Of a stretch of DNA of 64,000 nt, positions 1 to 64,000 are shown one piece after another. Origin of the DNA: Sphingobacteriaceae bacterium (GTDB lineage: Bacteria > Bacteroidota > Bacteroidia > B-17B0 > Aurantibacillaceae); the NCBI GenBank assembly GCA_013823565.1, contig PNMI01000010.1, positions 3,899-67,898 of the forward strand, read 5' to 3'. The translations under genes and the position numbers were made by a program. The notes beneath the pieces were generated by a model. It was given only the letters and a program-made list of their open reading frames with translations, had not been told where the DNA came from and ran no database searches. Positions within the stretch are counted from its first letter, which is position 1, and every line of letters begins with the position of its first letter.

Positions 1-64
1 TTTTTTCTAATCGTTTAAATGTTTCTTCTGTTGTTTTTGCGTCAAATACACTTGGTAATGCCAT
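1..64 (-). CDS. N-terminal end of a CDS running off the window; product unknown
   Basis: ATG at 64..62 (minus) opens a frame (MALPSVFDAKTTEETFKRLEK...) that stays open to the window edge. Only 21 codons are visible. Confidence 0.3.
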   Translation of the reverse strand, partial: MALPSVFDAKTTEETFKRLEK

Positions 65-89
65 AGTCTTTAATTTATGAGTTTATTAA

Positions 90-920
90 TTAATTGGACG
101 CTGAGTCGGTTACTGAGCTTGTCGAAGTAGTCGAAGCGTCTTTTTTGGATTTAAATATCATATATAATCCAACCAATACAAATGGAATACTTAAAATTTG
201 TCCCATATTAATTGGTAATGCGTTTTCAAAAGATTCTTGATTCTCTTTCATAAATTCCATACAAAAACGGAAACTAAACATTAACACACAAAACAAACCA
301 AACATAAATCCTTTTCCAAAATTGTTGCGTTTGTTTTTCCATAACCAATAAAATAATAGAAATAAAATAACATAAAATATGGCTTCATATAATTGTGTGG
401 GATGGCGCGGCAATTCATCTACTTGATGAAACACAAACGCCCAAGGTATATCAGTTGGCATACCAACAATTTCAGAGTTCATTAAGTTTCCAAAACGAAT
501 CATAAAGGATGCAAAGGGAACAACCACAATTAATCGATCAAATAACCACAACCAACTTTCTTTGGTTTTTCGACAATACAACCACATACCAACAATAATT
601 CCAATTCCACCACCGTGACTTGCTAAACCCCCTTCGTATACTTTTAAAATATCTAAAGGATGAGTGGAGTAGTAGGGGAAATCATAAAACAAACAGTGAC
701 CCAAACGAGCTCCTATAATGGTAGCTAAAACAATGTATAGTGTTAGTGTATCTAATTGTTTTTCGGTGCGCCCTTCTGCTTTATAAATACGATTCATAAA
801 GAAATGGCAACCAATAAAAGCCATGGCCCAAGATAAGCCATACCAACGTACAGGCCAATCAATACCAGGAATAGTAAAAATTTCGGGACTTGGATTCCAA
901 TTTATAAAGAGTGATAGCAT
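90..920 (-). CDS. lgt: prolipoprotein diacylglyceryl transferase
   Basis: 276 aa polytopic membrane protein. Lgt-like N-terminus (PEIFTIPGIDWPVRWYGLSWAMAF) and motifs GARLGHC, HPTQLYE. Confidence 0.9.
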   Translation of the reverse strand: MLSLFINWNPSPEIFTIPGIDWPVRWYGLSWAMAFIGCHFFMNRIYKAEGRTEKQLDTLTLYIVLATIIGARLGHCLFYDFPYYSTHPLDILKVYEGGLASHGGGIGIIVGMWLYCRKTKESWLWLFDRLIVVVPFASFMIRFGNLMNSEIVGMPTDIPWAFVFHQVDELPRHPTQLYEAIFYVILFLLFYWLWKNKRNNFGKGFMFGLFCVLMFSFRFCMEFMKENQESFENALPINMGQILSIPFVLVGLYMIFKSKKDASTTSTSSVTDSASN

Positions 921-967
921 ATGACAAGTTTAAGTTTTTTATTGATAAATGAGAGGTTAAAAAATGT

Positions 968-1309
968 TTAATTATCTTCCTCTACATCGATTCTAAATTT
1001 ATGTAAAAAACGATGAACAATGGGACCAAAAATAACAGCCACACTGGTTAAAAAAGCAACACCACTGTATATGGCATATAACGAAGAAAACCATTTGGCT
1101 CCATCAGTTTCAGCTCTATCAACTGGACCCATACCCGTTAAAATCATGCTGGCGTTTACCAAACTATCTAACCAAGGGATATTAAAAAAATAATGATAAC
1201 CAATCACGCCAATCCCTAACGATACTATTAAAAACAAAGTTCCTAAAGCAATGCTCTTAAGGAGTTTGTTATAAAAATGTGATTTATGTGGAAGTTGTTT
1301 AGTTGTCAT
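968..1309 (-). CDS. small membrane protein, 2 TM plus a re-entrant-like segment (function unknown)
   Basis: 113 aa with two clear hydrophobic helices flanking SLVNASMILTGMGPVD. Lies 4 nt downstream of trmB in the same orientation. Confidence 0.55.
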   Translation of the reverse strand: MTTKQLPHKSHFYNKLLKSIALGTLFLIVSLGIGVIGYHYFFNIPWLDSLVNASMILTGMGPVDRAETDGAKWFSSLYAIYSGVAFLTSVAVIFGPIVHRFLHKFRIDVEEDN

Positions 1310-1312
1310 TAA

Positions 1313-1984
1313 TTAATCTAATTTAAAACAACAATATTTAATATCTTCGCCTCGACCTGTAAACAGTGTTTCGTAGTAGGTCTTAATACGAGTTAATTCT
1401 TCTCTTCCTTCAGGACAGTTTTTATATAAATCGTTGGTAGAAAACAACAGCGGTAAATTTCTTTCTTTAATCACATCCATCGTATATTCATAAAAAAAAG
1501 TACTATCGGTTTTCAAATGAACTAATCCACCAGGTTTTAATATTTTTTTGTATCGGTTCAAAAAGAAATCAGGATTGGTTAAGCGCTTGCGGGCTCTGTT
1601 TTTTTGCGGTTGTGGGTCGGGAAAGGTAATCCATATTTCTGATACTTCATTTTCGGCAAAACACTGGTCAATAAAATCAATGCGAGTTCTTAAAAACGCC
1701 ACATGACTCATGTTATTTTGCATTGCCTTTTTTGCTCCTGTCCAAATACGATTTCCTTTGACATCAACCCCAATAAAATTTTTAGATGTATTATTTTCTG
1801 ATAAGCCAATGGTGTATTCGCCTTGTCCACAGCCTAATTCCAACACAATAGGATTTTGGTTTTTAAACATGTCTTCATGCCATTTTCCTTTTTTAGCAAA
1901 CCCGTTGGGGATGTCAAAATGATGAAAAGCAAGCGTATTAGAAAATGTATTTAGTTCGGCAAATTTTTCGAGTTTGTTAGGCAT
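1313..1984 (-). CDS. trmB: tRNA (guanine-N7)-methyltransferase
   Basis: SAM-MTase motif LELGCGQGEY and the TrmB signature WITFPDPQPQKNRARKRL. Confidence 0.9.
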   Translation of the reverse strand: MPNKLEKFAELNTFSNTLAFHHFDIPNGFAKKGKWHEDMFKNQNPIVLELGCGQGEYTIGLSENNTSKNFIGVDVKGNRIWTGAKKAMQNNMSHVAFLRTRIDFIDQCFAENEVSEIWITFPDPQPQKNRARKRLTNPDFFLNRYKKILKPGGLVHLKTDSTFFYEYTMDVIKERNLPLLFSTNDLYKNCPEGREELTRIKTYYETLFTGRGEDIKYCCFKLD

Positions 1985-2076
1985 AATGGTAATAAAAGTG
2001 GCTAAGGTACAAAATTAGATAATGATTTAATAATGCCATTTTTTGCGTCGAAATTGTTACATTCGTATTCGAATTT

Positions 2077-3513
2077 ATGACTATGAGCTATACTTATAAC
2101 AAAACAAAGATTGTGGCCACGATGGGTCCATCAACAGAAAACATTGCTGTACTAGAAGAACTATTTAATGCTGGTTTAGATATCTGTAGAATTAACTTTT
2201 CTCACGGAGACTACGAACCAATTAAACATGTGATTGATAATATTAGAATTTTAAATAAAAAATTAAATCGCCACGTTGGTATTTTAGGAGATTTACAAGG
2301 ACCTAAATTACGTATTGGTAAAGTAAAAGATAATGCGGTTGAATTAATAAATGGTCAGGAAATTATTATTACGACTAAAGAAAGTGAAGGAACGGCAGAA
2401 AAAATATTCATTACGTATCCTCAATTTCCACAAGATGTGGCGGCTGGAGAATTAGTATTAATTGATGACGGAAAAATTACTTTAAAAGTCATTGAAACGA
2501 ATCGTAAAGACGAAGTACGTTGTACTATTATTGCGGGTGGAACTTTATCTTCTAAAAAAGGAGTGAACTTACCAAACACAAAAATTTCTTTACCATGTTT
2601 AACATTAAAAGATTTACGTGATTTGGATTTTGCTTTAGAAAATGATTTTGAGTGGATTGGTTTATCATTTGTGAGAAGCGTGACAGATATTGTTGAATTA
2701 AAAGACATTATTCGCTCAAAGAAAAAGAACGCACGTGTAATTGCTAAAATTGAAAAACCAGAAGCGATTAAAGAGATTGATAAAATCATTGAAGTAACAG
2801 ATGGTGTGATGGTAGCCCGTGGAGACTTAGGAGTTGAGATGCCAATGGAACAAGTGCCTTTATTACAAAAAATGATTGTAAACAAATGTATTGAAGCGTC
2901 TAAGCCTGTTATTATCGCCACACAAATGATGGAGAGCATGATTACAGCATACACTCCAACACGTGCCGAGGTGAACGATGTAGCGAATGCTGTATTAGAC
3001 GGAGCCGATGCGGTAATGTTAAGTGCGGAAACATCAGTAGGACGTTACCCAGTAAAAGTAATTGAATACATGCGTCGTATTATTACACAAATAGAAAGCG
3101 ATGATCGTATTTATTATAAAGAACACGAGCCTGAATTAAAAACAGTGACATATATTACTGATAGTATTTGTTATAACGCTAGTGTAATGGCTAAGCAAGC
3201 AAATGTATCGGCTATTATTTCGATGACGCATAGTGGTTATACAGCTTTTAAATTAAGTAGTCACCGACCTAAAGCAAACGTGTATATTTTCACAGATAAT
3301 AAATCGTTATTAAACGCTTTAAGTTTAGTATGGGGCGTACGTGGTTTCTTTTATGATAAATATGAAAGTACTGATCAAACGATTGCAGATTTAAAAGACT
3401 ATATCAAAGAAGGTGGCTTTGTGAGAGCAGATGATTTAGTCATCAATTTAGCAAGTATGCCAATGAAAGAAAAGGGACGTACCAATATGTTGAAACTGAG
3501 TTATATTCAGTAA
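2077..3513 (+). CDS. pyk: pyruvate kinase
   Basis: 478 aa. KIVATMGPS, ICRINFSHG, GDLQGPKLR, MVARGDLGVEMP, ATQMMESM. Confidence 0.95.
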   Translation: MTMSYTYNKTKIVATMGPSTENIAVLEELFNAGLDICRINFSHGDYEPIKHVIDNIRILNKKLNRHVGILGDLQGPKLRIGKVKDNAVELINGQEIIITTKESEGTAEKIFITYPQFPQDVAAGELVLIDDGKITLKVIETNRKDEVRCTIIAGGTLSSKKGVNLPNTKISLPCLTLKDLRDLDFALENDFEWIGLSFVRSVTDIVELKDIIRSKKKNARVIAKIEKPEAIKEIDKIIEVTDGVMVARGDLGVEMPMEQVPLLQKMIVNKCIEASKPVIIATQMMESMITAYTPTRAEVNDVANAVLDGADAVMLSAETSVGRYPVKVIEYMRRIITQIESDDRIYYKEHEPELKTVTYITDSICYNASVMAKQANVSAIISMTHSGYTAFKLSSHRPKANVYIFTDNKSLLNALSLVWGVRGFFYDKYESTDQTIADLKDYIKEGGFVRADDLVINLASMPMKEKGRTNMLKLSYIQ

Positions 3514-3525
3514 AAGATAAAAAAC

Positions 3526-3556
3526 AAAAAGGGTAGCAAACGCTACCCTTTTTGTT
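3526..3556. terminator. bidirectional Rho-independent terminator between convergent pyk and the S4-domain gene
   Basis: GGGTAGC (3531-3537) / GCTACCC (3542-3548), 4-nt loop, A-run upstream and T-run downstream. Confidence 0.8.
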
Positions 3557-3601
3557 TAAACTTATTGAGACAATAAAACTTAATAGTATCATATGATACT
3601 A

Positions 3602-3985
3602 TCAATCTTTCCTAAAATCATCCATATCTCGTCTATCTTTTTTGGTTGGCCTACCAGCGCCTCTATCTCTTTGCATGTTAGGCATAAAAAACACAGAAGG
3701 CATGCGCTCTAGTTTTTCTATTGGTGGAGAATGATCTATATAATTTTCTTTAGCTATTTCATAGCTTTGACGTTTATCAATAATGCCTGTGACTTCAATA
3801 ATCTTTTTAACGCCTTGAGGAAAGGACATCGTATAACGTTCCCCAATTTTTACAACATGCGCTGCTTTAATAATTTCATCATTTAGCTTTACTTTATTGC
3901 CTTTAATAGCAGCACTTGCCAATGAACGTGATTTATACATTCGTATAGCCCATAAATAACTATCTAATCGAACATTTTTTTCCAT
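3602..3985 (-). CDS. S4-domain RNA-binding protein, Hsp15-like
   Basis: 127 aa. N-terminal VRLDSYLWAIRMYKSRSLASAAIKGNKVKLN S4 pattern and a basic C-terminal tail. Its start overlaps the upstream stop (TAATG). Confidence 0.75.
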   Translation of the reverse strand: MEKNVRLDSYLWAIRMYKSRSLASAAIKGNKVKLNDEIIKAAHVVKIGERYTMSFPQGVKKIIEVTGIIDKRQSYEIAKENYIDHSPPIEKLERMPSVFFMPNMQRDRGAGRPTKKDRRDMDDFRKD

Positions 3986-5031
3986 TATTTATTTTGCTTG
4001 TCCAACACTTCTTTTGCTCTAACACTATAAAAACCTTTATTGTTTACAATATACTGTAGTTGTTTGTTGGCTTCGTCGGTTTGTTTTAAGTTTAATAAAC
4101 ATAAAGCTTGATAAAATTCAGATTCTTGGTGAAAGATATTATTAATATTATCAAGATTCTTTTGAAAGAAATTTTTAGCGACAGCATATTTACCTAATTG
4201 GTAATAACACATGCCTAAATAAAATTGAGCATTGGCATCATCATGGTTGAAGTCATATAACATCGTTAATTCTTCAATACAATTGGTAATGTTTTTAGAG
4301 CTAAAAAAACGCATTGCCTGTTTGATAATTTTATGAGCTAAATAAGAATTTGATTTATGTAAGTAGGCTGTTTCTATATCAGCCTTACTTCCATATTGAG
4401 CAGGAACACCCGTGCTGGCATTTAAATCAATGGCATAACTGTTTTTAAAGTAATACATGCGATAGTTTGTCACCTTTAAGTTATGAATAAAAACAACGGG
4501 TGCATTTGGTGTAAACTGAAAAACAATATCTTCCTCTTCTTCCTTTTCAGGAAGATTTACATCTAATGGTTTACTTGGGAGTGTTTCTAAAATTTCAGGA
4601 GTTTCAACTTCTTCAATATTGTTTGCAATGGTATTGTAATGTTCTATTTCTTTGATTTCAATTTTTGGAAATATGGTGTCGATAGAGGCAATTTTGTTTT
4701 CTAATTTATGTTGAGCTTTTTCTTCTTCTAATGATTGATAAACAGAAGGATGGTTTTTGTTTTTTTGAAAAATGACAAAGAAAATGGAAACACCAATTAA
4801 TAAGCCACATAAAACGCTAATAAAAATAGTATTAAATGAACCAGAACTACCTTTTATTTTTTTATCTATTGATTGATTTAGTTTATCAATATCAGAACTC
4901 GACACATTAAATTGCTCAAAAGCCACAGATGACAAGTAACTCAAATCTGTTTCTTGCATATTCTTTTCTAATGAACGCTGTTCTTCTTTAGTTAAGTTAT
5001 TATAATTTGATATGTCTTTGGGGTTAAGCAT
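3985..5031 (-). CDS. single-pass membrane protein with C-terminal TPR repeats, putative anti-sigma factor
   Basis: 348 aa, TM at FISVLCGLLIGVSIFFVIF, TPR-like C-terminus (AQFYLGMCYYQLGKYAVAKNFFQK). Start overlaps the stop of the upstream ECF sigma gene by 8 nt (ATGCTTAA). Confidence 0.55.
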   Translation of the reverse strand: MLNPKDISNYNNLTKEEQRSLEKNMQETDLSYLSSVAFEQFNVSSSDIDKLNQSIDKKIKGSSGSFNTIFISVLCGLLIGVSIFFVIFQKNKNHPSVYQSLEEEKAQHKLENKIASIDTIFPKIEIKEIEHYNTIANNIEEVETPEILETLPSKPLDVNLPEKEEEEDIVFQFTPNAPVVFIHNLKVTNYRMYYFKNSYAIDLNASTGVPAQYGSKADIETAYLHKSNSYLAHKIIKQAMRFFSSKNITNCIEELTMLYDFNHDDANAQFYLGMCYYQLGKYAVAKNFFQKNLDNINNIFHQESEFYQALCLLNLKQTDEANKQLQYIVNNKGFYSVRAKEVLDKQNK

Positions 5032-5617
5032 TTTTTTTATTTTTTGAAGAATCTTCTAATAGTAATTTTAAATTTCGTTTACCATTTTGGATATAACTTT
5101 TTATTTCATTTAGGCTAAAACTAGTTTCGTTGGCAATATCCTGATAGCTTTTGTTTTTTAAATAAAATAACTCCACGCACACTCGTTGATTTTCTTTAAG
5201 TTTTGGCAAACAGTCTTTCATTTTTTCTAATAACACATCGTCGCTTATCGTATTTATTTTTTCTTCTTGTTCGTAATCAGGTGTTTCATATTCAAATTCA
5301 TAATACGACTTGATATTTTTTGATTGTGATTTGTTTTTCCGAATCAACGAAATACAATGATTACGAACCACAAAACTTAACCAGCCTTTAAAATTATCAA
5401 TCTCTCTATTATTAATATCTAACATTAGCTTTTCAAACAATTGCATGGTGGCATCCTGGGCCTCATCTTTATCTTGTAAATAAAATAAACAGGTACCATA
5501 CACAACAGACACATGTTTTTTAAATAAATCGGCAAACAACTCTTTATTACCACTTTGCTTATAATGCTTAAGTAGTTCTTCGTCGCTGTTATATTCTTTT
5601 TTCTTAAAAAGCCACAT
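5024..5617 (-). CDS. RNA polymerase ECF-type sigma-70 factor
   Basis: 197 aa. Region 2 (DEAQDATMQLFEKL...FKGWLSFVVRNHCIS) and region 4 HTH (SYQDIANETSFSLNEIKSYIQNGKRNL). Confidence 0.85.
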   Translation of the reverse strand: MWLFKKKEYNSDEELLKHYKQSGNKELFADLFKKHVSVVYGTCLFYLQDKDEAQDATMQLFEKLMLDINNREIDNFKGWLSFVVRNHCISLIRKNKSQSKNIKSYYEFEYETPDYEQEEKINTISDDVLLEKMKDCLPKLKENQRVCVELFYLKNKSYQDIANETSFSLNEIKSYIQNGKRNLKLLLEDSSKNKKNA

Positions 5618-5850
5618 ATCTGATTAATAGACGCACACATTAAAATATTCCATAAAACTATTTCTTATTAAATTTTTATGGAAAGAGTTATGCTTCACGT
5701 CTTAAAGTTAAAGAATGCATTCTGAAAAACAGAAGTTTAACCATTAAAAAATAGAAATTATGAAATAGCCATTAACAGAAATCCAAAAAATCAATCAAAG
5801 TCACATGGCGTATACCATATGACCATTAAAAATCAATAAAAAACTGACAT

Positions 5851-6699
5851 ATGAAAAATTTAAAACAAACAATACTACTAGGTTTATTATTAATAGGGAG
5901 TTTAAGTGTTTTTTCGCAAGGATCTTCTGGTGTATTAAAAGGACAGATATTAAATACCGACAATGAACCTGTTTTTGGTGCAACCATCAAGATTTTACAA
6001 GGAGGCGTTTTAATTGGCGGTACGGATACAGACGAAAAAGGAATGTATACTTATAAACCATTAAATGCTGGAAGTTATGACGTATTAATTTCTAGCGTTG
6101 AAACTCAAACAAAAAAGGTAACAGATGTAAGAGTAAGTTCTGAAAAAACAACTTATTTAGATGCAACCGTATCTACAAACATGTTAGATGATGTTGAAAT
6201 TATAGCATACGTTAAGCCGGTAATTGATAAAACCTTTATGGACATTAAAGAAATATCTGCAGAAGAGTTTTTACACATGGCAGTAGATAGAGGGAACATT
6301 GTAGATGCAGTTATTAATATCTCTTCTGAAGCTACTCAAGATGCAAACGGAGATTTACATGTAAGAGGAGGAAGAGGAGACGCTACTGCATTTATTGTTG
6401 ACGGGATGAAATCACCTACTATTAATGGAGTAGCTGCCTTATCAGTTGAAAATGTGGCGATTATTACAGGAGGCATTCCGGCACAATACGGAGACGTAAC
6501 TAGCGGTGTTATTGTGGTAACAACAAAAGACTACTTTGGTGCCATTCAAAGTAAACGTATGCGTGAAAACTATATCATAGCAAATAAAGACCGAATTAAA
6601 AGAGAAAAAGCAGCCCTACAAATGGAAAAGCAACGTAAAAAAGAAATTGAAGAAGAACTACGATTAGAAGAAGAAGCTAAAAAGAACAATGGTTTATAA
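5851..6699 (+). CDS. secreted carboxypeptidase-regulatory-like plus TonB-receptor Plug domain protein without a beta-barrel
   Basis: 282 aa. Signal peptide, GVLKGQILNTDNEPVFGATIKI beta-sandwich, Plug-like HVRGGRGDATAFIVDGM...GGIPAQYGDVTSGVIVVTTKD, then a charged helical tail. A strong terminator follows. Confidence 0.7.
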   Translation: MKNLKQTILLGLLLIGSLSVFSQGSSGVLKGQILNTDNEPVFGATIKILQGGVLIGGTDTDEKGMYTYKPLNAGSYDVLISSVETQTKKVTDVRVSSEKTTYLDATVSTNMLDDVEIIAYVKPVIDKTFMDIKEISAEEFLHMAVDRGNIVDAVINISSEATQDANGDLHVRGGRGDATAFIVDGMKSPTINGVAALSVENVAIITGGIPAQYGDVTSGVIVVTTKDYFGAIQSKRMRENYIIANKDRIKREKAALQMEKQRKKEIEEELRLEEEAKKNNGL

Positions 6700-6702
6700 A
6701 AT

Positions 6703-6733
6703 AAAAAAGCCCTAGTATTTACTAGGGCTTTTT
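6703..6733. terminator. bidirectional Rho-independent terminator
   Basis: GCCCTAGT (6709-6716) / ACTAGGGC (6721-6728), flanked by an A-run and a T-run. Confidence 0.8.
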
Positions 6734-6751
6734 AAATAATAAAAACTTAAT

Positions 6752-7846
6752 TTATTTTTTGTAAACCATCACATTAAATACAAACGGTTGAATTTTTTTA
6801 ATTTGTTCACTACGTTTTAAACCTTTTAAATTTGATTTTTTAGTTACTAAAGCTAAATCTTTTTTCAACGAATCGTTTTCTAATTTATCAATAGTTTGTT
6901 TAATAAAGTTAGACTTAATAGCAAAACCAGTTCCTTCGGCAGAGCTTTGTTTTCCACGAATGACACCAATAATATTTCCTTGCTCATCCATTAAAGGACC
7001 ACCGCTATTTCCTGGGTTTACTGGAATAGAAATTTGGTACATAGTTGTATCATTATTAAATCCAGTCATTGAACTTAAAGCACCTTCACCATAAACCGCA
7101 TCTCTACGAGGATAACCTAAAGTAAAAATTTTATCTCCAATTTCAGAAGCATTCTCTTTAAATGAGAACGGGAATGCGATATTTTTGATAGCCTCAATAT
7201 TATCTATTTTATAAATCGCAATATCTAATGATGGCTCACTTGCTACTAATTTCGCAGAGGCTCTATCTAACACACTATTAGTTACAAATACAGAATCTGC
7301 ATTTTTAACCATGTGGTAGCTAGTAATAAAATATCCTTTATTGTTTAAGGCAAAACCAGTTCCTTCAATATTTGCAGGAGCATAGTTTTTTATGCGTTTG
7401 TTTGTTGCCCCAGTAATTCCTTCAATAATTGCGTCTTGAGAATATTTTAATTCAGTAACGTCACGTTTTAAATCAGTAATAGCATTTCCTTGCTGTTTCA
7501 ATAAATAGCCGCCTGTACTTAAAACAGTAATTGTGCTGATAACAGCAATAACAGCAACAGATGCTGCTACAGCAAATGTTTTACCGTGCTTTTTAATGAA
7601 AGTTTCTTCTGGTTTTATAGAAACAATTTTAGCATCACTTCCAAATTCTTGTTTATGAATGGTAGCTAATATTTGTTTTAAATGAGTACGTTGTTCGTGT
7701 TGGTTAATGCCTTCAATTAACGTTTTGTGTTTTTCAAAAGCAGTAGCAAATTCTGAATCTGTTTTTAAGCGCGTTTCAAACTCGTGTTTTTCTTCAGTAC
7801 TTAAAGTTCCAAAAATGTAATTGTCAAATAAATCAGTTGCTCTCAT
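6752..7846 (-). CDS. membrane-anchored trypsin-like (S1) serine protease with an anti-sigma-like cytoplasmic N-terminus
   Basis: 364 aa, TM about residues 91-112. Periplasmic triad candidates H178 (TSYHMV), D208 (LDIAIY), S281 (GNSGGPL). Lies 22 nt downstream of an ECF sigma gene. Confidence 0.75.
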   Translation of the reverse strand: MRATDLFDNYIFGTLSTEEKHEFETRLKTDSEFATAFEKHKTLIEGINQHEQRTHLKQILATIHKQEFGSDAKIVSIKPEETFIKKHGKTFAVAASVAVIAVISTITVLSTGGYLLKQQGNAITDLKRDVTELKYSQDAIIEGITGATNKRIKNYAPANIEGTGFALNNKGYFITSYHMVKNADSVFVTNSVLDRASAKLVASEPSLDIAIYKIDNIEAIKNIAFPFSFKENASEIGDKIFTLGYPRRDAVYGEGALSSMTGFNNDTTMYQISIPVNPGNSGGPLMDEQGNIIGVIRGKQSSAEGTGFAIKSNFIKQTIDKLENDSLKKDLALVTKKSNLKGLKRSEQIKKIQPFVFNVMVYKK

Positions 7847-7868
7847 CTCTTGTTTCCCTTTCTATATT

Positions 7869-8426
7869 CTAGTTTTCAAAAAAATATCGTTTCAATCGTT
7901 GTAAACATTTATACTTCTGTGTTTTAGCATTGTCTGAATTCGTATACCCAAATTTTTCAGATATTTCATCCATACTTAACTTATACACGTAGAAGTCTTT
8001 TAATAGTGTTTTGCAGGGTTCGCCTAAGTTTTCCATGCAAGCATTCATTTTCTCAATATCCGATTCTTTTTTCAGGTGGTCTGTAATTTCATCGGACACA
8101 TCTACTACTTCATTTTCCTCGTCTTCTTTAAAACGAGCTAAATGACCACTACCTCTTAATTGCTTTAACCAAAGGCGTTTGGCAATCGAAAAAATAAAGG
8201 TTTGTAGTTGGCAATTGAGTTCAAAAGCAGGCTTCTGAACATTTTCATATAAAACAATAATTGTTTCCTGATAAATGTCGGCAGCAGCTTCGCTATTACC
8301 ACTATTGTTTACAACATATTTAAGAACGAGGTTATAATACTTTTTGTATAAAGCGCGTAACACCGCATCGTTGTTATGCTTGAGCCCTTCAATAAATTCA
8401 AGGTCTGTGTACGCTACTTTCGACAT
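7869..8426 (-). CDS. RNA polymerase ECF-type sigma-70 factor
   Basis: 185 aa. Region 2 (AAADIYQETIIVLYENV...LQTFIFSIAKRLWLK) and region 4 (SMDEISEKFGYTNSDNAKTQKYKCLQRLK). Confidence 0.85.
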   Translation of the reverse strand: MSKVAYTDLEFIEGLKHNNDAVLRALYKKYYNLVLKYVVNNSGNSEAAADIYQETIIVLYENVQKPAFELNCQLQTFIFSIAKRLWLKQLRGSGHLARFKEDEENEVVDVSDEITDHLKKESDIEKMNACMENLGEPCKTLLKDFYVYKLSMDEISEKFGYTNSDNAKTQKYKCLQRLKRYFFEN

Positions 8427-8521
8427 AAAGTCTTTGTTTACATTAATACCTAAAGGGGCTAAAGGTAACCTCGTTCGATATGATTTTTTAAGTTAAAACA
8501 CTGATTTTCAATCAGATAATG

Positions 8522-9811
8522 TTATTTATTCATTAAAGCTTCTATTTCATCAACTTCTAAAGGGATGTTTTTCATTAAATCATCATTTCCTGTAGGAGTA
8601 ATTAAAATATTATTCTCTAAACGAATACCCAACCCTTCTTCTGGAATATAAATTCCAGGCTCGCAAGTAAATACCATACCTGCTTGCATTGGTTCTGCAA
8701 AAAATCCAACATCATGTACATCTAACCCTAAAAAGTGAGAAGTGCCATGCATGAAATATTTTTTGTAAGCAGGCCAAGCTGGATTTTGATTTTTGACTTC
8801 GTCCGTTTTAATTAAGCCTAATTGTAATAATTCTTCAGTCATTAAATCACCAACTGCTTTGTTGTATTTTTCAAAGGTATTACCAACCACTAACATGTTT
8901 GTAGCAGCTTTCATGACGCGTAAAACCGCATTATATACTTCTTTTTGACGAGGAGTGTATTTTCCATTTACAGGAATTGCACGAGTCATATCACTAGCAT
9001 AGTTTGCATATTCGGCAGCTACATCTAATAAAATCACATCACCATCTTTACAGGCTCTGTTGTTTTCTACATAATGTAATACACAGGCGTTAGCCCCACT
9101 TGCTACAATTGGTCCGTATGCAAAACCACGACTTCTGTTGCGAACAAACTCATGAATTAATTCAGCTTCAATTTCATATTCCATGACGCCTGGCTTAACG
9201 AAGCTTAATAAACGACGGAAACCTTTTTCGGTAATATTACAGGCTTGTTGAATTGCCTCAACTTCTAACGGATGTTTGATGGCACGAATACGGTGCATGA
9301 TAGGTGCCGAACGTTGAATCGTATGTAAAGGAAATTGTTCTTTAATTTTTTTATTGAAACGCATTTCAGCTGTTTCCATATCAATATAACGACGTGTGTG
9401 TTCGTTACTGTTTAAGTAAATATTCTCTGCTTGAAATACAAAGCCTTTAAATATTTTATCAAACTCATGGTACCAGTAAATGTTTTCAATGCCACTTGCT
9501 TCTTTAGCTTGTTCTTTAGTAAGCTTAGCACCTTCCCACACAGCAATTAAATCGCTGGTTTCTTTAATAAATAATACTTCTTTGTTTTTTCCGTCTTTTA
9601 CGTCAGGAAAAATCATTAAGATAGTATCTTCTTGATCAATACCAGATAAATGTAATAAATCACTGTTTTGAACAAAGCCAAAAGATCCATCACCATTAGT
9701 TGGCAAAATATCATTACTAACAAATAAAGCGATAGAGTTTGGTTTTAAGTGTTTAATGAAATTTTTACGATTATCGATGAATAGGTCTTTTTTTATGGCA
9801 GAATATTTCAT
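8522..9811 (-). CDS. pepP: Xaa-Pro aminopeptidase (M24B)
   Basis: 429 aa. DGDVILLDVAAEYANYASDMTR, HGTSHFLGLDVHD, EPGIY, RLENN metal-ligand motifs. Confidence 0.9.
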   Translation of the reverse strand: MKYSAIKKDLFIDNRKNFIKHLKPNSIALFVSNDILPTNGDGSFGFVQNSDLLHLSGIDQEDTILMIFPDVKDGKNKEVLFIKETSDLIAVWEGAKLTKEQAKEASGIENIYWYHEFDKIFKGFVFQAENIYLNSNEHTRRYIDMETAEMRFNKKIKEQFPLHTIQRSAPIMHRIRAIKHPLEVEAIQQACNITEKGFRRLLSFVKPGVMEYEIEAELIHEFVRNRSRGFAYGPIVASGANACVLHYVENNRACKDGDVILLDVAAEYANYASDMTRAIPVNGKYTPRQKEVYNAVLRVMKAATNMLVVGNTFEKYNKAVGDLMTEELLQLGLIKTDEVKNQNPAWPAYKKYFMHGTSHFLGLDVHDVGFFAEPMQAGMVFTCEPGIYIPEEGLGIRLENNILITPTGNDDLMKNIPLEVDEIEALMNK

Positions 9812-9862
9812 AATGTCGATTAATTTTATAAATTTGTTTGTACTAATATACTTTTTTTTTGA

Positions 9863-10294
9863 ATGTCAAGCTACAATATCATAAAAAAATCAGAAACAAA
9901 AACAGCTATTATTAGCCTTTGTGATGATGGGATTGTGAGGGTTTTATTTAAGAAAAAAATAGAGATTGGAGTAAACGAAATAAAAGAAAACCACGAGGCG
10001 TATAATAAGTTAGTTGAAAACAAAATGTACGCTTTTTTGTTTTGGTCTGAAGATGGCGATGTTGTTTATACGAATGAGGCTGGTAAGTATTCTAAATTGA
10101 AGCAAGACACATACCCAAAAATATGCATTGCTGTTTTGGTTAAAACATTAGGCCAAAGGCTACTTACTAATTTTTATTTAAAAATTAGTAAGTCAAAAGT
10201 TCCTTTTATGGTCTTTAATAATCTGAAAGATGCTGAGGAGTGGTGTAGAAAAGAATGTCTTAAGTATAAACAAAAAGAAAAACAATTACTCTAA
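9863..10294 (+). CDS. hypothetical protein, possibly SpoIIAA/STAS-fold (DUF3478/DUF7793-like)
   Basis: 143 aa. The pattern (DDGIVRVLFKKKIEIGVNEIKEN...ICIAVLVKTLGQRLLTNFYL...VPFMVFNNLKDAEEWC) resembles STAS-like accessory proteins of Bacteroidota. This is recalled by eye only. Confidence 0.4.
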   Translation: MSSYNIIKKSETKTAIISLCDDGIVRVLFKKKIEIGVNEIKENHEAYNKLVENKMYAFLFWSEDGDVVYTNEAGKYSKLKQDTYPKICIAVLVKTLGQRLLTNFYLKISKSKVPFMVFNNLKDAEEWCRKECLKYKQKEKQLL

Positions 10295-11299
10295 GGTAAT
10301 GTAAACAGATAAATGGTCGCTATAACCATTATAGTATTTTTCGCCACTGTAAGTTCTGTTTGGTTTTTCCTCTCCAGTCTTCTGATTTTTAAATAACACA
10401 AAGTCTTTCTTTAAAATAAATGCGTTTTTAGGATCGAATTTATATCCTTTTTTTGCGCCAATAAAACCTTGCGATACAATAATTTGGTCAAGTACTCTCC
10501 ATTCTTTATCGTAATAATGTGTGCCTTGTTTAGCAGCATCTAAAGTTTGATAAGCATTATATAAATCACCTTTATCTTTTGGCGAATTGCTAGCTTTTAA
10601 AGTGTTTAAAATACTTTTATCTGTTGGATGATCATTAAAATCACCCATGACGATTACTTTTGCTTTTGCGTCTTTTTTTTGTAATTCATTAATTTTATTA
10701 CGCACTTGTTCGGCAGCAAAAATTCGACGAGGCTCACTTTCTGCTTCTCCCGATCGTCTGCTTGGCCAGTGATTGACAAACACATAAATGATATCGCCAT
10801 TAGTTGCTTTTAAAGTAGCAAATAAAATGTTGCGTGTTTTATAATCACCTAAAGATGGATTTGTTGCATTTAATTCTTTAAAATCAACCAAAGTAAAAAC
10901 AGATTTATCATATAATAAACCCACATCTATACTTCTTTCATCAGGACTATCAGTACACAATACACCGTATGATTTTTCTTTTAATTGAGATTTAGAGATT
11001 AGTTCTTCTAATACGTCTTTATTTTCTACTTCTACTAAACCCACTAAATTTGGTAAGCCAGGACCTGCAACGGTTGAATCAAGCACTTGAGCAATTTTAG
11101 TTAATTTATTCATAAAACGAGTTTCGTCCCATTTCATTGGCGACTCTGGTAAAAACTCATCGTCTTTTTTATTTGGATCATCTTTGGTATCAAAAAAGTT
11201 TTCGCAATTATATAATGAGACTGTAATTGGAGATTTTGATTGAGCAAAACTAGTGGTGATGCTTAATAATAAAAGGCTTGAAATGATTAATTTACGCAT
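10286..11299 (-). CDS. secreted endonuclease/exonuclease/phosphatase (EEP) family protein
   Basis: 337 aa. Signal peptide, YNCENFFD, VNHWPSRR, GDFNDHP, SDHLSVY. Confidence 0.8.
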   Translation of the reverse strand: MRKLIISSLLLLSITTSFAQSKSPITVSLYNCENFFDTKDDPNKKDDEFLPESPMKWDETRFMNKLTKIAQVLDSTVAGPGLPNLVGLVEVENKDVLEELISKSQLKEKSYGVLCTDSPDERSIDVGLLYDKSVFTLVDFKELNATNPSLGDYKTRNILFATLKATNGDIIYVFVNHWPSRRSGEAESEPRRIFAAEQVRNKINELQKKDAKAKVIVMGDFNDHPTDKSILNTLKASNSPKDKGDLYNAYQTLDAAKQGTHYYDKEWRVLDQIIVSQGFIGAKKGYKFDPKNAFILKKDFVLFKNQKTGEEKPNRTYSGEKYYNGYSDHLSVYITLE

Positions 11300-11397
11300 G
11301 TAGCAAATGTAATTAAAAATAATTTGATGGATTAAAGGTATGATTTCAAAAATTAAACCATATTTACATATTGTTATTATTTCTTAAATTAATTGCC

Positions 11398-11883
11398 ATG
11401 AAAAAATATTTTACCATAAAAAATATCGCTATCTTTTTAGTATTTCTATTTTTAACCATTCAATCAATTAGAATTGATAAAACAACAGTTCCAGTTAATC
11501 CAGAAACAGATTTTATTGCATTAACTTCAGCTAATGCAGAAATTGCAGGAATGTTAAAAACGGCTTGTTACGATTGTCATTCCAATCAACCAACCTATCC
11601 TTGGTACACAAATATTGCTCCAGTATCTTGGTGGATTAAGCACCATATTAATGAAGGAAGTCAACATTTAAATTTTTCAATTTGGGGAACTTATAAAGAA
11701 AAGCGTAAGAATCATAAATTAGATGAGTGTGTTGAAATGATTGAAGAAGGAGAAATGCCAATGAGTTCTTATACAATTATGCATGGTGAAGCTAAATTAA
11801 CGGACGCTCAAAAACTACAATTAGTAGAATTTTTTAAAGCTCAAAAAACAGTAATGGCAGAGCCAGCAGAAGAGCAACACTAA
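11398..11883 (+). CDS. heme-binding domain (Haem_bd-like) membrane protein
   Basis: CYDCHSNQPTYPWYTNIAPVSWWIKHHINEGSQHLNFSIW motif. ATG at 11398 is preferred over the upstream TTG at 11371 (MKKYF... gives a normal signal anchor). Confidence 0.7.
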   Translation: MKKYFTIKNIAIFLVFLFLTIQSIRIDKTTVPVNPETDFIALTSANAEIAGMLKTACYDCHSNQPTYPWYTNIAPVSWWIKHHINEGSQHLNFSIWGTYKEKRKNHKLDECVEMIEEGEMPMSSYTIMHGEAKLTDAQKLQLVEFFKAQKTVMAEPAEEQH

Positions 11884-13076
11884 AAATCTAACACTAATAT
11901 TTCAACTCTTCTATTCTGTTCTTGTTCACTTTCGCTTGCTTTGGGAAGCTTAAATAGCATTTCGTGGTCTCCTTTGCCATCAATTTCAATACGCTTTTCA
12001 TCAATACCTTGAATGGCTAAATAATTTCTAATGGTATTTGCTCGGCCTTTGGTAAAAGCAATAATGCCTTGTTCATCCATCATATCTCTGCCGTTGGAGT
12101 GACCAATAATTTTAATTTTCAGACTTTTATTTTTCTTTAAAAGTTTAGCCAAGTTATTCATGGATGGCATTGCTCGTGGTAAATATTGTACAGAGCCGCC
12201 AACAAAATTGATAGAGCCAATAGAATATTTATTGCCTTTTTTGAGTTTTGGTAAAACTGTTTTAAGTGCTTTTAATTGGGCGGTATCGGCAAGCGTAATA
12301 CTTTTAGTAAAACTAAAACTACTATCGTTATAAAAATTTAAATTGTAAGATTGATTTTTTGTAAGAGGTGCAATAAAATCATAGCTACCATCATCTTTAG
12401 TTTTTTCAACGAACACTGTATCACCTTTTTGATTTGTTAAAGCTATGTCTGTTTTAATGGCGTTGTTATTGTCATCGGTTACTATTCCTTTAAATAAAAC
12501 AGGTTGTGCAATTTCAAACTCTATGGTGTGTCCATCACCTTTTTCATAAACATTATCTAATACTAAATAATATACCTCTCCTTTTTTTACAGTTAAACTT
12601 TTGCAATAGGCAGGACCAACACCGTATTTTACAAATTCGTTGGTTGATTTATAATTTAATCCTGTTTTGCCATTCAACTCTTCTTTATCTCTGCTAATGC
12701 AAGCTCTTACAGGGCTTATTGTATTTTTCTGCAAGCTATCACAAAAATTATTTTTCGCAGACTTAAATATCATAAAATCATAATCATCATTTGCTTTGGT
12801 TGGAACAACATGCATGGTTAATTCACCAGTTACATTTATGATAAGTTTATACCAAGCGGAATTATGTTCTTTTTCGAATGCATAAGTTGTCTTTTGTTTG
12901 ACAGGACTAATTTCTTTTAGTTCTCCATTTCCTTTAGGAGCAATGGTTTTACCGTAAATAGTTTTGCTATTAATAGGAATGACTTTCGCCTGACTACAAT
13001 CACAAAAAACAGTATCCAGTTTTTTGGTTTGAGAAAATAATTGTACAGATAAAAATAGTAGTAGGATTAGACGCAT
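11880..13076 (-). CDS. OmpA-family (peptidoglycan-binding) protein
   Basis: 398 aa. Signal peptide, central carboxypeptidase-regulatory-like fold, C-terminal OmpA_C motif (GHSNG...TKGRANTIRNYL...NRRVEI). Confidence 0.8.
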   Translation of the reverse strand: MRLILLLFLSVQLFSQTKKLDTVFCDCSQAKVIPINSKTIYGKTIAPKGNGELKEISPVKQKTTYAFEKEHNSAWYKLIINVTGELTMHVVPTKANDDYDFMIFKSAKNNFCDSLQKNTISPVRACISRDKEELNGKTGLNYKSTNEFVKYGVGPAYCKSLTVKKGEVYYLVLDNVYEKGDGHTIEFEIAQPVLFKGIVTDDNNNAIKTDIALTNQKGDTVFVEKTKDDGSYDFIAPLTKNQSYNLNFYNDSSFSFTKSITLADTAQLKALKTVLPKLKKGNKYSIGSINFVGGSVQYLPRAMPSMNNLAKLLKKNKSLKIKIIGHSNGRDMMDEQGIIAFTKGRANTIRNYLAIQGIDEKRIEIDGKGDHEMLFKLPKASESEQEQNRRVEILVLDF

Positions 13077-13110
13077 AATATCATAATGCAGTATAGGATT
13101 AAAAGTAACA

Positions 13111-13142
13111 AAAAACCCTCAGCAATTTTACTGAGGGTTTTT
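13111..13142 (-). terminator. Rho-independent terminator downstream of sucB
   Basis: CCCTCAG (13116-13122) / CTGAGGG (13131-13137), with A/T runs on both sides. Confidence 0.75.
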
Positions 13143-13161
13143 ATTTTTATGTTTAGAGGGA

Positions 13162-14415
13162 TTATAATCCTAATAATACTTCTTCAGGAACTTTACCACC
13201 AAATAACATGCGGCTTGGGTTCTCTAACATTTCTTTTACTTTCACTAAGAAACCAACAGACTCTCTTCCGTCAATAATTCTATGATCGTAGCTTAATGCA
13301 ATATACATCATTGGACGAATGACTACTTGTCCGTTAACCGCCATTGGACGCTCAACTACATTGTGCATTCCTAAAATAGCACTTTGTGGAGGATTGATAA
13401 TTGGAGTACTCATCATACTACCAAATACACCACCATTAGTAATAGTGAATGTTCCGCCTTCCATATCTGCAATGGTTAATTTTCCATCACGTGCTTTAAC
13501 CGCTAAATCTTTAATTCCTTTTTCAATATCAGCAATACTCATTAACTCTGCATTGCGCAATACCGGAACCATTAATCCTTTTGGGGCGCTTACGGCAATA
13601 CCAATATCACAATATTTATTGTACACTAATTCTTCACCATCAATCATTCCGTTTACTGCTGGGTAATGAAATAACGCTTCGGTTACTGCCTTTGTAAAGA
13701 AACTCATGAAACCAACATTCGTTCCATAAACCTCTTTAAATTTATCTTTGTATTTTGCTCTAATCGCATAAATCTCGCTCATGTCAACTTCGTTGAAAGT
13801 GGTTAACATCGCTGTTTCGTTTTTAACGGCTACTAAACGCTTAGCCACTGTTTTACGTAAAGACGTCATTTTTGCTCTGTCTTTTTCTCTACCACCTTGC
13901 CAGCTGTTGCTTAATACTTTTGCAGCAGTTGGTAAACCATTTGATAAAGCAGCTAATACATCTTGTTTAGTAATACGGCCATCTCTGCCAGTACCACTCA
14001 TTTGTCCGGCTTGAATATTATTTTCAGCCATTATTTTAGCAGCAGCAATACTTGGTGTGCCAGTTGCATAGCTAGTTGTTTGAGAAGAGTTAGTAGTTGT
14101 TGGAGTTGCAACAATTGGCTCTGCTTTTTTAACTTCAGCTTTTGGAGCTTCTACAGCAGCTTTTGCTTCTGGTTTAAAAGAGGTATCAATTTTTACAACC
14201 ACTTGACCAACTTTAACAGTGTCGCCTTCAGCAGCTAATACTTCAATTTTACCAGACTCTTCAGCATTTAATGTTAAGGTTGCTTTATCAGAATCTACTT
14301 CTGCTAAAACCTCATCTTTTTCAACGATATCACCTGTGTTTTTTACCCAACGAGCAATAACTACTTCCGTGATTGATTCGCCTGGACTTGGTACTTTTAA
14401 TTCTACAATTGCCAT
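13162..14415 (-). CDS. sucB: 2-oxoglutarate dehydrogenase E2, dihydrolipoyllysine succinyltransferase
   Basis: 417 aa. Lipoyl domain (VDSDKATL), E3-binding segment, catalytic SYDHRIIDG. Confidence 0.95.
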
Positions 14416-14450
14416 AAAAATATTTTAATTATTTATAAATGTTTGAATGA

Positions 14451-17171
14451 TTATTTTACTAATACTTTAGAAAAAATGTTGGTCATAATTTCTTCGTTCT
14501 CTGCATTGTGACGTTTTGAGAAACCTGTTGCGGGACTAGCCGCAGCACTTCTACCGAAATATTTTAAATTTAAAGAACGCAAGTTGTTGTCAACAAATCT
14601 CCAAGGACCCATGTTTTCAGGCTCTTCCTGAACAAATAAAAAGTCTTTAGCTTTATTGTATTTTTTTAAGATGGCGTCCACTTGTTTTTGAGGGAAAGGA
14701 TATAATTGCTCTAAACGAATAAAAGCAATATCATCAGTGCCTTCTTTTTCTCTACGCTCAATTAAATCATAATAAACTTTACCAGAGCAGAAAGCCACAC
14801 GTGTTACTTTTTTAGCATCAATGGTATCATCTAATACTTCTTGGAAATTTGCTTTAGTAAAGTCGGTTAATTTACTTACACAGCTTGGGTAACGTAATAA
14901 TTTTTTAGGAGTAAAACATACTAACGGTTTACGGAAATCACGTTTCAACTGACGACGAATCACATGGAATTGTTGAGCCGGAGTTGTTGCATTAATGATT
15001 TGCATATTGTTTTCAGCACATGCTTGTAAGAAACGTTCCATACGAGCACTTGAATGCTCTGGCCCTTGTCCTTCATAACCATGAGGTAATAATACTACTA
15101 AGCCATTCATACGACGCCATTTGTATTCGGCAGAAGTTAAATATTGGTCAATAATAATTTGAGCACCGTTGAAGAAATCTCCAAATTGTGCTTCCCAAAT
15201 AGTTAATGTGTTTGGCGCCGCAAAAGCATAACCATATTCAAAACCTAAAACACCATATTCACTTAATAAAGAGTTATAGATTTCTAGTTTTACTTTAGCG
15301 TCAATGTTATTTAAAGGAGTGTATTCTTCTTCACTATCTTCCACTTTAACTACCGCATGACGGTGAGAGAAAGTACCACGCTCCACATCTTGACCGCTAA
15401 AACGAACAGGATGCCCTTCTTTCATCAATGTAGCGTATGCTAATAATTCTCCCATAGCCCAATCATAATTGTCGTTAGCAATCATGTTCTTTCTATCGTC
15501 AAATAATTTTTGAATTTTGTTAAAGAATTTTTTGTCTTTAGGAAGGTCGGTAGATTTTTTAGCAACCTCTAAAAATAATTTCTCATCCACAGCTGTTTTA
15601 GGAGAGCTATCAAAATCTGATGCTCCGGCCATTTTAACACCTTTCCAATTTCCTTCTAAGAAAGAAGTAATTTTAGCTTTTTCTGTTTTTTTCGCTTCAT
15701 CTAAATTGGCATCTAATTCAGCTTTAAAAGCAGTTTCCATTGTTTTAGCTTCATTTGCTAATTCAGGACTCTCTACCTTTAGTTTTTCAACATAAATATC
15801 TTTTGGATTAGCATGAGCAGCAATTGCTTTGTATAATAATGGTTGAGTGAAACGAGGCTCATCACCTTCGTTATGACCATATTTACGGTAACATAACACG
15901 TCAATAAATACATCCTTGTGGAAGGTTTGACGGAACTCCATTGCTAATTTTGAAATGAAACATAAAGCCTCTACATCATCTCCATTTACGTGAAACACAG
16001 GACTTAATACAACTTTAGCAACATCTGTACAATAAGTAGATGAACGAGCATCTAAGAAGTTAGTGGTGAAACCAACTTGATTATTAATCACAAAATGAAC
16101 AGTTCCACCTGTTTTATAACCATCTAATTGGCTCATTTGAACCAATTCATACACTAAACCTTGACCAGCAATAGCACCATCACCGTGTAAAATAACAGGA
16201 CATGCTTTTGAATTATCGCCATTATGACGGCTATCAATTTTTGAACGAACAATACCTTGAACAACTGCAGCAGATGTTTCTAAGTGAGATGGATTAGGTG
16301 TTAAACTAATGTGAACATTTTTACCATCATCACTTAATTGATCAGATGAATAACCCATGTGGTATTTTACATCACCATCAAATAAAGAATCTTCACTTGG
16401 TCTTCCTTCAAACTCAGTAAATACATCTTTATAAGTTTTGTTCATAATATTCGTTAACACATTTAAGCGTCCACGGTGAGCCATGCCAATTACGTAATCT
16501 TGAATACCTAAATTTACACCATGCTCCATTAATGTATTCATTGCTGGAATAACAGCCTCGCCTCCTTCTAAAGAGAAACGTTTTTGGCCAACGAATTTTG
16601 TATGTAAATAGTTTTCGAAAACAACTGCTTGAGTTAATTTTTTAAGAATTACTTTTTTTTCTGTTACCGAAAATGAAGGCGTATTCTTGTTTTTTTCCAT
16701 GCGCTCTTGTAACCACTTCAATACTTTTGGTTCACGCATGTATAAATATTCTACACCAATACTTTGGCAGTAGGTACACTCTAAGTGAGCAATAATATCT
16801 TTTAATTTGGCTGCGCCAATTCCAATTTCGCTACCAGCTTGGAAAACTGTTTCTAAATCTTTATCAGATAAACCAAAGTTTTCAAGAGCTAAAGTTGGTT
16901 CATAGGTACGACGTTGACGAACAGGATTTGTTTTAGTAAACAAGTGTCCGCGTTGGCGGTAACCGTTTATTAAACCAATCACTTTAAATTCTTTAGTTAC
17001 ATTTTCAGGAATAGCGCCGCCATCCGATTCGTAGGAAGTACGGGCAAATTCGAAGCCTTTAAAGAAATCGCGCCATGATGCGTCAACAGAATTTGGGTCT
17101 TGGGAATATTGCAAAAATAAACTCTCAATAGCGTTTACATCGCTTGTGCCAACATAGGAAAATTTGTCCAT
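14451..17171 (-). CDS. sucA: 2-oxoglutarate dehydrogenase E1 component
   Basis: 906 aa. MAHRGRLNVL, ILHGDGAIAGQG, YRKYGHNEGDEP, EAQFGDF. Confidence 0.95.
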   Translation of the reverse strand: MDKFSYVGTSDVNAIESLFLQYSQDPNSVDASWRDFFKGFEFARTSYESDGGAIPENVTKEFKVIGLINGYRQRGHLFTKTNPVRQRRTYEPTLALENFGLSDKDLETVFQAGSEIGIGAAKLKDIIAHLECTYCQSIGVEYLYMREPKVLKWLQERMEKNKNTPSFSVTEKKVILKKLTQAVVFENYLHTKFVGQKRFSLEGGEAVIPAMNTLMEHGVNLGIQDYVIGMAHRGRLNVLTNIMNKTYKDVFTEFEGRPSEDSLFDGDVKYHMGYSSDQLSDDGKNVHISLTPNPSHLETSAAVVQGIVRSKIDSRHNGDNSKACPVILHGDGAIAGQGLVYELVQMSQLDGYKTGGTVHFVINNQVGFTTNFLDARSSTYCTDVAKVVLSPVFHVNGDDVEALCFISKLAMEFRQTFHKDVFIDVLCYRKYGHNEGDEPRFTQPLLYKAIAAHANPKDIYVEKLKVESPELANEAKTMETAFKAELDANLDEAKKTEKAKITSFLEGNWKGVKMAGASDFDSSPKTAVDEKLFLEVAKKSTDLPKDKKFFNKIQKLFDDRKNMIANDNYDWAMGELLAYATLMKEGHPVRFSGQDVERGTFSHRHAVVKVEDSEEEYTPLNNIDAKVKLEIYNSLLSEYGVLGFEYGYAFAAPNTLTIWEAQFGDFFNGAQIIIDQYLTSAEYKWRRMNGLVVLLPHGYEGQGPEHSSARMERFLQACAENNMQIINATTPAQQFHVIRRQLKRDFRKPLVCFTPKKLLRYPSCVSKLTDFTKANFQEVLDDTIDAKKVTRVAFCSGKVYYDLIERREKEGTDDIAFIRLEQLYPFPQKQVDAILKKYNKAKDFLFVQEEPENMGPWRFVDNNLRSLNLKYFGRSAAASPATGFSKRHNAENEEIMTNIFSKVLVK

Positions 17172-17237
17172 TTTAATTTTCGTTAAAAAACAGCGCTAAT
17201 TTAAGGATTTTAATGGAAAAATGGGTACTTTTATACC

Positions 17238-17636
17238 GTGAAACACATATTATTTTTAATATTCATTTTATCTCCTTTTTTGGGATTATTTTCTCAAGAA
17301 AATCCAAATAGCAACGCTATTCAAACATCCTTAAAAGTAAGAGCCTTACAAGAAAAAAAGGAAGAGTATCATAAGCGAACAAACGGAGAAAGTGACGGTT
17401 ACCGTGTAAAAATTCATTTTGGTTCAGATAAAAGTAAAGCCAAAGAAGTTCAAGCAAAATTTTCTTCTCAATACAACGATGTGCCTACTTATGAAGAGTA
17501 TCAGCAACCTAATTTTGTAATTATGGTTGGGGATTATAAAACTAAGCTAGAAGCTTACGAGCTATTAAAGAAAATTAAAGAAGATTATCCTTATGCTTTT
17601 ATTGTAAAAAGCAGGGTTAGACCCACTAAACTGTAG
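17238..17636 (+). CDS. SPOR domain-containing protein
   Basis: 132 aa. A GTG start gives a clean signal peptide. C-terminal GYRVKIHFGSDKSKAKEV...VGDYKTKLEAYELLKKIK matches the SPOR pattern. Confidence 0.65.
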   Translation: MKHILFLIFILSPFLGLFSQENPNSNAIQTSLKVRALQEKKEEYHKRTNGESDGYRVKIHFGSDKSKAKEVQAKFSSQYNDVPTYEEYQQPNFVIMVGDYKTKLEAYELLKKIKEDYPYAFIVKSRVRPTKL

Positions 17637-17701
17637 TTTTATACAGAAGTCTACTCCCGTTTTAAAAAATACATTATTTTTACGCACCCAAACTAGAAAT
17701 A

Positions 17702-18916
17702 ATGAAAACAATCGATAGCCTTAATTTTCAAAACAAACGCGCTTTAATTCGTGTAGATTTTAACGTTCCATTAAATGATGCTTTTGAAGTAACAGATGAT
17801 ACTCGTATTAGAGCAGCAGCACCAACTATTAAACAAATTTTAGAAAAAGGAGGAAGCGTTATTTTAATGTCGCATTTAGGTCGTCCAAAAGACACTTCGG
17901 CTGGCTCAGCGACCTTAGCCAATGAGAAATATTCTTTAAAACATATTGTGAGCACCGTTAGTAAGTTAACTGGCGCTGAGGTTATGTTTGCAGATGATTG
18001 CATTGGCACAGATGCCTTTGCAAAATCAGCAGCTTTAAAACCAGGACAAGTGTTGTTACTAGAAAATTTACGTTTTTATAAAGAAGAAGAAAAAGGAGAT
18101 GTTGCTTTTGCTGAAAAATTAAGCAAACACGGTGATATTTATGTAAATGATGCTTTTGGAACCGCTCACCGTGCGCACGCATCAACAGCAGTGATTGCGC
18201 AATTTTTTGCAGCAGATGCTAAATGTTTTGGTTATGTGATGGCAGGTGAAGTGGCGAGCATTGATAAAGTAATTAATGGAGCAGAAGCACCGTTTACAGC
18301 TATTGTTGGCGGGGCAAAAGTGAGCGATAAAATTTTGATTATTGAGCAATTAATGGGTAAAGCCAATAATATTTTAATTGGTGGTGGTATGGCATTTACG
18401 TTTGTTAAAGCTATGGGAGGAACCATTGGAAAATCGTTGTGTGAGGATGATAAATTAGAATTAGCTAAAGAATTATTAGAGAAAGCAAAAGCAAAAGGGG
18501 TGAGCTTATATATTCCTACAGATGCTGTGATTGCTGATAATTTTGCGAATGATGCAAACATTAAAGAAAGTGATATTAATTCAATTCCTGATGGTTGGAT
18601 GGGATTAGATATTAGTAATGGAACTATAAAAACATATAGTGAAGTGATTAAGAATTCAAAAACGATTTTATGGAATGGACCAATGGGAGTTTTTGAAATG
18701 AGTAGTTTTGAAAATGGCACTAAACAAGTAGCTTTAGCTATTGCAGAAGCAACTAAATTAGGGGCATTTTCGTTAATTGGAGGCGGAGATAGTGTGGCGG
18801 CTATTAACAAATATAATTTAGCTAGCCAAGTGAGTTATGTGAGTACGGGTGGTGGTGCATTGTTAGAATACATTGAACAAGGAAGTTTACCCGGCGTAAG
18901 AGCTGTTGAGGCCTAA
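17702..18916 (+). CDS. pgk: phosphoglycerate kinase
   Basis: 404 aa. [37 protein letters not shown]. Confidence 0.95.
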
Positions 18917-18960
18917 AGAATTGTCGTCAATAGCAATGCCGCTCATATTATAAAAAAATG

Positions 18961-18968
18961 TATATTTG
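18961..18968 (+). promoter_or_regulatory. Bacteroidota -7 promoter box (TAnnTTTG)
   Basis: TATATTTG lies 22 nt upstream of the ATG at 18991. Confidence 0.4.
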
Positions 18969-18990
18969 AACCTTAACAAAAACAAAACAA

Positions 18991-20001
18991 ATGGAATTAT
19001 ACTTAGATTCAGCAAACCTTAAAGAAATTGAAGAAGGTTTTAAATTAGGATTCTTAAATGGTCTTACTACTACTCCTACCTTCATGCAAAAAGAAGGTAT
19101 TACAGATATCGATGGAACGATTGTAAAATTAAGCAAAATGGTTCCTGTACTTCAAATTGAAGCATTAGGAAATTCAGCTGAAGAAGTTTTAGCAGAAGCG
19201 GAACGCCAATTAGCCTTAGGATTAGACCCAAAGAAAACAGTATTTAAAATTCCCGTTTCATTAGAAGGCGTTAGAGCTTGTAAAATGTTACGCGATAAAG
19301 GCTATTTAGTAAACGTACACTTAGTGTATACCTTACAACAAGCTTATATGGCTATGCAAGCGGGCGCAACGTATGTTTGTCCATTAGTTGGTCGTTTACA
19401 AGATCAAGGACATGATGCTTTAGCATTGGTACAACAATGTGTAGATGCAGTTGACTTATATGATTACGATACTAAAATCATGTTTTCATCAGTGCGTAAT
19501 GCAGAACACGTGCGTAACGCTATTAATATTGGTGTTCACACTATTACCGTTCCGTTAAAAATTATCAAACAATTAACGGAGAATAACTTCACTACTTTAG
19601 GTACTGACCAGTTTATACAAGATACGCGTTTAATGATGGTAAAAGTGAAAGAAGCTATTAAAGCAACTAATCCTTTAGTATCAGAAAACACTTCGGTAAC
19701 AGATGCAATCGTTAAAATGACAGAATTTGGTTTTGGTGCAGTTACTGTTACTAAAGCTGATGGAAGTATTAAAGGTGTATTTACAGATGGTAGCTTACGT
19801 AAATTAATTGGAGAAAAAGGAAGAGATATTTTAACGAAAAACTTATCTGATTTAGAATATAGAGAACCAATTACAATTGATGCTAATGTTTTATTAAACG
19901 ATGCAAATTCTTTATTTAAGAAAACTAACGTTGATACTATTGTTGTGACTGATGGTGGTAAACCGGTTGGTATGTTAGATATTCAAGATATGAAAGGATA
20001 A
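18991..20001 (+). CDS. transaldolase/fructose-6-phosphate-aldolase-fold protein fused to a C-terminal CBS pair
   Basis: The N-terminal ~210 aa align by eye with E. coli FSA (MELYLD; VFKIPVS with Lys86; YVCPLVGRLQD). The C-terminal ~120 aa is KpsF/KdsD-like CBS (VTDAIVKM...GVFTDGSLRK...VVTDGGKPVGMLDIQD). Confidence 0.8.
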   Translation: MELYLDSANLKEIEEGFKLGFLNGLTTTPTFMQKEGITDIDGTIVKLSKMVPVLQIEALGNSAEEVLAEAERQLALGLDPKKTVFKIPVSLEGVRACKMLRDKGYLVNVHLVYTLQQAYMAMQAGATYVCPLVGRLQDQGHDALALVQQCVDAVDLYDYDTKIMFSSVRNAEHVRNAINIGVHTITVPLKIIKQLTENNFTTLGTDQFIQDTRLMMVKVKEAIKATNPLVSENTSVTDAIVKMTEFGFGAVTVTKADGSIKGVFTDGSLRKLIGEKGRDILTKNLSDLEYREPITIDANVLLNDANSLFKKTNVDTIVVTDGGKPVGMLDIQDMKG

Positions 20002-20020
20002 AAATTCACATTAAAATTTA

Positions 20021-20050
20021 AAACCTGTCAATTTTGGCAGGTTTTTTTTT
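20021..20050 (+). terminator. Rho-independent terminator
   Basis: ACCTGTC / GGCAGGT stem followed by a T9 run. Confidence 0.75.
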
Positions 20051-20104
20051 GGAATAAAATTACGCTTATGAGGATTTTAGCAAAAAAAGTTTAACTTTAA
20101 TATT

Positions 20105-21178
20105 ATGGCAAACAAATCACAGTTAATTGATGATATAGGGGAACTTCCGTTTTTTTTATTTTATCAGGGAGATTATACTCTATCTCCTACATTAAGTATA
20201 ATTAATGTTGTGGAAAAACATTTTGAGCCAATAGTAAAAAAAACAAGCTTAAAAAAACTAGTCTATTTATTAATAGAGTCTCTTCAAAATATTGAGAGAT
20301 ATAGTGCTCATGTTGCATCGTCCGAAGATTTTTCTCTTATCTATTGTGACGGAAAGTCTTTTTATATCATTACTCAAAATACTATTTATAATGATAAGGT
20401 AAATGACCTATCAAACAGACTACAAACAATCTCTAATAAAAGTCAGGAAGAACTAGACGAAACATATATTCAGGTTCTTTCATCTGAAACAAAAACAGAA
20501 AAAGGCGCTGGATTAGGATTGATTGATATAGCCAGAAAAAGCAAAAACAGTTTATATTACTCCTTTGATAAAGTCTCTGACACGTATTCAACATTTAACA
20601 TGGGCTTTTCTATTCCTATGGATAAAAGCATGGACGCGATTACCATTGATAATACTAAAGCAGAATTAATTGTAAAAGAATTTAAAGAGAATTTCAAGGG
20701 AAATAAAAGTTCATTAATTTATGGAGGAGATTTTTCAACGACGTTTATAAAATCACTTTTAGATCTTTTAAAAACAGCTAAGGTAAATGAGTTAAATAGT
20801 AAAAACAGGAAAACACATCATTTACTAATTGAAATGATTCAAAACGTTAAAAAACACGGCTTTGAAATTGAAAACAAGAGTCGTGGACAATTATTTTTAG
20901 AATGGAAAGATGATGGATTGCACATTACAACCTATAATTTAATTGAAGAGGAACAAAGTAATCGCTTAATTAAAAAAGTTGAATTATTAAACGAGGCAGA
21001 CGAGGAAAGCCTAAAAATTATTAGTAAAAATAATTTACAGGATTTAACCCAACAAGGGGGTTTAGGATTAATAGATGTAGCGACATTAATTTTCCCAAGA
21101 AAAATTGGGATTAACACAATTAAAAAAAGTATCTTAGTTTCAGAATTGATGTTATCCATTCAAGTGAATTATGAATAA
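20105..21178 (+). CDS. tandem-duplicated SiaB-like / anti-sigma-type GHKL serine-threonine kinase
   Basis: 357 aa, two ~180-aa halves. Each half has an N-box-like E-x-x-Q-N (IESLQNIERY; IEMIQNVKKH) and a G-box-like G-L-G-L-I-D (GAGLGLIDIARKS; QGGLGLIDVATL). Confidence 0.6.
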   Translation: MANKSQLIDDIGELPFFLFYQGDYTLSPTLSIINVVEKHFEPIVKKTSLKKLVYLLIESLQNIERYSAHVASSEDFSLIYCDGKSFYIITQNTIYNDKVNDLSNRLQTISNKSQEELDETYIQVLSSETKTEKGAGLGLIDIARKSKNSLYYSFDKVSDTYSTFNMGFSIPMDKSMDAITIDNTKAELIVKEFKENFKGNKSSLIYGGDFSTTFIKSLLDLLKTAKVNELNSKNRKTHHLLIEMIQNVKKHGFEIENKSRGQLFLEWKDDGLHITTYNLIEEEQSNRLIKKVELLNEADEESLKIISKNNLQDLTQQGGLGLIDVATLIFPRKIGINTIKKSILVSELMLSIQVNYE

Positions 21179-21548
21179 AAATCCACACATAATAGAAGCA
21201 ACAGAAGATACTCCATTAGTTGTTCTTGAAAAAAAGGATGGCGTCAATAGTATTCTAATTCAAGGTGTTTCTATGCCCGAAAATTTATTTGATTTTTATA
21301 CTCCTTTATTCGAAACCGTTTTTAATTTCTTTGAGACGGATAGTATCACAAATATGGAGATTAACGTTGAGTATATGAATTCTATGTCTAATAAGCAGAT
21401 TTTGAAGCTAATCAAAACGGTTTATGAAAAAGCCCCTTCTGTTAAGGTTATATGGAAATACTCAAAAGAAGATGATTTAATTAAATTAAAGGGACAAGAA
21501 ATTCAAAGCGTGTTTCCTGAAATTAATATTCTATTGACAGAATATTAA
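21171..21548 (+). CDS. DUF1987 / SiaC-like regulatory phosphoprotein
   Basis: 125 aa. TPLVVLEKKDG...ILIQGVSMPENLFDFYTPL...INVEYMNSMSNKQILKLI is the DUF1987 pattern. Start overlaps the upstream stop by 8 nt (ATGAATAA). Confidence 0.65.
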   Translation: MNKNPHIIEATEDTPLVVLEKKDGVNSILIQGVSMPENLFDFYTPLFETVFNFFETDSITNMEINVEYMNSMSNKQILKLIKTVYEKAPSVKVIWKYSKEDDLIKLKGQEIQSVFPEINILLTEY

Positions 21549-23314
21549 ATTTTAAATCCAAGCACAAGAACATCATCTGTTTGTTCTTTAGTTCCTTTCC
21601 AGGTGTTAAACTCTGTTTCCAAAACAGACTCAGAATTAGAAAAATTAGAAGAGGAGGAAACCTTTCTTAATAATTCATCCATTCGTTTTAAATTATATTT
21701 TTCAACGTTTTCGGTTTTTCCACCAAACTGATCGCAGTATCCATCGCTCAATAAGTAAAAACAATCTCCTTTTTTTATCGGAACAGATTGATCTGCTAAA
21801 TCTTTTTCGTTGATTGAAAGACCAATTGTTTTTGCAGTAACTTTGTGGTGAATGATGGTGTTGTTTGTAATTTGATATAAACCATTGGTAATGCCCGAAA
21901 ACAAAAGATCGTTAGAGCCATCTTTAATACTGATAATCGTAATATCAATACCATACTCTACTTGTTTATCATTTGAAAAAGCAGATACAATCATTTGATT
22001 TAATTCATATAAAATTTTGCTCGGCAATACATTGCCCTGAACATTTACAATGTTTTCTAAAATACTATGTCCCAAAATTGAGAGCAGTGCTCCAGGAACT
22101 CCATGCCCTGTACAATCAGCAACTGCTATAATTTTATGATTATTAACATGACTAAACCAATAAAAATCTCCAGATAAATAGTCTTTTGGTTGGTTAAAAA
22201 TAAAAGAGATTGGAAACAAGTTATTTAATGAAGATTTATCTTTAAAAAAACTAGACTGAACAATTGAGGCGTAGCGAATACTGCTTAAAAGTCGTGCATT
22301 TATTTTGCTAATGTTTTTGTTTTTTTCGGCTAATATTAAATTGTGTTTCTTTCTTGTATTTAAAAAATTTAATAGAAGTAGGATAGATATGATGGCAAAA
22401 ACACAAAATAAGCCTAGATAAATAATTTTTTTTCTTGAAGCACTAATTTCGTTTTGTTGAGTTTTTATGAGTAACTCTTTAACTTGTATTTGATTTTCGG
22501 CATTTTTGATTTGAGATAATAATAACTCATAATGTTCACTCTCAGGATTAATCAGAGATAATGATTTTTTTGCCTCCTCTATTTGGTTTTTAATTTCATC
22601 AATTGACATTAAAGAATCTTGTAGAAGAAAATTTAAAGACGTCTGTATAGCTTTACCAAGCTTAATAGCGGCAGTATCTGCTTTTAAAACCACTGAAGCA
22701 GAGGAGTGTTTTAGATTATCAGCTTCGTTGTTTTTTTTGAAAGAGTTTAAAGCTGGAATTGAGGCAAGTTTTGCAAGGTTTTTTTTGGATGAATTATTAA
22801 TTGTAACAGATTTTTCAATTAATATTTTATTAGATTGTTGAACATCCGCACTAGATTTTTTTTGAATACTTGTATTAATAACATACTTAAGCGTTCCTCC
22901 GTCACTAACCGTTAGCTCTCCTAGATTATTGAATGAGTTGTCGCCTTTTTTTAAAATAAATGACGTGCCTAGATAGTTTGTTTTTTCGCCAGCATCTTCA
23001 TAGTTAATAGTAAGTTGAACAGAAGAATAGCCTTCGCTGGTAATTTCAACAACATATTTATTTGGCTTTGGTAAAACAAACGAAAACGAACCTGTAATAT
23101 CAGAATAGATATTAAATGAATTATTTTCATTTTTAATACTAAGCTTTGCACCGCCAATTGGCCCCTCAAAACTAACATTTTTACTAGCCTTTTTTATAAG
23201 CAAAACTCGTTCGCCTAAAAACCCATATATGTTTCCCGAAAAAGTAACCTGTTGAGAAAAAACAACGAGATTAAAAAAAGTAAAAACTGCAAAACATAAA
23301 ATCTTTAAACGCAT
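21545..23314 (-). CDS. membrane-bound SpoIIE/PP2C-family protein phosphatase with a periplasmic sensor region
   Basis: 589 aa. Signal peptide, carboxypeptidase-regulatory-like beta-sandwich, coiled coil, TM (IIYLGLFCVFAIISILLLLNFL), PP2C (SGDFYWF...VADCTGHGVPGALLS...LLSDGYCDQFGG...EQTDDVLVLGF). Confidence 0.8.
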   Translation of the reverse strand: MRLKILCFAVFTFFNLVVFSQQVTFSGNIYGFLGERVLLIKKASKNVSFEGPIGGAKLSIKNENNSFNIYSDITGSFSFVLPKPNKYVVEITSEGYSSVQLTINYEDAGEKTNYLGTSFILKKGDNSFNNLGELTVSDGGTLKYVINTSIQKKSSADVQQSNKILIEKSVTINNSSKKNLAKLASIPALNSFKKNNEADNLKHSSASVVLKADTAAIKLGKAIQTSLNFLLQDSLMSIDEIKNQIEEAKKSLSLINPESEHYELLLSQIKNAENQIQVKELLIKTQQNEISASRKKIIYLGLFCVFAIISILLLLNFLNTRKKHNLILAEKNKNISKINARLLSSIRYASIVQSSFFKDKSSLNNLFPISFIFNQPKDYLSGDFYWFSHVNNHKIIAVADCTGHGVPGALLSILGHSILENIVNVQGNVLPSKILYELNQMIVSAFSNDKQVEYGIDITIISIKDGSNDLLFSGITNGLYQITNNTIIHHKVTAKTIGLSINEKDLADQSVPIKKGDCFYLLSDGYCDQFGGKTENVEKYNLKRMDELLRKVSSSSNFSNSESVLETEFNTWKGTKEQTDDVLVLGFKI

Positions 23315-23478
23315 AAATATTTAATATTTAACTAAATTACATTAATGCCTTAGTTTATGCAAATAAATACTGAGGCGATGTATTTATAATTGTCGCAATA
23401 GTAATGGGTACAAAATCTCAAATTTAGCTTCAAAAATCTAATACTTTATTTATCTTTATTCTTTAATTAAAAATTTAT

Positions 23479-24183
23479 ATGTCACATCTCACACAACTAT
23501 TTACTGAAATCGGAGGTCAATTTATAACACCAGAGGCAGAGTTAATGGAAAAGTTAAAACACGTCAAAGCTTTTGTGTTTGATTGGGATGGTGTATTTAC
23601 TGATGGTAGTAAAGATCATTTATTACAAAGTCATTTCAATGAAGTAGATAGTATGGGAACAAACTTGTTGAGGTTTTCATACTTTTTAAATCATAAAACA
23701 ATTCCAACTACTGCTATTATATCAGGTGAAAAAAATAGTGCTGCTTTTACTTTTGTGGATAGAGAACGTTTTCATGCCTCATATTCAAAGTTTGCTAATA
23801 AACTAGACGCTACTAAACACTTGTGCGAAACTTACGGCTTACATGTAAACGAAATATGTTATGTGTTTGATGACGTATTAGATTTGAGCTTAGCAGAAGT
23901 ATGTGGCTTGAGAATTTTTATTTCTCGCAACGCCAATCCATTATTTAATGAGTATGTGATTCGTCATTTTTTAGCAGATTATGTAACTGGTGCTTCAAGT
24001 GGAAACGGAGCCGTGCGAGAAGCTTGTGAATTACTAATTGGACTAAACGGCAATTTTAATGAAGTGATTACAGAACGTAAAAACTTTTCTGACATCTATT
24101 CTAAATATTTAGCAATGCGTAAGGCTACTACGCCTACTTATTACACTTCGCAGGATGGGGCAGTGGTTGAGGTTACAGGCTAG
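23479..24183 (+). CDS. HAD-IIIA phosphatase, KdsC (KDO-8-phosphate phosphatase)-like with a C-terminal extension
   Basis: 234 aa. FVFDWDGVFTDG (DxD), FNEVDSMG, YVFDDVLDL, GNGAVREACELLIGLNG parallel E. coli KdsC motifs. About 45 extra C-terminal residues. Confidence 0.65.
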   Translation: MSHLTQLFTEIGGQFITPEAELMEKLKHVKAFVFDWDGVFTDGSKDHLLQSHFNEVDSMGTNLLRFSYFLNHKTIPTTAIISGEKNSAAFTFVDRERFHASYSKFANKLDATKHLCETYGLHVNEICYVFDDVLDLSLAEVCGLRIFISRNANPLFNEYVIRHFLADYVTGASSGNGAVREACELLIGLNGNFNEVITERKNFSDIYSKYLAMRKATTPTYYTSQDGAVVEVTG

Positions 24184-24944
24184 TTTTTATATCTTTTTCC
24201 AAAATACAAATTGAAACCAGTATTTAAGACAAACTGTTGAGGATAACTAAAATGTAAATCTTTTAATTCATTTTTTGGTCCATTGTTTATATAAATACCT
24301 GGTTGAATAAAGAATCCTACCATTCTATATCTGTATTTATATGTTAGCATGTAATCAAAACAAGCAACAGTTAAATTGTCATTTATATAGACATCCTTTC
24401 TGTTAAATGTAGAAGAGGTATTATCAGGAGAAGAGTAATCTATAGAATAATTGAACCAATTATAGTCAATATTGCTAGTTCTAAACGTAAATGATAATTG
24501 ATGCCCTTTTTTAAAATGTTGGTATAAACTAACCTGAGAATAGTATTTCTTAAACGAATTATCAACTGTAAATCCCATATAATGCTCATCCTCTAAATGC
24601 TTAGTTTTATCCCAATATTTTCTTTCGCCTATGCCATAACCAGCAAAAACATCAAAACTAAAATTTTTGAATAAAAAATTATTTTTATAGTAGCCAAATG
24701 CAATATCTACATTATTACCTTTATCAGAATAGTGGATATTATGTATAATTCCAAAAGATTTTAAAGGACTAACTGCTGCTTGAAGTTCATAATGTTTAAT
24801 TCCTCCAGCGATATTGATTTGATACTTATTGGTACTATCAAAATTAGGTGTGTTCACAAGAGTAGGAATATACAAAGCATGTGTTGCGCATGATGTTAAA
24901 ACAACAGAAAAAAGAATAAATAAATATTTCAATGTTCTTAGCAT
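24180..24944 (-). CDS. lipoprotein, probable outer-membrane beta-barrel; function unknown
   Basis: 254 aa. Lipobox LTSC, alternating aromatic-rich strands, C-terminal aromatic residue pattern. Confidence 0.45.
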   Translation of the reverse strand: MLRTLKYLFILFSVVLTSCATHALYIPTLVNTPNFDSTNKYQINIAGGIKHYELQAAVSPLKSFGIIHNIHYSDKGNNVDIAFGYYKNNFLFKNFSFDVFAGYGIGERKYWDKTKHLEDEHYMGFTVDNSFKKYYSQVSLYQHFKKGHQLSFTFRTSNIDYNWFNYSIDYSSPDNTSSTFNRKDVYINDNLTVACFDYMLTYKYRYRMVGFFIQPGIYINNGPKNELKDLHFSYPQQFVLNTGFNLYFGKRYKN

Positions 24945-24970
24945 TTCTTACACTAAGATAGTAAAATATT

Positions 24971-25945
24971 TTATTTTTTATACTTCAACGCCCACTCTTT
25001 TGCAAAATAAGTTAAGATGACAGAAGCTCCTGCGCGTTTCATACTTAATAAAATCTCATCACGCACTCTGTCTCCATCAATCCAACCTTTGGCTGCGGCT
25101 GCTTTTACCATGGCGTATTCGCCACTCACATTGTAGGCTGCAATTGGTAAATCAAAATTAGTGTTGAGGTCTTTGATAATATCTAAATAAGATAAAGCAG
25201 GCTTTACCATTAAAAAATCCGCCCCTTCTTCTAAATCTAATTGTGCTTCAATTAATGCTTCCTTGCTATTAGCAGGATTCATTTGATAGGTTTTTTTATC
25301 TCCAAATTTTGGAGCGCTATCCAAGGCATCTCTAAATGGTCCATAAAATGCACTCGCATATTTAGCGGTATAACTCATGATAGATACATCTTCGTGCCCC
25401 GCATCATCTAGTGCCTCGCGAATAAACCCAACACGACCATCCATCATATCACTTGGTCCTATGATGTCAATACCGCAATCAGCCTGTGCAACCGCCATTT
25501 TAGCCAAAATATCTAACGTTTTATCATTTATTATTTTTCCATTCTCAACTAAGCCATCATGTCCGTCGCTGCTGTATGGATCCATGGCCACATCCGTCAT
25601 AATACACGCTTCAGGAAATTTCTTTTTTATAAGAGCTAATGTTTTTAAATACAAGCCGTTTTTGTTAGTGCTTTCTGTCGCAAATTTATCTTTGTATTTA
25701 TCAGTTAAACTAGGAAACACATCAAAGGTGGTAATTCCTAATTTTAAACATTGCTCAATTTCTTTTAGCATCAAATCAGGACTTAATCTAAAAATCCCTG
25801 GCATTGATTTTACTTCTGATTTTTTATTCTTCCCATCAATTAAAAATAAAGGAAAAATAAAATCATTCACCGTTACATGATTTTCTTGAATCAAGTTTCT
25901 AATAGCTTCTGATTTTCTGTTTCTACGTGGACGATGAGTAATCAT
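24971..25945 (-). CDS. hemB: porphobilinogen synthase (delta-aminolevulinate dehydratase)
   Basis: 324 aa. RPRRNR, DVAMDPYSSDGHDG, MVKPA, AYNVSGEYAM. Confidence 0.95.
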   Translation of the reverse strand: MITHRPRRNRKSEAIRNLIQENHVTVNDFIFPLFLIDGKNKKSEVKSMPGIFRLSPDLMLKEIEQCLKLGITTFDVFPSLTDKYKDKFATESTNKNGLYLKTLALIKKKFPEACIMTDVAMDPYSSDGHDGLVENGKIINDKTLDILAKMAVAQADCGIDIIGPSDMMDGRVGFIREALDDAGHEDVSIMSYTAKYASAFYGPFRDALDSAPKFGDKKTYQMNPANSKEALIEAQLDLEEGADFLMVKPALSYLDIIKDLNTNFDLPIAAYNVSGEYAMVKAAAAKGWIDGDRVRDEILLSMKRAGASVILTYFAKEWALKYKK

Positions 25946-25963
25946 GGTGTTTATATTAATGAT

Positions 25964-26644
25964 TTATACTAATTCTATAGATGGCGATTGATATTTGCTA
26001 GCTCCTTTGTACATTAAATACATGCTAATAGCCATAAAAATATGACTTAAATCGGCATGATTAAACCAGATAGAGAATGCTAATTTAAATACATGACAAA
26101 GAACAGCAACAACTGCCATACCAACACCATATATCATAAACAAGCTGAGTTGTGATTTCGTTTTTTTGTAGTGAATGTTTTCTAAAATAGTGACGATTAA
26201 TACTAAGCCAAAAGCAGAGTGTACTTCAACTACCACAAACGACCAAAATACAAATACAGAAACAAAGGCTGTTACAACTTCAACACAACATAATATGAGT
26301 AAGCTTTTAAAAGCAGATTCTCCAATGCTTTTACGAACATGATATAGAGCAGCAAATTGAGCAAATGAAGTTCCAAAAATACCTGTAACCCAGCCATATA
26401 TTTTGGCGTCTACACCAAAGTAATATAAAAAAGCGTGACCAATTAATGCAGCAACCAATGTAGAAGCTCCAGTTAATAAAAAGAACCAGCGGTAAAGAGT
26501 TAATCCTTTATCATCCGAAATGTTTTTTGTTTTAAAAAACGCAAAAAAACAAACACCGATAAATAATAAATCAGTAAGCGTTGTAATAGGCTCATCTATT
26601 CTTAAATCGCCAATGTGTATGGTTGGATTTTGAAAGGGTGTCAT
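25964..26644 (-). CDS. 7-TM integral membrane protein of unknown function, embedded in the hem cluster
   Basis: 226 aa, about 7 hydrophobic helices, conserved-looking His residues (GHAF, EVHSAF, NHADLSH). Stop lies 18 nt upstream of the hemB start. Confidence 0.55.
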   Translation of the reverse strand: MTPFQNPTIHIGDLRIDEPITTLTDLLFIGVCFFAFFKTKNISDDKGLTLYRWFFLLTGASTLVAALIGHAFLYYFGVDAKIYGWVTGIFGTSFAQFAALYHVRKSIGESAFKSLLILCCVEVVTAFVSVFVFWSFVVVEVHSAFGLVLIVTILENIHYKKTKSQLSLFMIYGVGMAVVAVLCHVFKLAFSIWFNHADLSHIFMAISMYLMYKGASKYQSPSIELV

Positions 26645-26659
26645 GTAGTTATTTCTTTT

Positions 26660-26760
26660 AACACAGAGTTAAGGAGTTTTGGAGTTCATGGAGTTCTTTT
26701 TGTTTTGAAAATGGCTACCACCATTTCTCTGAGAACTCTTCTTCTCTGTTTCTCTGTGTT
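26660..26760. repeat. REP-like intergenic palindromic element
   Basis: Perfect 9-bp terminal inverted repeat AACACAGAG (26660-26668) / CTCTGTGTT (26752-26760). Nested GAGTTC (26691-96) / GAACTC (26733-38). GGAGTT occurs three times at 26673, 26681 and 26690. Confidence 0.6.
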
Positions 26761-26768
26761 GAATAATT

Positions 26769-28346
26769 TTATAATGTATGTAATATAGCTCTGTATAAAC
26801 CTAAATCATCAAACGAATAAGGTTTAGTAATTTGCTCGGCTTTTACTTTTGCTTTTAATAATGATTTTTCTGTTGCTTCTCCCATCGCAATTACTTTTTG
26901 ATGCGGATGAATTTTATTTTTTTCTAAATAAGACTCTGCATTACTAGGACTTGTAAATACTAAGATGTCTGTTGTTTCAGCTACTTCGTGTGGTACTTTT
27001 AAAGCTGCATAAATTGGTAAGTCAATACAGTTTTGTTGTTTTGGAAATTGCCATTGAATAGTGCGCATACTTTCACGAGCCACTGGAAAAACCACCTTGC
27101 CTAAACCAACTCGTGCCGAAAACTGTTTCCCTACTAATTTTGTATCCGTACTTTGTCCAATAAAATCAGCGCGCAAGCCTAATTCACGAATAGCTTGCGA
27201 AGTAGATTTACCGATGCATCCAATTTTAGTATTTCCAATATCAGGTTTTTGCATAAAGAAAAACTCTACGGCATGTTTGCTACTAAAAAACAACCAATCG
27301 CTTTTAGGTAATTCCTTAATCGTTAGTTTCTTTAAATCAATTAAACTTTTGCACTCTACATTAAATCCTAAATTAGTTAACCATCTATTTAAGTTATTGC
27401 TTTCGTGTGCTTCGCGAGAAATAAAAATTGATTTCGAACTGATACGTTGTAAATGTTCAACTATTTTTTCTGGTAAATCTTCAGTATTGGTGGTTTCATA
27501 ATACAGTTGTTTTACTTGTGTGTTCCAAGCATCAGCTGCCGAAACCCAAACCTTAAATAATTTTCGGTCTTGGTCGTTCATCTCTGTGTCACAAAAAACA
27601 CCTAAGGGTAATTGGCAGCCACCATCTAATAAATTTAATACTCGGCGTTCGATGTTGATGTTAATCATCACATCATAATCACACACGGCATCAAATACAT
27701 CACTTAATTTATAATCGTCTTCACGTATTTGCCAAGCTAATACGCCTTGTGCAGGAGCTGGAACAAACTCAGAAGTTTCTAATTGCTCTACAGTAAAATC
27801 AGATAAATCTAATTCTAAACGTTCTAAACCAGCAGCTGCTAATATGATCGCATCATATTGACCTTCTTTTAATTTTTTAATTCGAGTAGGAACATTACCA
27901 CGTAAATCAGTAATTTCCACATCTGGTCTGAATGATAATAATTGTGATTTTCTTCTGGCAGAAGAAGTGCCCACTTTAGCCCTTTCTTTTAAATTAAATT
28001 TTTTGGTGGTGTCTTCTGCTTCATCGCGCATAATTAACCAATCAGCAGGGTTTTCGCGAGAGGAAACGCCTGCAATAATTAATCCATCTGGATTTTCGGT
28101 TGGTAAATCTTTGTGCGAATGAACGGCAACATCAATGGTTTTATTTAATAAGGCTTCTTCTAATTCTTTAGTAAAAAACCCTTTTCCTTCTAATTTATCA
28201 AAACTAGTGTTCCATTGTTGAGAGGTATCACCTTTTGTTTCGATAATTTTTATCTCCACTTCGTGACCTTGTTTTTCTAATAAATCTTTTGTGAAATTAG
28301 CTTGCCAAAGTGCTAAATCGCTACCGCGTGTGCCAATGATAATCAT
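26769..28346 (-). CDS. hemC: bifunctional hydroxymethylbilane synthase / uroporphyrinogen-III synthase (HemC-HemD fusion)
   Basis: 525 aa. The N-terminal ~300 aa is HemC (IIGTRGSDLALWQA, GNVPTRIKKL, GGCQLPLG). The C-terminal ~225 aa is HemD-like (two Rossmann-like halves, FTSPSNAESYL). Confidence 0.85.
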   Translation of the reverse strand: MIIIGTRGSDLALWQANFTKDLLEKQGHEVEIKIIETKGDTSQQWNTSFDKLEGKGFFTKELEEALLNKTIDVAVHSHKDLPTENPDGLIIAGVSSRENPADWLIMRDEAEDTTKKFNLKERAKVGTSSARRKSQLLSFRPDVEITDLRGNVPTRIKKLKEGQYDAIILAAAGLERLELDLSDFTVEQLETSEFVPAPAQGVLAWQIREDDYKLSDVFDAVCDYDVMININIERRVLNLLDGGCQLPLGVFCDTEMNDQDRKLFKVWVSAADAWNTQVKQLYYETTNTEDLPEKIVEHLQRISSKSIFISREAHESNNLNRWLTNLGFNVECKSLIDLKKLTIKELPKSDWLFFSSKHAVEFFFMQKPDIGNTKIGCIGKSTSQAIRELGLRADFIGQSTDTKLVGKQFSARVGLGKVVFPVARESMRTIQWQFPKQQNCIDLPIYAALKVPHEVAETTDILVFTSPSNAESYLEKNKIHPHQKVIAMGEATEKSLLKAKVKAEQITKPYSFDDLGLYRAILHTL

Positions 28347-28433
28347 AGTATTGTAATAAAATTAGAGGCTACAAGATAAGTTATTTTTTTGTCAGTTCGA
28401 GCGGAGTCAAGAACTTTTTTACTTAGTAATAAA

Positions 28434-29678
28434 TTACAAATCTTCTTCTAAAAACACTTTCTTAGCTGTTTTAATTGCCAAAGCATTGTATTTCTTTTCC
28501 ATGTAGCTCAATACCTTGTCAAGTACTTCTTTTCCTTGTGGATCAAGAGTATTCATTTCTTTAGCAAACACTTCGTTTAAGGCTGTTTCTTTAATGTATT
28601 TAATTTGTTTAGGAATTTCTCCAAAAGCTAATTCAATTCTACGTTCTTGAAACAATTGCTTAAACTCTTCAACTTTATTATTGATAATGGCTTTGCAAGC
28701 TTCAATTTCTCCTTCACGTTTCAATAAATTATCAGCAGCTTGTTTTTTTAAGGATTCAATATCAATGTAGTGAACATCGTTCGACTCAATTACTTTTGCA
28801 TCAATATCTGCAGGTATAGCTAAATCTATAATTACTTTCTTAGAAGTATCGTTTCCTATTAATGATTTGTAAATATCATTCGTAACAACAGCCCCTTGAG
28901 CTCCAGTACACGAAATCAATACATCAAAACCTTCTTTAAAATCGCTGATATGAGCTAACTCACGAGCCTTACCGTTTAATTGCTTCGCTAATTTTTCGGC
29001 ATTTTCTAATGTTCTATTAAATACCGTGAAGTTAGCGTATTGATGCTTTTTCAAATACTTAGCCATATTAGCATTAGTTTCTCCAGCGCCAACAAAAACA
29101 ATACGAGCGTTATTTTTAATACCTAAACTACGTAACTGACGGTAAGCCAAAGACACAATAGAAACTGGGTTTTTAGCAATGTCCGTATCGGTATAAACTT
29201 GTTTCGCCGTTTCAATAGTTTGCTTAATGGCTAAACGAATGGTATCACCTGTTAAACCTAATAAATTGCAAAATTCATAGGCTTTACGTACTTGGGTAAT
29301 GATTTCTCTTTCGCCAACGACTAAAGAGTCTAATGATGCAGATACTTCAAACAAATGTGTTAAAGCGTTTTCTCCTTCGTAAGTAATAGTTTTGTCTATT
29401 AAAGCTGTTAAATCTTCCTTAGTTAAACGAGAGTTAACAGAATAAAATAAATCCGATAAAAACTCTGGAGTAATTTCGCGCTCTGTGTTTACCACAAATT
29501 CAACGCGATTGCAAGTACTTAAGAACATTAATTCTTTTAAATCCATTCTGATTTTTAAACCACCTAAATAATCTTGTTGGTGATTTTCATCTAAATGTAA
29601 TTTCCCTATCAACTCTAAAGGAGCTGATTTATGTGTAAGTGAAATTATCTTAAAAGCGTTCATAAATTCCGTATGCAA
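28434..29678 (-). CDS. hemA: glutamyl-tRNA reductase
   Basis: FLSTCNRVEF active-site Cys motif and VGAGETN NADPH site. The true start may be the internal ATG at 29663 (MNAFKIISLTHK...). Confidence 0.9.
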   Translation of the reverse strand: MHTEFMNAFKIISLTHKSAPLELIGKLHLDENHQQDYLGGLKIRMDLKELMFLSTCNRVEFVVNTEREITPEFLSDLFYSVNSRLTKEDLTALIDKTITYEGENALTHLFEVSASLDSLVVGEREIITQVRKAYEFCNLLGLTGDTIRLAIKQTIETAKQVYTDTDIAKNPVSIVSLAYRQLRSLGIKNNARIVFVGAGETNANMAKYLKKHQYANFTVFNRTLENAEKLAKQLNGKARELAHISDFKEGFDVLISCTGAQGAVVTNDIYKSLIGNDTSKKVIIDLAIPADIDAKVIESNDVHYIDIESLKKQAADNLLKREGEIEACKAIINNKVEEFKQLFQERRIELAFGEIPKQIKYIKETALNEVFAKEMNTLDPQGKEVLDKVLSYMEKKYNALAIKTAKKVFLEEDL

Positions 29679-29817
29679 AGGTCGGGAACTCTTGACTTTC
29701 CTGTGTCATCGTATTGTCATAGAGTGGAATTTAAACTAATTCTAAATAAGAAATTAACCCATTTTGGCTTGTATTTAGTTAATCTTTTATGTTACTTAGG
29801 GTGTAAAATCTCATGTC

Positions 29818-31716
29818 ATGCAAATCTCAAGCCTTGAACAGTACCAAAGTGAGTACAAAACATCAGTAGAAAACCCAGAGCTTTTTTGGGAAAATATAGC
29901 CAACGAATTTACTTGGAAACAAAAATGGACCAAAACTTTAGAGTGGAATTTTGATAGTCCAGATGTAAAATGGTTTATTAATGGAAAGTTTAATATTACG
30001 GAAAACGCTATAGATAGACATCTTTCAACAAAAGCAAACCAAACCGCTTTTATCTGGGAACCTAATGCTGTTGATGGAACACATCGTGTCATTACCTATC
30101 AAAATTTACATGACGAAGTGTGCAAAGTGGCAAATACTTTAAAATCTTTAGGAGTAAAAAAAGGAGATAGGGTTTGTATTTACATGCCAATGATACCAGA
30201 AACCGTTTTTGCGATGTTAGCTTGTGCACGCATTGGAGCTGTGCATTCGGTAGTGTTTGCTGGCTTTTCGTCATCAGCCTTAGCCGGCAGAATACAGGAC
30301 AGTGATTGTAAAGTTGTATTAACAACCGATGGCGCTTATCGCGGAGTAAAAGACATTCCCATTAAAGCAGTGGTTGACGAAGCCTTAGAAACTTGTCAAT
30401 GTGTTGAGAAAGTATTAGTTTATAAACATACAGGCACAGAAATTTCTTTAACAGAAAGAGATGTGATTTGGCAAGATATTGTTCCTAACGCTTCAAGTAC
30501 TTGTGCTGTCGAATTAATGGATGCAGAAGACACGCTCTTTATTTTATACACTTCTGGTTCTACAGGCAAACCTAAAGGAGTAGTGCATACGTGTGGTGGT
30601 TATATGGTGTATACCTGTTATACATTTCAAAATGTGTTTCAAATGGATTTGAATGCAGGCTCAAAAGATTTGTTTTGGTGCACAGCAGATGTGGGTTGGA
30701 TTACAGGACATTCGTACATTGCATACGGACCATTATTAGCAGGGGCAAGTTCAGTGATTTTTGAAGGCGTGCCTACATTTCCGGATGCTGGACGTTTTTG
30801 GCAAGTGATTGATAAATATAAAGTAACTCATTTTTATACTGCTCCAACAGCGATTAGAGCTTTAGAAGCAGCAGGATTAGATTTTGTGAACCCATACAAA
30901 TTAGATTCGTTAAAAGTATTGGGAAGTGTTGGAGAGCCCATTAACGAAGAAGCTTGGAATTGGTACAATAAAAACATTGGAAAAGAGAAATGCCCTATTG
31001 TAGATACGTGGTGGCAAACCGAAACAGGCGGTATTTTAATTTCGTCTTTAGCAGGAGTAACACCAGTTAAACCTAGTTTTGCAACTTTGCCAATGCCGGG
31101 GATTCAACCATTATTAGTGGATGAAAAAGGAAATGAAATTTTGGGAAATAATGTAGAAGGAAATTTATGTATTAAATTTCCTTGGCCATCCATGATTCGC
31201 ACCACATATGGAGATCATGATCGTTGCAAGAAAGAATATTTCTCTACTTATCCGGGATTATATTTTACAGGCGATGGTTGCCGTAGAGATGAAAATGGAT
31301 TTTATAGAATAACAGGTCGCGTAGACGATGTGATGAATATTTCGGGGCACCGTATTGGAACAGCAGAAGTTGAAAGTGCCATTAATATGCATGCGGATGT
31401 AGTTGAAAGTGCCGTTGTTGGTTACCCACATGACATTAAAGGACAAGGTATTTATGCCTATGTGATAGCGCCTTCAACCACTAAAAATCACGATAATTTA
31501 CGTAAGGAAATTATTGCTGAGGTCAATAAAATTATTGGCCCAATTGCAAAGCCCGATAAAATCCAAATCGTAAGTGGTTTACCAAAAACACGTAGTGGAA
31601 AAATTATGCGTCGTATCTTACGTAAGGTTGCCGAAGGAGATGTCAGTAATTTAGGAGACACTTCTACATTACTGGACCCGGCAGTTGTTGATGAGATTGT
31701 AAAAGGAAAATTATAA
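29818..31716 (+). CDS. acs: acetyl-CoA synthetase
   Basis: 632 aa. YTSGSTGKPKG, WWQTETGG, YFTGDG, SGHRIGTAEVE, LPKTRSGKIMRR. Confidence 0.95.
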   Translation: MQISSLEQYQSEYKTSVENPELFWENIANEFTWKQKWTKTLEWNFDSPDVKWFINGKFNITENAIDRHLSTKANQTAFIWEPNAVDGTHRVITYQNLHDEVCKVANTLKSLGVKKGDRVCIYMPMIPETVFAMLACARIGAVHSVVFAGFSSSALAGRIQDSDCKVVLTTDGAYRGVKDIPIKAVVDEALETCQCVEKVLVYKHTGTEISLTERDVIWQDIVPNASSTCAVELMDAEDTLFILYTSGSTGKPKGVVHTCGGYMVYTCYTFQNVFQMDLNAGSKDLFWCTADVGWITGHSYIAYGPLLAGASSVIFEGVPTFPDAGRFWQVIDKYKVTHFYTAPTAIRALEAAGLDFVNPYKLDSLKVLGSVGEPINEEAWNWYNKNIGKEKCPIVDTWWQTETGGILISSLAGVTPVKPSFATLPMPGIQPLLVDEKGNEILGNNVEGNLCIKFPWPSMIRTTYGDHDRCKKEYFSTYPGLYFTGDGCRRDENGFYRITGRVDDVMNISGHRIGTAEVESAINMHADVVESAVVGYPHDIKGQGIYAYVIAPSTTKNHDNLRKEIIAEVNKIIGPIAKPDKIQIVSGLPKTRSGKIMRRILRKVAEGDVSNLGDTSTLLDPAVVDEIVKGKL

Positions 31717-31717
31717 G

Positions 31718-31924
31718 ATGAAATTAATATTTATAGGAATTATTTTTACAACAGTAATTTTCACAAAGACTGAAAACATAAAAGTATATGTGTGTGGAGA
31801 AAGTAAAATTTATCACCCAACTAAAGATCATTCCGCTTTGGGTAGGTGTAAACATTCAATATTTGAGATGACAGAAAAAGAAGCGATAAAGCAAGGTAAA
31901 AAAGAATGTAAATGTAAATCATAA
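31718..31924 (+). CDS. small secreted/anchored Cys-His-rich protein (function unknown)
   Basis: 68 aa. N-terminal hydrophobic segment, then VYVCGESKIYHPTKDHSALGRCKHS...KKECKCKS. The ATG lies 1 nt after the acs stop. Confidence 0.5.
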   Translation: MKLIFIGIIFTTVIFTKTENIKVYVCGESKIYHPTKDHSALGRCKHSIFEMTEKEAIKQGKKECKCKS

Positions 31925-31957
31925 AAAACCCCCGAAAATTTCTTCGGGGGTTGTTTT
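31923..31957. terminator. bidirectional Rho-independent terminator
   Basis: CCCCCGAA (31929-36) / TTCGGGGG (31943-50), A-run before and T-rich after. Sits between convergent genes. Confidence 0.8.
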
Positions 31958-31977
31958 GTTGATATATGTTTTAATGA

Positions 31978-33156
31978 TTAATTAAAAGCATTAAATCCAG
32001 TAACATCCATACCTGTAATTAATAAATGGATATCATGAGTTCCTTCGTAAGTAATTACTGATTCTAAGTTCATCATGTGGCGCATAATTGGATACTCACC
32101 AGTAATACCCATGCCACCATGTATTTGACGAGCCTCACGAGCAATTTGTAAAGCCATGTTTACATTGTTACGCTTAGCCATAGAGATTTGAGCAGGAGTT
32201 GCACGGTTCTCGTTTTTTAACTGACCTAAACGGAAGGTTAATAATTGAGCTTTTGTAATTTCTGTAATCATCTCCGCTAATTTTTTTTGTGTTAATTGGA
32301 AAGCGCCAATTGGTTTACCAAATTGGATACGCTCTTTACTGTAACGTAATGCGCTATCATAACAATCCATAGCCGCACCAATTACACCCCAAGCAATACC
32401 AAAACGTGCAGAGTTTAAGCAACCTAAAGGTCCTTTTAATCCTTTTACATTTGGCAATAAATTTTCTTTAGGAACTTTTACATTATCAAATACTAACTCA
32501 CCAGTAGCACTTGCACGTAAACTCCATTTTCCATGAGTTTCAGGAGTTGTAAATCCTTCATATCCTCTTTCAACAATTAAACCTCTTACTTCACCCGCTT
32601 CATCTTTTGCCCAAACTACAGCAATGTCAGCAAATGGAGAATTACTAATCCACATTTTAGCACCGTTTAATAAGTAGTGATCACCTTTATCTTTAAAGTT
32701 AGTAATCATACCATTTGGGTTACTTCCATGATCTGGCTCTGTTAAGCCAAAGCATCCCATTAAATCACCTGTAGCTAATTTTGGTAAATATTTTTTCTTT
32801 TGTTCTTCACTACCATATGCATAAATAGGATACATCACTAATGAACTTTGAACTGATGCAGTAGAACGTAAACCACTATCGCCACGCTCTAATTCTTGCA
32901 TAATAATTCCGTATGATATTTGGTCTAAGCCTGGTCCACCATATTCTGTTGGAATATATGGTCCAAAAGCACCAATCTCTGCTAATCCTTTAATCCATTG
33001 TTTAGGAAACGTTGTTGTTTGACAAGCTTCTTCCACGATTGGAGTTACTTCTTTTTTTACCCATGCGCGGGCAGTATCACGAATTAATTTGTGTTCATCA
33101 CTTAATAATTCGTCCATTAAATAATAATCGTGTGCTTGAAAGTTATCTGTAGCCAT
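31978..33156 (-). CDS. gcdH: acyl-CoA dehydrogenase, glutaryl-CoA dehydrogenase-like
   Basis: GCFGLTEPDHGSNPNGM, the ACAD C-terminal helices, and an N-terminus (LSDEHKLIRDTARAW) like GCDH. Start moved to the ATG at 33156 (MATDNF...), because the ORF-track extension to 33261 runs through the upstream gene's terminator. Confidence 0.85.
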   Translation of the reverse strand: MATDNFQAHDYYLMDELLSDEHKLIRDTARAWVKKEVTPIVEEACQTTTFPKQWIKGLAEIGAFGPYIPTEYGGPGLDQISYGIIMQELERGDSGLRSTASVQSSLVMYPIYAYGSEEQKKKYLPKLATGDLMGCFGLTEPDHGSNPNGMITNFKDKGDHYLLNGAKMWISNSPFADIAVVWAKDEAGEVRGLIVERGYEGFTTPETHGKWSLRASATGELVFDNVKVPKENLLPNVKGLKGPLGCLNSARFGIAWGVIGAAMDCYDSALRYSKERIQFGKPIGAFQLTQKKLAEMITEITKAQLLTFRLGQLKNENRATPAQISMAKRNNVNMALQIAREARQIHGGMGITGEYPIMRHMMNLESVITYEGTHDIHLLITGMDVTGFNAFN

Positions 33157-33240
33157 TTTAAATTTTTTTAAGGTGTGTAATATTACAAAAATCCTATTGA
33201 ACCCACAAAAGAAAAGGGGTTGTTTATTGGGTTCTTGTCT

Positions 33241-33275
33241 AAAAACAAAAAAGCCCCACAAATGTTGTAGGGCTT
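33241..33275 (-). terminator. Rho-independent terminator of the His-rich protein gene
   Basis: On the minus strand, AGCCCTACA / TGTGGGGCT forms an imperfect stem followed by TTTTTTGTTTTT. Confidence 0.65.
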
Positions 33276-33295
33276 TAAAATATATCTAATATTTA

Positions 33296-33637
33296 TTAGT
33301 GATGAGCCTGTTCTTCAGCCTTTACTGGAGTAGCAACGTGTGCTGTATCAGCTTTTACTGTAGTGTCAGCAACAGCAGTATGTTCTTCAACAACAGCATC
33401 GTGAGCCTCTTCAGCATGTTCTGTTCCGTGTGCTGCTATAGCCCCATGTTCACCATGTTTTGATTCACAAGAAGCTTCACATTTTTCTTCATCTTCACAA
33501 CAGCCATGTTTTTTATCACATGTGCTAACTGCTAATAAAATAATTAAGATTGTAACTAATCCTAAAATTAATGGTGTACGAAATGCAACTGGTTTTGCTT
33601 CGTTAGAATGATTGTCGTGATCGTGATGAGAACTCAT
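33296..33637 (-). CDS. membrane-anchored His/Cys/Glu-rich protein (putative metal-binding)
   Basis: 113 aa. MSSHHDHDNH, one TM, CDKKHGCCEDEEKCEASCESKHGEHG, then H-E-A-rich low complexity ending QAHH. Confidence 0.55.
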   Translation of the reverse strand: MSSHHDHDNHSNEAKPVAFRTPLILGLVTILIILLAVSTCDKKHGCCEDEEKCEASCESKHGEHGAIAAHGTEHAEEAHDAVVEEHTAVADTTVKADTAHVATPVKAEEQAHH

Positions 33638-33722
33638 AATAATGTTTTTATTGGTTATTTATATTTTTGGCCTGCCTGTCGGCAGACAGGGTAAAAATAA
33701 TTGAATTATTTATTAATCAAAA

Positions 33723-34835
33723 CTATTGTATCGAAATTTTTATGGATTGTTTACCTTCTAAATTAGACAAATTCAAAATATAGAGACCTTTTGCTAATAA
33801 ATTAAGGTCTAGTATATGCTTATTTTCGATTTCTGTATTATGCATTAACTCTTTAGAAAGTACGATTTTGCCCTGTAAATCCATTATTTCCGCTTTAATA
33901 GTACCATTATCTTTGTTTGTTATTACAGTTATTTGATTGGTTGTGGGATTTGGAAAAACGGAGATGGCTAAGTTTTTTGTTTCTTCTTTTACCCCAACCA
34001 AATTGATGTAGTTATCTCTATATCTTGCTTGATTAGGATTAAAAGTAGTTCCAGTTAATGTTCCAGAAACTTCAAAATACGGAATGTGTTCTCCTGTAGT
34101 TAACCATTGATAACTTCTCACATAATTTGGGAAACCAAAAGCAAAAGGCTGAATGCCAATAATAGGAAGATTTATAGTTCCTTTAAGTGTATCAATAGAA
34201 TATTGAGTGGTTACAACTCTTAAACAACTAACGGTGCCATGAGGAGTAGCAATTGTTCCCCAACCATCAACTTCGGTAATGCGGTGACCTTGTTTGATGT
34301 ATTGAAAAGGAATTAAAGTATTTGAAACGGTTGAAAATCGGAATGTACTAGAATCTCTATCTGTATAATTTAAAGGGAAAAAGTATAATTCATCCTCATT
34401 GGTATAGAAATTAGGAAGCGGAATTCCATTCATTTTTAAACCTAATCCTTCTGTTATAAATTTTGTAGAAGATTTGCTGTAAAAACTGTACACATCTGTT
34501 ATGCTAATAGATGGAATACCTGTAATAGGGATGTTTGGAATTGGAACGGTATCCAATGTTTTTTCGCCATAAGCTGTAAAACCAAAAACAACCGAATACG
34601 GAGTGTTAGGACCTGAAACAAAATCTCTACGACCTTGAGATGTAGGGCGTAAGGTGTCGAAATTCCATGAATAGTTTGCACCAGTTGTAGTGTAATCTCC
34701 AACGGAACTTAAACGCGCATTACTGTATCTAATAGTATCTCCACTAATAGGCATATCAGAAACACTAATACTAATTTGTGATAATAATGAAAGGGTAAAA
34801 AAATTAATAAATAGAATGAGTAAATTTTTTTTCAT
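33723..34835 (-). CDS. secreted protein with a T9SS C-terminal sorting domain
   Basis: C-terminal ~80 aa (ISVFPNPTTNQITV...GLYILNLSNLEGKQSIKISIQ) is a Por_Secre_tail pattern. Start placed at MKKNLLILF (34835), which gives a signal peptide. Confidence 0.7.
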   Translation of the reverse strand: MKKNLLILFINFFTLSLLSQISISVSDMPISGDTIRYSNARLSSVGDYTTTGANYSWNFDTLRPTSQGRRDFVSGPNTPYSVVFGFTAYGEKTLDTVPIPNIPITGIPSISITDVYSFYSKSSTKFITEGLGLKMNGIPLPNFYTNEDELYFFPLNYTDRDSSTFRFSTVSNTLIPFQYIKQGHRITEVDGWGTIATPHGTVSCLRVVTTQYSIDTLKGTINLPIIGIQPFAFGFPNYVRSYQWLTTGEHIPYFEVSGTLTGTTFNPNQARYRDNYINLVGVKEETKNLAISVFPNPTTNQITVITNKDNGTIKAEIMDLQGKIVLSKELMHNTEIENKHILDLNLLAKGLYILNLSNLEGKQSIKISIQ

Positions 34836-34879
34836 AGGTGTAGTAATTAATTTGTAAGCATAAATATACAAATTTTTTA

Positions 34880-35644
34880 TTACCAACTTCCGCCCGAACC
34901 GCCACCACCGCCAGAACCACCTCCAAATCCACCAAAAGACGAGCCGCCGCCGCTTCCACCTCCAAATCCACCAAAAGAAGATCTTCCACCGTAATACGTC
35001 ATGCCGCCACCGCCACCACCTTTGGGTGATTTAATCATGATAAATACAATAATAATCACAATAATCAGGAATAGAATTGGATGCTCACTAATCCAGTTTT
35101 TTAAATCAACCTTTTTCGGATTTGTTTTTTCATTGTATTCTCCTTTAGCCGCTTGCATTAATGCTTGGCAGCCAGCTTCCAATCCTTTAAAAAATTCTTG
35201 GTTTTGAAAGTAGGGAACAATTTGATTTTCTCTTATGTGTTTGGTTTGTATATCTGTAATGGCTCCTTCTAAGCCATAACCAACAGAAATAAAGATTCTT
35301 CTGTCTCCCGAATTACCTGTAGGTTTAATTAAAACAACAACGCCATTATTTTTATCTTTTTGCCCAACTCCCCATTTATTAAGTATTTCAACCGCAAAAG
35401 AGGCATCATCCATGCCATTTAAATCATCAACAATTACAATACAAATTTGATTAGAGGTTTCTAAACTAAAATTTTGTAATTGTTGTTCAAGCTGCTGTTC
35501 TTCTTGAGCGGAAATAAAATTTGGAAACTCTTTGGATAAATTGTTTACTAATCTTGCAGGGCTAGGTCTATCGGGAACTTGCGAAAAAGATAATGAAGCA
35601 AAAAAGCTAACAAAAAAGGTAAGTATCCAAGCTGTTTTTTTCAA
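34880..35644 (-). CDS. TPM-domain (YgcG-like) protein with TM and a Gly-rich tail
   Basis: 254 aa. Signal peptide, TPM fold (QICIVIVDDLNG...VVLIKP...ISVGYGLEG), TM, C-terminal GGFGGGSGGG repeats. Confidence 0.8.
   Translation of the reverse strand: MKKTAWILTFFVSFFASLSFSQVPDRPSPARLVNNLSKEFPNFISAQEEQQLEQQLQNFSLETSNQICIVIVDDLNGMDDASFAVEILNKWGVGQKDKNNGVVVLIKPTGNSGDRRIFISVGYGLEGAITDIQTKHIRENQIVPYFQNQEFFKGLEAGCQALMQAAKGEYNEKTNPKKVDLKNWISEHPILFLIIVIIIVFIMIKSPKGGGGGGMTYYGGRSSFGGFGGGSGGGSSFGGFGGGSGGGGGSGGSW
34917..34978. repeat. 23-bp perfect direct repeat inside the Gly-rich tail coding region
   Basis: CCACCTCCAAATCCACCAAAAGA occurs at 34917-34939 and 34956-34978 (39-bp period, in frame; encodes SSFGGFGGG twice). 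Confidence 0.8.
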
Positions 35645-36079
35645 CTAATAAGAAATTTCGTTAGACAGTTCATTTTTATCGTCAGTTTCAATAGGAAAGT
35701 GCAGTTTTAGTTTTTCACCGCACATTTCTACTGATTTTTCAAGACCCGTCATTAAATCATTTTGTTTAAAATAACTAATAGCGCAATCGGTAATGCTTTT
35801 CCAAAACTCATCAGATACTTTTCGATGAATTCCTTCATCCCCCCATACAGCAAAAGCTTTAGAGTCTACTGCTAAAAAAAACAAAATGGCATTTCTGTCT
35901 TTTGTTTCATGCATTTTTAGTTCTTCAAACTTTTTTTTGCAAGCCTCTATAACATCTCCAGGACATATTTTTTCAATATGCACACGAATCTCTCCCGAAG
36001 TTTTTAATTCGGCCATTTGAATGGCTTTTATTAAACGAGCTTCGTCAGACTTTGATACAAGAGGTTTTTTAGAAAACAT
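35645..36079 (-). CDS. TPM-domain protein (cytoplasmic-type, TLP18.3/Psb32-like)
   Basis: 144 aa. AELKTSGEIRVHI...RNAILFFLAVDSKAFAVWGDEGI. Abuts the downstream gene with no gap. Confidence 0.7.
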   Translation of the reverse strand: MFSKKPLVSKSDEARLIKAIQMAELKTSGEIRVHIEKICPGDVIEACKKKFEELKMHETKDRNAILFFLAVDSKAFAVWGDEGIHRKVSDEFWKSITDCAISYFKQNDLMTGLEKSVEMCGEKLKLHFPIETDDKNELSNEISY

Positions 36080-36091
36080 ATACGCGGAGGA

Positions 36092-36646
36092 TTAAAACTC
36101 AACTTTTGGAGCATTTTCAGATCCTGCAGACTCTTTAAAGGCTGATTTTTTAGGGAATGTTTCGCTGTTTAAAAACATGCTGTTAAAAAAGCCACGAATA
36201 TGAGAATTGTACTCTTTTACAGCGCCATTGTAATTTTGACGTGCAACTGCAATTCTGTTTTCAGTTCCTTCTAATTGAGTTTGAAGATCGCTAAAGTTTT
36301 GAGTGGAACGAATTTGTGGATAAGCTTCAAACGCTAAGTTGATGGCTGTATTGATTTTTTTGCCCATTAAATCCATATCTTCAGGTGTTTTTGCATTAAC
36401 AATACCTGCACGCGCTTCAGTTACTTGAGTTAAAATCCCTTTTTCGTTTGCAGCAGCTCCTTTAACAGTTGCTACTAATTGAGGAATTAAATCTGCTCTA
36501 CGTTGGTAGGTTGCGCCTACATCTCCCCATTTTTCATCTACATTTTCTTGTAAATTTACAGCAGTGTTATATGAACTTCTGTACATCATAAATACAATAA
36601 GAGCTAATCCAGCGATAACTCCTAAAACAATTAATCCTTTTTTCAT
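36092..36646 (-). CDS. LemA family protein
   Basis: 184 aa. N-terminal TM and YNTAVNLQENVDEKWGDVGATYQRRADLIP, characteristic of LemA. Confidence 0.9.
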   Translation of the reverse strand: MKKGLIVLGVIAGLALIVFMMYRSSYNTAVNLQENVDEKWGDVGATYQRRADLIPQLVATVKGAAANEKGILTQVTEARAGIVNAKTPEDMDLMGKKINTAINLAFEAYPQIRSTQNFSDLQTQLEGTENRIAVARQNYNGAVKEYNSHIRGFFNSMFLNSETFPKKSAFKESAGSENAPKVEF

Positions 36647-36843
36647 TATAGTTTATTTTTTGAATTACAAATTTACAGTTAATTTAAACTGTCTTTAACA
36701 AAAATAGGTTAAAAACACTTAAAATCAACATTAATCATTAAACATTATCTTGCTTAGAACTTAAAATAATAATACGTTTTAAGCGTTTATTGGCTTAGGG
36801 TATATCTAACTGTAAAAATAATTACCTTAGAAGCTGCTATTTT

Positions 36844-38580
36844 TTGAAAATCAAAACAACATATTTTATCTGCTTTATTTTGCTAATGGTTTTAAAAACA
36901 GTAGCACAAGAACGTTATTATTTAACTGTTGTAAATACAGATAGCGTGTCTGTTTTTAAGAAAATAAATTACAAAAAACAGTTCAATAATAGGGATTTGA
37001 TTTATAAGGAAACAAACAAGATTTATGTTTCATTAATTAACGAAGGGTTTATTTCGGCTAGTGTGGATAGTATTAAAAATGATAGCCTTAATTACACATC
37101 ATTTATCAGCGCAGGAAAAAAATACACATGGGTAAATTTAAGGTATGATAAAAAAGACCAAGCGGTTATCAGTAAATTAGGCTATGGCGAACGTTTTTTT
37201 TCAAACAGACCATTTAATTTTTCTGAACTATCAAAGTTCATGGAAAAAATAATTACGTATTATGAAAATAATGGGTATCCATTTGCTTTAGCAAAATTAG
37301 ATAGTTTACAGTTTGAAAATTCATCGGTACAAGCCAAATTGTTAGTTGAGAGAAATGTGTTTATTAAGTTAGATAGTTTGGTGACAGAGGGAACAGGAAA
37401 AGTAAGCCAAAAATTTTTGTTGAGGTATTTAGGCATAAAACACGGAATGCCATACAATCTTCAGACTTTTTCGTTAGTGTCAAAAAAGATAAGACAACTA
37501 CCTTTTGTTACCGAAAAAAAGGCTCCAATTATGCAATTGACCGATAAACAAAATAAATTGTTTTTGTTTTTGGAGAAAAAAAACGCCTCACAATTTGATG
37601 GTATAGTTGGTATTTTGCCTGGCGACAATGGTAAAACTGTATTTACAGGAGATTTAAAAATCAAACTCGTTAATTCTATTTTGAAAAGTGGAGAAACCTT
37701 TGATATCAATTGGAGAAGATTACAAACACAAACACAGGATTTAAAGGCGAGTATAATTTATCCATATATCGCAGGGCTTCCTGTGGGAGCAGATTATAAC
37801 ATTAAGATTTATAAAAAAGACACTACTTTTTTAGATGTCAATAATGCCTTAGGATTGAACTATTATTTTAGTGGCCTAAACTTTATAAAGGTTTTTTATA
37901 AGCAACGAAATGCCAATTTAATTTCTACATCTGGATTATCTACAATTACCGTTTTGCCCGAATATGCGGATGTGAATACCAAAGCGTACGGGTTAGGATT
38001 ATTTTTCGAAAATTTGGATTATAGATTTAATCCTAAAAAAGGAATAGGCGTTAATTTGCAAGGTTCGGTAGGAAGCAGAGAAATCCGAAAAAATCCGAAG
38101 GTAAATGATTTAGCATATTCAAATATTACATTAAAAACCTCTCAATACCAATTGGAAGGTTCGGCAGTAGGCTTTATCAATATTTTCAAAAACCATGTAG
38201 TTAAGCTATCATCGCAGTTTGGAAGTGTATTTGGAAACACCATTTACAAAAACGAATTATTTAGAATAGGAGGATTGAGAACCTTGAGAGGTTTTGATGA
38301 GGAAAGTATTTATGCATCAACTTATGTGATTCCAACTCTTGAATATCGATTTTTATTTGAAAAAAACTCCAATTTATTTGTTTTTGGCGAAGGGGCTTGG
38401 TATGAAAACAGCAATGTGTCAGGTTATACCAACGATACGCCAATAAGTGTTGGAGCTGGGATAAATTTTGAAACTAAAGCGGGCATTTTTAATTTAAGCT
38501 ACGCCATTGGTAAACAATATGGCAATAGTTTTGATTTGAGAATTGGGAAAATTCACGCTGGTTTAACGGCATTATTTTAG
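36844..38580 (+). CDS. Omp85-family outer-membrane protein (BamA/TamA/TpsB-like)
   Basis: 578 aa. A TTG start gives a proper signal peptide (MKIKTTYFICFILLMVLKTVAQ). POTRA-like N-terminal region, C-terminal barrel (GGLRTLRGF...GAGINFETKAGIFNLSYA) ending in F. Confidence 0.65.
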   Translation: MKIKTTYFICFILLMVLKTVAQERYYLTVVNTDSVSVFKKINYKKQFNNRDLIYKETNKIYVSLINEGFISASVDSIKNDSLNYTSFISAGKKYTWVNLRYDKKDQAVISKLGYGERFFSNRPFNFSELSKFMEKIITYYENNGYPFALAKLDSLQFENSSVQAKLLVERNVFIKLDSLVTEGTGKVSQKFLLRYLGIKHGMPYNLQTFSLVSKKIRQLPFVTEKKAPIMQLTDKQNKLFLFLEKKNASQFDGIVGILPGDNGKTVFTGDLKIKLVNSILKSGETFDINWRRLQTQTQDLKASIIYPYIAGLPVGADYNIKIYKKDTTFLDVNNALGLNYYFSGLNFIKVFYKQRNANLISTSGLSTITVLPEYADVNTKAYGLGLFFENLDYRFNPKKGIGVNLQGSVGSREIRKNPKVNDLAYSNITLKTSQYQLEGSAVGFINIFKNHVVKLSSQFGSVFGNTIYKNELFRIGGLRTLRGFDEESIYASTYVIPTLEYRFLFEKNSNLFVFGEGAWYENSNVSGYTNDTPISVGAGINFETKAGIFNLSYAIGKQYGNSFDLRIGKIHAGLTALF

Positions 38581-38633
38581 ATAAAAAGCTGTTTTTTGTC
38601 TCTTTTTTTAGTTAAACTTGTCTTGATAATTAA

Positions 38634-41600
38634 GTGAAGACATTTTACTACATCATATTAGCATTAATTTTAAATGCGTCAGTAGGTTTTTCTCAAAAAA
38701 TGAACCTACAAAAATTTTCCGTTAAAGAAGGTTTAATACAATCCACTGTTAAGCAAATTGAGCAAGACGATTATGGAAACTTGTGGCTAGCTACAAATTA
38801 TGGATTATCAAAATTCAACGGAAAAACATTCGATAATTTTACAACCACTAATGGATTGCCCTCAAATGAAATTTCGAGTTTGTTATTTACAAACGAGGCG
38901 CTTTTTATTGGAACCAAAAAAGGCTTCTGTTCTTATTCAGGAAATAAAGTAGAAACCAACCCCATTTATCAAAAAATTAGTGGTAATGTTAAAAAGATTC
39001 TAGAGCGCAAAGGTATATTACATATTATTACATCAAAAGGCTATTATTTATTGGATATTACCAAACAAAACTACACGGTTGACTCTATTGCAATTCCAAA
39101 CATAATTTCACAAGGCCCAACAGATGCAGCGTTTGATGAAAACGGAAATATTTGGATTTCTACAAATAGACAAGGATTGTTTTTTATAGAAAAAACGATT
39201 TCTACTAAAATTCCAAAATTTGTTTTAATTCAAAATTCAGTGGCTTCAACTACTATTAATAAAAAACTAGTTCGTATAGCAAATTTTAATTCAGAAAATT
39301 TATTTAAAGGAGAATCTATTTATTCTATTGAATTTGATAAAAACAATAATTTGCTGGTAAGTGATTGGGGCAATGGTTTAGCAGAAATCAAATTTGACTT
39401 TATTAATAACACAGGGTTTAATGCAAATTATTTTGCTTTTGATTCTATAATACCAGGAGTAGATATGATACATCGATTTGTTAACATACAAAAAGATGAA
39501 GAGGGTAATATTTATTTAGCTACCGACGGCTTTGGTTTTTTGAAAGTATCAATAGATAAAAACACGAACGAAAATGATTATTCAAAAACAAATATTAGTT
39601 GGTTAAGTAATGGACAAGGTTTTTTTGGAAGTAATCCTTTATGTTTTAAACAAGATAAATTTCAAAATTTATGGGTAGGTACTTTGTATGATGGGTTAGT
39701 TGCTGTTAATAATAAGAGCTCTTTGAGCTACAATCAAAAATCTGGTTTAGAAGAAGAAAAAATAATTAGCATTTATAAATCATCGGATAGCTGTATTTGG
39801 TCTGGAACATATGGAGGAGGAGCTTTTAGATTTAAGAATAAAAAATTTACCCGTTGTTTTTGGGAACAAGGAATAAGTGAATCGATTATCAAAAGCATCG
39901 TAGAAGATTCGCATGGAAACATTTTATTAGGAACGTCTGGCGGCGGTGTAAGTATTATTTCGAAAGAAAACACACAAAAACAATTACAGGTCAGCAAAGT
40001 AATTTCCGAACTTAATAATTTGTCTTCTAATTATGTATCTTATTTATATCGAGCTTCTAATGGGGCAATTTGGGTTGGATATCAATCTAGTTCAAAAATC
40101 GACAGGATTATTTTAAACAAAGATTTTTCTTTTACTATTACCTCATTTCCAATAACCAATCTATCTAATTTTAATGTTTCGTGTTTATTAGAAGACGACA
40201 ATCAAAATATTTGGATTACATCTAACGAAGGCGTTTGGAAGTTAACTCCAAAAACAGGATACGTTGATAATGAGTTTACGATATTCAAAAACATTCAAAC
40301 CATTGCTAAAGATTGGAATGGAAATATGTGGCTTGGGAGTTCAGATGTAGGTGCAATTATTTTAAAAAATAAATTAAGAGTAAGCTATTTTGCTAATGGT
40401 CAAGCAAACAGTTTCGAGAAAATTGCAACTAAGGATGGAATTAGTAGTAATTGTATTAACACCATTTTAATAAATAATGATGCTGTTTGGTTTATTTCAA
40501 ACAACGGAATTAATGAGTTAAAAATAGATGCTTACTTAAATAAAATTAAAGAAATCAAGGCCTACAATAAAGGTCAAGGATTTGCATCATACGATAATAA
40601 GCCTAATACCTCTGTGTTTGATGACAATATGTTTATCTGGATTGGTTCAGTGGATGGTTTAACACAATACCAAAACATTAATGAAGGTGATAAAAATATA
40701 GAACAAACACATGCGGCCGTTTTTATTAATAATATTTTAATTGAAAATAAAATCATTGATTGGACAGATGCATCCTTGTTTTCATCAGGAGATTATTCAT
40801 CTATAAGTTTTGATGGATTTTATAATTGGTATAAAATGCCAAAAGATTTAAAATTAGATTATACGCATAACAGTATTCAGTTTATTTTAAACACCGATAA
40901 TATTGCTGAGCAAAAGCACATGAATTACAGCTATAAATTAATTGGGTATGATAAAGATTGGATTCAGTTGTTTAGCTCCAACGAAATAACCTACCGTAAT
41001 TTGCCAGATGGTGATTATAGCTTAGTGATTAAAGCTTCATTGAGTAATGATTTTTCTTCAGCCAAAGAATACACTTACCATTTTAGTGTAACTCCTCCTT
41101 TTTGGAAAACAACAATGTTTTATGTGTTCATGTTTTTAGTTTCAGCAACGTTATTATATTTCTTTGTAATCAACAGAGAGAAACGACTTAAGCGCGAAAA
41201 ATTAAAACTAGAATTAGAAGTTAAAGCACGTACTTCTGAGATTGAAAATAAAAAGAAAGAGATTGAATTACAAAATGTATTAATTCAAGGTATTAATAAT
41301 GACTTAACAGATAGTATTAAATATGCTAAACGTATACAACAAACTATTTTACCAAACATTAAAATATTGAAAAACTATTTTTCTGATAGTTTTGTGTTTT
41401 ATAAACCGCGTAATATTGTTAGTGGAGATTATTATTGGATAAAAGAATTAAACGGATTGGTTTATGTAGCTGTGGTTGACTGCACAGGACACGGAGTTCC
41501 TGGAGCGTTTATGTCCCTCATTTCTAGTAGCATCTTAAATGAATCGATAGACAAAAACATAAGTCATTATAGCCCAGCAAAAATGTTAGAGTTTTTGCGA

Positions 41601-42053
41601 AGAGAAATTAATATTAGATTAAGTCAAAACACTTCAGATCAAATTAATGATGGATTAGATATTTCTTTAATCTGTTATAATAAAGAAAAAAGCACCATTG
41701 AATATGTAAATGCTAACAGACCTTTGTATATTATTTCAAACGATGAGTTAATTACATTAACATCAGAAAATGTAAATATTGGTGGTTATGCTGATTTTGA
41801 TAGTGTTATCCCAACCAAAACAATATCTATTAAAAAAGGTGATTTATTGTTTTTGTTTACAGATGGAATTACCGATCAGTTTGGAGGAGACAGAAATAAA
41901 AAATATAATCCAGCCCGTTTACGTCAGTTTTTATTAATGAACAATCATCTCGCTCTTCCTGAATTGAAAGAAAGATTAGTGAAAGAAATTGCAGAATGGC
42001 AAGGTTCGTACGAACAAACAGATGATATTTTACTAATAGGATTAAAAGTATAA
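38634..42053 (+). CDS. periplasmic two-component-regulator-propeller / Y_Y_Y sensor fused to a cytoplasmic SpoIIE/PP2C phosphatase
   Basis: 1139 aa, GTG start. Repeated GLPSNEI/NLW(I/L)(A/G)T propeller blades, Y_Y_Y-like Ig region (YSYKLIGYDKDW...YRNLPDGDYSL), TM, coiled coil, PP2C (SGDYYW...VVDCTGHGVPGAFMS...FTDGITDQFGG...EQTDDILLIGL). Confidence 0.85.
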   Translation: MKTFYYIILALILNASVGFSQKMNLQKFSVKEGLIQSTVKQIEQDDYGNLWLATNYGLSKFNGKTFDNFTTTNGLPSNEISSLLFTNEALFIGTKKGFCSYSGNKVETNPIYQKISGNVKKILERKGILHIITSKGYYLLDITKQNYTVDSIAIPNIISQGPTDAAFDENGNIWISTNRQGLFFIEKTISTKIPKFVLIQNSVASTTINKKLVRIANFNSENLFKGESIYSIEFDKNNNLLVSDWGNGLAEIKFDFINNTGFNANYFAFDSIIPGVDMIHRFVNIQKDEEGNIYLATDGFGFLKVSIDKNTNENDYSKTNISWLSNGQGFFGSNPLCFKQDKFQNLWVGTLYDGLVAVNNKSSLSYNQKSGLEEEKIISIYKSSDSCIWSGTYGGGAFRFKNKKFTRCFWEQGISESIIKSIVEDSHGNILLGTSGGGVSIISKENTQKQLQVSKVISELNNLSSNYVSYLYRASNGAIWVGYQSSSKIDRIILNKDFSFTITSFPITNLSNFNVSCLLEDDNQNIWITSNEGVWKLTPKTGYVDNEFTIFKNIQTIAKDWNGNMWLGSSDVGAIILKNKLRVSYFANGQANSFEKIATKDGISSNCINTILINNDAVWFISNNGINELKIDAYLNKIKEIKAYNKGQGFASYDNKPNTSVFDDNMFIWIGSVDGLTQYQNINEGDKNIEQTHAAVFINNILIENKIIDWTDASLFSSGDYSSISFDGFYNWYKMPKDLKLDYTHNSIQFILNTDNIAEQKHMNYSYKLIGYDKDWIQLFSSNEITYRNLPDGDYSLVIKASLSNDFSSAKEYTYHFSVTPPFWKTTMFYVFMFLVSATLLYFFVINREKRLKREKLKLELEVKARTSEIENKKKEIELQNVLIQGINNDLTDSIKYAKRIQQTILPNIKILKNYFSDSFVFYKPRNIVSGDYYWIKELNGLVYVAVVDCTGHGVPGAFMSLISSSILNESIDKNISHYSPAKMLEFLRREINIRLSQNTSDQINDGLDISLICYNKEKSTIEYVNANRPLYIISNDELITLTSENVNIGGYADFDSVIPTKTISIKKGDLLFLFTDGITDQFGGDRNKKYNPARLRQFLLMNNHLALPELKERLVKEIAEWQGSYEQTDDILLIGLKV

Positions 42054-42076
42054 CTCTTTTTTATTACATTTAATAT

Positions 42077-44116
42077 GTGATAAATTTTAAATCAATTCCC
42101 TTTTTTAAAATTTTATTTCCCTATTGCATAGGGATTTTTTTCGCATTACAAATTGGTGTTTTTTCAAACATTCATCTTTTAAGTTTAGGTTCCTTTGCAT
42201 TATTAATTGTTGCTTTTTTATTCCAAAAATTTTATAAACCTGTTTTGTTTTTCAAAAAGACTTTATATATAATTTCTGCAAATGTTTTTTTGTTTATACT
42301 GGCATTTGAATCTTGCTTCTTATATAATGATAAAAACTATCCAAATCATTATTCGCATTACATAATACCTCACTCACAATCTTTTATTGCAACTATTGAT
42401 GAGGTTCCTGTTATTTCGAATAAATTTATTAAGCTTTTGGTTAAAGTAAATGTTGTTGAAGCGGAAAACACATGGCACTATGCAGAAGGCAGAACGCTTG
42501 TTTATGTAAAACAAGATTCAACACTTCTCTTAAATGTAGGTAATAAATTATATATCAATTCTAAATTCAGTTATTTAAACGAACCTAAAAACCCTAATGA
42601 ATTTAATTACAAAACATTTTTAGAAAGCAAAAACATATTTCATACCGTGTTTGCGGAAAGTAAAAACATTAACACTATTTCAAATAACAACAACTTTTAT
42701 CTTTCTCAAATAGGCATATATATTAAATCTCAATTGGTTTCTATACTTCGTGATAGTGAATTGTCTCAAGAAGCGTTTTCTATTTGTTCGGCTTTATTAG
42801 TTGGTTATGATGATGAAATTGATACGGAGGTGATGCAAAGTTTTTCTCATTCGGGAACGTTGCATATTTTGTCTGTCTCAGGCATGCATACAGGAGTACT
42901 ATATGCTGTTTTAATTTTTTTATTTACTCTAATAGACAAATACGATAAGTACAAGAAAACAAAGTTTGCTTTTGTGATGCTTGGCTTGTGGTTATTTGTT
43001 TTAGTCACAGGACTATCTCCATCTATATTAAGAGCGGCTTTGATGTTGAGTTTAGTGTTAGTTGGGAAAATCTTTTACAAGCATGGGAATTCTTACAATA
43101 CACTTTTATTATCAGCATTTTTGTTGTTACTCTATAATCCGTATTTAATTAAAGACGTTGGGTTTTTATTAAGTTATTGTGCGGTTTTTGGAATCATGTA
43201 TTTATATCCTATCCTTCAGAAAATATATATTTTCGAGAATAAAATACTTCAAACAACATGGTCGGGAGTTCTAATGTCTGTTTCAGCTACTGTATTTACT
43301 TTACCTATTTCATTATACTTCTTTCATCAATTTCCAATTTGGTTTGTGTTTTCCAATATGATTATCATACCGATTAGTTTTTTGATAATGGGAGCAGCGG
43401 CTTTGTTCTTATTGCTTTATAAAGTAGTTTTTATTAATAGTGTGTTGGTTTATATTATTAATACTTCAACCAGTATTATGTTGTGGTTTGCTCAATTAAC
43501 TGACAATCCAAAATATGGATTTATTGATTTTATTTCTTTTTCGAAAACAGATTTTTGTTTAATGACAGGTATAATTATTCTATGTTTAATGATATTATCA
43601 ACCAAAAGCTATAAGCAAGTATTAGCATTATGTTTATTGCTTATTTCGTGGCTTTCTTTTTCAATTGTTAATAGTTACAATGACTCAAAACAAAAAGAGT
43701 TAATGGTGTTTTATATAAAACACCAATCGGCTTTTGCTTTGCGAGTTGGTCATAGTGTTTATGGAAATTTTAACACGCTTCAACAGAAAGATTTTGAAAG
43801 ATATGTAAAGCCTTATTTATTAAATCATACTGATTTGAAAATGGTAAATGTTGATACAGATGCTTTTAAGGTAGATTCAACAGTAATTTTAAAATCCAGT
43901 TCGTACTCTAATATAGAGCAACTAAAACCAAACTATGTTTTAGTTAGCAACGATGTTCCAATAGAACTCACAACTAATTATAAAACTAAGCCTGTTATTA
44001 TTGCCGATTGCAGTAACAGTTATAAATTTGTAAAGAAATTAAAGAAGCAATGCGTTCAATTAGACATTCCGTTTTATTCGGTAAAAGAAAGCGGCGCATT
44101 TTGTGTAAATTTATAA
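42077..44116 (+). CDS. ComEC/Rec2 family membrane protein (no recognisable metallo-beta-lactamase metal motif)
   Basis: 679 aa. DUF4131-like N-terminus and competence domain (FSHSGTLHILSVSGMHTG...LSPSILRAALM). No HxHxDH in the C-terminal ~150 aa. Confidence 0.8.
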   Translation: MINFKSIPFFKILFPYCIGIFFALQIGVFSNIHLLSLGSFALLIVAFLFQKFYKPVLFFKKTLYIISANVFLFILAFESCFLYNDKNYPNHYSHYIIPHSQSFIATIDEVPVISNKFIKLLVKVNVVEAENTWHYAEGRTLVYVKQDSTLLLNVGNKLYINSKFSYLNEPKNPNEFNYKTFLESKNIFHTVFAESKNINTISNNNNFYLSQIGIYIKSQLVSILRDSELSQEAFSICSALLVGYDDEIDTEVMQSFSHSGTLHILSVSGMHTGVLYAVLIFLFTLIDKYDKYKKTKFAFVMLGLWLFVLVTGLSPSILRAALMLSLVLVGKIFYKHGNSYNTLLLSAFLLLLYNPYLIKDVGFLLSYCAVFGIMYLYPILQKIYIFENKILQTTWSGVLMSVSATVFTLPISLYFFHQFPIWFVFSNMIIIPISFLIMGAAALFLLLYKVVFINSVLVYIINTSTSIMLWFAQLTDNPKYGFIDFISFSKTDFCLMTGIIILCLMILSTKSYKQVLALCLLLISWLSFSIVNSYNDSKQKELMVFYIKHQSAFALRVGHSVYGNFNTLQQKDFERYVKPYLLNHTDLKMVNVDTDAFKVDSTVILKSSSYSNIEQLKPNYVLVSNDVPIELTTNYKTKPVIIADCSNSYKFVKKLKKQCVQLDIPFYSVKESGAFCVNL

Positions 44117-44120
44117 TATT

Positions 44121-45110
44121 ATGAAACTTAGAATAGGCGATAAGGTTCGTTTTTTGAACGAAGTAGGTGAAGGAACAATCACACGATTTAAAGACAAAGA
44201 AACTGTTTTTGTGGAGATGGCTGATGGTTTCGAAATTCCTTATTTGTGTAAACATTTGGTGCCGATTCATACAGAATTAATTTTAAATCCAGAGGTAGAA
44301 AATATAGAAATGGAATTAGAAACGATTCTATCGGATTCTATTTATTTTATTATTGAGCCCGACCATGAAATGCCTGCTTTGGTAAGTGATTATAAATTTT
44401 ATTTATTTAATTCATCATCATACAATGTTTTGTTTTCGTACTCAGTAAAAGATGATGAATATTTTCAAACACTAAAACATGGTGAATTAGGAGCGTATCA
44501 AAAAGTATTTTTAAAACAAGTAAAGAAAAACTTTTTTAAAGAATATGCTTACCATAAAATAGAATGTTTGTTTTATAAAAACATGCACTATAAATCTCAA
44601 ATCCCTTTAGCAGAGATTTTATATATTAATGATAAAATCATGTCACAGTCAACATTAATACAACATAACGAATTTAAGTTTCCTGTGTATGCGTATATTC
44701 TAAAAGAAAACTTCCTTGACAAAGAAGTGGTTGAAAAGACTATTACGATGGAAGATTTAACGCGTTTAAAAGCAATTAAAGAATTCAAACAGCCTCAAAA
44801 AACGTCAGTCGCGAAACAACGTATTAAAGATTTAACCAAAGAGATTGATTTACATATTGAAGAGTTAGTAGATTCTCACAGTGGATTAACGAATCACGAA
44901 ATTTTATCCATTCAGCTTGAGCGTTTTGAAAAAGAATTACAATATTGTTTAAGTAATGGAATTAAAAAATTGATTGTGATTCATGGTGTAGGAAATGGGA
45001 AACTCAAACAGGAAATCGCAGCGATTTTAAAAACAATAGATGATATCGAATATTATGATGCTTCCTATAAAGATTATGGTTATGGAGCTACAGAAGTGAG
45101 AATATATTAA
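44121..45110 (+). CDS. Smr (MutS2-type small nuclease) domain protein with a DUF2027-like N-terminus
   Basis: 329 aa. C-terminal EIDLHIEEL...KKLIVIHGVGNGKLKQEI is the Smr pattern. Starts 4 nt after the ComEC stop. Confidence 0.75.
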   Translation: MKLRIGDKVRFLNEVGEGTITRFKDKETVFVEMADGFEIPYLCKHLVPIHTELILNPEVENIEMELETILSDSIYFIIEPDHEMPALVSDYKFYLFNSSSYNVLFSYSVKDDEYFQTLKHGELGAYQKVFLKQVKKNFFKEYAYHKIECLFYKNMHYKSQIPLAEILYINDKIMSQSTLIQHNEFKFPVYAYILKENFLDKEVVEKTITMEDLTRLKAIKEFKQPQKTSVAKQRIKDLTKEIDLHIEELVDSHSGLTNHEILSIQLERFEKELQYCLSNGIKKLIVIHGVGNGKLKQEIAAILKTIDDIEYYDASYKDYGYGATEVRIY

Positions 45111-45114
45111 AAAC

Positions 45115-45147
45115 AAAAGAGCCTTGTAATTTTTACAAGGCTCTTTT
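45115..45147. terminator. bidirectional Rho-independent terminator
   Basis: GAGCCTTGTA (45119-28) / TACAAGGCTC (45134-43), with an A-run and a T-run. Confidence 0.8.
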
Positions 45148-45167
45148 AATAGTTAGAAAAAAGCTTC

Positions 45168-46358
45168 TTATTTAATCACTCCCAATTCTTTTCCCACTTT
45201 TTCAAAAGCTGCTAAAGCTTTATCTAAATGCGCTTTGGTGTGAGCAGCTGATAATTGCACACGAATACGTGCTTGTCCTTTTGGCACAACAGGGAAGAAG
45301 AATCCAATCACATAAATACCTTCTTGTAATAATTTATCGGCAAATACTTGAGACAGTTTAGCATCGTATAACATTACTGGAACAATGGCAGAATCTCCTT
45401 CTTTAAATTCTAAGCCTATTTTACGTAATCCTGTTTTAAAGTAAGCAATGTTACTTTCTAATGTATCTCTTAATTCGGTTGTTTCGCTTAACATATCAAA
45501 CACGGCAATACTAGCACCAACAATTACAGGAGATAATGAATTAGAAAATAAATATGGGCGAGAACGCTGTCTTAAAATTTCGATTACTTCTTTTTTACCA
45601 GTTGTAAAACCGCCCATCGCCCCACCTAATGCTTTACCTAATGTGCCAGTGATAATATCCACACGATTCATTACGTTTTTCAATTCAACTGTACCACGAC
45701 CAGTTTTACCAATAAATCCACTAGCGTGACTTTCATCTACCATTACTAAAGCATTGTATTTATCTGCTAAGTCACAAATTTTATCTAATGGAGCCACAAA
45801 ACCATCCATACTAAATACACCGTCTGTTACAATGATGCGGTAACGTTGCGCTTGTGCTTTAATTAATTGTTCTTCTAAATCTGCCATGTCACAGTTTTTG
45901 TAACGGTAACGCTGTGCCTTACATAAACGTACACCATCAATAATAGACGCATGATTTAATTCATCAGAAATAATAGCGTCTTCTTCCCCAAATAATGGTT
46001 CAAATACTCCGCCATTGGCATCAAATGCCGCTGCGTATAAAATAGTATCTTCTTGTCCTAAGAAGTTTGCAATCTTTTTTTCTAATGTTTTATGAATATC
46101 TTGAGTACCGCAAATAAAACGAACAGATGACATTCCGTATCCATGAGAATCTAAAGCGGCTTTAGCTCCTTCAATAACTTTTGGATGAGAGGATAAACCT
46201 AAATAGTTGTTTGCACAAAAGATAATAACTTCTTTACCATCGCTTACTTTTACGCTTGCGCCTTGAGGAGTAATAATCACACGTTCTTTTTTGAACAAAC
46301 CATTTTGTTCTATTTCGTTTAATTGACTTTGTAAATGCTCTTGAAATTTTCCGTACAT
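45168..46358 (-). CDS. kbl: glycine C-acetyltransferase (2-amino-3-ketobutyrate CoA ligase)
   Basis: 396 aa, near-collinear with E. coli Kbl. FCANNYLGL, SVRFICGTQD, DGVFSMDG, TGTLGKALGG (PLP Lys), RSRPYLFSNS. Confidence 0.92.
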   Translation of the reverse strand: MYGKFQEHLQSQLNEIEQNGLFKKERVIITPQGASVKVSDGKEVIIFCANNYLGLSSHPKVIEGAKAALDSHGYGMSSVRFICGTQDIHKTLEKKIANFLGQEDTILYAAAFDANGGVFEPLFGEEDAIISDELNHASIIDGVRLCKAQRYRYKNCDMADLEEQLIKAQAQRYRIIVTDGVFSMDGFVAPLDKICDLADKYNALVMVDESHASGFIGKTGRGTVELKNVMNRVDIITGTLGKALGGAMGGFTTGKKEVIEILRQRSRPYLFSNSLSPVIVGASIAVFDMLSETTELRDTLESNIAYFKTGLRKIGLEFKEGDSAIVPVMLYDAKLSQVFADKLLQEGIYVIGFFFPVVPKGQARIRVQLSAAHTKAHLDKALAAFEKVGKELGVIK

Positions 46359-46508
46359 AATGTTGAATTTTGAGATACAAATTAAAGAATATTCACTGAT
46401 TTTAAGGATTTTTTAACTGGATTTATTCATGATTTTATAAAAAACCGTATATTTACAGTCCTAATGCTTAAGTGGAGTTCTAAAAGGTACAAAATTGAAA
46501 GCAAAGAT

Positions 46509-46588
46509 GCGCACGTGGCGTAATTGGTAGCCGCGCCAGACTTAGGATCTGGTCCGTGAGGGTGGGGGTTCGAGTCCCTTCGTGCGTA
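46509..46588 (+). tRNA. tRNA-Leu (anticodon TAG)
   Basis: Hand-folded cloverleaf. Acceptor GCGCACG/CGTGCGT (G1-U72 wobble), D-arm GCG..TAATTGGTAG..CGC, anticodon stem CCAGA/TCTGG with loop CTTAGGA, long variable arm, T-loop GGTTCGAGTCC. CCA is not encoded. Confidence 0.8.
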
Positions 46589-46626
46589 CAAAAAAGCCTT
46601 CCGCCAGCTGGCGGAAGGCTTTTTTA
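46589..46626. terminator. bidirectional terminator after tRNA-Leu and the phnA-like gene
   Basis: Perfect 26-nt palindrome AGCCTTCCGCCAGCTGGCGGAAGGCT (46595-46620), flanked by an A-run and a T-run. Confidence 0.85.
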
Positions 46627-46629
46627 TGA

Positions 46630-47187
46630 TTAATTTTTCTTAGTGTATTTACAAAGTATTACAATCGTTTGATCGTTTATCTTGCCTTCCACTTGTTCAA
46701 CGTTATCGTGAACTAATTTTATCTTTTTCACTACAGTTCCTTTTGAAGCCGTAAAGTTCGTTCCTTTAACATTTAAGGCTTGAGTTAAAACAATAGTGTC
46801 GCCATTTTCTAATATATTTCCATACGCATCTTTGTGCACGTCGGCTACTTCAAAAGCGCTTAATGCCCATTGAGTGACATTCTCATCTAAATCAACTGAG
46901 CTAATTAAATTGTTTGCCCAATCTTCTTCTTTATAGTTTTGTAAAATTCTATAGCTTAATGCCTGCACACTTGGTTCAGGACTCCAAATACTTCCTTCTA
47001 AACAACGCCAGTGAAAACTTGCATCTTTACTATCAATTGCTTCTAAACAAGTATTGCATAATGCCACTTGGTTTTCAATAGATTCATCATTTTTTGGAGA
47101 TACCGTATATTCATGGGTAGCAGGTTCGCTATTACATAATTCGCATAATTCTCCGTTTCGTTCTTTAAGTTTTTGGCTAATTGACAT
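46630..47187 (-). CDS. phnA: PhnA-family zinc-ribbon protein
   Basis: 185 aa. N-terminal CELCNS...CNTC zinc ribbon and C-terminal PhnA beta-domain (DAYGNILENGDTIVLTQALNVKG...KIKLV). Confidence 0.8.
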   Translation of the reverse strand: MSISQKLKERNGELCELCNSEPATHEYTVSPKNDESIENQVALCNTCLEAIDSKDASFHWRCLEGSIWSPEPSVQALSYRILQNYKEEDWANNLISSVDLDENVTQWALSAFEVADVHKDAYGNILENGDTIVLTQALNVKGTNFTASKGTVVKKIKLVHDNVEQVEGKINDQTIVILCKYTKKN

Positions 47188-47253
47188 AGATTGAGTTTAA
47201 AAGGTCTATAAATTTGAAAGATCAAAAGTATAAGTTTATTTTATATGGAAAGA

Positions 47254-47709
47254 TTATTTTTTCCTGATATAAATCTCGTTTTTTGCAATGGCATATAAAT
47301 CGCCAGTTTTCGAATAAATTTCTATAGAATAAGATTTTATAAAAACACCGGTTTTGTTTAATGCCTCTTCGGCTTCATTAATCATTTCGTTTGTAATTTT
47401 TATCTGATAAAACAAATCTGTTCTTCCTGGCCTTAAAAATTGTATGCTCGCACCCTTAAGCCAAACGCTGATGCTATAACCTTTATGTTTTAATAGTTGT
47501 CCAAATAACATGGCATAAAAAGGATCAGTTGCTGTATAAATTGTGCCTCCAAAAATGGCTTTTCCAAAATTAAGAGTGATTAAACTGCGATTTATTTTCA
47601 CATCAGCGCCTTTAAATCCAGCGTCAATATTTCGTATCCAAATACGTTGTAGTAGCAAAGGTGGATATAACCTCATACCCCATTTAAGTGTATTTTCGGA
47701 TACTTTCAT
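47254..47709 (-). CDS. hotdog-fold protein, DUF4442 / YiiD C-terminal-like (putative thioesterase)
   Basis: 151 aa. LKWGMRLYPPLL...FGGTIYTATDPFY...IQFLRPG pattern. Confidence 0.65.
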   Translation of the reverse strand: MKVSENTLKWGMRLYPPLLLQRIWIRNIDAGFKGADVKINRSLITLNFGKAIFGGTIYTATDPFYAMLFGQLLKHKGYSISVWLKGASIQFLRPGRTDLFYQIKITNEMINEAEEALNKTGVFIKSYSIEIYSKTGDLYAIAKNEIYIRKK

Positions 47710-48577
47710 ATTTATAGTTATTTAAAAAGTGAAGAGGTGTTTGACCACAATTTTTTTTGAAGAAACGTGAGAAATAAGAATTATCATCATAACCCAATTC
47801 AGCAGCAACTTCAGAAACAGTATGTTTGTTATGAATTAATAATCGCTTAGCTTCTATAATAATACGTTCTGCTATTAGTTCAGAAGTAGTTTTGTTTAAA
47901 CACTCTTTACAAATACGATTTAAATGTTTTTCGCTTATATTCATTAAACTGGCATATTCATTAGGGTGTTTTTTAGTTTTAAAATATACATCAATAAAAT
48001 GCTCGAACTTTCGAAGCTTTAATAGATAAGTTTCATTTTCAATTTTTGTAGCAGGTAAGTAGTGTCTTGATAATTCTATATAGACTAATGAAATTAGAGA
48101 ATGAATTTTTTCATATTTCATGAGTTCACTTGCTTGATACTCTTCTACAATTACTTTAAATGTTTTCTTTAGTTCTTCAAAAGCTTTTTTCTTAAGCAAA
48201 ACCTGTGGAGGATTGTGAATAGAATTAAAGAAAGGATAATCTAGAATGCTAGACAGTGTAAAACCTTTATCATAAAAATTTCCTGTATGAAAAAATACAT
48301 ATCCGTCAATGTCTTTCGATAAAATCCAGTGATGCATTTGACCTGGCCTCATTAAAAATACAGTTCCAGGTATTATATCATAAGTATTAAAATCTATTTC
48401 GTGCGTGCCGCTGCCTTTTGTAAACAAAACAATTAAGTAAAAATCGTGTTTGTGTGGTTCTGCTACGATATGATGGTGTTTAATATGTGGAATAAAATAG
48501 TTGGCATAAAAATCAGTATTTAAAGAGTCTTCTTTAAAGTGTTTGATATTATATATTGGGAGCAACTTTTTCACCAT
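47684..48577 (-). CDS. AraC-family transcriptional regulator (cupin N-terminal domain)
   Basis: 297 aa. C-terminal double HTH (ISEKHLNRICKECLNKTTSELIAERII...VSEVAAELGYDDNSYFSRFFKK). Confidence 0.85.
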   Translation of the reverse strand: MVKKLLPIYNIKHFKEDSLNTDFYANYFIPHIKHHHIVAEPHKHDFYLIVLFTKGSGTHEIDFNTYDIIPGTVFLMRPGQMHHWILSKDIDGYVFFHTGNFYDKGFTLSSILDYPFFNSIHNPPQVLLKKKAFEELKKTFKVIVEEYQASELMKYEKIHSLISLVYIELSRHYLPATKIENETYLLKLRKFEHFIDVYFKTKKHPNEYASLMNISEKHLNRICKECLNKTTSELIAERIIIEAKRLLIHNKHTVSEVAAELGYDDNSYFSRFFKKNCGQTPLHFLNNYKYESIRKYT

Positions 48578-48677
48578 ATAAATATACTAAAATGTCTTTA
48601 TTGTGCTATACAATGTTATTTTAATTATAGCACTATAAGTACTCTAATCAGTAATTTTGTCAATAAAATTAGTAAAC

Positions 48678-49055
48678 ATGAACAATATTAATCATTCAAA
48701 ACCAATTAAGGATAATCTAATAAAATTAATTCTTAAAGAAAAATGTCCGAATTGTGGAAAGGGAGATGTGTATCAAAAAAAGAAACATCTGTTGGAATTA
48801 CCTATCATGAATGATAGATGCAATGATTGCAATTATTATTTTGATAGAGAGCCTGGTTATTTTTTGGGTGCCATGTATATTAGTTACGGCTTAGCTGTGT
48901 TGCAAGGAATTATTACTTTTTTAATGCTTTATTTTTTCTTTCCAAATACACCTACTATTTGGGTTGTTTTAATGATACTAGCGGTTATTTTTCTTTTTTC
49001 TTTAAAAAACTACAAACTTTCTAGAATTATATATATTCATATTTTTCCTTATTAA
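48678..49055 (+). CDS. DUF983-like zinc-ribbon membrane protein
   Basis: CPNCGKG...CNDCNYYF followed by two TM helices. ATG at 48678 is preferred over the TTG at 48657. Confidence 0.65.
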   Translation: MNNINHSKPIKDNLIKLILKEKCPNCGKGDVYQKKKHLLELPIMNDRCNDCNYYFDREPGYFLGAMYISYGLAVLQGIITFLMLYFFFPNTPTIWVVLMILAVIFLFSLKNYKLSRIIYIHIFPY

Positions 49056-49132
49056 TCAGGGATTAACATATTTTTTGAATCGCATTATGGAATTTGTTGT
49101 TTGCTGGCATCTAAATTGCAAAAACAAATAGT

Positions 49133-49702
49133 ATGGAAATTTCAATTCAAAAACCTTGTCACGAAAACTGGGATGCTATGACTCCAAACGAACAAGGCGC
49201 CTTTTGTGGTAAATGCGTAAAAACAGTAGTTGATTTTAGTAATAAATCAATAGAAGAGATTAAAGAATTTTTTATTGGCAAAAAAGATGAAAAGGTTTGT
49301 GGTCGCTTTGAAAAAACACAATTAACCTCTTTAAGCTTTGATGCATTTTACAATGAGTTTAAAGGGTTTCATTTCACAAAACGATTTGCAGTTATTTTGT
49401 ATTTTACATTTGGTATGTGGTTATTTAATGCATCTTCTGGAGTTGCCCAAACTCAACAAACAACAAAAGGTGATGTACAAGTTGACCATAATGTTATGGG
49501 TGGCGTGAGAGCAAATCCAACACCTAAAGACACAACTAAAACTTGTGTAAAACCAAAACCAGGAACAAAAGTTGTTAAAGGAAAAGTAAAATACGTAAAG
49601 GCTGAGTTAAAACCAGCACCAGAAATTAAAATGGGTGAAGTGGTAGCCGAACCAGTTAAAAAAGAAGTTGTAAAACCCCAAAAGCCCAAACCAAAGAGAT
49701 AA
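49133..49702 (+). CDS. hypothetical protein with N-terminal Cys motif, TM and a Lys/Pro-rich tail
   Basis: 189 aa. CHENWDAM...GAFCGKCVKTVVDFS, one TM, K/P/V-rich C-terminus. Confidence 0.45.
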   Translation: MEISIQKPCHENWDAMTPNEQGAFCGKCVKTVVDFSNKSIEEIKEFFIGKKDEKVCGRFEKTQLTSLSFDAFYNEFKGFHFTKRFAVILYFTFGMWLFNASSGVAQTQQTTKGDVQVDHNVMGGVRANPTPKDTTKTCVKPKPGTKVVKGKVKYVKAELKPAPEIKMGEVVAEPVKKEVVKPQKPKPKR

Positions 49703-49712
49703 TCTATTAAAT

Positions 49713-49748
49713 AAAAAGCCCTATGAATGATTTCATAGGGCTTTTTTA
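49713..49748. terminator. bidirectional Rho-independent terminator
   Basis: GCCCTATGAA (49718-27) / TTCATAGGGC (49732-41), with an A-run and a T6 run. Confidence 0.8.
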
Positions 49749-49765
49749 TAAACGGATGTTTTTAA

Positions 49766-50686
49766 TTAATCCAATCGTAAGCTTGTGTTGCCAATAATTA
49801 CACCATCACAAACAACTTCAATAATATAATTACCTGCTACCAATGGATCTTTACCCTCACAGTAAGTAACCCCACTAATCTCAGCATTTGCATAATTTAA
49901 AGCTTGTTTGCCAGCAAAATATCCGCTTGATTTATCAAAAGTAAAGCGGTAATTGTCATCGTAATTTTTTGCCATTTCTTTCCCATCAGGAGTAACAATT
50001 CGTACATATACTGTTTTTTCTCCAGCTTTAGCTATTTTGTTTTCTCCTAAAGAAAAAGATACTTTAATTTTTTCGGTACGAGAAGCTTTGCTTGTTTCGC
50101 TTTCTTTTTTACCACCATTTTTAAATTTAACGCCTTTTGCTACAACATTAAAGCAAGTCAAAATAGACCCTTTTTGAATGGTTGCTTTTAAATCTTCTTT
50201 TTCTTTGTTTAAGGTTGTTGTTTTACCTTTTTCAGAATCTAATTCTTTTAATACATTATCTTTCTCTACAATCAATGTCTTATTTAATGTGCCTAATGAA
50301 TCAATAGTTCTAACATAACCTCTCATGATTTGGCGTAATGTTTCAGATTCTTTTTTTAATTTAGAAATAATGTAAGCGTCACCTTTGTGTTTTTCGGCGT
50401 CTTCTAATAATTGAGTAATCTCAGCTTTTTTTGCTTCAATCTCAGCTTGTAAAGCCTTGTCGTTCGTTTCTAAATTTTCAAAATCTTTTTGTAATTGCAA
50501 TAATTCTCCCTTCACGTTATCACGCTCAACGATTACTTGTTCTTTTACAATAATTTCATTTGCAGCTTTATTTTTTTCTTGTGTGTACATCCAAAATGTA
50601 ACACCATTGGTAATTGCCAATAAGGCAATTAAAATCCATAGAAGTCCTGATTTTTTACGATTTTCGTTCGACGTGCTTTCCTCCAT
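49766..50686 (-). CDS. membrane-anchored coiled-coil protein, function unknown
   Basis: 306 aa. N-terminal TM, ~150-aa heptad-rich region, beta-rich C-terminal domain. Confidence 0.5.
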   Translation of the reverse strand: MEESTSNENRKKSGLLWILIALLAITNGVTFWMYTQEKNKAANEIIVKEQVIVERDNVKGELLQLQKDFENLETNDKALQAEIEAKKAEITQLLEDAEKHKGDAYIISKLKKESETLRQIMRGYVRTIDSLGTLNKTLIVEKDNVLKELDSEKGKTTTLNKEKEDLKATIQKGSILTCFNVVAKGVKFKNGGKKESETSKASRTEKIKVSFSLGENKIAKAGEKTVYVRIVTPDGKEMAKNYDDNYRFTFDKSSGYFAGKQALNYANAEISGVTYCEGKDPLVAGNYIIEVVCDGVIIGNTSLRLD

Positions 50687-50778
50687 TACAAATTAATATT
50701 TCCCCCAAAATTAGTATAAAAATAGGAACCCTTAGCGAAAGTTTTTCACTAAGGGTTCTTAATTAGTTTATTTTAACG

Positions 50779-51963
50779 CTATTGAACAATTCCTAATTTT
50801 TTAGCGATAGCTGCTGGAATAGCTTTTTTGTGTAACATAATACTAGTTGTTTTATATAACACATAAGCTTCAGATGCGTAGAAATATCCATCGCACTCAT
50901 TTCTATCTTTACCCCAAGAATTTTTCACAATATAATATGGCGTTGAGTTTTGGTCTTTTACTAAACCAACAATATGCATTCCATGGTCATCTTGTGTTTC
51001 GTAATTATCAAACGCTAACTGACGATTTTCTTGAGTTACTTTAAATTGAGTATGAGGTTTTTTAACTAAGTCAGCTTTTTCTGCATCACTCATTTCCGAA
51101 AATGGCATTTCAGGAACAACAGCTAATCCTTCTTTAAATTTAAATCCTTTTTCGCTCACATCGGCTGCCCAAGCAAATGTAAATCCATTATTAATGGCGC
51201 TTTGCATCACTACCTGAAATTCGTTGAGCGGCAAATTATACATTTGATCCCAATTCCAGTTATCGGGAACTTCTAATGTAAATTTACTGTAAAATGGATG
51301 ATGAGTAAATGAAGTTAAGAAAACATAATCGTCAGGATTAATACCAGTTGCTTCAGCATAAGATTTTGGCGTATACTCTTTTCCTTTGTAGGTAAATTTC
51401 TCTGGAGCTTTACCTAAAAAGGCATCGCAAGTACTTTCTACAGCGGTGTGCATAGCTTCAAAATCAATTTTATTGTTTTTGTCATCAGCCACTGCAGATG
51501 TAATTCCTTTTATGGTAGCCTCTAAGACAGAGTGATTATGAGCTTCTTTTAGGTTTTTCTTCCCAGGATATACTTCTTCAGGAACTAAACCATATTTTTT
51601 CATCACATTCACAACATCCGAAAATCCACCACCTTCGGCCATATTAGCTCGCCCGTGCATACGAACGTAGTTATCAGCTTTTAGTGGATATGCCTTTCTA
51701 GCAATATACATTTCTGCAAAATTAAAATCTTTGCCTTTTCCCATTCTAATTAATTCGCTTTCAAAAAACGACATAGACGAAAATGACCAACATGTTCCTG
51801 TTTGTCCTTGATTTTGAACAGCGTTAGCGTCTAAGCTTTTTACAACAGTAAATTTATATTCGCTGCCTTTCATGTTTGAAAGAGGTTCCTGATAAGGCGC
51901 CTGTTGAGCTTTGCTAAATGTAAATGAGCAAATCGCTATGGTGGTGATAAATAATTTTTTCAT
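50779..51963 (-). CDS. C1-family cysteine peptidase (aminopeptidase C / bleomycin-hydrolase-like), secreted
   Basis: 394 aa. Signal peptide, QGQTGTCWSFS catalytic Cys motif, DHGMHIVG His motif, NSWG. Confidence 0.8.
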   Translation of the reverse strand: MKKLFITTIAICSFTFSKAQQAPYQEPLSNMKGSEYKFTVVKSLDANAVQNQGQTGTCWSFSSMSFFESELIRMGKGKDFNFAEMYIARKAYPLKADNYVRMHGRANMAEGGGFSDVVNVMKKYGLVPEEVYPGKKNLKEAHNHSVLEATIKGITSAVADDKNNKIDFEAMHTAVESTCDAFLGKAPEKFTYKGKEYTPKSYAEATGINPDDYVFLTSFTHHPFYSKFTLEVPDNWNWDQMYNLPLNEFQVVMQSAINNGFTFAWAADVSEKGFKFKEGLAVVPEMPFSEMSDAEKADLVKKPHTQFKVTQENRQLAFDNYETQDDHGMHIVGLVKDQNSTPYYIVKNSWGKDRNECDGYFYASEAYVLYKTTSIMLHKKAIPAAIAKKLGIVQ

Positions 51964-52050
51964 ACGTAGATTTTATTGTTTAGTTCCGTGAAATTAGAAA
52001 TTATTAAACACTGAGTCATTTAATAATTGTTGACTGGTTATAATATGAAG

Positions 52051-52431
52051 TTAATTGGCTTGTTTTATATATTTAAGAAGAAAGGAAATTTCAAAAACGG
52101 TAAATATTAAATACTGAATCATAAAATGGCATGTAAATGCAAGCGCTTGCGGTTTATTGATGAGAGAATACACAAATACAAAAATCATGCATACTAATAA
52201 ACGAGCCATGCTCATGGCTAATGTTTTAAAAACAAATTCTTTAGATTGTTTGTCGCCTTTGGTTAATAAAGCATTTACGCCTAATGTACTCAAAGCAAAG
52301 AAGATAGTTGGAATCCAAAAGTGATTGGTGCTAAAGTAACGATTAGGAATTTGACTTAAACCATATGAAAAAATTAATGCCCCAATACATACTGTAATAA
52401 ATTGTATGTAATATTTTTTTTGACTTTGCAT
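52051..52431 (-). CDS. 4-TM membrane protein following atpZ (ATP-synthase-associated, AtpI/DUF6168-like?)
   Basis: 126 aa, four hydrophobic helices. The ATG immediately follows the AtpZ stop. Confidence 0.45.
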   Translation of the reverse strand: MQSQKKYYIQFITVCIGALIFSYGLSQIPNRYFSTNHFWIPTIFFALSTLGVNALLTKGDKQSKEFVFKTLAMSMARLLVCMIFVFVYSLINKPQALAFTCHFMIQYLIFTVFEISFLLKYIKQAN

Positions 52432-52659
52432 TTACTTATTTGGTTTTATAAAATCTTTTAAAACAATATACATCGCTAAAGCAATAGACACTAAACTTAA
52501 AATGATTGTGAAAACAGGAGCTGTGTTTTTATAATACTCATCTAGTTTATATCCACCATAGCAGCCTCCACCAATAATAAGTGCCATTTGAATACCAAGA
52601 GCACTATATTTGGCATAAGCACTAAGCGGTTTGTGTGGCTGCTTCTCGTTTTTCGACAT
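52432..52659 (-). CDS. AtpZ/AtpI-family small membrane protein
   Basis: 75 aa. YAKYSALGIQMALIIGGGCYGGYKLDE plus a second TM, typical of AtpZ. Confidence 0.65.
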   Translation of the reverse strand: MSKNEKQPHKPLSAYAKYSALGIQMALIIGGGCYGGYKLDEYYKNTAPVFTIILSLVSIALAMYIVLKDFIKPNK

Positions 52660-53029
52660 TAGAAATGTTTTTTACAACAGCACCCATATTACAAGTGCCT
52701 GTAAATGTTGCATTTGGTTCAATAGATATTTTTCCAGCAATAATGTCACCTAATAATTTAGCGCTAGATTTTAAAGATAATAATTCGCTAACAGTTACTT
52801 TTCCATGAATTTCACCTGAGATATCTGCATTTTGACAAACAACATTTCCTTCTATGTTTCCAGATGGCCCTACAACCAGTTTTCCAGAAATTGAAAGATT
52901 GCCTTTTAGAGTACCATCAATTCTTACGTCTCCATTTGAGTTAATGTCACCAGTAATATGTGTTCCATTACCAATTAAATTAATGGATGAACTTTCAACA
53001 GCCGAAGATTTATTTACTTTTTGAAACAT
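52622..53029 (-). CDS. bactofilin (polymer-forming cytoskeletal protein)
   Basis: 135 aa. Repetitive beta-helix pattern (GDINSNGDVRIDGTLKGNL...GNIEGNVVCQNADISGEIHG...). Confidence 0.8.
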   Translation of the reverse strand: MFQKVNKSSAVESSSINLIGNGTHITGDINSNGDVRIDGTLKGNLSISGKLVVGPSGNIEGNVVCQNADISGEIHGKVTVSELLSLKSSAKLLGDIIAGKISIEPNATFTGTCNMGAVVKNISNVEKREAATQTA

Positions 53030-53062
53030 GATCTTTTTAATTTGATTTACGAATATAACAAA

Positions 53063-55750
53063 TTACTTCTGTAACTTGTAATGATCGTCGTAAAAGGGTT
53101 TGTAGTAGTTAGCTTGTTTTTTTCTATAAAGTCTAGGTAAATTATCTGCTGAAATTGCCATGAGTGTAAACATTTCAAGTTTAACTTTACCAGAAAATAC
53201 TGTTTTATCTTTGGTTAAATTATCAATGTATTCTAAAGCTTCTTTTGCGTTTTTAAAAGTTTTCACATTAGTTATTTGATCCGAACTTCCAAACAAACTA
53301 CTCGATATACTTAAATTGGAGTTGCTATAATAAGTATTGTTGAAGTCGGCTAAGGCCGATTTGAAACCATTAGCAATAGCTGCATCATCGGGGCAAATAG
53401 CCACAATAAGATGTGGAGCGTTTAAATCTAAACTAAATGTATCTGTTTTATTTACTGCACCCGTTGCTTCGCTAGGATTTTTTAAATTATACAATACTTC
53501 TAAAATATCCTGTGCTTGTTTTGCAACTGCATCTTTAGGATAATATACTTGTATTTGTTTTAATGCGATTTCTAATGAGTCAGCACCTTTTAATTTGCCA
53601 ATACACATCGCCTTAATAAAGGCAAATTTTGGAGCGAAATCATTTTTTCCAAATTTGGATTCTGCTTCATTGCATTTACTAAAAGCAGAAGCATAATTAT
53701 TTAAAGCATATTCATTATAAGTGTCTGTATAAAACAATTCAACTTCTCCTTTTTGAGCGTTTTTTTCAGAAATGTATTTTGGGTTTTTGATAATTTGAGC
53801 GTACTCGCTATTAGGATATTCGTTTAACAATTTGTTTTTATAGTAATCTGCTTGAGCTTTATTCTTAACAGATTCAAATATTCTATATAGTTGAAAGTAG
53901 GTAGAAACTTTATATTTGTGATTGGTGTAGCGATTATTTAATTCTTCAAAAGCAGCAATCGCTTTTTTGTTATTATTTAAATCTTCCTTGTATGTACTGC
54001 CTAAATTGTAAAAAGCATCAATAATGCGTTTATCAGATTTTTGAATTAAAGAATCAGTTAAAGGCAAGTCGGTTAAATAATAATCAACTGATTTTTTGTT
54101 GGAGGTGGATTTTGGCTTTCCATTAGTGGTTACAGCAGCTGCAGAGTCGTTGGGATTTGACTGATTATCAAAACTTAAAGCTTTCTGACTTCTTCTCCAG
54201 TTATCTTCTAGTTTTCTGTTTCCCCATTTTTTAATAAAATCGTTAAGACCAAAACTTAAAGTAGTTTGATTATAAAAATACCAATCACCTTTTGCGCCAC
54301 CACTGCTTAAATTTGGAAGTCCGTTATTTGGCACAGTGTTGTTATTTGGATTTGAGTTTTGTGCTAATAAGGCCTCTGTTTCTTCTTTCTTTCGCTCTTC
54401 ATCTTCCTCAATTTTTTTAATCATTTTTTCAATAAAACGAGTTCTATCACTTACAGTCATTTTTGCAACACGCTGCAAACTATCTTCTTTTTGAATCGTT
54501 CTGATATAACCAATAAGAGTTTCAAGAGTTTCTTTACGTTTACTGATGATATTATAGTCTTTATAATCTTTTGGCAAAGTAATCATGGTGCTATCGTAGT
54601 ATCCGCCAGCAGCAGTATAGTTTGCTTGTTCAAAATTAATTTCTCCTAATTTTAAATAGGATAATGCTTTTTGTTTTGGGTTTTGTGTACTGTTTTTCAC
54701 AGACAATTTATAGTTTACAATCGCCTGCTCTTCGTTTTTTTCTTTTTCAAAAATTTCTCCTAGCGTATAATAAATAATGTCTAAGTATTCCGTGTTTTTA
54801 ACATCACGAGTCATTTTCATTAACTCTCTTTTTAACTTAGCAATGTTTCCAGATTTGACATCATACAAGCGGGCTTGTTTCATTTTTGCATGAAACACAA
54901 ATTCGTAATTTGGTTTTAAAGAGATTACCTTTTGATAATATTGAATGGCTTTTCTATTGTCTTTTTTTTCTTCAAATAACTGCGCTAAAATAAATGAATA
55001 TCTGGCCCTTGTTTTTTTAGAAGGACGAGTTTTTACAACAGATAATAAATTAGCAAAAGCACTTTTCTTTTTTGGTTCGCCACCTTTTAAAGCAATTAAT
55101 AGAGCAGCTTCCGCTTCTTTATACATCCCTCTTTTTATATAGTAATCTGCTTGAACAGCTGGCAATTCTTTAACAGCGTATTTAGATATTTTTTTATCTT
55201 CCTTCAGCATACTAATGATAGGTTCTGCTTGAGAAGGCGCTCCAATTTCGTTATAAGAACGCGCTAACCAAATCATTGCTTTATATTTATCTCTTGATTT
55301 GTAGCTTCTAATAACATATTCAAAAGCTTCGATGCCAGAGAAAAACTCTCGTTTATAAAAATGAGAAATACCAATAACATTCCAGTTATTATCAATCCAT
55401 TTTCCAGCAGTTGTAATTTCGTATACTCTTTTTTTATCCTTTATTGTATGGCGCTGAATACAGTTTGAAGATTTTTTAATGGCTTTATCAAATTCTGGAA
55501 AAGTGGCTTTTGTGGTTTCATTAGTAGGAACTAAAAAAACGGGCAACAACCTATCATAATCATATTTATAGCTAGTTCTAATTTTTTCTTCACCTTCTTT
55601 AATGCTTTCGGTAGCATAATAGTATCCATTAAAACGAGCCGTTAAATTATGATAGCCTCTATGGATAAAAGTATTTTTGTTTGTTTTACATCCAGATAAC
55701 AGGATTAAAAAAACAAAACAACTTAGGGTATATGTATATATAGATTTCAA
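53063..55750 (-). CDS. large TPR lipoprotein, SprE/PorW-like (T9SS/gliding-associated)
   Basis: 895 aa. Lipobox LLSGC, N-terminal HRGYHNLTARFNGYYYA motif, multiple TPRs, Asn/Ser-rich linker. The SprE assignment is from memory of the family pattern, not a search. Confidence 0.5.
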   Translation of the reverse strand: MKSIYTYTLSCFVFLILLSGCKTNKNTFIHRGYHNLTARFNGYYYATESIKEGEEKIRTSYKYDYDRLLPVFLVPTNETTKATFPEFDKAIKKSSNCIQRHTIKDKKRVYEITTAGKWIDNNWNVIGISHFYKREFFSGIEAFEYVIRSYKSRDKYKAMIWLARSYNEIGAPSQAEPIISMLKEDKKISKYAVKELPAVQADYYIKRGMYKEAEAALLIALKGGEPKKKSAFANLLSVVKTRPSKKTRARYSFILAQLFEEKKDNRKAIQYYQKVISLKPNYEFVFHAKMKQARLYDVKSGNIAKLKRELMKMTRDVKNTEYLDIIYYTLGEIFEKEKNEEQAIVNYKLSVKNSTQNPKQKALSYLKLGEINFEQANYTAAGGYYDSTMITLPKDYKDYNIISKRKETLETLIGYIRTIQKEDSLQRVAKMTVSDRTRFIEKMIKKIEEDEERKKEETEALLAQNSNPNNNTVPNNGLPNLSSGGAKGDWYFYNQTTLSFGLNDFIKKWGNRKLEDNWRRSQKALSFDNQSNPNDSAAAVTTNGKPKSTSNKKSVDYYLTDLPLTDSLIQKSDKRIIDAFYNLGSTYKEDLNNNKKAIAAFEELNNRYTNHKYKVSTYFQLYRIFESVKNKAQADYYKNKLLNEYPNSEYAQIIKNPKYISEKNAQKGEVELFYTDTYNEYALNNYASAFSKCNEAESKFGKNDFAPKFAFIKAMCIGKLKGADSLEIALKQIQVYYPKDAVAKQAQDILEVLYNLKNPSEATGAVNKTDTFSLDLNAPHLIVAICPDDAAIANGFKSALADFNNTYYSNSNLSISSSLFGSSDQITNVKTFKNAKEALEYIDNLTKDKTVFSGKVKLEMFTLMAISADNLPRLYRKKQANYYKPFYDDHYKLQK

Positions 55751-55818
55751 AAAATAGCGTACAAAAATAAGGTAATAACGTCAAAATCGTAAATTTAGTA
55801 TATTTTTGTGTCGAACGT

Positions 55819-56694
55819 ATGTCTGAAACCAAAAATAGTCGTTGGAAAATTTTTACCGATCAATTACGGAATAAATACCGTTTGGTTATATTGAACGACG
55901 ATTCTTTTGCAGAAAAGTTTTCGTTACGACTTTCTCCTCTTGGATTAATCATTTTATTAGGTTCTGTTACTATTGTTATGACTACCTTGGTAATAAGTTT
56001 AGTGGCATTCACCCCTTTTAGAGAATATATTCCTGGATATGGCAATGTGGATGATAGAAAAGACATTATCATGTTAAGCTCAAAAGCAGATTCTTTAGAG
56101 CAAACCTTAATAGCAAGAGATTGGTATATTAATAATTTACTAAATGTGTTTTCGGGGAAAACAGAAGGTAGAACCACGAAACCAGCAAAAGATTCAACAG
56201 GTAAGTATGCTAATATTGATATTAAACCTAGTGAACAAGATATTAAATTACGCAATGACATAGAAACCAATCAGTTAGAGTCAACTAGTGATAAGGTTTC
56301 TGCTAATAAATTAAACGCTTTAAGTAATTTTTTCTTTTTCACCCCTCTCAAAGGAGTGATTACTACATCTTATAATATTAGAGAAGAACATTTTGGAACA
56401 GATATCGTTTCTAAGGAAAATGAATTAATTAAAGCAACCCTAGACGGAACTGTTATTTTTGCTGGATTTACTCCAGATGATGGTTATGTTACTCAAATTC
56501 AACATGGTAACAACATTACAAGTGTCTATAAACATCAATCCAACATCATTAAAAAAACAGGAGATTATGTAAAGGCTGGAGAGCCAATTGGTGTTGTTGG
56601 AAACACGGGAGAAAATAGTAACGGACCTCATTTGCATTTTGAATTATGGTATAATGGTTTTGCCATTAATCCTCAGGATTATGTTGTGTTTTAA
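55819..56694 (+). CDS. M23-family metallopeptidase
   Basis: 291 aa. N-terminal TM and C-terminal LytM domain (HFGTDI...GNTGENSNGPHLHFELW). Confidence 0.85.
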   Translation: MSETKNSRWKIFTDQLRNKYRLVILNDDSFAEKFSLRLSPLGLIILLGSVTIVMTTLVISLVAFTPFREYIPGYGNVDDRKDIIMLSSKADSLEQTLIARDWYINNLLNVFSGKTEGRTTKPAKDSTGKYANIDIKPSEQDIKLRNDIETNQLESTSDKVSANKLNALSNFFFFTPLKGVITTSYNIREEHFGTDIVSKENELIKATLDGTVIFAGFTPDDGYVTQIQHGNNITSVYKHQSNIIKKTGDYVKAGEPIGVVGNTGENSNGPHLHFELWYNGFAINPQDYVVF

Positions 56695-56776
56695 CATTAT
56701 CCAAAAAATTTCACCGAATTCTTTATATTCTTTGTCTAAAACCCAAAAAAAAGTTTCGGTTTTGTCATTTTATCCC

Positions 56777-56784
56777 TACATTTG
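56777..56784 (+). promoter_or_regulatory. Bacteroidota -7 promoter box (TAnnTTTG) of the atp operon
   Basis: TACATTTG lies 39 nt upstream of the atpB ATG. Confidence 0.4.
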
Positions 56785-56822
56785 CACCCGAATTTTAAAG
56801 CTTACAAATACCTTTTTTCGTA

Positions 56823-58037
56823 ATGACTAGTAAAATTAATACATACAAACGCTTTACAAGTATCTTTTTATTGATATTTTCCCTTTTTATTGGGTTTTCA
56901 AATAATTTATCAGCTTCAGAACCTCAGGAACATGAGGTAGATGCAACTCACGTTGAAGCAGATACACACGGTGGACATGAGGCTCACGAGGCTAATGGAC
57001 CTATTGATATTTCTGCTATTGCTTTAGAGCACGTTTCTGATTCTCATTCTTGGCATTTTTGGGGCGAAGGGCATGATGCGGTGGCTGCTCCATTACCAAT
57101 TATTTTAAAAGGAAATAATGGAATTGCATTTTTTATGTCTTCTGAATTTCACCATGATAATGAAGGAAAAGTAGTTGTTGAAAAAAACGGAGAGCGTTTC
57201 GTTATGTTTGAAGAGAAAATTTATTTTGCTAATGAAACTGCTAATGAATATGGACAATATGTTACATTAACTGCAGAAGAAAAAGAAGTAAGTGTTTCAA
57301 ATGCTACGCCATTAGACTTTTCAATCACTAAAAATGTCGCTCAAATGTTTATTTCGGTTTTTGTGATTTTATGGATTTTTATTTCAATTGCTAAAGCATA
57401 CAAAACACAAGGAGTTACATCTGCACCAAAAGGAAAACAATCTTTCTTTGAGCCATTAATTTTATTTGTGCGCGATGATATCGCTAAAGGAAATATTGGT
57501 CATGGATCTGAAAAATTTGTACCGTATTTATTGACGGTTTTCTTCATGATTTTAATTAATAACGTGTTTGGTATGATTCCAATTGGAGCAAACTTAACAG
57601 GTAATATTGCTTTCACATTAGTGTTATCAGTAGCTACGTTAATTGTAACAAACATTAATGGTAACAAAAATTACTGGTCTCATATTTTCTTGCCTCATGC
57701 ACCAAAAGCAATTTGGCCAATCTTAATTCCAATTGAGGTTGTAGGTATTTTAACTAAGCCATTTGCCTTAATGATGCGTTTATTTGCTAATATGACAGCA
57801 GGACACATTATCATTATTTCATTAGTAGGTTTAATATTCGTATTCAAAACAATTTATATTGCACCAGTATCTGTAGCCTTTGCTTTATTTATTGATGTGT
57901 TAGAGTGTTTAGTAGCATTTTTACAAGCATATGTATTCACCATGTTAACCGCTTTATTTATTGGTTCGGCAGTGGCTGACCATAACGAAGATGGCGCTCA
58001 TAATAGTGATGATAAAGCATTAGAAGCAGGACACTAA
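56823..58037 (+). CDS. atpB: F0F1 ATP synthase subunit a, with a long His-rich N-terminal extension
   Basis: 404 aa. The C-terminal ~240 aa is canonical subunit a (LMMRLFANMTAGH with the essential Arg). The first ~165 aa is an extra secreted/anchored region. Confidence 0.9.
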   Translation: MTSKINTYKRFTSIFLLIFSLFIGFSNNLSASEPQEHEVDATHVEADTHGGHEAHEANGPIDISAIALEHVSDSHSWHFWGEGHDAVAAPLPIILKGNNGIAFFMSSEFHHDNEGKVVVEKNGERFVMFEEKIYFANETANEYGQYVTLTAEEKEVSVSNATPLDFSITKNVAQMFISVFVILWIFISIAKAYKTQGVTSAPKGKQSFFEPLILFVRDDIAKGNIGHGSEKFVPYLLTVFFMILINNVFGMIPIGANLTGNIAFTLVLSVATLIVTNINGNKNYWSHIFLPHAPKAIWPILIPIEVVGILTKPFALMMRLFANMTAGHIIIISLVGLIFVFKTIYIAPVSVAFALFIDVLECLVAFLQAYVFTMLTALFIGSAVADHNEDGAHNSDDKALEAGH

Positions 58038-58066
58038 GATTTTAAAGATTAATTAATAACCAATAA

Positions 58067-58285
<219 letters not shown>

Positions 58286-58297
58286 TCTTCAACAAAC

Positions 58298-58334
58298 AAA
58301 CCAAAGCTATTACGGTTGGTAATGGCTTTGGTTT
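58298..58334 (+). other. long RNA stem-loop between atpE and atpF
   Basis: 16-bp stem (AAACCAAAGCTATTAC / GTAATGGCTTTGGTTT, one G-U) with a 5-nt loop. No clean T-run immediately after. Confidence 0.6.
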
Positions 58335-58385
58335 AAATTATTTTTATTTGGTAAACAAAGAGAGTACAACTAAAAACAACATAAA

Positions 58386-58898
58386 ATGAACTTATTTATT
58401 TTAGCAAGTTTAATCGAGCCAGCAGTTGGTTTAATATTTTGGACAACTATTACTTTTGTCTTATTACTAGTTTTATTAGGCAAATTTGCTTGGAAACCAA
58501 TTTTAAATGCTATCAAAACTCGTGAAAAAGGAATTGAAGATGCTTTAGCGAGCGCTGAAAATGCTTTAAACGATATGCGTGAGTTAAAATCTAATAATGA
58601 AAAGATTTTAGCAGAAGCTCGCGCTGAACGTGATAACTTATTAAAAGAAGCTCGTGATACTAAAGATGCTATCATTGCTGAAGCTAAAGCTAAATCTCAA
58701 GCAGAAGCTGATCGTATTATGTCATCTGCACGTGAGCAAATCACTAACGAAAAAAATGCTGCTGTTGCTGAATTAAAAAACCAAGTAGCTACTTTATCAA
58801 TTGAAATTGCTGAGAAAATTTTACGTAGCGAATTATCAAGTGATGATAAACAAAAAGCATTAGTAAACAACTTAATGAAAGACGTAAACCTTAACTAA
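58386..58898 (+). CDS. atpF: F0F1 ATP synthase subunit b
   Basis: 170 aa. One N-terminal TM, then a long Ala/Glu/Lys-rich helix. Confidence 0.9.
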   Translation: MNLFILASLIEPAVGLIFWTTITFVLLLVLLGKFAWKPILNAIKTREKGIEDALASAENALNDMRELKSNNEKILAEARAERDNLLKEARDTKDAIIAEAKAKSQAEADRIMSSAREQITNEKNAAVAELKNQVATLSIEIAEKILRSELSSDDKQKALVNNLMKDVNLN

Positions 58899-58900
58899 TC

Positions 58901-59440
58901 ATGATAGTTGCAACAAGATACGCGAAATCATTACTTGACTTATCAGTAGAGAAAGGCCAATTAGAGGCTGTGTATGCTGATATGATGCAAGTGCAAGGAA
59001 TTTGCGAACACTCAAGAGAATTAATAGTATTTTTAAATAGTCCTATTATTAATTCAGATAAGAAAATTGCTGTAATTAAAGCAGTTTTTGCAGGAAAATT
59101 TAATCCTATCACAGACGGTTTTTTGACAATTGTAGCTGCTAAAAGAAGAGAATCAATTATTCCTGCAATGGCAACTAGCTTTATCGAACAATATCGCTCA
59201 CACAAAAATATTTTAACGGCAGTAGTGACATCGGCTAACGGTTTGGATGCTGCTACAAAACAAAAAGCATTAGATTTAGTAAAATCTCAATTAAGCGGAG
59301 AAGTTGAATTAGTAGAGAAAGTAGACGCTAATATTATTGGAGGATTTATTTTAAAAATTGGCGATAAACAACTAGATAAATCAGTGGCTCGTCAGTTATC
59401 TAATATGAAGAAAGAATTAACAAACAAAGCATTAAATTAA
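58901..59440 (+). CDS. atpH: F0F1 ATP synthase subunit delta (OSCP)
   Basis: 179 aa. RYAKSLLDL N-terminus, IIGGFILKIGDKQLDKSV C-terminus. Confidence 0.9.
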   Translation: MIVATRYAKSLLDLSVEKGQLEAVYADMMQVQGICEHSRELIVFLNSPIINSDKKIAVIKAVFAGKFNPITDGFLTIVAAKRRESIIPAMATSFIEQYRSHKNILTAVVTSANGLDAATKQKALDLVKSQLSGEVELVEKVDANIIGGFILKIGDKQLDKSVARQLSNMKKELTNKALN

Positions 59441-59461
59441 TAAACAAAAACCATATCAATA

Positions 59462-61039
59462 ATGGCTGAAGTAAAACCAGCAGAAGTATCTGCAATTTTA
59501 AGACAACAATTATCAGGTTTCAAATCGGAAGCTGAATTAGAAGAAGTTGGAACTGTATTACAAGTAGGTGATGGTATCGCTCGTATTTACGGTTTATCTA
59601 AAGTTCAATCAGGTGAGTTGATTGAATTTGAAACAGGTTTACAAGGAATTGTATTAAACTTGGAAGAAGATAACGTAGGTGCCGTATTGTTAGGTGCAAG
59701 TACAGGAATTAGCGAAGGCTCTTCAGTAAAACGTACAGGACGTATTGCTTCTATCAATGTTGGTGAAGGCATGTTAGGTCGTGTAATCGATACTTTAGGA
59801 AATCCTATTGATGGTAAAGGACCTATTCAAGGAACGACTTATGAATTACCTTTAGAGCGTAAAGCTCCAGGTGTAATTTACCGTCAGCCAGTTACTGAGC
59901 CTTTACAAACAGGTATCAAAGCAATTGATGCGATGATTCCAATTGGACGTGGTCAACGTGAGTTAATCATTGGTGACCGTCAAACTGGTAAAACAACAGT
60001 TGCGTTAGATACAATCATTAATCAAAAAGAATTTTATGATGCAGGAAAACCTGTATTCTGTATATATGTAGCGATTGCTCAAAAAGGCTCTACTGTAGCG
60101 AACGTTGTTCGTACATTAGAAGAAAATGGTGCAATGGCATATACTGTAGTTGTTGCGGCTAACGCTTCTGATCCAGCTCCAATGCAATTCTACGCTCCAT
60201 TTGCTGGTGCTGCAGTGGGCGAATTCTTTAGAGATACTGGTCGTCCTGCATTAATCGTGTATGATGATTTATCTAAACAAGCAGTTGCTTACCGTGAGGT
60301 ATCATTATTATTACGTCGTCCTCCAGGACGTGAGGCTTATCCAGGTGACGTTTTCTACTTACACAGTCGTTTATTAGAACGTGCTGCTAAGATTAATGCT
60401 TCTGATGATATTGCTAAAAACATGAATGATTTACCTGAGTCGTTAAAACCGATTGTAAAAGGTGGTGGTTCATTAACAGCTTTACCAATCATCGAAACAC
60501 AAGCGGGTGACGTTTCTGCATATATTCCAACTAACGTAATTTCGATTACTGATGGACAAATTTTCTTAGAGTCTAATTTATTTAACTCTGGTGTTCGTCC
60601 AGCAATTAACGTAGGTATTTCGGTATCTCGTGTAGGTGGTAATGCTCAAATTAAATCAATGAAAAAAGTAGCAGGTACTTTAAAATTAGATCAAGCTCAA
60701 TACCGTGAGTTAGAGGCTTTCGCTAAATTCGGTTCTGACTTAGATGCTGCTACTAAATCAGTATTAGATAAAGGTGCTCGTAACGTGGAAATTTTAAAAC
60801 AAGCGAACGCATCTCCTTTACGTGTTGAACAACAAATTGCTATTATTTACTTAGGAACTAAAAACTTATTACGTAATGTTCCAGTAAATAGAGTAAGAGA
60901 GTTTGAAAAAGAATTCTTAGACGTTTGTGAGCGTAAAAACAAAGCAGAATTAGATGCTTTAAAAGCAGGTAAATTTGATGATTCGATTACAAGTGTGTTA
61001 GAAGCAACTGCAAAAGAATTATCAGCAAAATATAACTAA
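59462..61039 (+). CDS. atpA: F0F1 ATP synthase subunit alpha
   Basis: 525 aa. GDRQTGKT Walker [35 protein letters not shown]. Confidence 0.97.
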
Positions 61040-61046
61040 CAAAAAT

Positions 61047-61072
61047 ATACCTAGCTGAAAAGCTAGGTATTT
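61047..61072 (+). other. stem-loop immediately after atpA (weak terminator or processing site)
   Basis: ATACCTAGC / GCTAGGTAT 9-bp stem with a 6-nt loop, followed only by TTGT. Confidence 0.5.
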
Positions 61073-61081
61073 GTACTCTAC

Positions 61082-62020
61082 ATGAAACAATTTATTATAA
61101 TACTTACTTTTTTAATTTCATTCACTGGTTTTTCACAAGAAAAAGCAGAGCTTTATACTGAATTAAAGAATAGTAAGTTATATGTTTTGATGTTTGATAC
61201 TACTGACGCCAGTTCAAATTCAAACCCTTTGTTAGCAGGTTATAATTACAATATTCGTGGAGTTTTCACTAAAGAAAGATGGAATTTTTGCCCAGTAGAA
61301 TTTGTATATTTTGATAAGTTAGAATCCTTTTTGCAAAATAATGGAGAGGCTTTTTTGATGATCCCCCTGGGATATATTTTTGAAGCAAAAAACATTCATG
61401 GAAATGGCGATAGAACCTCAATTACGTTTCAAGGTTATGTAGAAACTATCTCGGTTGCAAGTCGCATGTTGAAAATAGGTAAAGCAAAGAACCTAGTTTT
61501 TAGAAAAAAAATATTTGAAAAAAACGGACATGTAGATTTTACTAAAGATATTAAAATGGCCTCAATCTATTCTTTCAATGTGTTTAGTTTAACTATGTCT
61601 GTTGATTATTTGAATAAGTCTTTTTCTAAAGGTCTTTTATCAAAAGAGGAGTTAAAAGAGATGAAGGATCAAGAAAAGTCTAAGCCTCGTGTTTCTAATT
61701 CAGAAAATTTGAAAGCAAGGACATTATTGGTAAATGGTAAAATGTTGGATGGACTAAATGATGAGTTAATTTCTGCCGCCTTTGGTTATCCTATTAAAAT
61801 TACCACATATTCTGATATTAACGAGGCTATTAAAAACAAAAGATCAAATATCGCAATACTTCAAAGAATAATAATAAATCCTCAAACAGGAGCTCAAGCT
61901 TTGGTGATTTTTGATAATGATGAGTTTAAAAATCTTGGTTTTATTGAGGTGAAGCCTGACTTAGAGAAGTACAATAAAGAAATTTTCGAAAAACTTAAAA
62001 AAGCAGTAGACAAAGGATAA
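61082..62020 (+). CDS. secreted protein of unknown function inserted between atpA and atpG
   Basis: 312 aa. Signal peptide MKQFIIILTFLISFTGFSQ, no motif I recognise. The stop lies 1 nt before the atpG ATG. Confidence 0.6.
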   Translation: MKQFIIILTFLISFTGFSQEKAELYTELKNSKLYVLMFDTTDASSNSNPLLAGYNYNIRGVFTKERWNFCPVEFVYFDKLESFLQNNGEAFLMIPLGYIFEAKNIHGNGDRTSITFQGYVETISVASRMLKIGKAKNLVFRKKIFEKNGHVDFTKDIKMASIYSFNVFSLTMSVDYLNKSFSKGLLSKEELKEMKDQEKSKPRVSNSENLKARTLLVNGKMLDGLNDELISAAFGYPIKITTYSDINEAIKNKRSNIAILQRIIINPQTGAQALVIFDNDEFKNLGFIEVKPDLEKYNKEIFEKLKKAVDKG

Positions 62021-62021
62021 C

Positions 62022-62903
62022 ATGCCAAATTTAAAAGAAGTAAGAAATAGAATTGTATCCGTTGGTTCAACGATGCAGATTACAAGCGCCATGAAAATGG
62101 TGAGTGCTGCTAAATTGAAACGTGCGCAAGATGCAATTACGCAAATGCGTCCTTACGCTAACAAATTGCAGGAGATTTTACAAAATGTAAGTTCAAGTTT
62201 GGATACTTCCGAAAACGCTTACGCGCGCAAATCGGCTCCTAAAAATGTATTATTAATTGCGATTTCTTCTAATCGTGGATTAGCGGGAGGTTTTAATGCT
62301 AACGTGATTAAGAAAACATGGAGTTTAATTAATAAAGAGTATAGCGGAAGCACGATTACTGTTTTACCAATTGGTAAAAAAGTAACGGATGCATTTAAAC
62401 GTACTGATTACATCATTCATGGATCTCATTTACCACACAATGTAAACGAGGTATTTGATAATTTAACGTATGATAATGTTGCGCCAATTGCTGAAAGAGT
62501 AATGAACGCATTTGTATTAAAAGATTTTGATAAAGTAGTTTTAGTTTACAATCAGTTTAAAAATGCAGCTGTACAAATTGTACAAGATGAACAGTTTTTG
62601 CCTGTTGAAGCAACAGTATCTGCAAGTTCTACAAGTTCAAATACAGATTATATTTTCGAACCTAGTAAAGAGTTTATCGTTAGCGATTTAATTCCTCGTT
62701 CATTAAAAACACAATTCTATAAAGCCTTATTAGATTCATTAGCTTCTGAGCATGGTGCTCGTATGACAGCGATGCATAAAGCAACTGATAACGCTAAAGA
62801 TATGTTACGTGACTTGAAAATTAGTTATAACAAAGCTCGTCAAACAGCTATTACAACTGAGATTTTAGAAATCGTTGCTGGTGCCGAAGCATTAAACGGG
62901 TAA
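62022..62903 (+). CDS. atpG: F0F1 ATP synthase subunit gamma
   Basis: 293 aa. ITSAMKMVSAAKLKRAQ N-terminus, ITTEILEIVAGAEAL C-terminus. Confidence 0.95.
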   Translation: MPNLKEVRNRIVSVGSTMQITSAMKMVSAAKLKRAQDAITQMRPYANKLQEILQNVSSSLDTSENAYARKSAPKNVLLIAISSNRGLAGGFNANVIKKTWSLINKEYSGSTITVLPIGKKVTDAFKRTDYIIHGSHLPHNVNEVFDNLTYDNVAPIAERVMNAFVLKDFDKVVLVYNQFKNAAVQIVQDEQFLPVEATVSASSTSSNTDYIFEPSKEFIVSDLIPRSLKTQFYKALLDSLASEHGARMTAMHKATDNAKDMLRDLKISYNKARQTAITTEILEIVAGAEALNG

Positions 62904-62925
62904 ATAAAAAGTTTAACTTAATTTT

Positions 62926-62959
62926 AAAAAGCTTCTACAAATTTGTAGAAGCTTTTTTT
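62926..62959 (+). terminator. Rho-independent terminator of the atp operon
   Basis: GCTTCTACAA / TTGTAGAAGC stem followed by T7. Confidence 0.85.
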
Positions 62960-63069
62960 GTGTAAATAGAAATACTGTTTTTACAATTGTTTAACCTTAT
63001 GTTTTCGATAAAAGATGACAAAAAATCATTTTTAATGCTCACATTTGTACCCGAACTAAAAACACTATA

Positions 63070-63819
63070 ATGATTATTCTTTTATTTCTGACCTTGCACT
63101 GGTACTTATCTCTTTTCGGACAAACATTTTTCTTGCATAGATACAGCGCTCATAAAATGTTTACGATGAATAAATTTTGGGAAAAATTCTTTTATATTTT
63201 TTCATGGGTAACACAAGGCTCTTCTTATTTGAACGCCCGTGCTTATGCTATTTTACACCGTATGCATCATGCTTATAGTGATACCGAAAAAGACCCACAT
63301 ACGCCTCACTTTTTTAAAGACGTGTACACAATGATGATGCACACTAAAAAAATATATAATGATGTATTAAATAAACGTGTTGTTATTGAAGAAAAATTTG
63401 ATCGTAATTTTCCTGAATATCCTGCAATTGATAAAGTAGCAGATAGTTGGTTTACACGTATTGGCTTTGGTACATTATATTTTATCGTGTATTTATTAGT
63501 ATTTATTTATGTGCCAGGCTATCATTGGACCATATTTTTATTATTACCAATTCATTTTTTAATAGGGCCAATACAAGGCGCTATTGTAAACTGGGCAGGG
63601 CATAAATATGGCTACCGTAATTTTGAAGAAGGAGATAAATCGAAGAACACATTGCTTTGGGATGTTTTATTGATGGGAGAATTATTTCAAAACAATCATC
63701 ATCACGCTGGTGCTAAGCCAAATTTTGCAGCTAAGTGGTACGAATTTGATCCAACTTACCCGATTATTTTGTTTTTGGATAAAATTAAAGTGATAAAATT
63801 AGTGAGAGTAAGAAAGTAA
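63070..63819 (+). CDS. membrane fatty-acid (acyl-CoA/acyl-lipid) desaturase
   Basis: 249 aa. His boxes HRYSAH, HRMHHAYSD, QNNHHH. Confidence 0.85.
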   Translation: MIILLFLTLHWYLSLFGQTFFLHRYSAHKMFTMNKFWEKFFYIFSWVTQGSSYLNARAYAILHRMHHAYSDTEKDPHTPHFFKDVYTMMMHTKKIYNDVLNKRVVIEEKFDRNFPEYPAIDKVADSWFTRIGFGTLYFIVYLLVFIYVPGYHWTIFLLLPIHFLIGPIQGAIVNWAGHKYGYRNFEEGDKSKNTLLWDVLLMGELFQNNHHHAGAKPNFAAKWYEFDPTYPIILFLDKIKVIKLVRVRK

Positions 63820-63830
63820 AATTAAATGTA

Positions 63831-63862
63831 AAAAAACCTCTGTAAATTCTACAGAGGTTTTT
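63831..63862. terminator. bidirectional Rho-independent terminator
   Basis: ACCTCTGT / ACAGAGGT stem, with A6 before and T5 after. Confidence 0.8.
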
Positions 63863-63897
63863 TATTTCATACAAATCAATATAGTTTGGAGAATATT

Positions 63898-64000
63898 TTA
63901 TGCTACCTGTAATTGCGTTAACCTTGCATTTTTTAATTTCTCTAAAGCATATTCTAAAGTAATCGTTAAATTTTTAGGTGCTTTTTCGTCGCTTGGGGCG
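63898..64000 (-). CDS. C-terminal end of a CDS entering from beyond the window; product unknown
   Basis: Open minus-strand frame from the window edge (...APSDEKAPKNLTITLEYALEKLKNARLTQLQVA) to the stop at 63900..63898, followed by the terminator at 63831-63862. Confidence 0.3.
   Translation of the reverse strand, partial: APSDEKAPKNLTITLEYALEKLKNARLTQLQVA

Follow-up and report, generated by a model that had tools for sequence, protein, structure and literature searches.

The SiaABCD system of Pseudomonas aeruginosa (PA0172-PA0169) consists of the phosphatase SiaA, the kinase SiaB, the phosphoprotein SiaC and the diguanylate cyclase SiaD, and it is the only characterised system with DUF1987 and DUF6272 proteins. 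In this sole characterised case SiaB forms dimers, and it binds SiaC but not the output protein SiaD (PMC7278518). Thr68 of SiaC, the only Thr in the peptide LLYLNTSSIK, was shown to be phosphorylated (PMC7647112). The SiaABCD authors put forward the idea that a DUF1987 protein as a rule regulates the product of its neighbouring gene (PMC8457831). Other partner switches controlling diguanylate cyclases are HsbR/HsbA/HsbD in P. aeruginosa and BgrSTUWV/BgrR in Sinorhizobium, where the phospho-regulated small protein binds an enzyme and not a sigma factor (PMC8457831).

The whole stretch of DNA analysed here, called the window below, is 64 kb of an uncultured Bacteroidota genome and carries three tightly packed genes for a kinase, a membrane sensor phosphatase and a small protein that is most likely their shared substrate (Table 1). 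We consider it probable that this trio is a self-contained SiaABC-type partner-switching Ser/Thr phospho-switch with a remote, non-cyclase target. All three proteins are already covered by Pfam or NCBIfam models, and the trio itself is an uncharacterised variant. All three stay under the NCBIfam equivalog cut-offs, so they are members of the Sia families and not orthologues of SiaA, SiaB and SiaC.

Table 1. Features of the Sia-like trio and of a second phosphatase gene in the 64-kb window.
Feature	Position	Strand	Evidence
Terminator-like hairpin followed by T-run, 3' of upstream aldolase-CBS gene	20020..20045	+	11-pair stem + TTTTT
Tandem SiaB-family (DUF6272, GHKL-type) predicted Ser/Thr protein kinase, 357 aa	20105..21178	+	Pfam, NCBIfam, SiaB alignment, AF2 fold
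Start/stop overlap ATGAATAA, kinase stop and SiaC-like start codon	21171..21178	+	Sequence
SiaC-family (PF09345/DUF1987, STAS-like) predicted regulatory phosphoprotein, 125 aa	21171..21548	+	Pfam, SiaC alignment
Ser71 codon, predicted phospho-acceptor	21381..21383	+	Aligned with SiaC Thr68
Membrane sensor phosphatase, 589 aa, convergent with SiaC-like gene	21545..23314	-	Pfam, NCBIfam, SiaA match, AF2
Cytoplasmic SiaA-type PP2C/SpoIIE domain, residues 370-589	21548..22207	-	6k4e sequence and fold match
Single transmembrane segment, residues 297-319	22358..22426	-	Hydropathy; within AF2 helix 260-356
Periplasmic beta-sandwich, residues 23-145, CarboxypepD_reg-like, putative sensor	22880..23248	-	Sub-threshold PF13620/PF13715, AF2 all-beta
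Second SiaA-type phosphatase, Reg_prop repeats + Y_Y_Y + SpoIIE, 1139 aa	38634..42053	+	Pfam, NCBIfam

The coordinates of the trio proposed by an earlier, sequence-only reading were identical with those of the open reading frames found here. That reading had also described an overlap of the kinase and SiaC-like genes and an overlap of the SiaC-like and phosphatase stops; ATGAATAA is present, and the convergent TTAA was seen at 21545-21548. The ATGAATAA overlap suggests translational coupling of the kinase and SiaC-like genes. Of 27 related loci, 18 have this 8-nt overlap, and in 19 of 26 the stop of the convergent phosphatase gene overlaps that of the SiaC-like gene. The hairpin at 20020..20045, the sole terminator-like site within 19800-23600, sets the kinase/SiaC operon apart from the upstream aldolase-CBS gene.

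The kinase is composed of an N half (about residues 1-177) and a C half (about residues 178-357), which are 25% identical to each other (E 1e-7). It matched PF19788 (DUF6272) in two stretches (E 2.7e-43, 147.3 bits, cut-off 26.6) and the NCBIfam model NF038262, SiaB_fam_kinase, also in two stretches (152.1 bits, cut-off 85). The score against the SiaB equivalog NF038264 was 70.6 bits, under the cut-off of 225, and the protein is a 357-aa tandem, not a single domain of ~180 aa. Among characterised or solved proteins SiaB (6kko_A) is closest by sequence (E 2.8e-7, both halves align), and 6kko_A is also the best Foldseek match of the AF2 model (probability 1.00, TM 0.75 normalised to target, 175 columns), which had a pLDDT of 85 and a pTM of 0.86 for the two-domain protein. 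Weaker fold matches were the anti-sigma kinases SpoIIAB and UsfX at ranks 5-12 (TM 0.55-0.63). The N half has IESLQN and GAGLGL and the C half IEMIQN and GGLGL, each pair aligned to IEMTQN and GAGLGL of SiaB. Across 81 homologues, conservation is complete or at least 90% at E58/N62 and G134-G138 of the N half and at E243/N247 and G319/G321/L322 of the C half. At the sequence level, both halves retain the predicted ATP-binding motifs (N-box, G-box). The significant SiaB-family match, the GHKL motifs and the SiaB fold bear out the earlier description of this protein as GHKL/anti-sigma-kinase-like, which can be refined to an internal tandem SiaB duplication. Such tandems are widespread among environmental sequences (at least 600 clusters at 50% identity, E <= 1e-10) and not peculiar to this locus. 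A fused pseudo-dimer would fit with the reported dimerisation of SiaB (PMC7278518).

The 125-aa protein matched PF09345 well above the Pfam threshold (72.1 bits, cut-off 24.5; residues 8-123 on profile positions 1-118 of 120), in agreement with its proposed DUF1987/SiaC-like nature, and it scored 49.7 bits against the SiaC equivalog NF038265, under the cut-off of 150. Its closest solved relative is P. aeruginosa SiaC (6k4f/6kko_C, E about 1e-3). The N-S-M-S stretch at residues 70-73, named before as the candidate acceptor site, is indeed encoded at 21378-21389, and the alignment with SiaC places Ser71 on Thr68 (YMNSMSNK vs YLNTSSIK). All 38 related sequences in the alignment have Ser or Thr at this column, the Asn before it is invariant, and the block YMNSMSNKQ is unchanged across 15 homologues with identities as low as 47%. 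Judging from the ungapped alignment to 6K4F, Ser71 would lie at the start of the helix equivalent to SiaC alpha2.

We also mapped the SiaD-contacting residues of SiaC (PMC8457831) through the alignment of both proteins. Within the clade the equivalents E12, M35, Y68, N70, S71, M72, N74, L103, K107 and E110 vary little or not at all, and several differ in identity from P. aeruginosa, which suggests that the clade may use this face for another partner. Contacts with the kinase and the phosphatase alone could also fully account for the conserved face.

The phosphatase begins with a hydrophobic segment (residues 1-21) and was described before as a periplasmic domain, one transmembrane segment and a SpoIIE/PP2C domain. 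Hydropathy, the AF2 model and PF07228 (SpoIIE, E 8e-14) agree with this layout, with the CarboxypepD_reg match staying sub-threshold (26 bits vs 32.3); PF13620 and/or PF13715 are among the precomputed matches of many orthologues. In the AF2 model the beta-sandwich 23-145 is all-beta with pLDDT about 90, and one unbroken helix 260-356 joins the periplasmic helices to the PP2C domain across the membrane. No match to HAMP was found by Pfam/NCBIfam profile search. The PP2C domain is matched with that of SiaA (6k4e) both in sequence (E 1.1e-26; common blocks GDFY, DCxGHGVPGAL, DG and DD) and in fold (TM 0.90, rmsd 2.1 A), and 65 homologues all have the metal-binding Asp residues D383, D400, D524, D580 and D581. 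Against the SiaA equivalog NF038263 the protein reached 142 bits (cut-off 700), with only residues 328-589 matching profile positions 397-657.

In 27 of 28 related species loci, which bear the label Bacteroidota with a single exception (Akkermansia), the genes stand in the order kinase, SiaC, convergent phosphatase. The sequence-only reading had named a lack of co-conservation as one refutation, and the three genes are co-conserved. The same order was seen in further metagenome contigs (L030-L032 and L035) down to about 30% identity. It persists while the flanking genes change altogether. A census of the neighbourhoods, as that reading had suggested, revealed no recurrent fourth gene: no neighbour was present in more than 6 loci, and the 6 loci with the most recurrent one have mutually shared flanking genes. 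The sugar-phosphate genes nearby do not accompany the module at other loci and probably have no bearing on it. There was no G[GAS][DE]EF motif in open frames of at least 150 codons in the 64-kb window, which agrees with the reported absence of a GGDEF gene, and no GG(D/E)EF ORF within about 10 kb of the module in 32 related loci scanned. Because neither a recurrent fourth gene nor such an ORF is found nearby, the output would be encoded elsewhere, and we infer that a remote target of the switch protein exists. The lone match to G[GAS][DE]EF, at locus L020, belongs to a Laminin_G_3 type IX secretion cargo protein and was rejected as a cyclase.

Fusion proteins of the tandem kinase with SiaC occur in other genomes, and in P0392 and P0409 a Reg_prop/Y_Y_Y-SpoIIE phosphatase is fused to a tandem SiaB kinase, with a SiaC gene following it. 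These fusions link the kinase, phosphatase and SiaC activities together. A tethered switch domain, as in the kinase+SiaC fusions, fits poorly with a freely diffusing regulator.

There is also a second SiaA-type phosphatase gene in the window, about 15 kb from the trio. Its PP2C domain is 34% identical to that of the trio phosphatase (E 2e-38), and SiaA is the best NCBIfam match of its product (149 bits). The same Reg_prop/Y_Y_Y/SpoIIE architecture adjoins the trio at one related locus (L008). This protein is possibly a second input to the same switch protein.

From the homology, motifs, acceptor alignment, topology, co-conservation and fusions observed, we infer the enzyme activities, the direction of signalling, the convergence of several phosphatases and the remote target. 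The cytoplasmic tandem kinase, acting as a covalently linked pseudo-dimer with ATP-binding motifs in both halves, would phosphorylate the SiaC-like protein at Ser71. The phosphatase would remove this phosphate once its beta-sandwich and coiled-coil sensor perceives an envelope or extracellular cue, with the signal passing via the long transmembrane helix to the PP2C domain. Which partner the 125-aa protein binds would then depend on its phosphorylation state, and by analogy with SiaC the unphosphorylated form may bind and regulate the target. In this clade the target would be neither a diguanylate cyclase nor encoded beside the module. Further SiaA-type phosphatases, with sensors of other kinds, probably converge on the same switch protein, and the product of 38634-42053 is the candidate in the window.

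An unlikely alternative follows the anti-factor logic of RsbW/RsbV, in which the tandem kinase would sequester a transcription factor or some other protein on one of two non-equivalent halves, and the unphosphorylated SiaC-like protein would serve solely as the antagonist that displaces it. The GHKL fold is common to this kinase and the anti-sigma kinases SpoIIAB and UsfX, two halves diverged to 25% identity could specialise, the kinase+SiaC fusions fit a switch acting inside a complex, and no SiaC target is encoded nearby. But the characterised SiaB binds SiaC and not the output SiaD (PMC7278518), both halves carry full catalytic motifs so that neither has degenerated to a binding module, and no candidate for a sequestered protein recurs beside the module. 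Two ECF-type sigma genes do lie 12-15 kb off in the window, but they are absent from the conserved clusters of the other loci.

There is a small chance that the module controls c-di-GMP like its Pseudomonas counterpart, by way of a SiaD-like cyclase elsewhere in the genome. Such control is the one function demonstrated for a SiaC protein (PMC8457831, PMC7647112), and the genome region examined is the 64-kb window. Against it are the missing GG(D/E)EF ORFs in the window and within about 10 kb in the 32 loci, and the replacement of the SiaD-contact residues S69, I71, R103 and L107 by M, N, L and K here. To our knowledge, many Bacteroidota have few or no GGDEF proteins, which also counts against a remote cyclase. 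The same missing cyclase genes, together with scores under the Sia equivalog cut-offs, could point to a decaying SiaABCD remnant which has lost its cyclase and no longer signals. However, the three ORFs are intact, the catalytic and acceptor residues are invariant in homologues down to about 30-47% identity, the module is retained in 27 of 28 species-level loci with differing flanks, and tandem kinases form a large family (600 or more clusters at E <= 1e-10). This last reading is extremely improbable and effectively refuted by the conservation data.

The phospho-switch with a remote, non-cyclase target stays our preferred reading, and a wider version of it can be offered tentatively, with somewhat less than even chances. 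The Bacteroidota module may be a diguanylate-cyclase-independent hub in which several phosphatases with various periplasmic or cytoplasmic sensors (CarboxypepD_reg beta-sandwich, Reg_prop/Y_Y_Y propeller, PAS, TPR-GAF or cNMP-binding) act on a single SiaC-like protein against a fused asymmetric SiaB pseudo-dimer, and the SiaC-like protein would pass the signal to a non-c-di-GMP target via its alpha2/alpha3 face, the face which Pseudomonas SiaC uses for SiaD. If this is true, DUF1987/DUF6272 switches would be a general signalling currency in Bacteroidota. The clade is a large conserved group of such switches without adjacent output or cyclase, and it means that the role of DUF1987/DUF6272 proteins is probably broader than c-di-GMP control. 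Finding the target would show how an envelope or extracellular cue leads to a cytoplasmic response without a two-component phosphorelay in many uncultured freshwater and soil Bacteroidota. All related genome records from the species-genome scan are MAGs, and the lack of a cultured host among them is a practical limit for genetics; the kinase+SiaC and phosphatase+kinase fusions are ready-made constructs for biochemistry.

Compared with SiaABCD, the trio has the same families (SiaA-type PP2C, SiaB/DUF6272 GHKL kinase, SiaC/DUF1987), the acceptor Ser/Thr at the same position (YxN[ST]) and a membrane-anchored phosphatase with a periplasmic part, and the best solved-structure match of each protein is its Sia counterpart. 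It differs in the absence of siaD or any GGDEF gene at the locus. The kinase has two fused SiaB domains, whereas SiaB is a 180-aa homodimer. The phosphatase has a different sensor, a CarboxypepD_reg-like beta-sandwich with a long helix, and its similarity to the SiaA model is confined to the C-terminal 262 residues. Its gene converges on the SiaC-like gene so that the two stops overlap, whereas siaA is first in the co-directional operon siaA-siaB-siaC-siaD.

The trio also follows the logic of RsbU/RsbV/RsbW and SpoIIE/SpoIIAA/SpoIIAB of Firmicutes: a Ser kinase of GHKL type and a PP2C phosphatase are paired with a small single-domain phosphoprotein whose acceptor lies at a helix start. It has fold-level similarity to SpoIIAB, UsfX and SpoIIE. 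As in partner switches generally, PP2C, GHKL kinase and STAS-like protein are genetically linked here (27 of 28 loci, and the fusions). But the switch protein belongs to DUF1987 and not to canonical STAS/SpoIIAA, the kinase belongs to DUF6272 and is not a HATPase_c-type RsbW, and no sigma factor gene is tied to the module. The Hsb and Bgr systems are similar in that their small phospho-regulated protein acts by direct binding to an enzyme and not to a sigma factor, but they have STAS proteins and GGDEF output, neither of which is in the trio. The phosphatase at 38634-42053 and P0409 share their periplasmic architecture with the Reg_prop/Y_Y_Y hybrid two-component sensors of Bacteroidota, whose output is histidine kinase, receiver and AraC, whereas here it is PP2C, with the SiaB kinase added in P0409.

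The tandem SiaB-family kinase, the SiaC-like protein and the membrane phosphatase (together called the trio) are best explained, by analogy with Pseudomonas aeruginosa SiaABCD, as a SiaABC-type phospho-switch. The kinase would phosphorylate Ser71 of the SiaC-like protein, the phosphatase would take the phosphate off upon a periplasmic cue, and the phosphorylation state would set the binding partner of the SiaC-like protein. The three reading frames were found exactly where the sequence-only reading had placed them, and its description was accurate overall.

Features of the trio, of its surroundings and of related fusion genes (window positions unless a locus is named)
Feature	Position	Strand	Remarks
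TPR protein gene	3985-5031	-	downstream of ECF-type sigma gene
ECF-type sigma gene	5024-5617	-	
Trypsin-like protease gene	6752-7846	-	downstream of ECF-type sigma gene
ECF-type sigma gene	7869-8426	-	
Aldolase-CBS gene	18991-20001	+	transaldolase/fructose-6-phosphate-aldolase domain and C-terminal CBS pair
Terminator-like hairpin	20020-20045		3' of the upstream aldolase-CBS gene, before the kinase
Kinase ORF	20105-21178	+	357 aa
SiaC-like ORF	21171-21548	+	125 aa
Phosphatase ORF	21545-23314	-	589 aa
Reg_prop repeats, Y_Y_Y and SpoIIE/PP2C protein	38634-42053	+	1139 aa; 15 kb from the trio
Tandem DUF6272 kinase and SiaC domain fusion	L029 8001-9524		Chlorobi MAG
P0392, partial phosphatase-kinase fusion	L033 1-4116		Reg_prop, Y_Y_Y, SpoIIE and tandem DUF6272; Bacteroidia MAG; same 90%-identity cluster as the 1541-aa fusion
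SiaC gene	L033 4121-4507		directly 3' of the P0392 fusion gene

The SiaC-like protein passed the Pfam SiaC (DUF1987) threshold with 72 bits against 24.5, which confirmed the family proposed for it, and an identical protein is present in a database record named "MAG: Sphingobacteriaceae bacterium". P. aeruginosa SiaC (6K4F, 6KKO chain C) was aligned with it, and YLNTSSIK fell under YMNSMSNK. Thr68 of SiaC, the sole Thr in the peptide LLYLNTSSIK, is the phosphorylated residue (PMC7647112), and it aligns with Ser71 (codon 21381-21383), inside the N-S-M-S stretch that had been named as candidate acceptor. The block Y68-Q76 was invariant among 15 homologues with identity down to 47%. When paralogues, distant loci and fused forms were taken in, the acceptor column held Ser or Thr in 38 of 38 sequences, and the preceding Asn was invariant. 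The SiaC residues contacting SiaD (PMC8457831) were mapped through the alignment to P. aeruginosa SiaC. Their equivalents, E12, M35, Y68, N70, S71, M72, N74, L103, K107 and E110, show no or almost no variation within this clade, but relative to P. aeruginosa SiaC they include the substitutions S69M, I71N, R103L and L107K. It suggests that the SiaD-contact face is constrained here but tuned to another partner, and this partner might be just the kinase or the phosphatase.

The kinase matched Pfam DUF6272 (E 2.7e-43) and the NCBIfam model "SiaB family protein kinase" (152 bits, cut-off 85), each in two stretches, in agreement with its earlier description as an anti-sigma-kinase or SiaB-like protein. 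The sequence of crystallised P. aeruginosa SiaB (6KKO chain A) aligns to both halves, and the halves are 25% identical to one another (E 1e-7), which marks the kinase, as judged from sequence, as an old internal duplication. Among 81 aligned homologues, the N-box (E58/N62 in the N half, E243/N247 in the C half) and the glycine-rich motif (G134-G138 and G319/G321/L322, respectively) were either invariant or conserved to at least 90%. As the two motifs are present in both halves, neither looks like a dead pseudokinase, and we rejected a degenerate half. The architecture is common, with 1928 clusters at E <= 0.001 (600 of them at E <= 1e-10), and nearly all of the top 150 clusters are 350-390 aa long. 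The AlphaFold2 (AF2) model (pLDDT 85, pTM 0.86) is closest in the PDB to SiaB (TM 0.75 normalised to target). Since SiaB forms dimers in Pseudomonas (PMC7278518), the tandem kinase would most simply be a covalent pseudo-dimer.

The phosphatase contains a SpoIIE/PP2C domain, whose closest solved relative is the PP2C domain of SiaA (6K4E) by sequence (E 1.1e-26), with close agreement in fold (TM 0.90, rmsd 2.1 A). The Asp residues of the motifs common with SiaA (GDFY, DCxGHGVPGAL, DG and DD) are invariant in 65 homologues. The NCBIfam SiaA model covered residues 328-589 only, with 142 bits (cut-off 700), and the N-terminal half is dissimilar from SiaA. Hydropathy showed a hydrophobic stretch at the N terminus and a single transmembrane segment (297-319). 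In the AF2 model there is a well-predicted beta-sandwich at residues 23-145, which is CarboxypepD_reg-like, then a disordered region at 182-221, and a continuous helix (260-356) that spans the membrane and runs into the PP2C domain. The CarboxypepD_reg match was sub-threshold in this protein and was detected in many orthologues. Hydropathy, model and profile matches are in line with the architecture read from the sequence before, a PP2C phosphatase with a carboxypeptidase-regulatory-like domain and one transmembrane segment.

Both gene overlaps that had been described could be read in the sequence. The kinase stop codon and the SiaC-like start codon have 8 nt in common (ATGAATAA, 21171-21178), and the convergent SiaC-like and phosphatase genes overlap by their stops in TTAA (21545-21548). 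The 8-nt overlap was found again in 18 of 27 loci. In 19 of 26, the convergent stops overlap too, by 4 or 11 nt. At 21545-21548 and at the equivalent sites of loci L001-L025, there is zero intergenic space between the convergent genes. Because the stops overlap, each transcript ends within, or runs antisense into, the opposing gene, and the phosphatase gene and the kinase/substrate operon could in this way interfere with each other by antisense transcription. A terminator-like hairpin follows the upstream gene, so transcription of the kinase/SiaC pair probably starts from a promoter of its own. A scan for sigma-70 promoters was uninformative (19 sites against 19.9 in shuffled sequence); promoters of Bacteroidota are outside the consensus used. 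The G+C content of the window is about 30% throughout.

A pattern scan of the GTDB set, with one genome per species, gave 28 loci, all labelled Bacteroidota save one labelled Akkermansia. In 27 of the 28 loci the SiaC-like gene directly follows the tandem kinase gene, and a related phosphatase is likewise present in 27. The same layout also occurs on further metagenome contigs, with kinase identity of about 30-40%. These conservation data speak against a decaying remnant, which is a very unlikely explanation of the module. The contig labelled "uncultured Akkermansia sp." (L014, CAYYUS010000112.1) carries the full trio with 41-48% identity to the window proteins, the same level as in Bacteroidota loci, and an error of binning or labelling probably accounts for its name. 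At L007, a 73-aa C-terminal remnant of the convergent phosphatase (10206-10427, minus strand) adjoins the SiaC gene, and a different 499-aa SpoIIE protein is encoded 5 kb further (15796-17295, minus strand). There may have been loss and replacement of the phosphatase, or an assembly error.

The output of the switch was looked for in the neighbourhood. The genes flanking the trio differ between all lineages. The census for a recurrent fourth partner, proposed from the sequence, was run by all-against-all clustering of ORFs up to 10 kb from the trio at the 28 loci, and no other gene family occurred in more than 6 of them. All 6-locus clusters come from the same six loci, which have flanking genes in common. 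The only cluster in five unrelated loci contained generic ABC ATPases and was rejected. No ORF with a GG(D/E)EF motif was found in the window, as had been noted, nor in 32 related loci. The sole GGDEF match, at L020, belongs to a Laminin_G_3 lectin-like type IX secretion cargo protein and was rejected as a cyclase. Rival readings are a remotely encoded cyclase as the target and an anti-factor model in which the output is held by the kinase itself. After SiaB, the fold matches of the kinase were other GHKL kinases, among them the anti-sigma factors SpoIIAB and UsfX. The window has two ECF-type sigma genes, for which no linkage to the trio is seen at other loci. Compared with these models, the SiaABC-type phospho-switch remains the best-supported reading.

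The sugar-phosphate genes beside the trio were rejected as members of the system. The aldolase-CBS gene was seen next to the trio elsewhere in L001 only, a near-identical genome, and is parted from the kinase by the hairpin; the KdsC-like gene was seen in L001 and L002 only. The CBS pair of the aldolase-CBS protein is similar to the CBS region of KpsF/GutQ/KdsD arabinose-5-phosphate isomerases, with the aldolase domain in the SIS position, and the KdsC-like phosphatase gene (23479-24183) is on the far side of the trio. As the two genes are on opposite sides, insertion of the trio may have split a pair of sugar-phosphate genes.

Fused forms were found in other genomes. Chlorobi and Bacteroidales MAGs encode proteins of about 490-517 aa that combine the tandem kinase with a SiaC domain in one chain, and in a Bacteroidia MAG a single protein of 1541 aa consists of Reg_prop, Y_Y_Y, SpoIIE and tandem kinase. 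The window contains no second SiaC or kinase copy, only a second PP2C protein, the one with Reg_prop repeats. The PP2C domain of this protein shares 34% identity with that of the trio phosphatase (E 2e-38) and the protein's best NCBIfam match is also SiaA, so by homology we place it in the subfamily of the trio phosphatase, as a second sensor phosphatase. In L008 a protein of this architecture is encoded beside the trio, and in P0409 the architecture is fused to a tandem SiaB kinase; elsewhere, PAS-, TPR- and cNMP-binding SpoIIE proteins sit near SiaC genes. We infer that several sensor phosphatases are able to act on one switch protein. At the more distant L034, two SiaC genes (6421-6801, minus strand; 8127-8498, plus strand) flank one tandem kinase (7001-8119, plus strand), with a cytoplasmic cNMP-binding SpoIIE phosphatase nearby (10417-11682, minus strand), which suggests that one kinase may serve more than one switch protein.

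In the literature searched, P. aeruginosa SiaABCD was the only characterised system of this kind. There was no mention of DUF6272, "SiaB family protein kinase" or "SiaC family", DUF1987 was mentioned only in the 2021 eLife paper on SiaC-SiaD (PMC8457831), and the sole match for partner switching in Bacteroidota concerns the stressosome of Vibrio vulnificus. The authors of that eLife paper put forward regulation of adjacent proteins as the role of DUF1987 proteins; in this clade no target is conserved next to the module. The sequences place the trio proteins in the SiaB, SiaC and SiaA-type PP2C families, and NCBI already names such MAG proteins "SiaB family protein kinase" and "SiaC family regulatory phosphoprotein". 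They are not orthologues of the Sia counterparts, because all NCBIfam equivalog cut-offs were missed. Compared with SiaABCD, the trio is without the defining SiaD output and without its operon layout. The trio is a real, conserved and uncharacterised variant of a known switch type.
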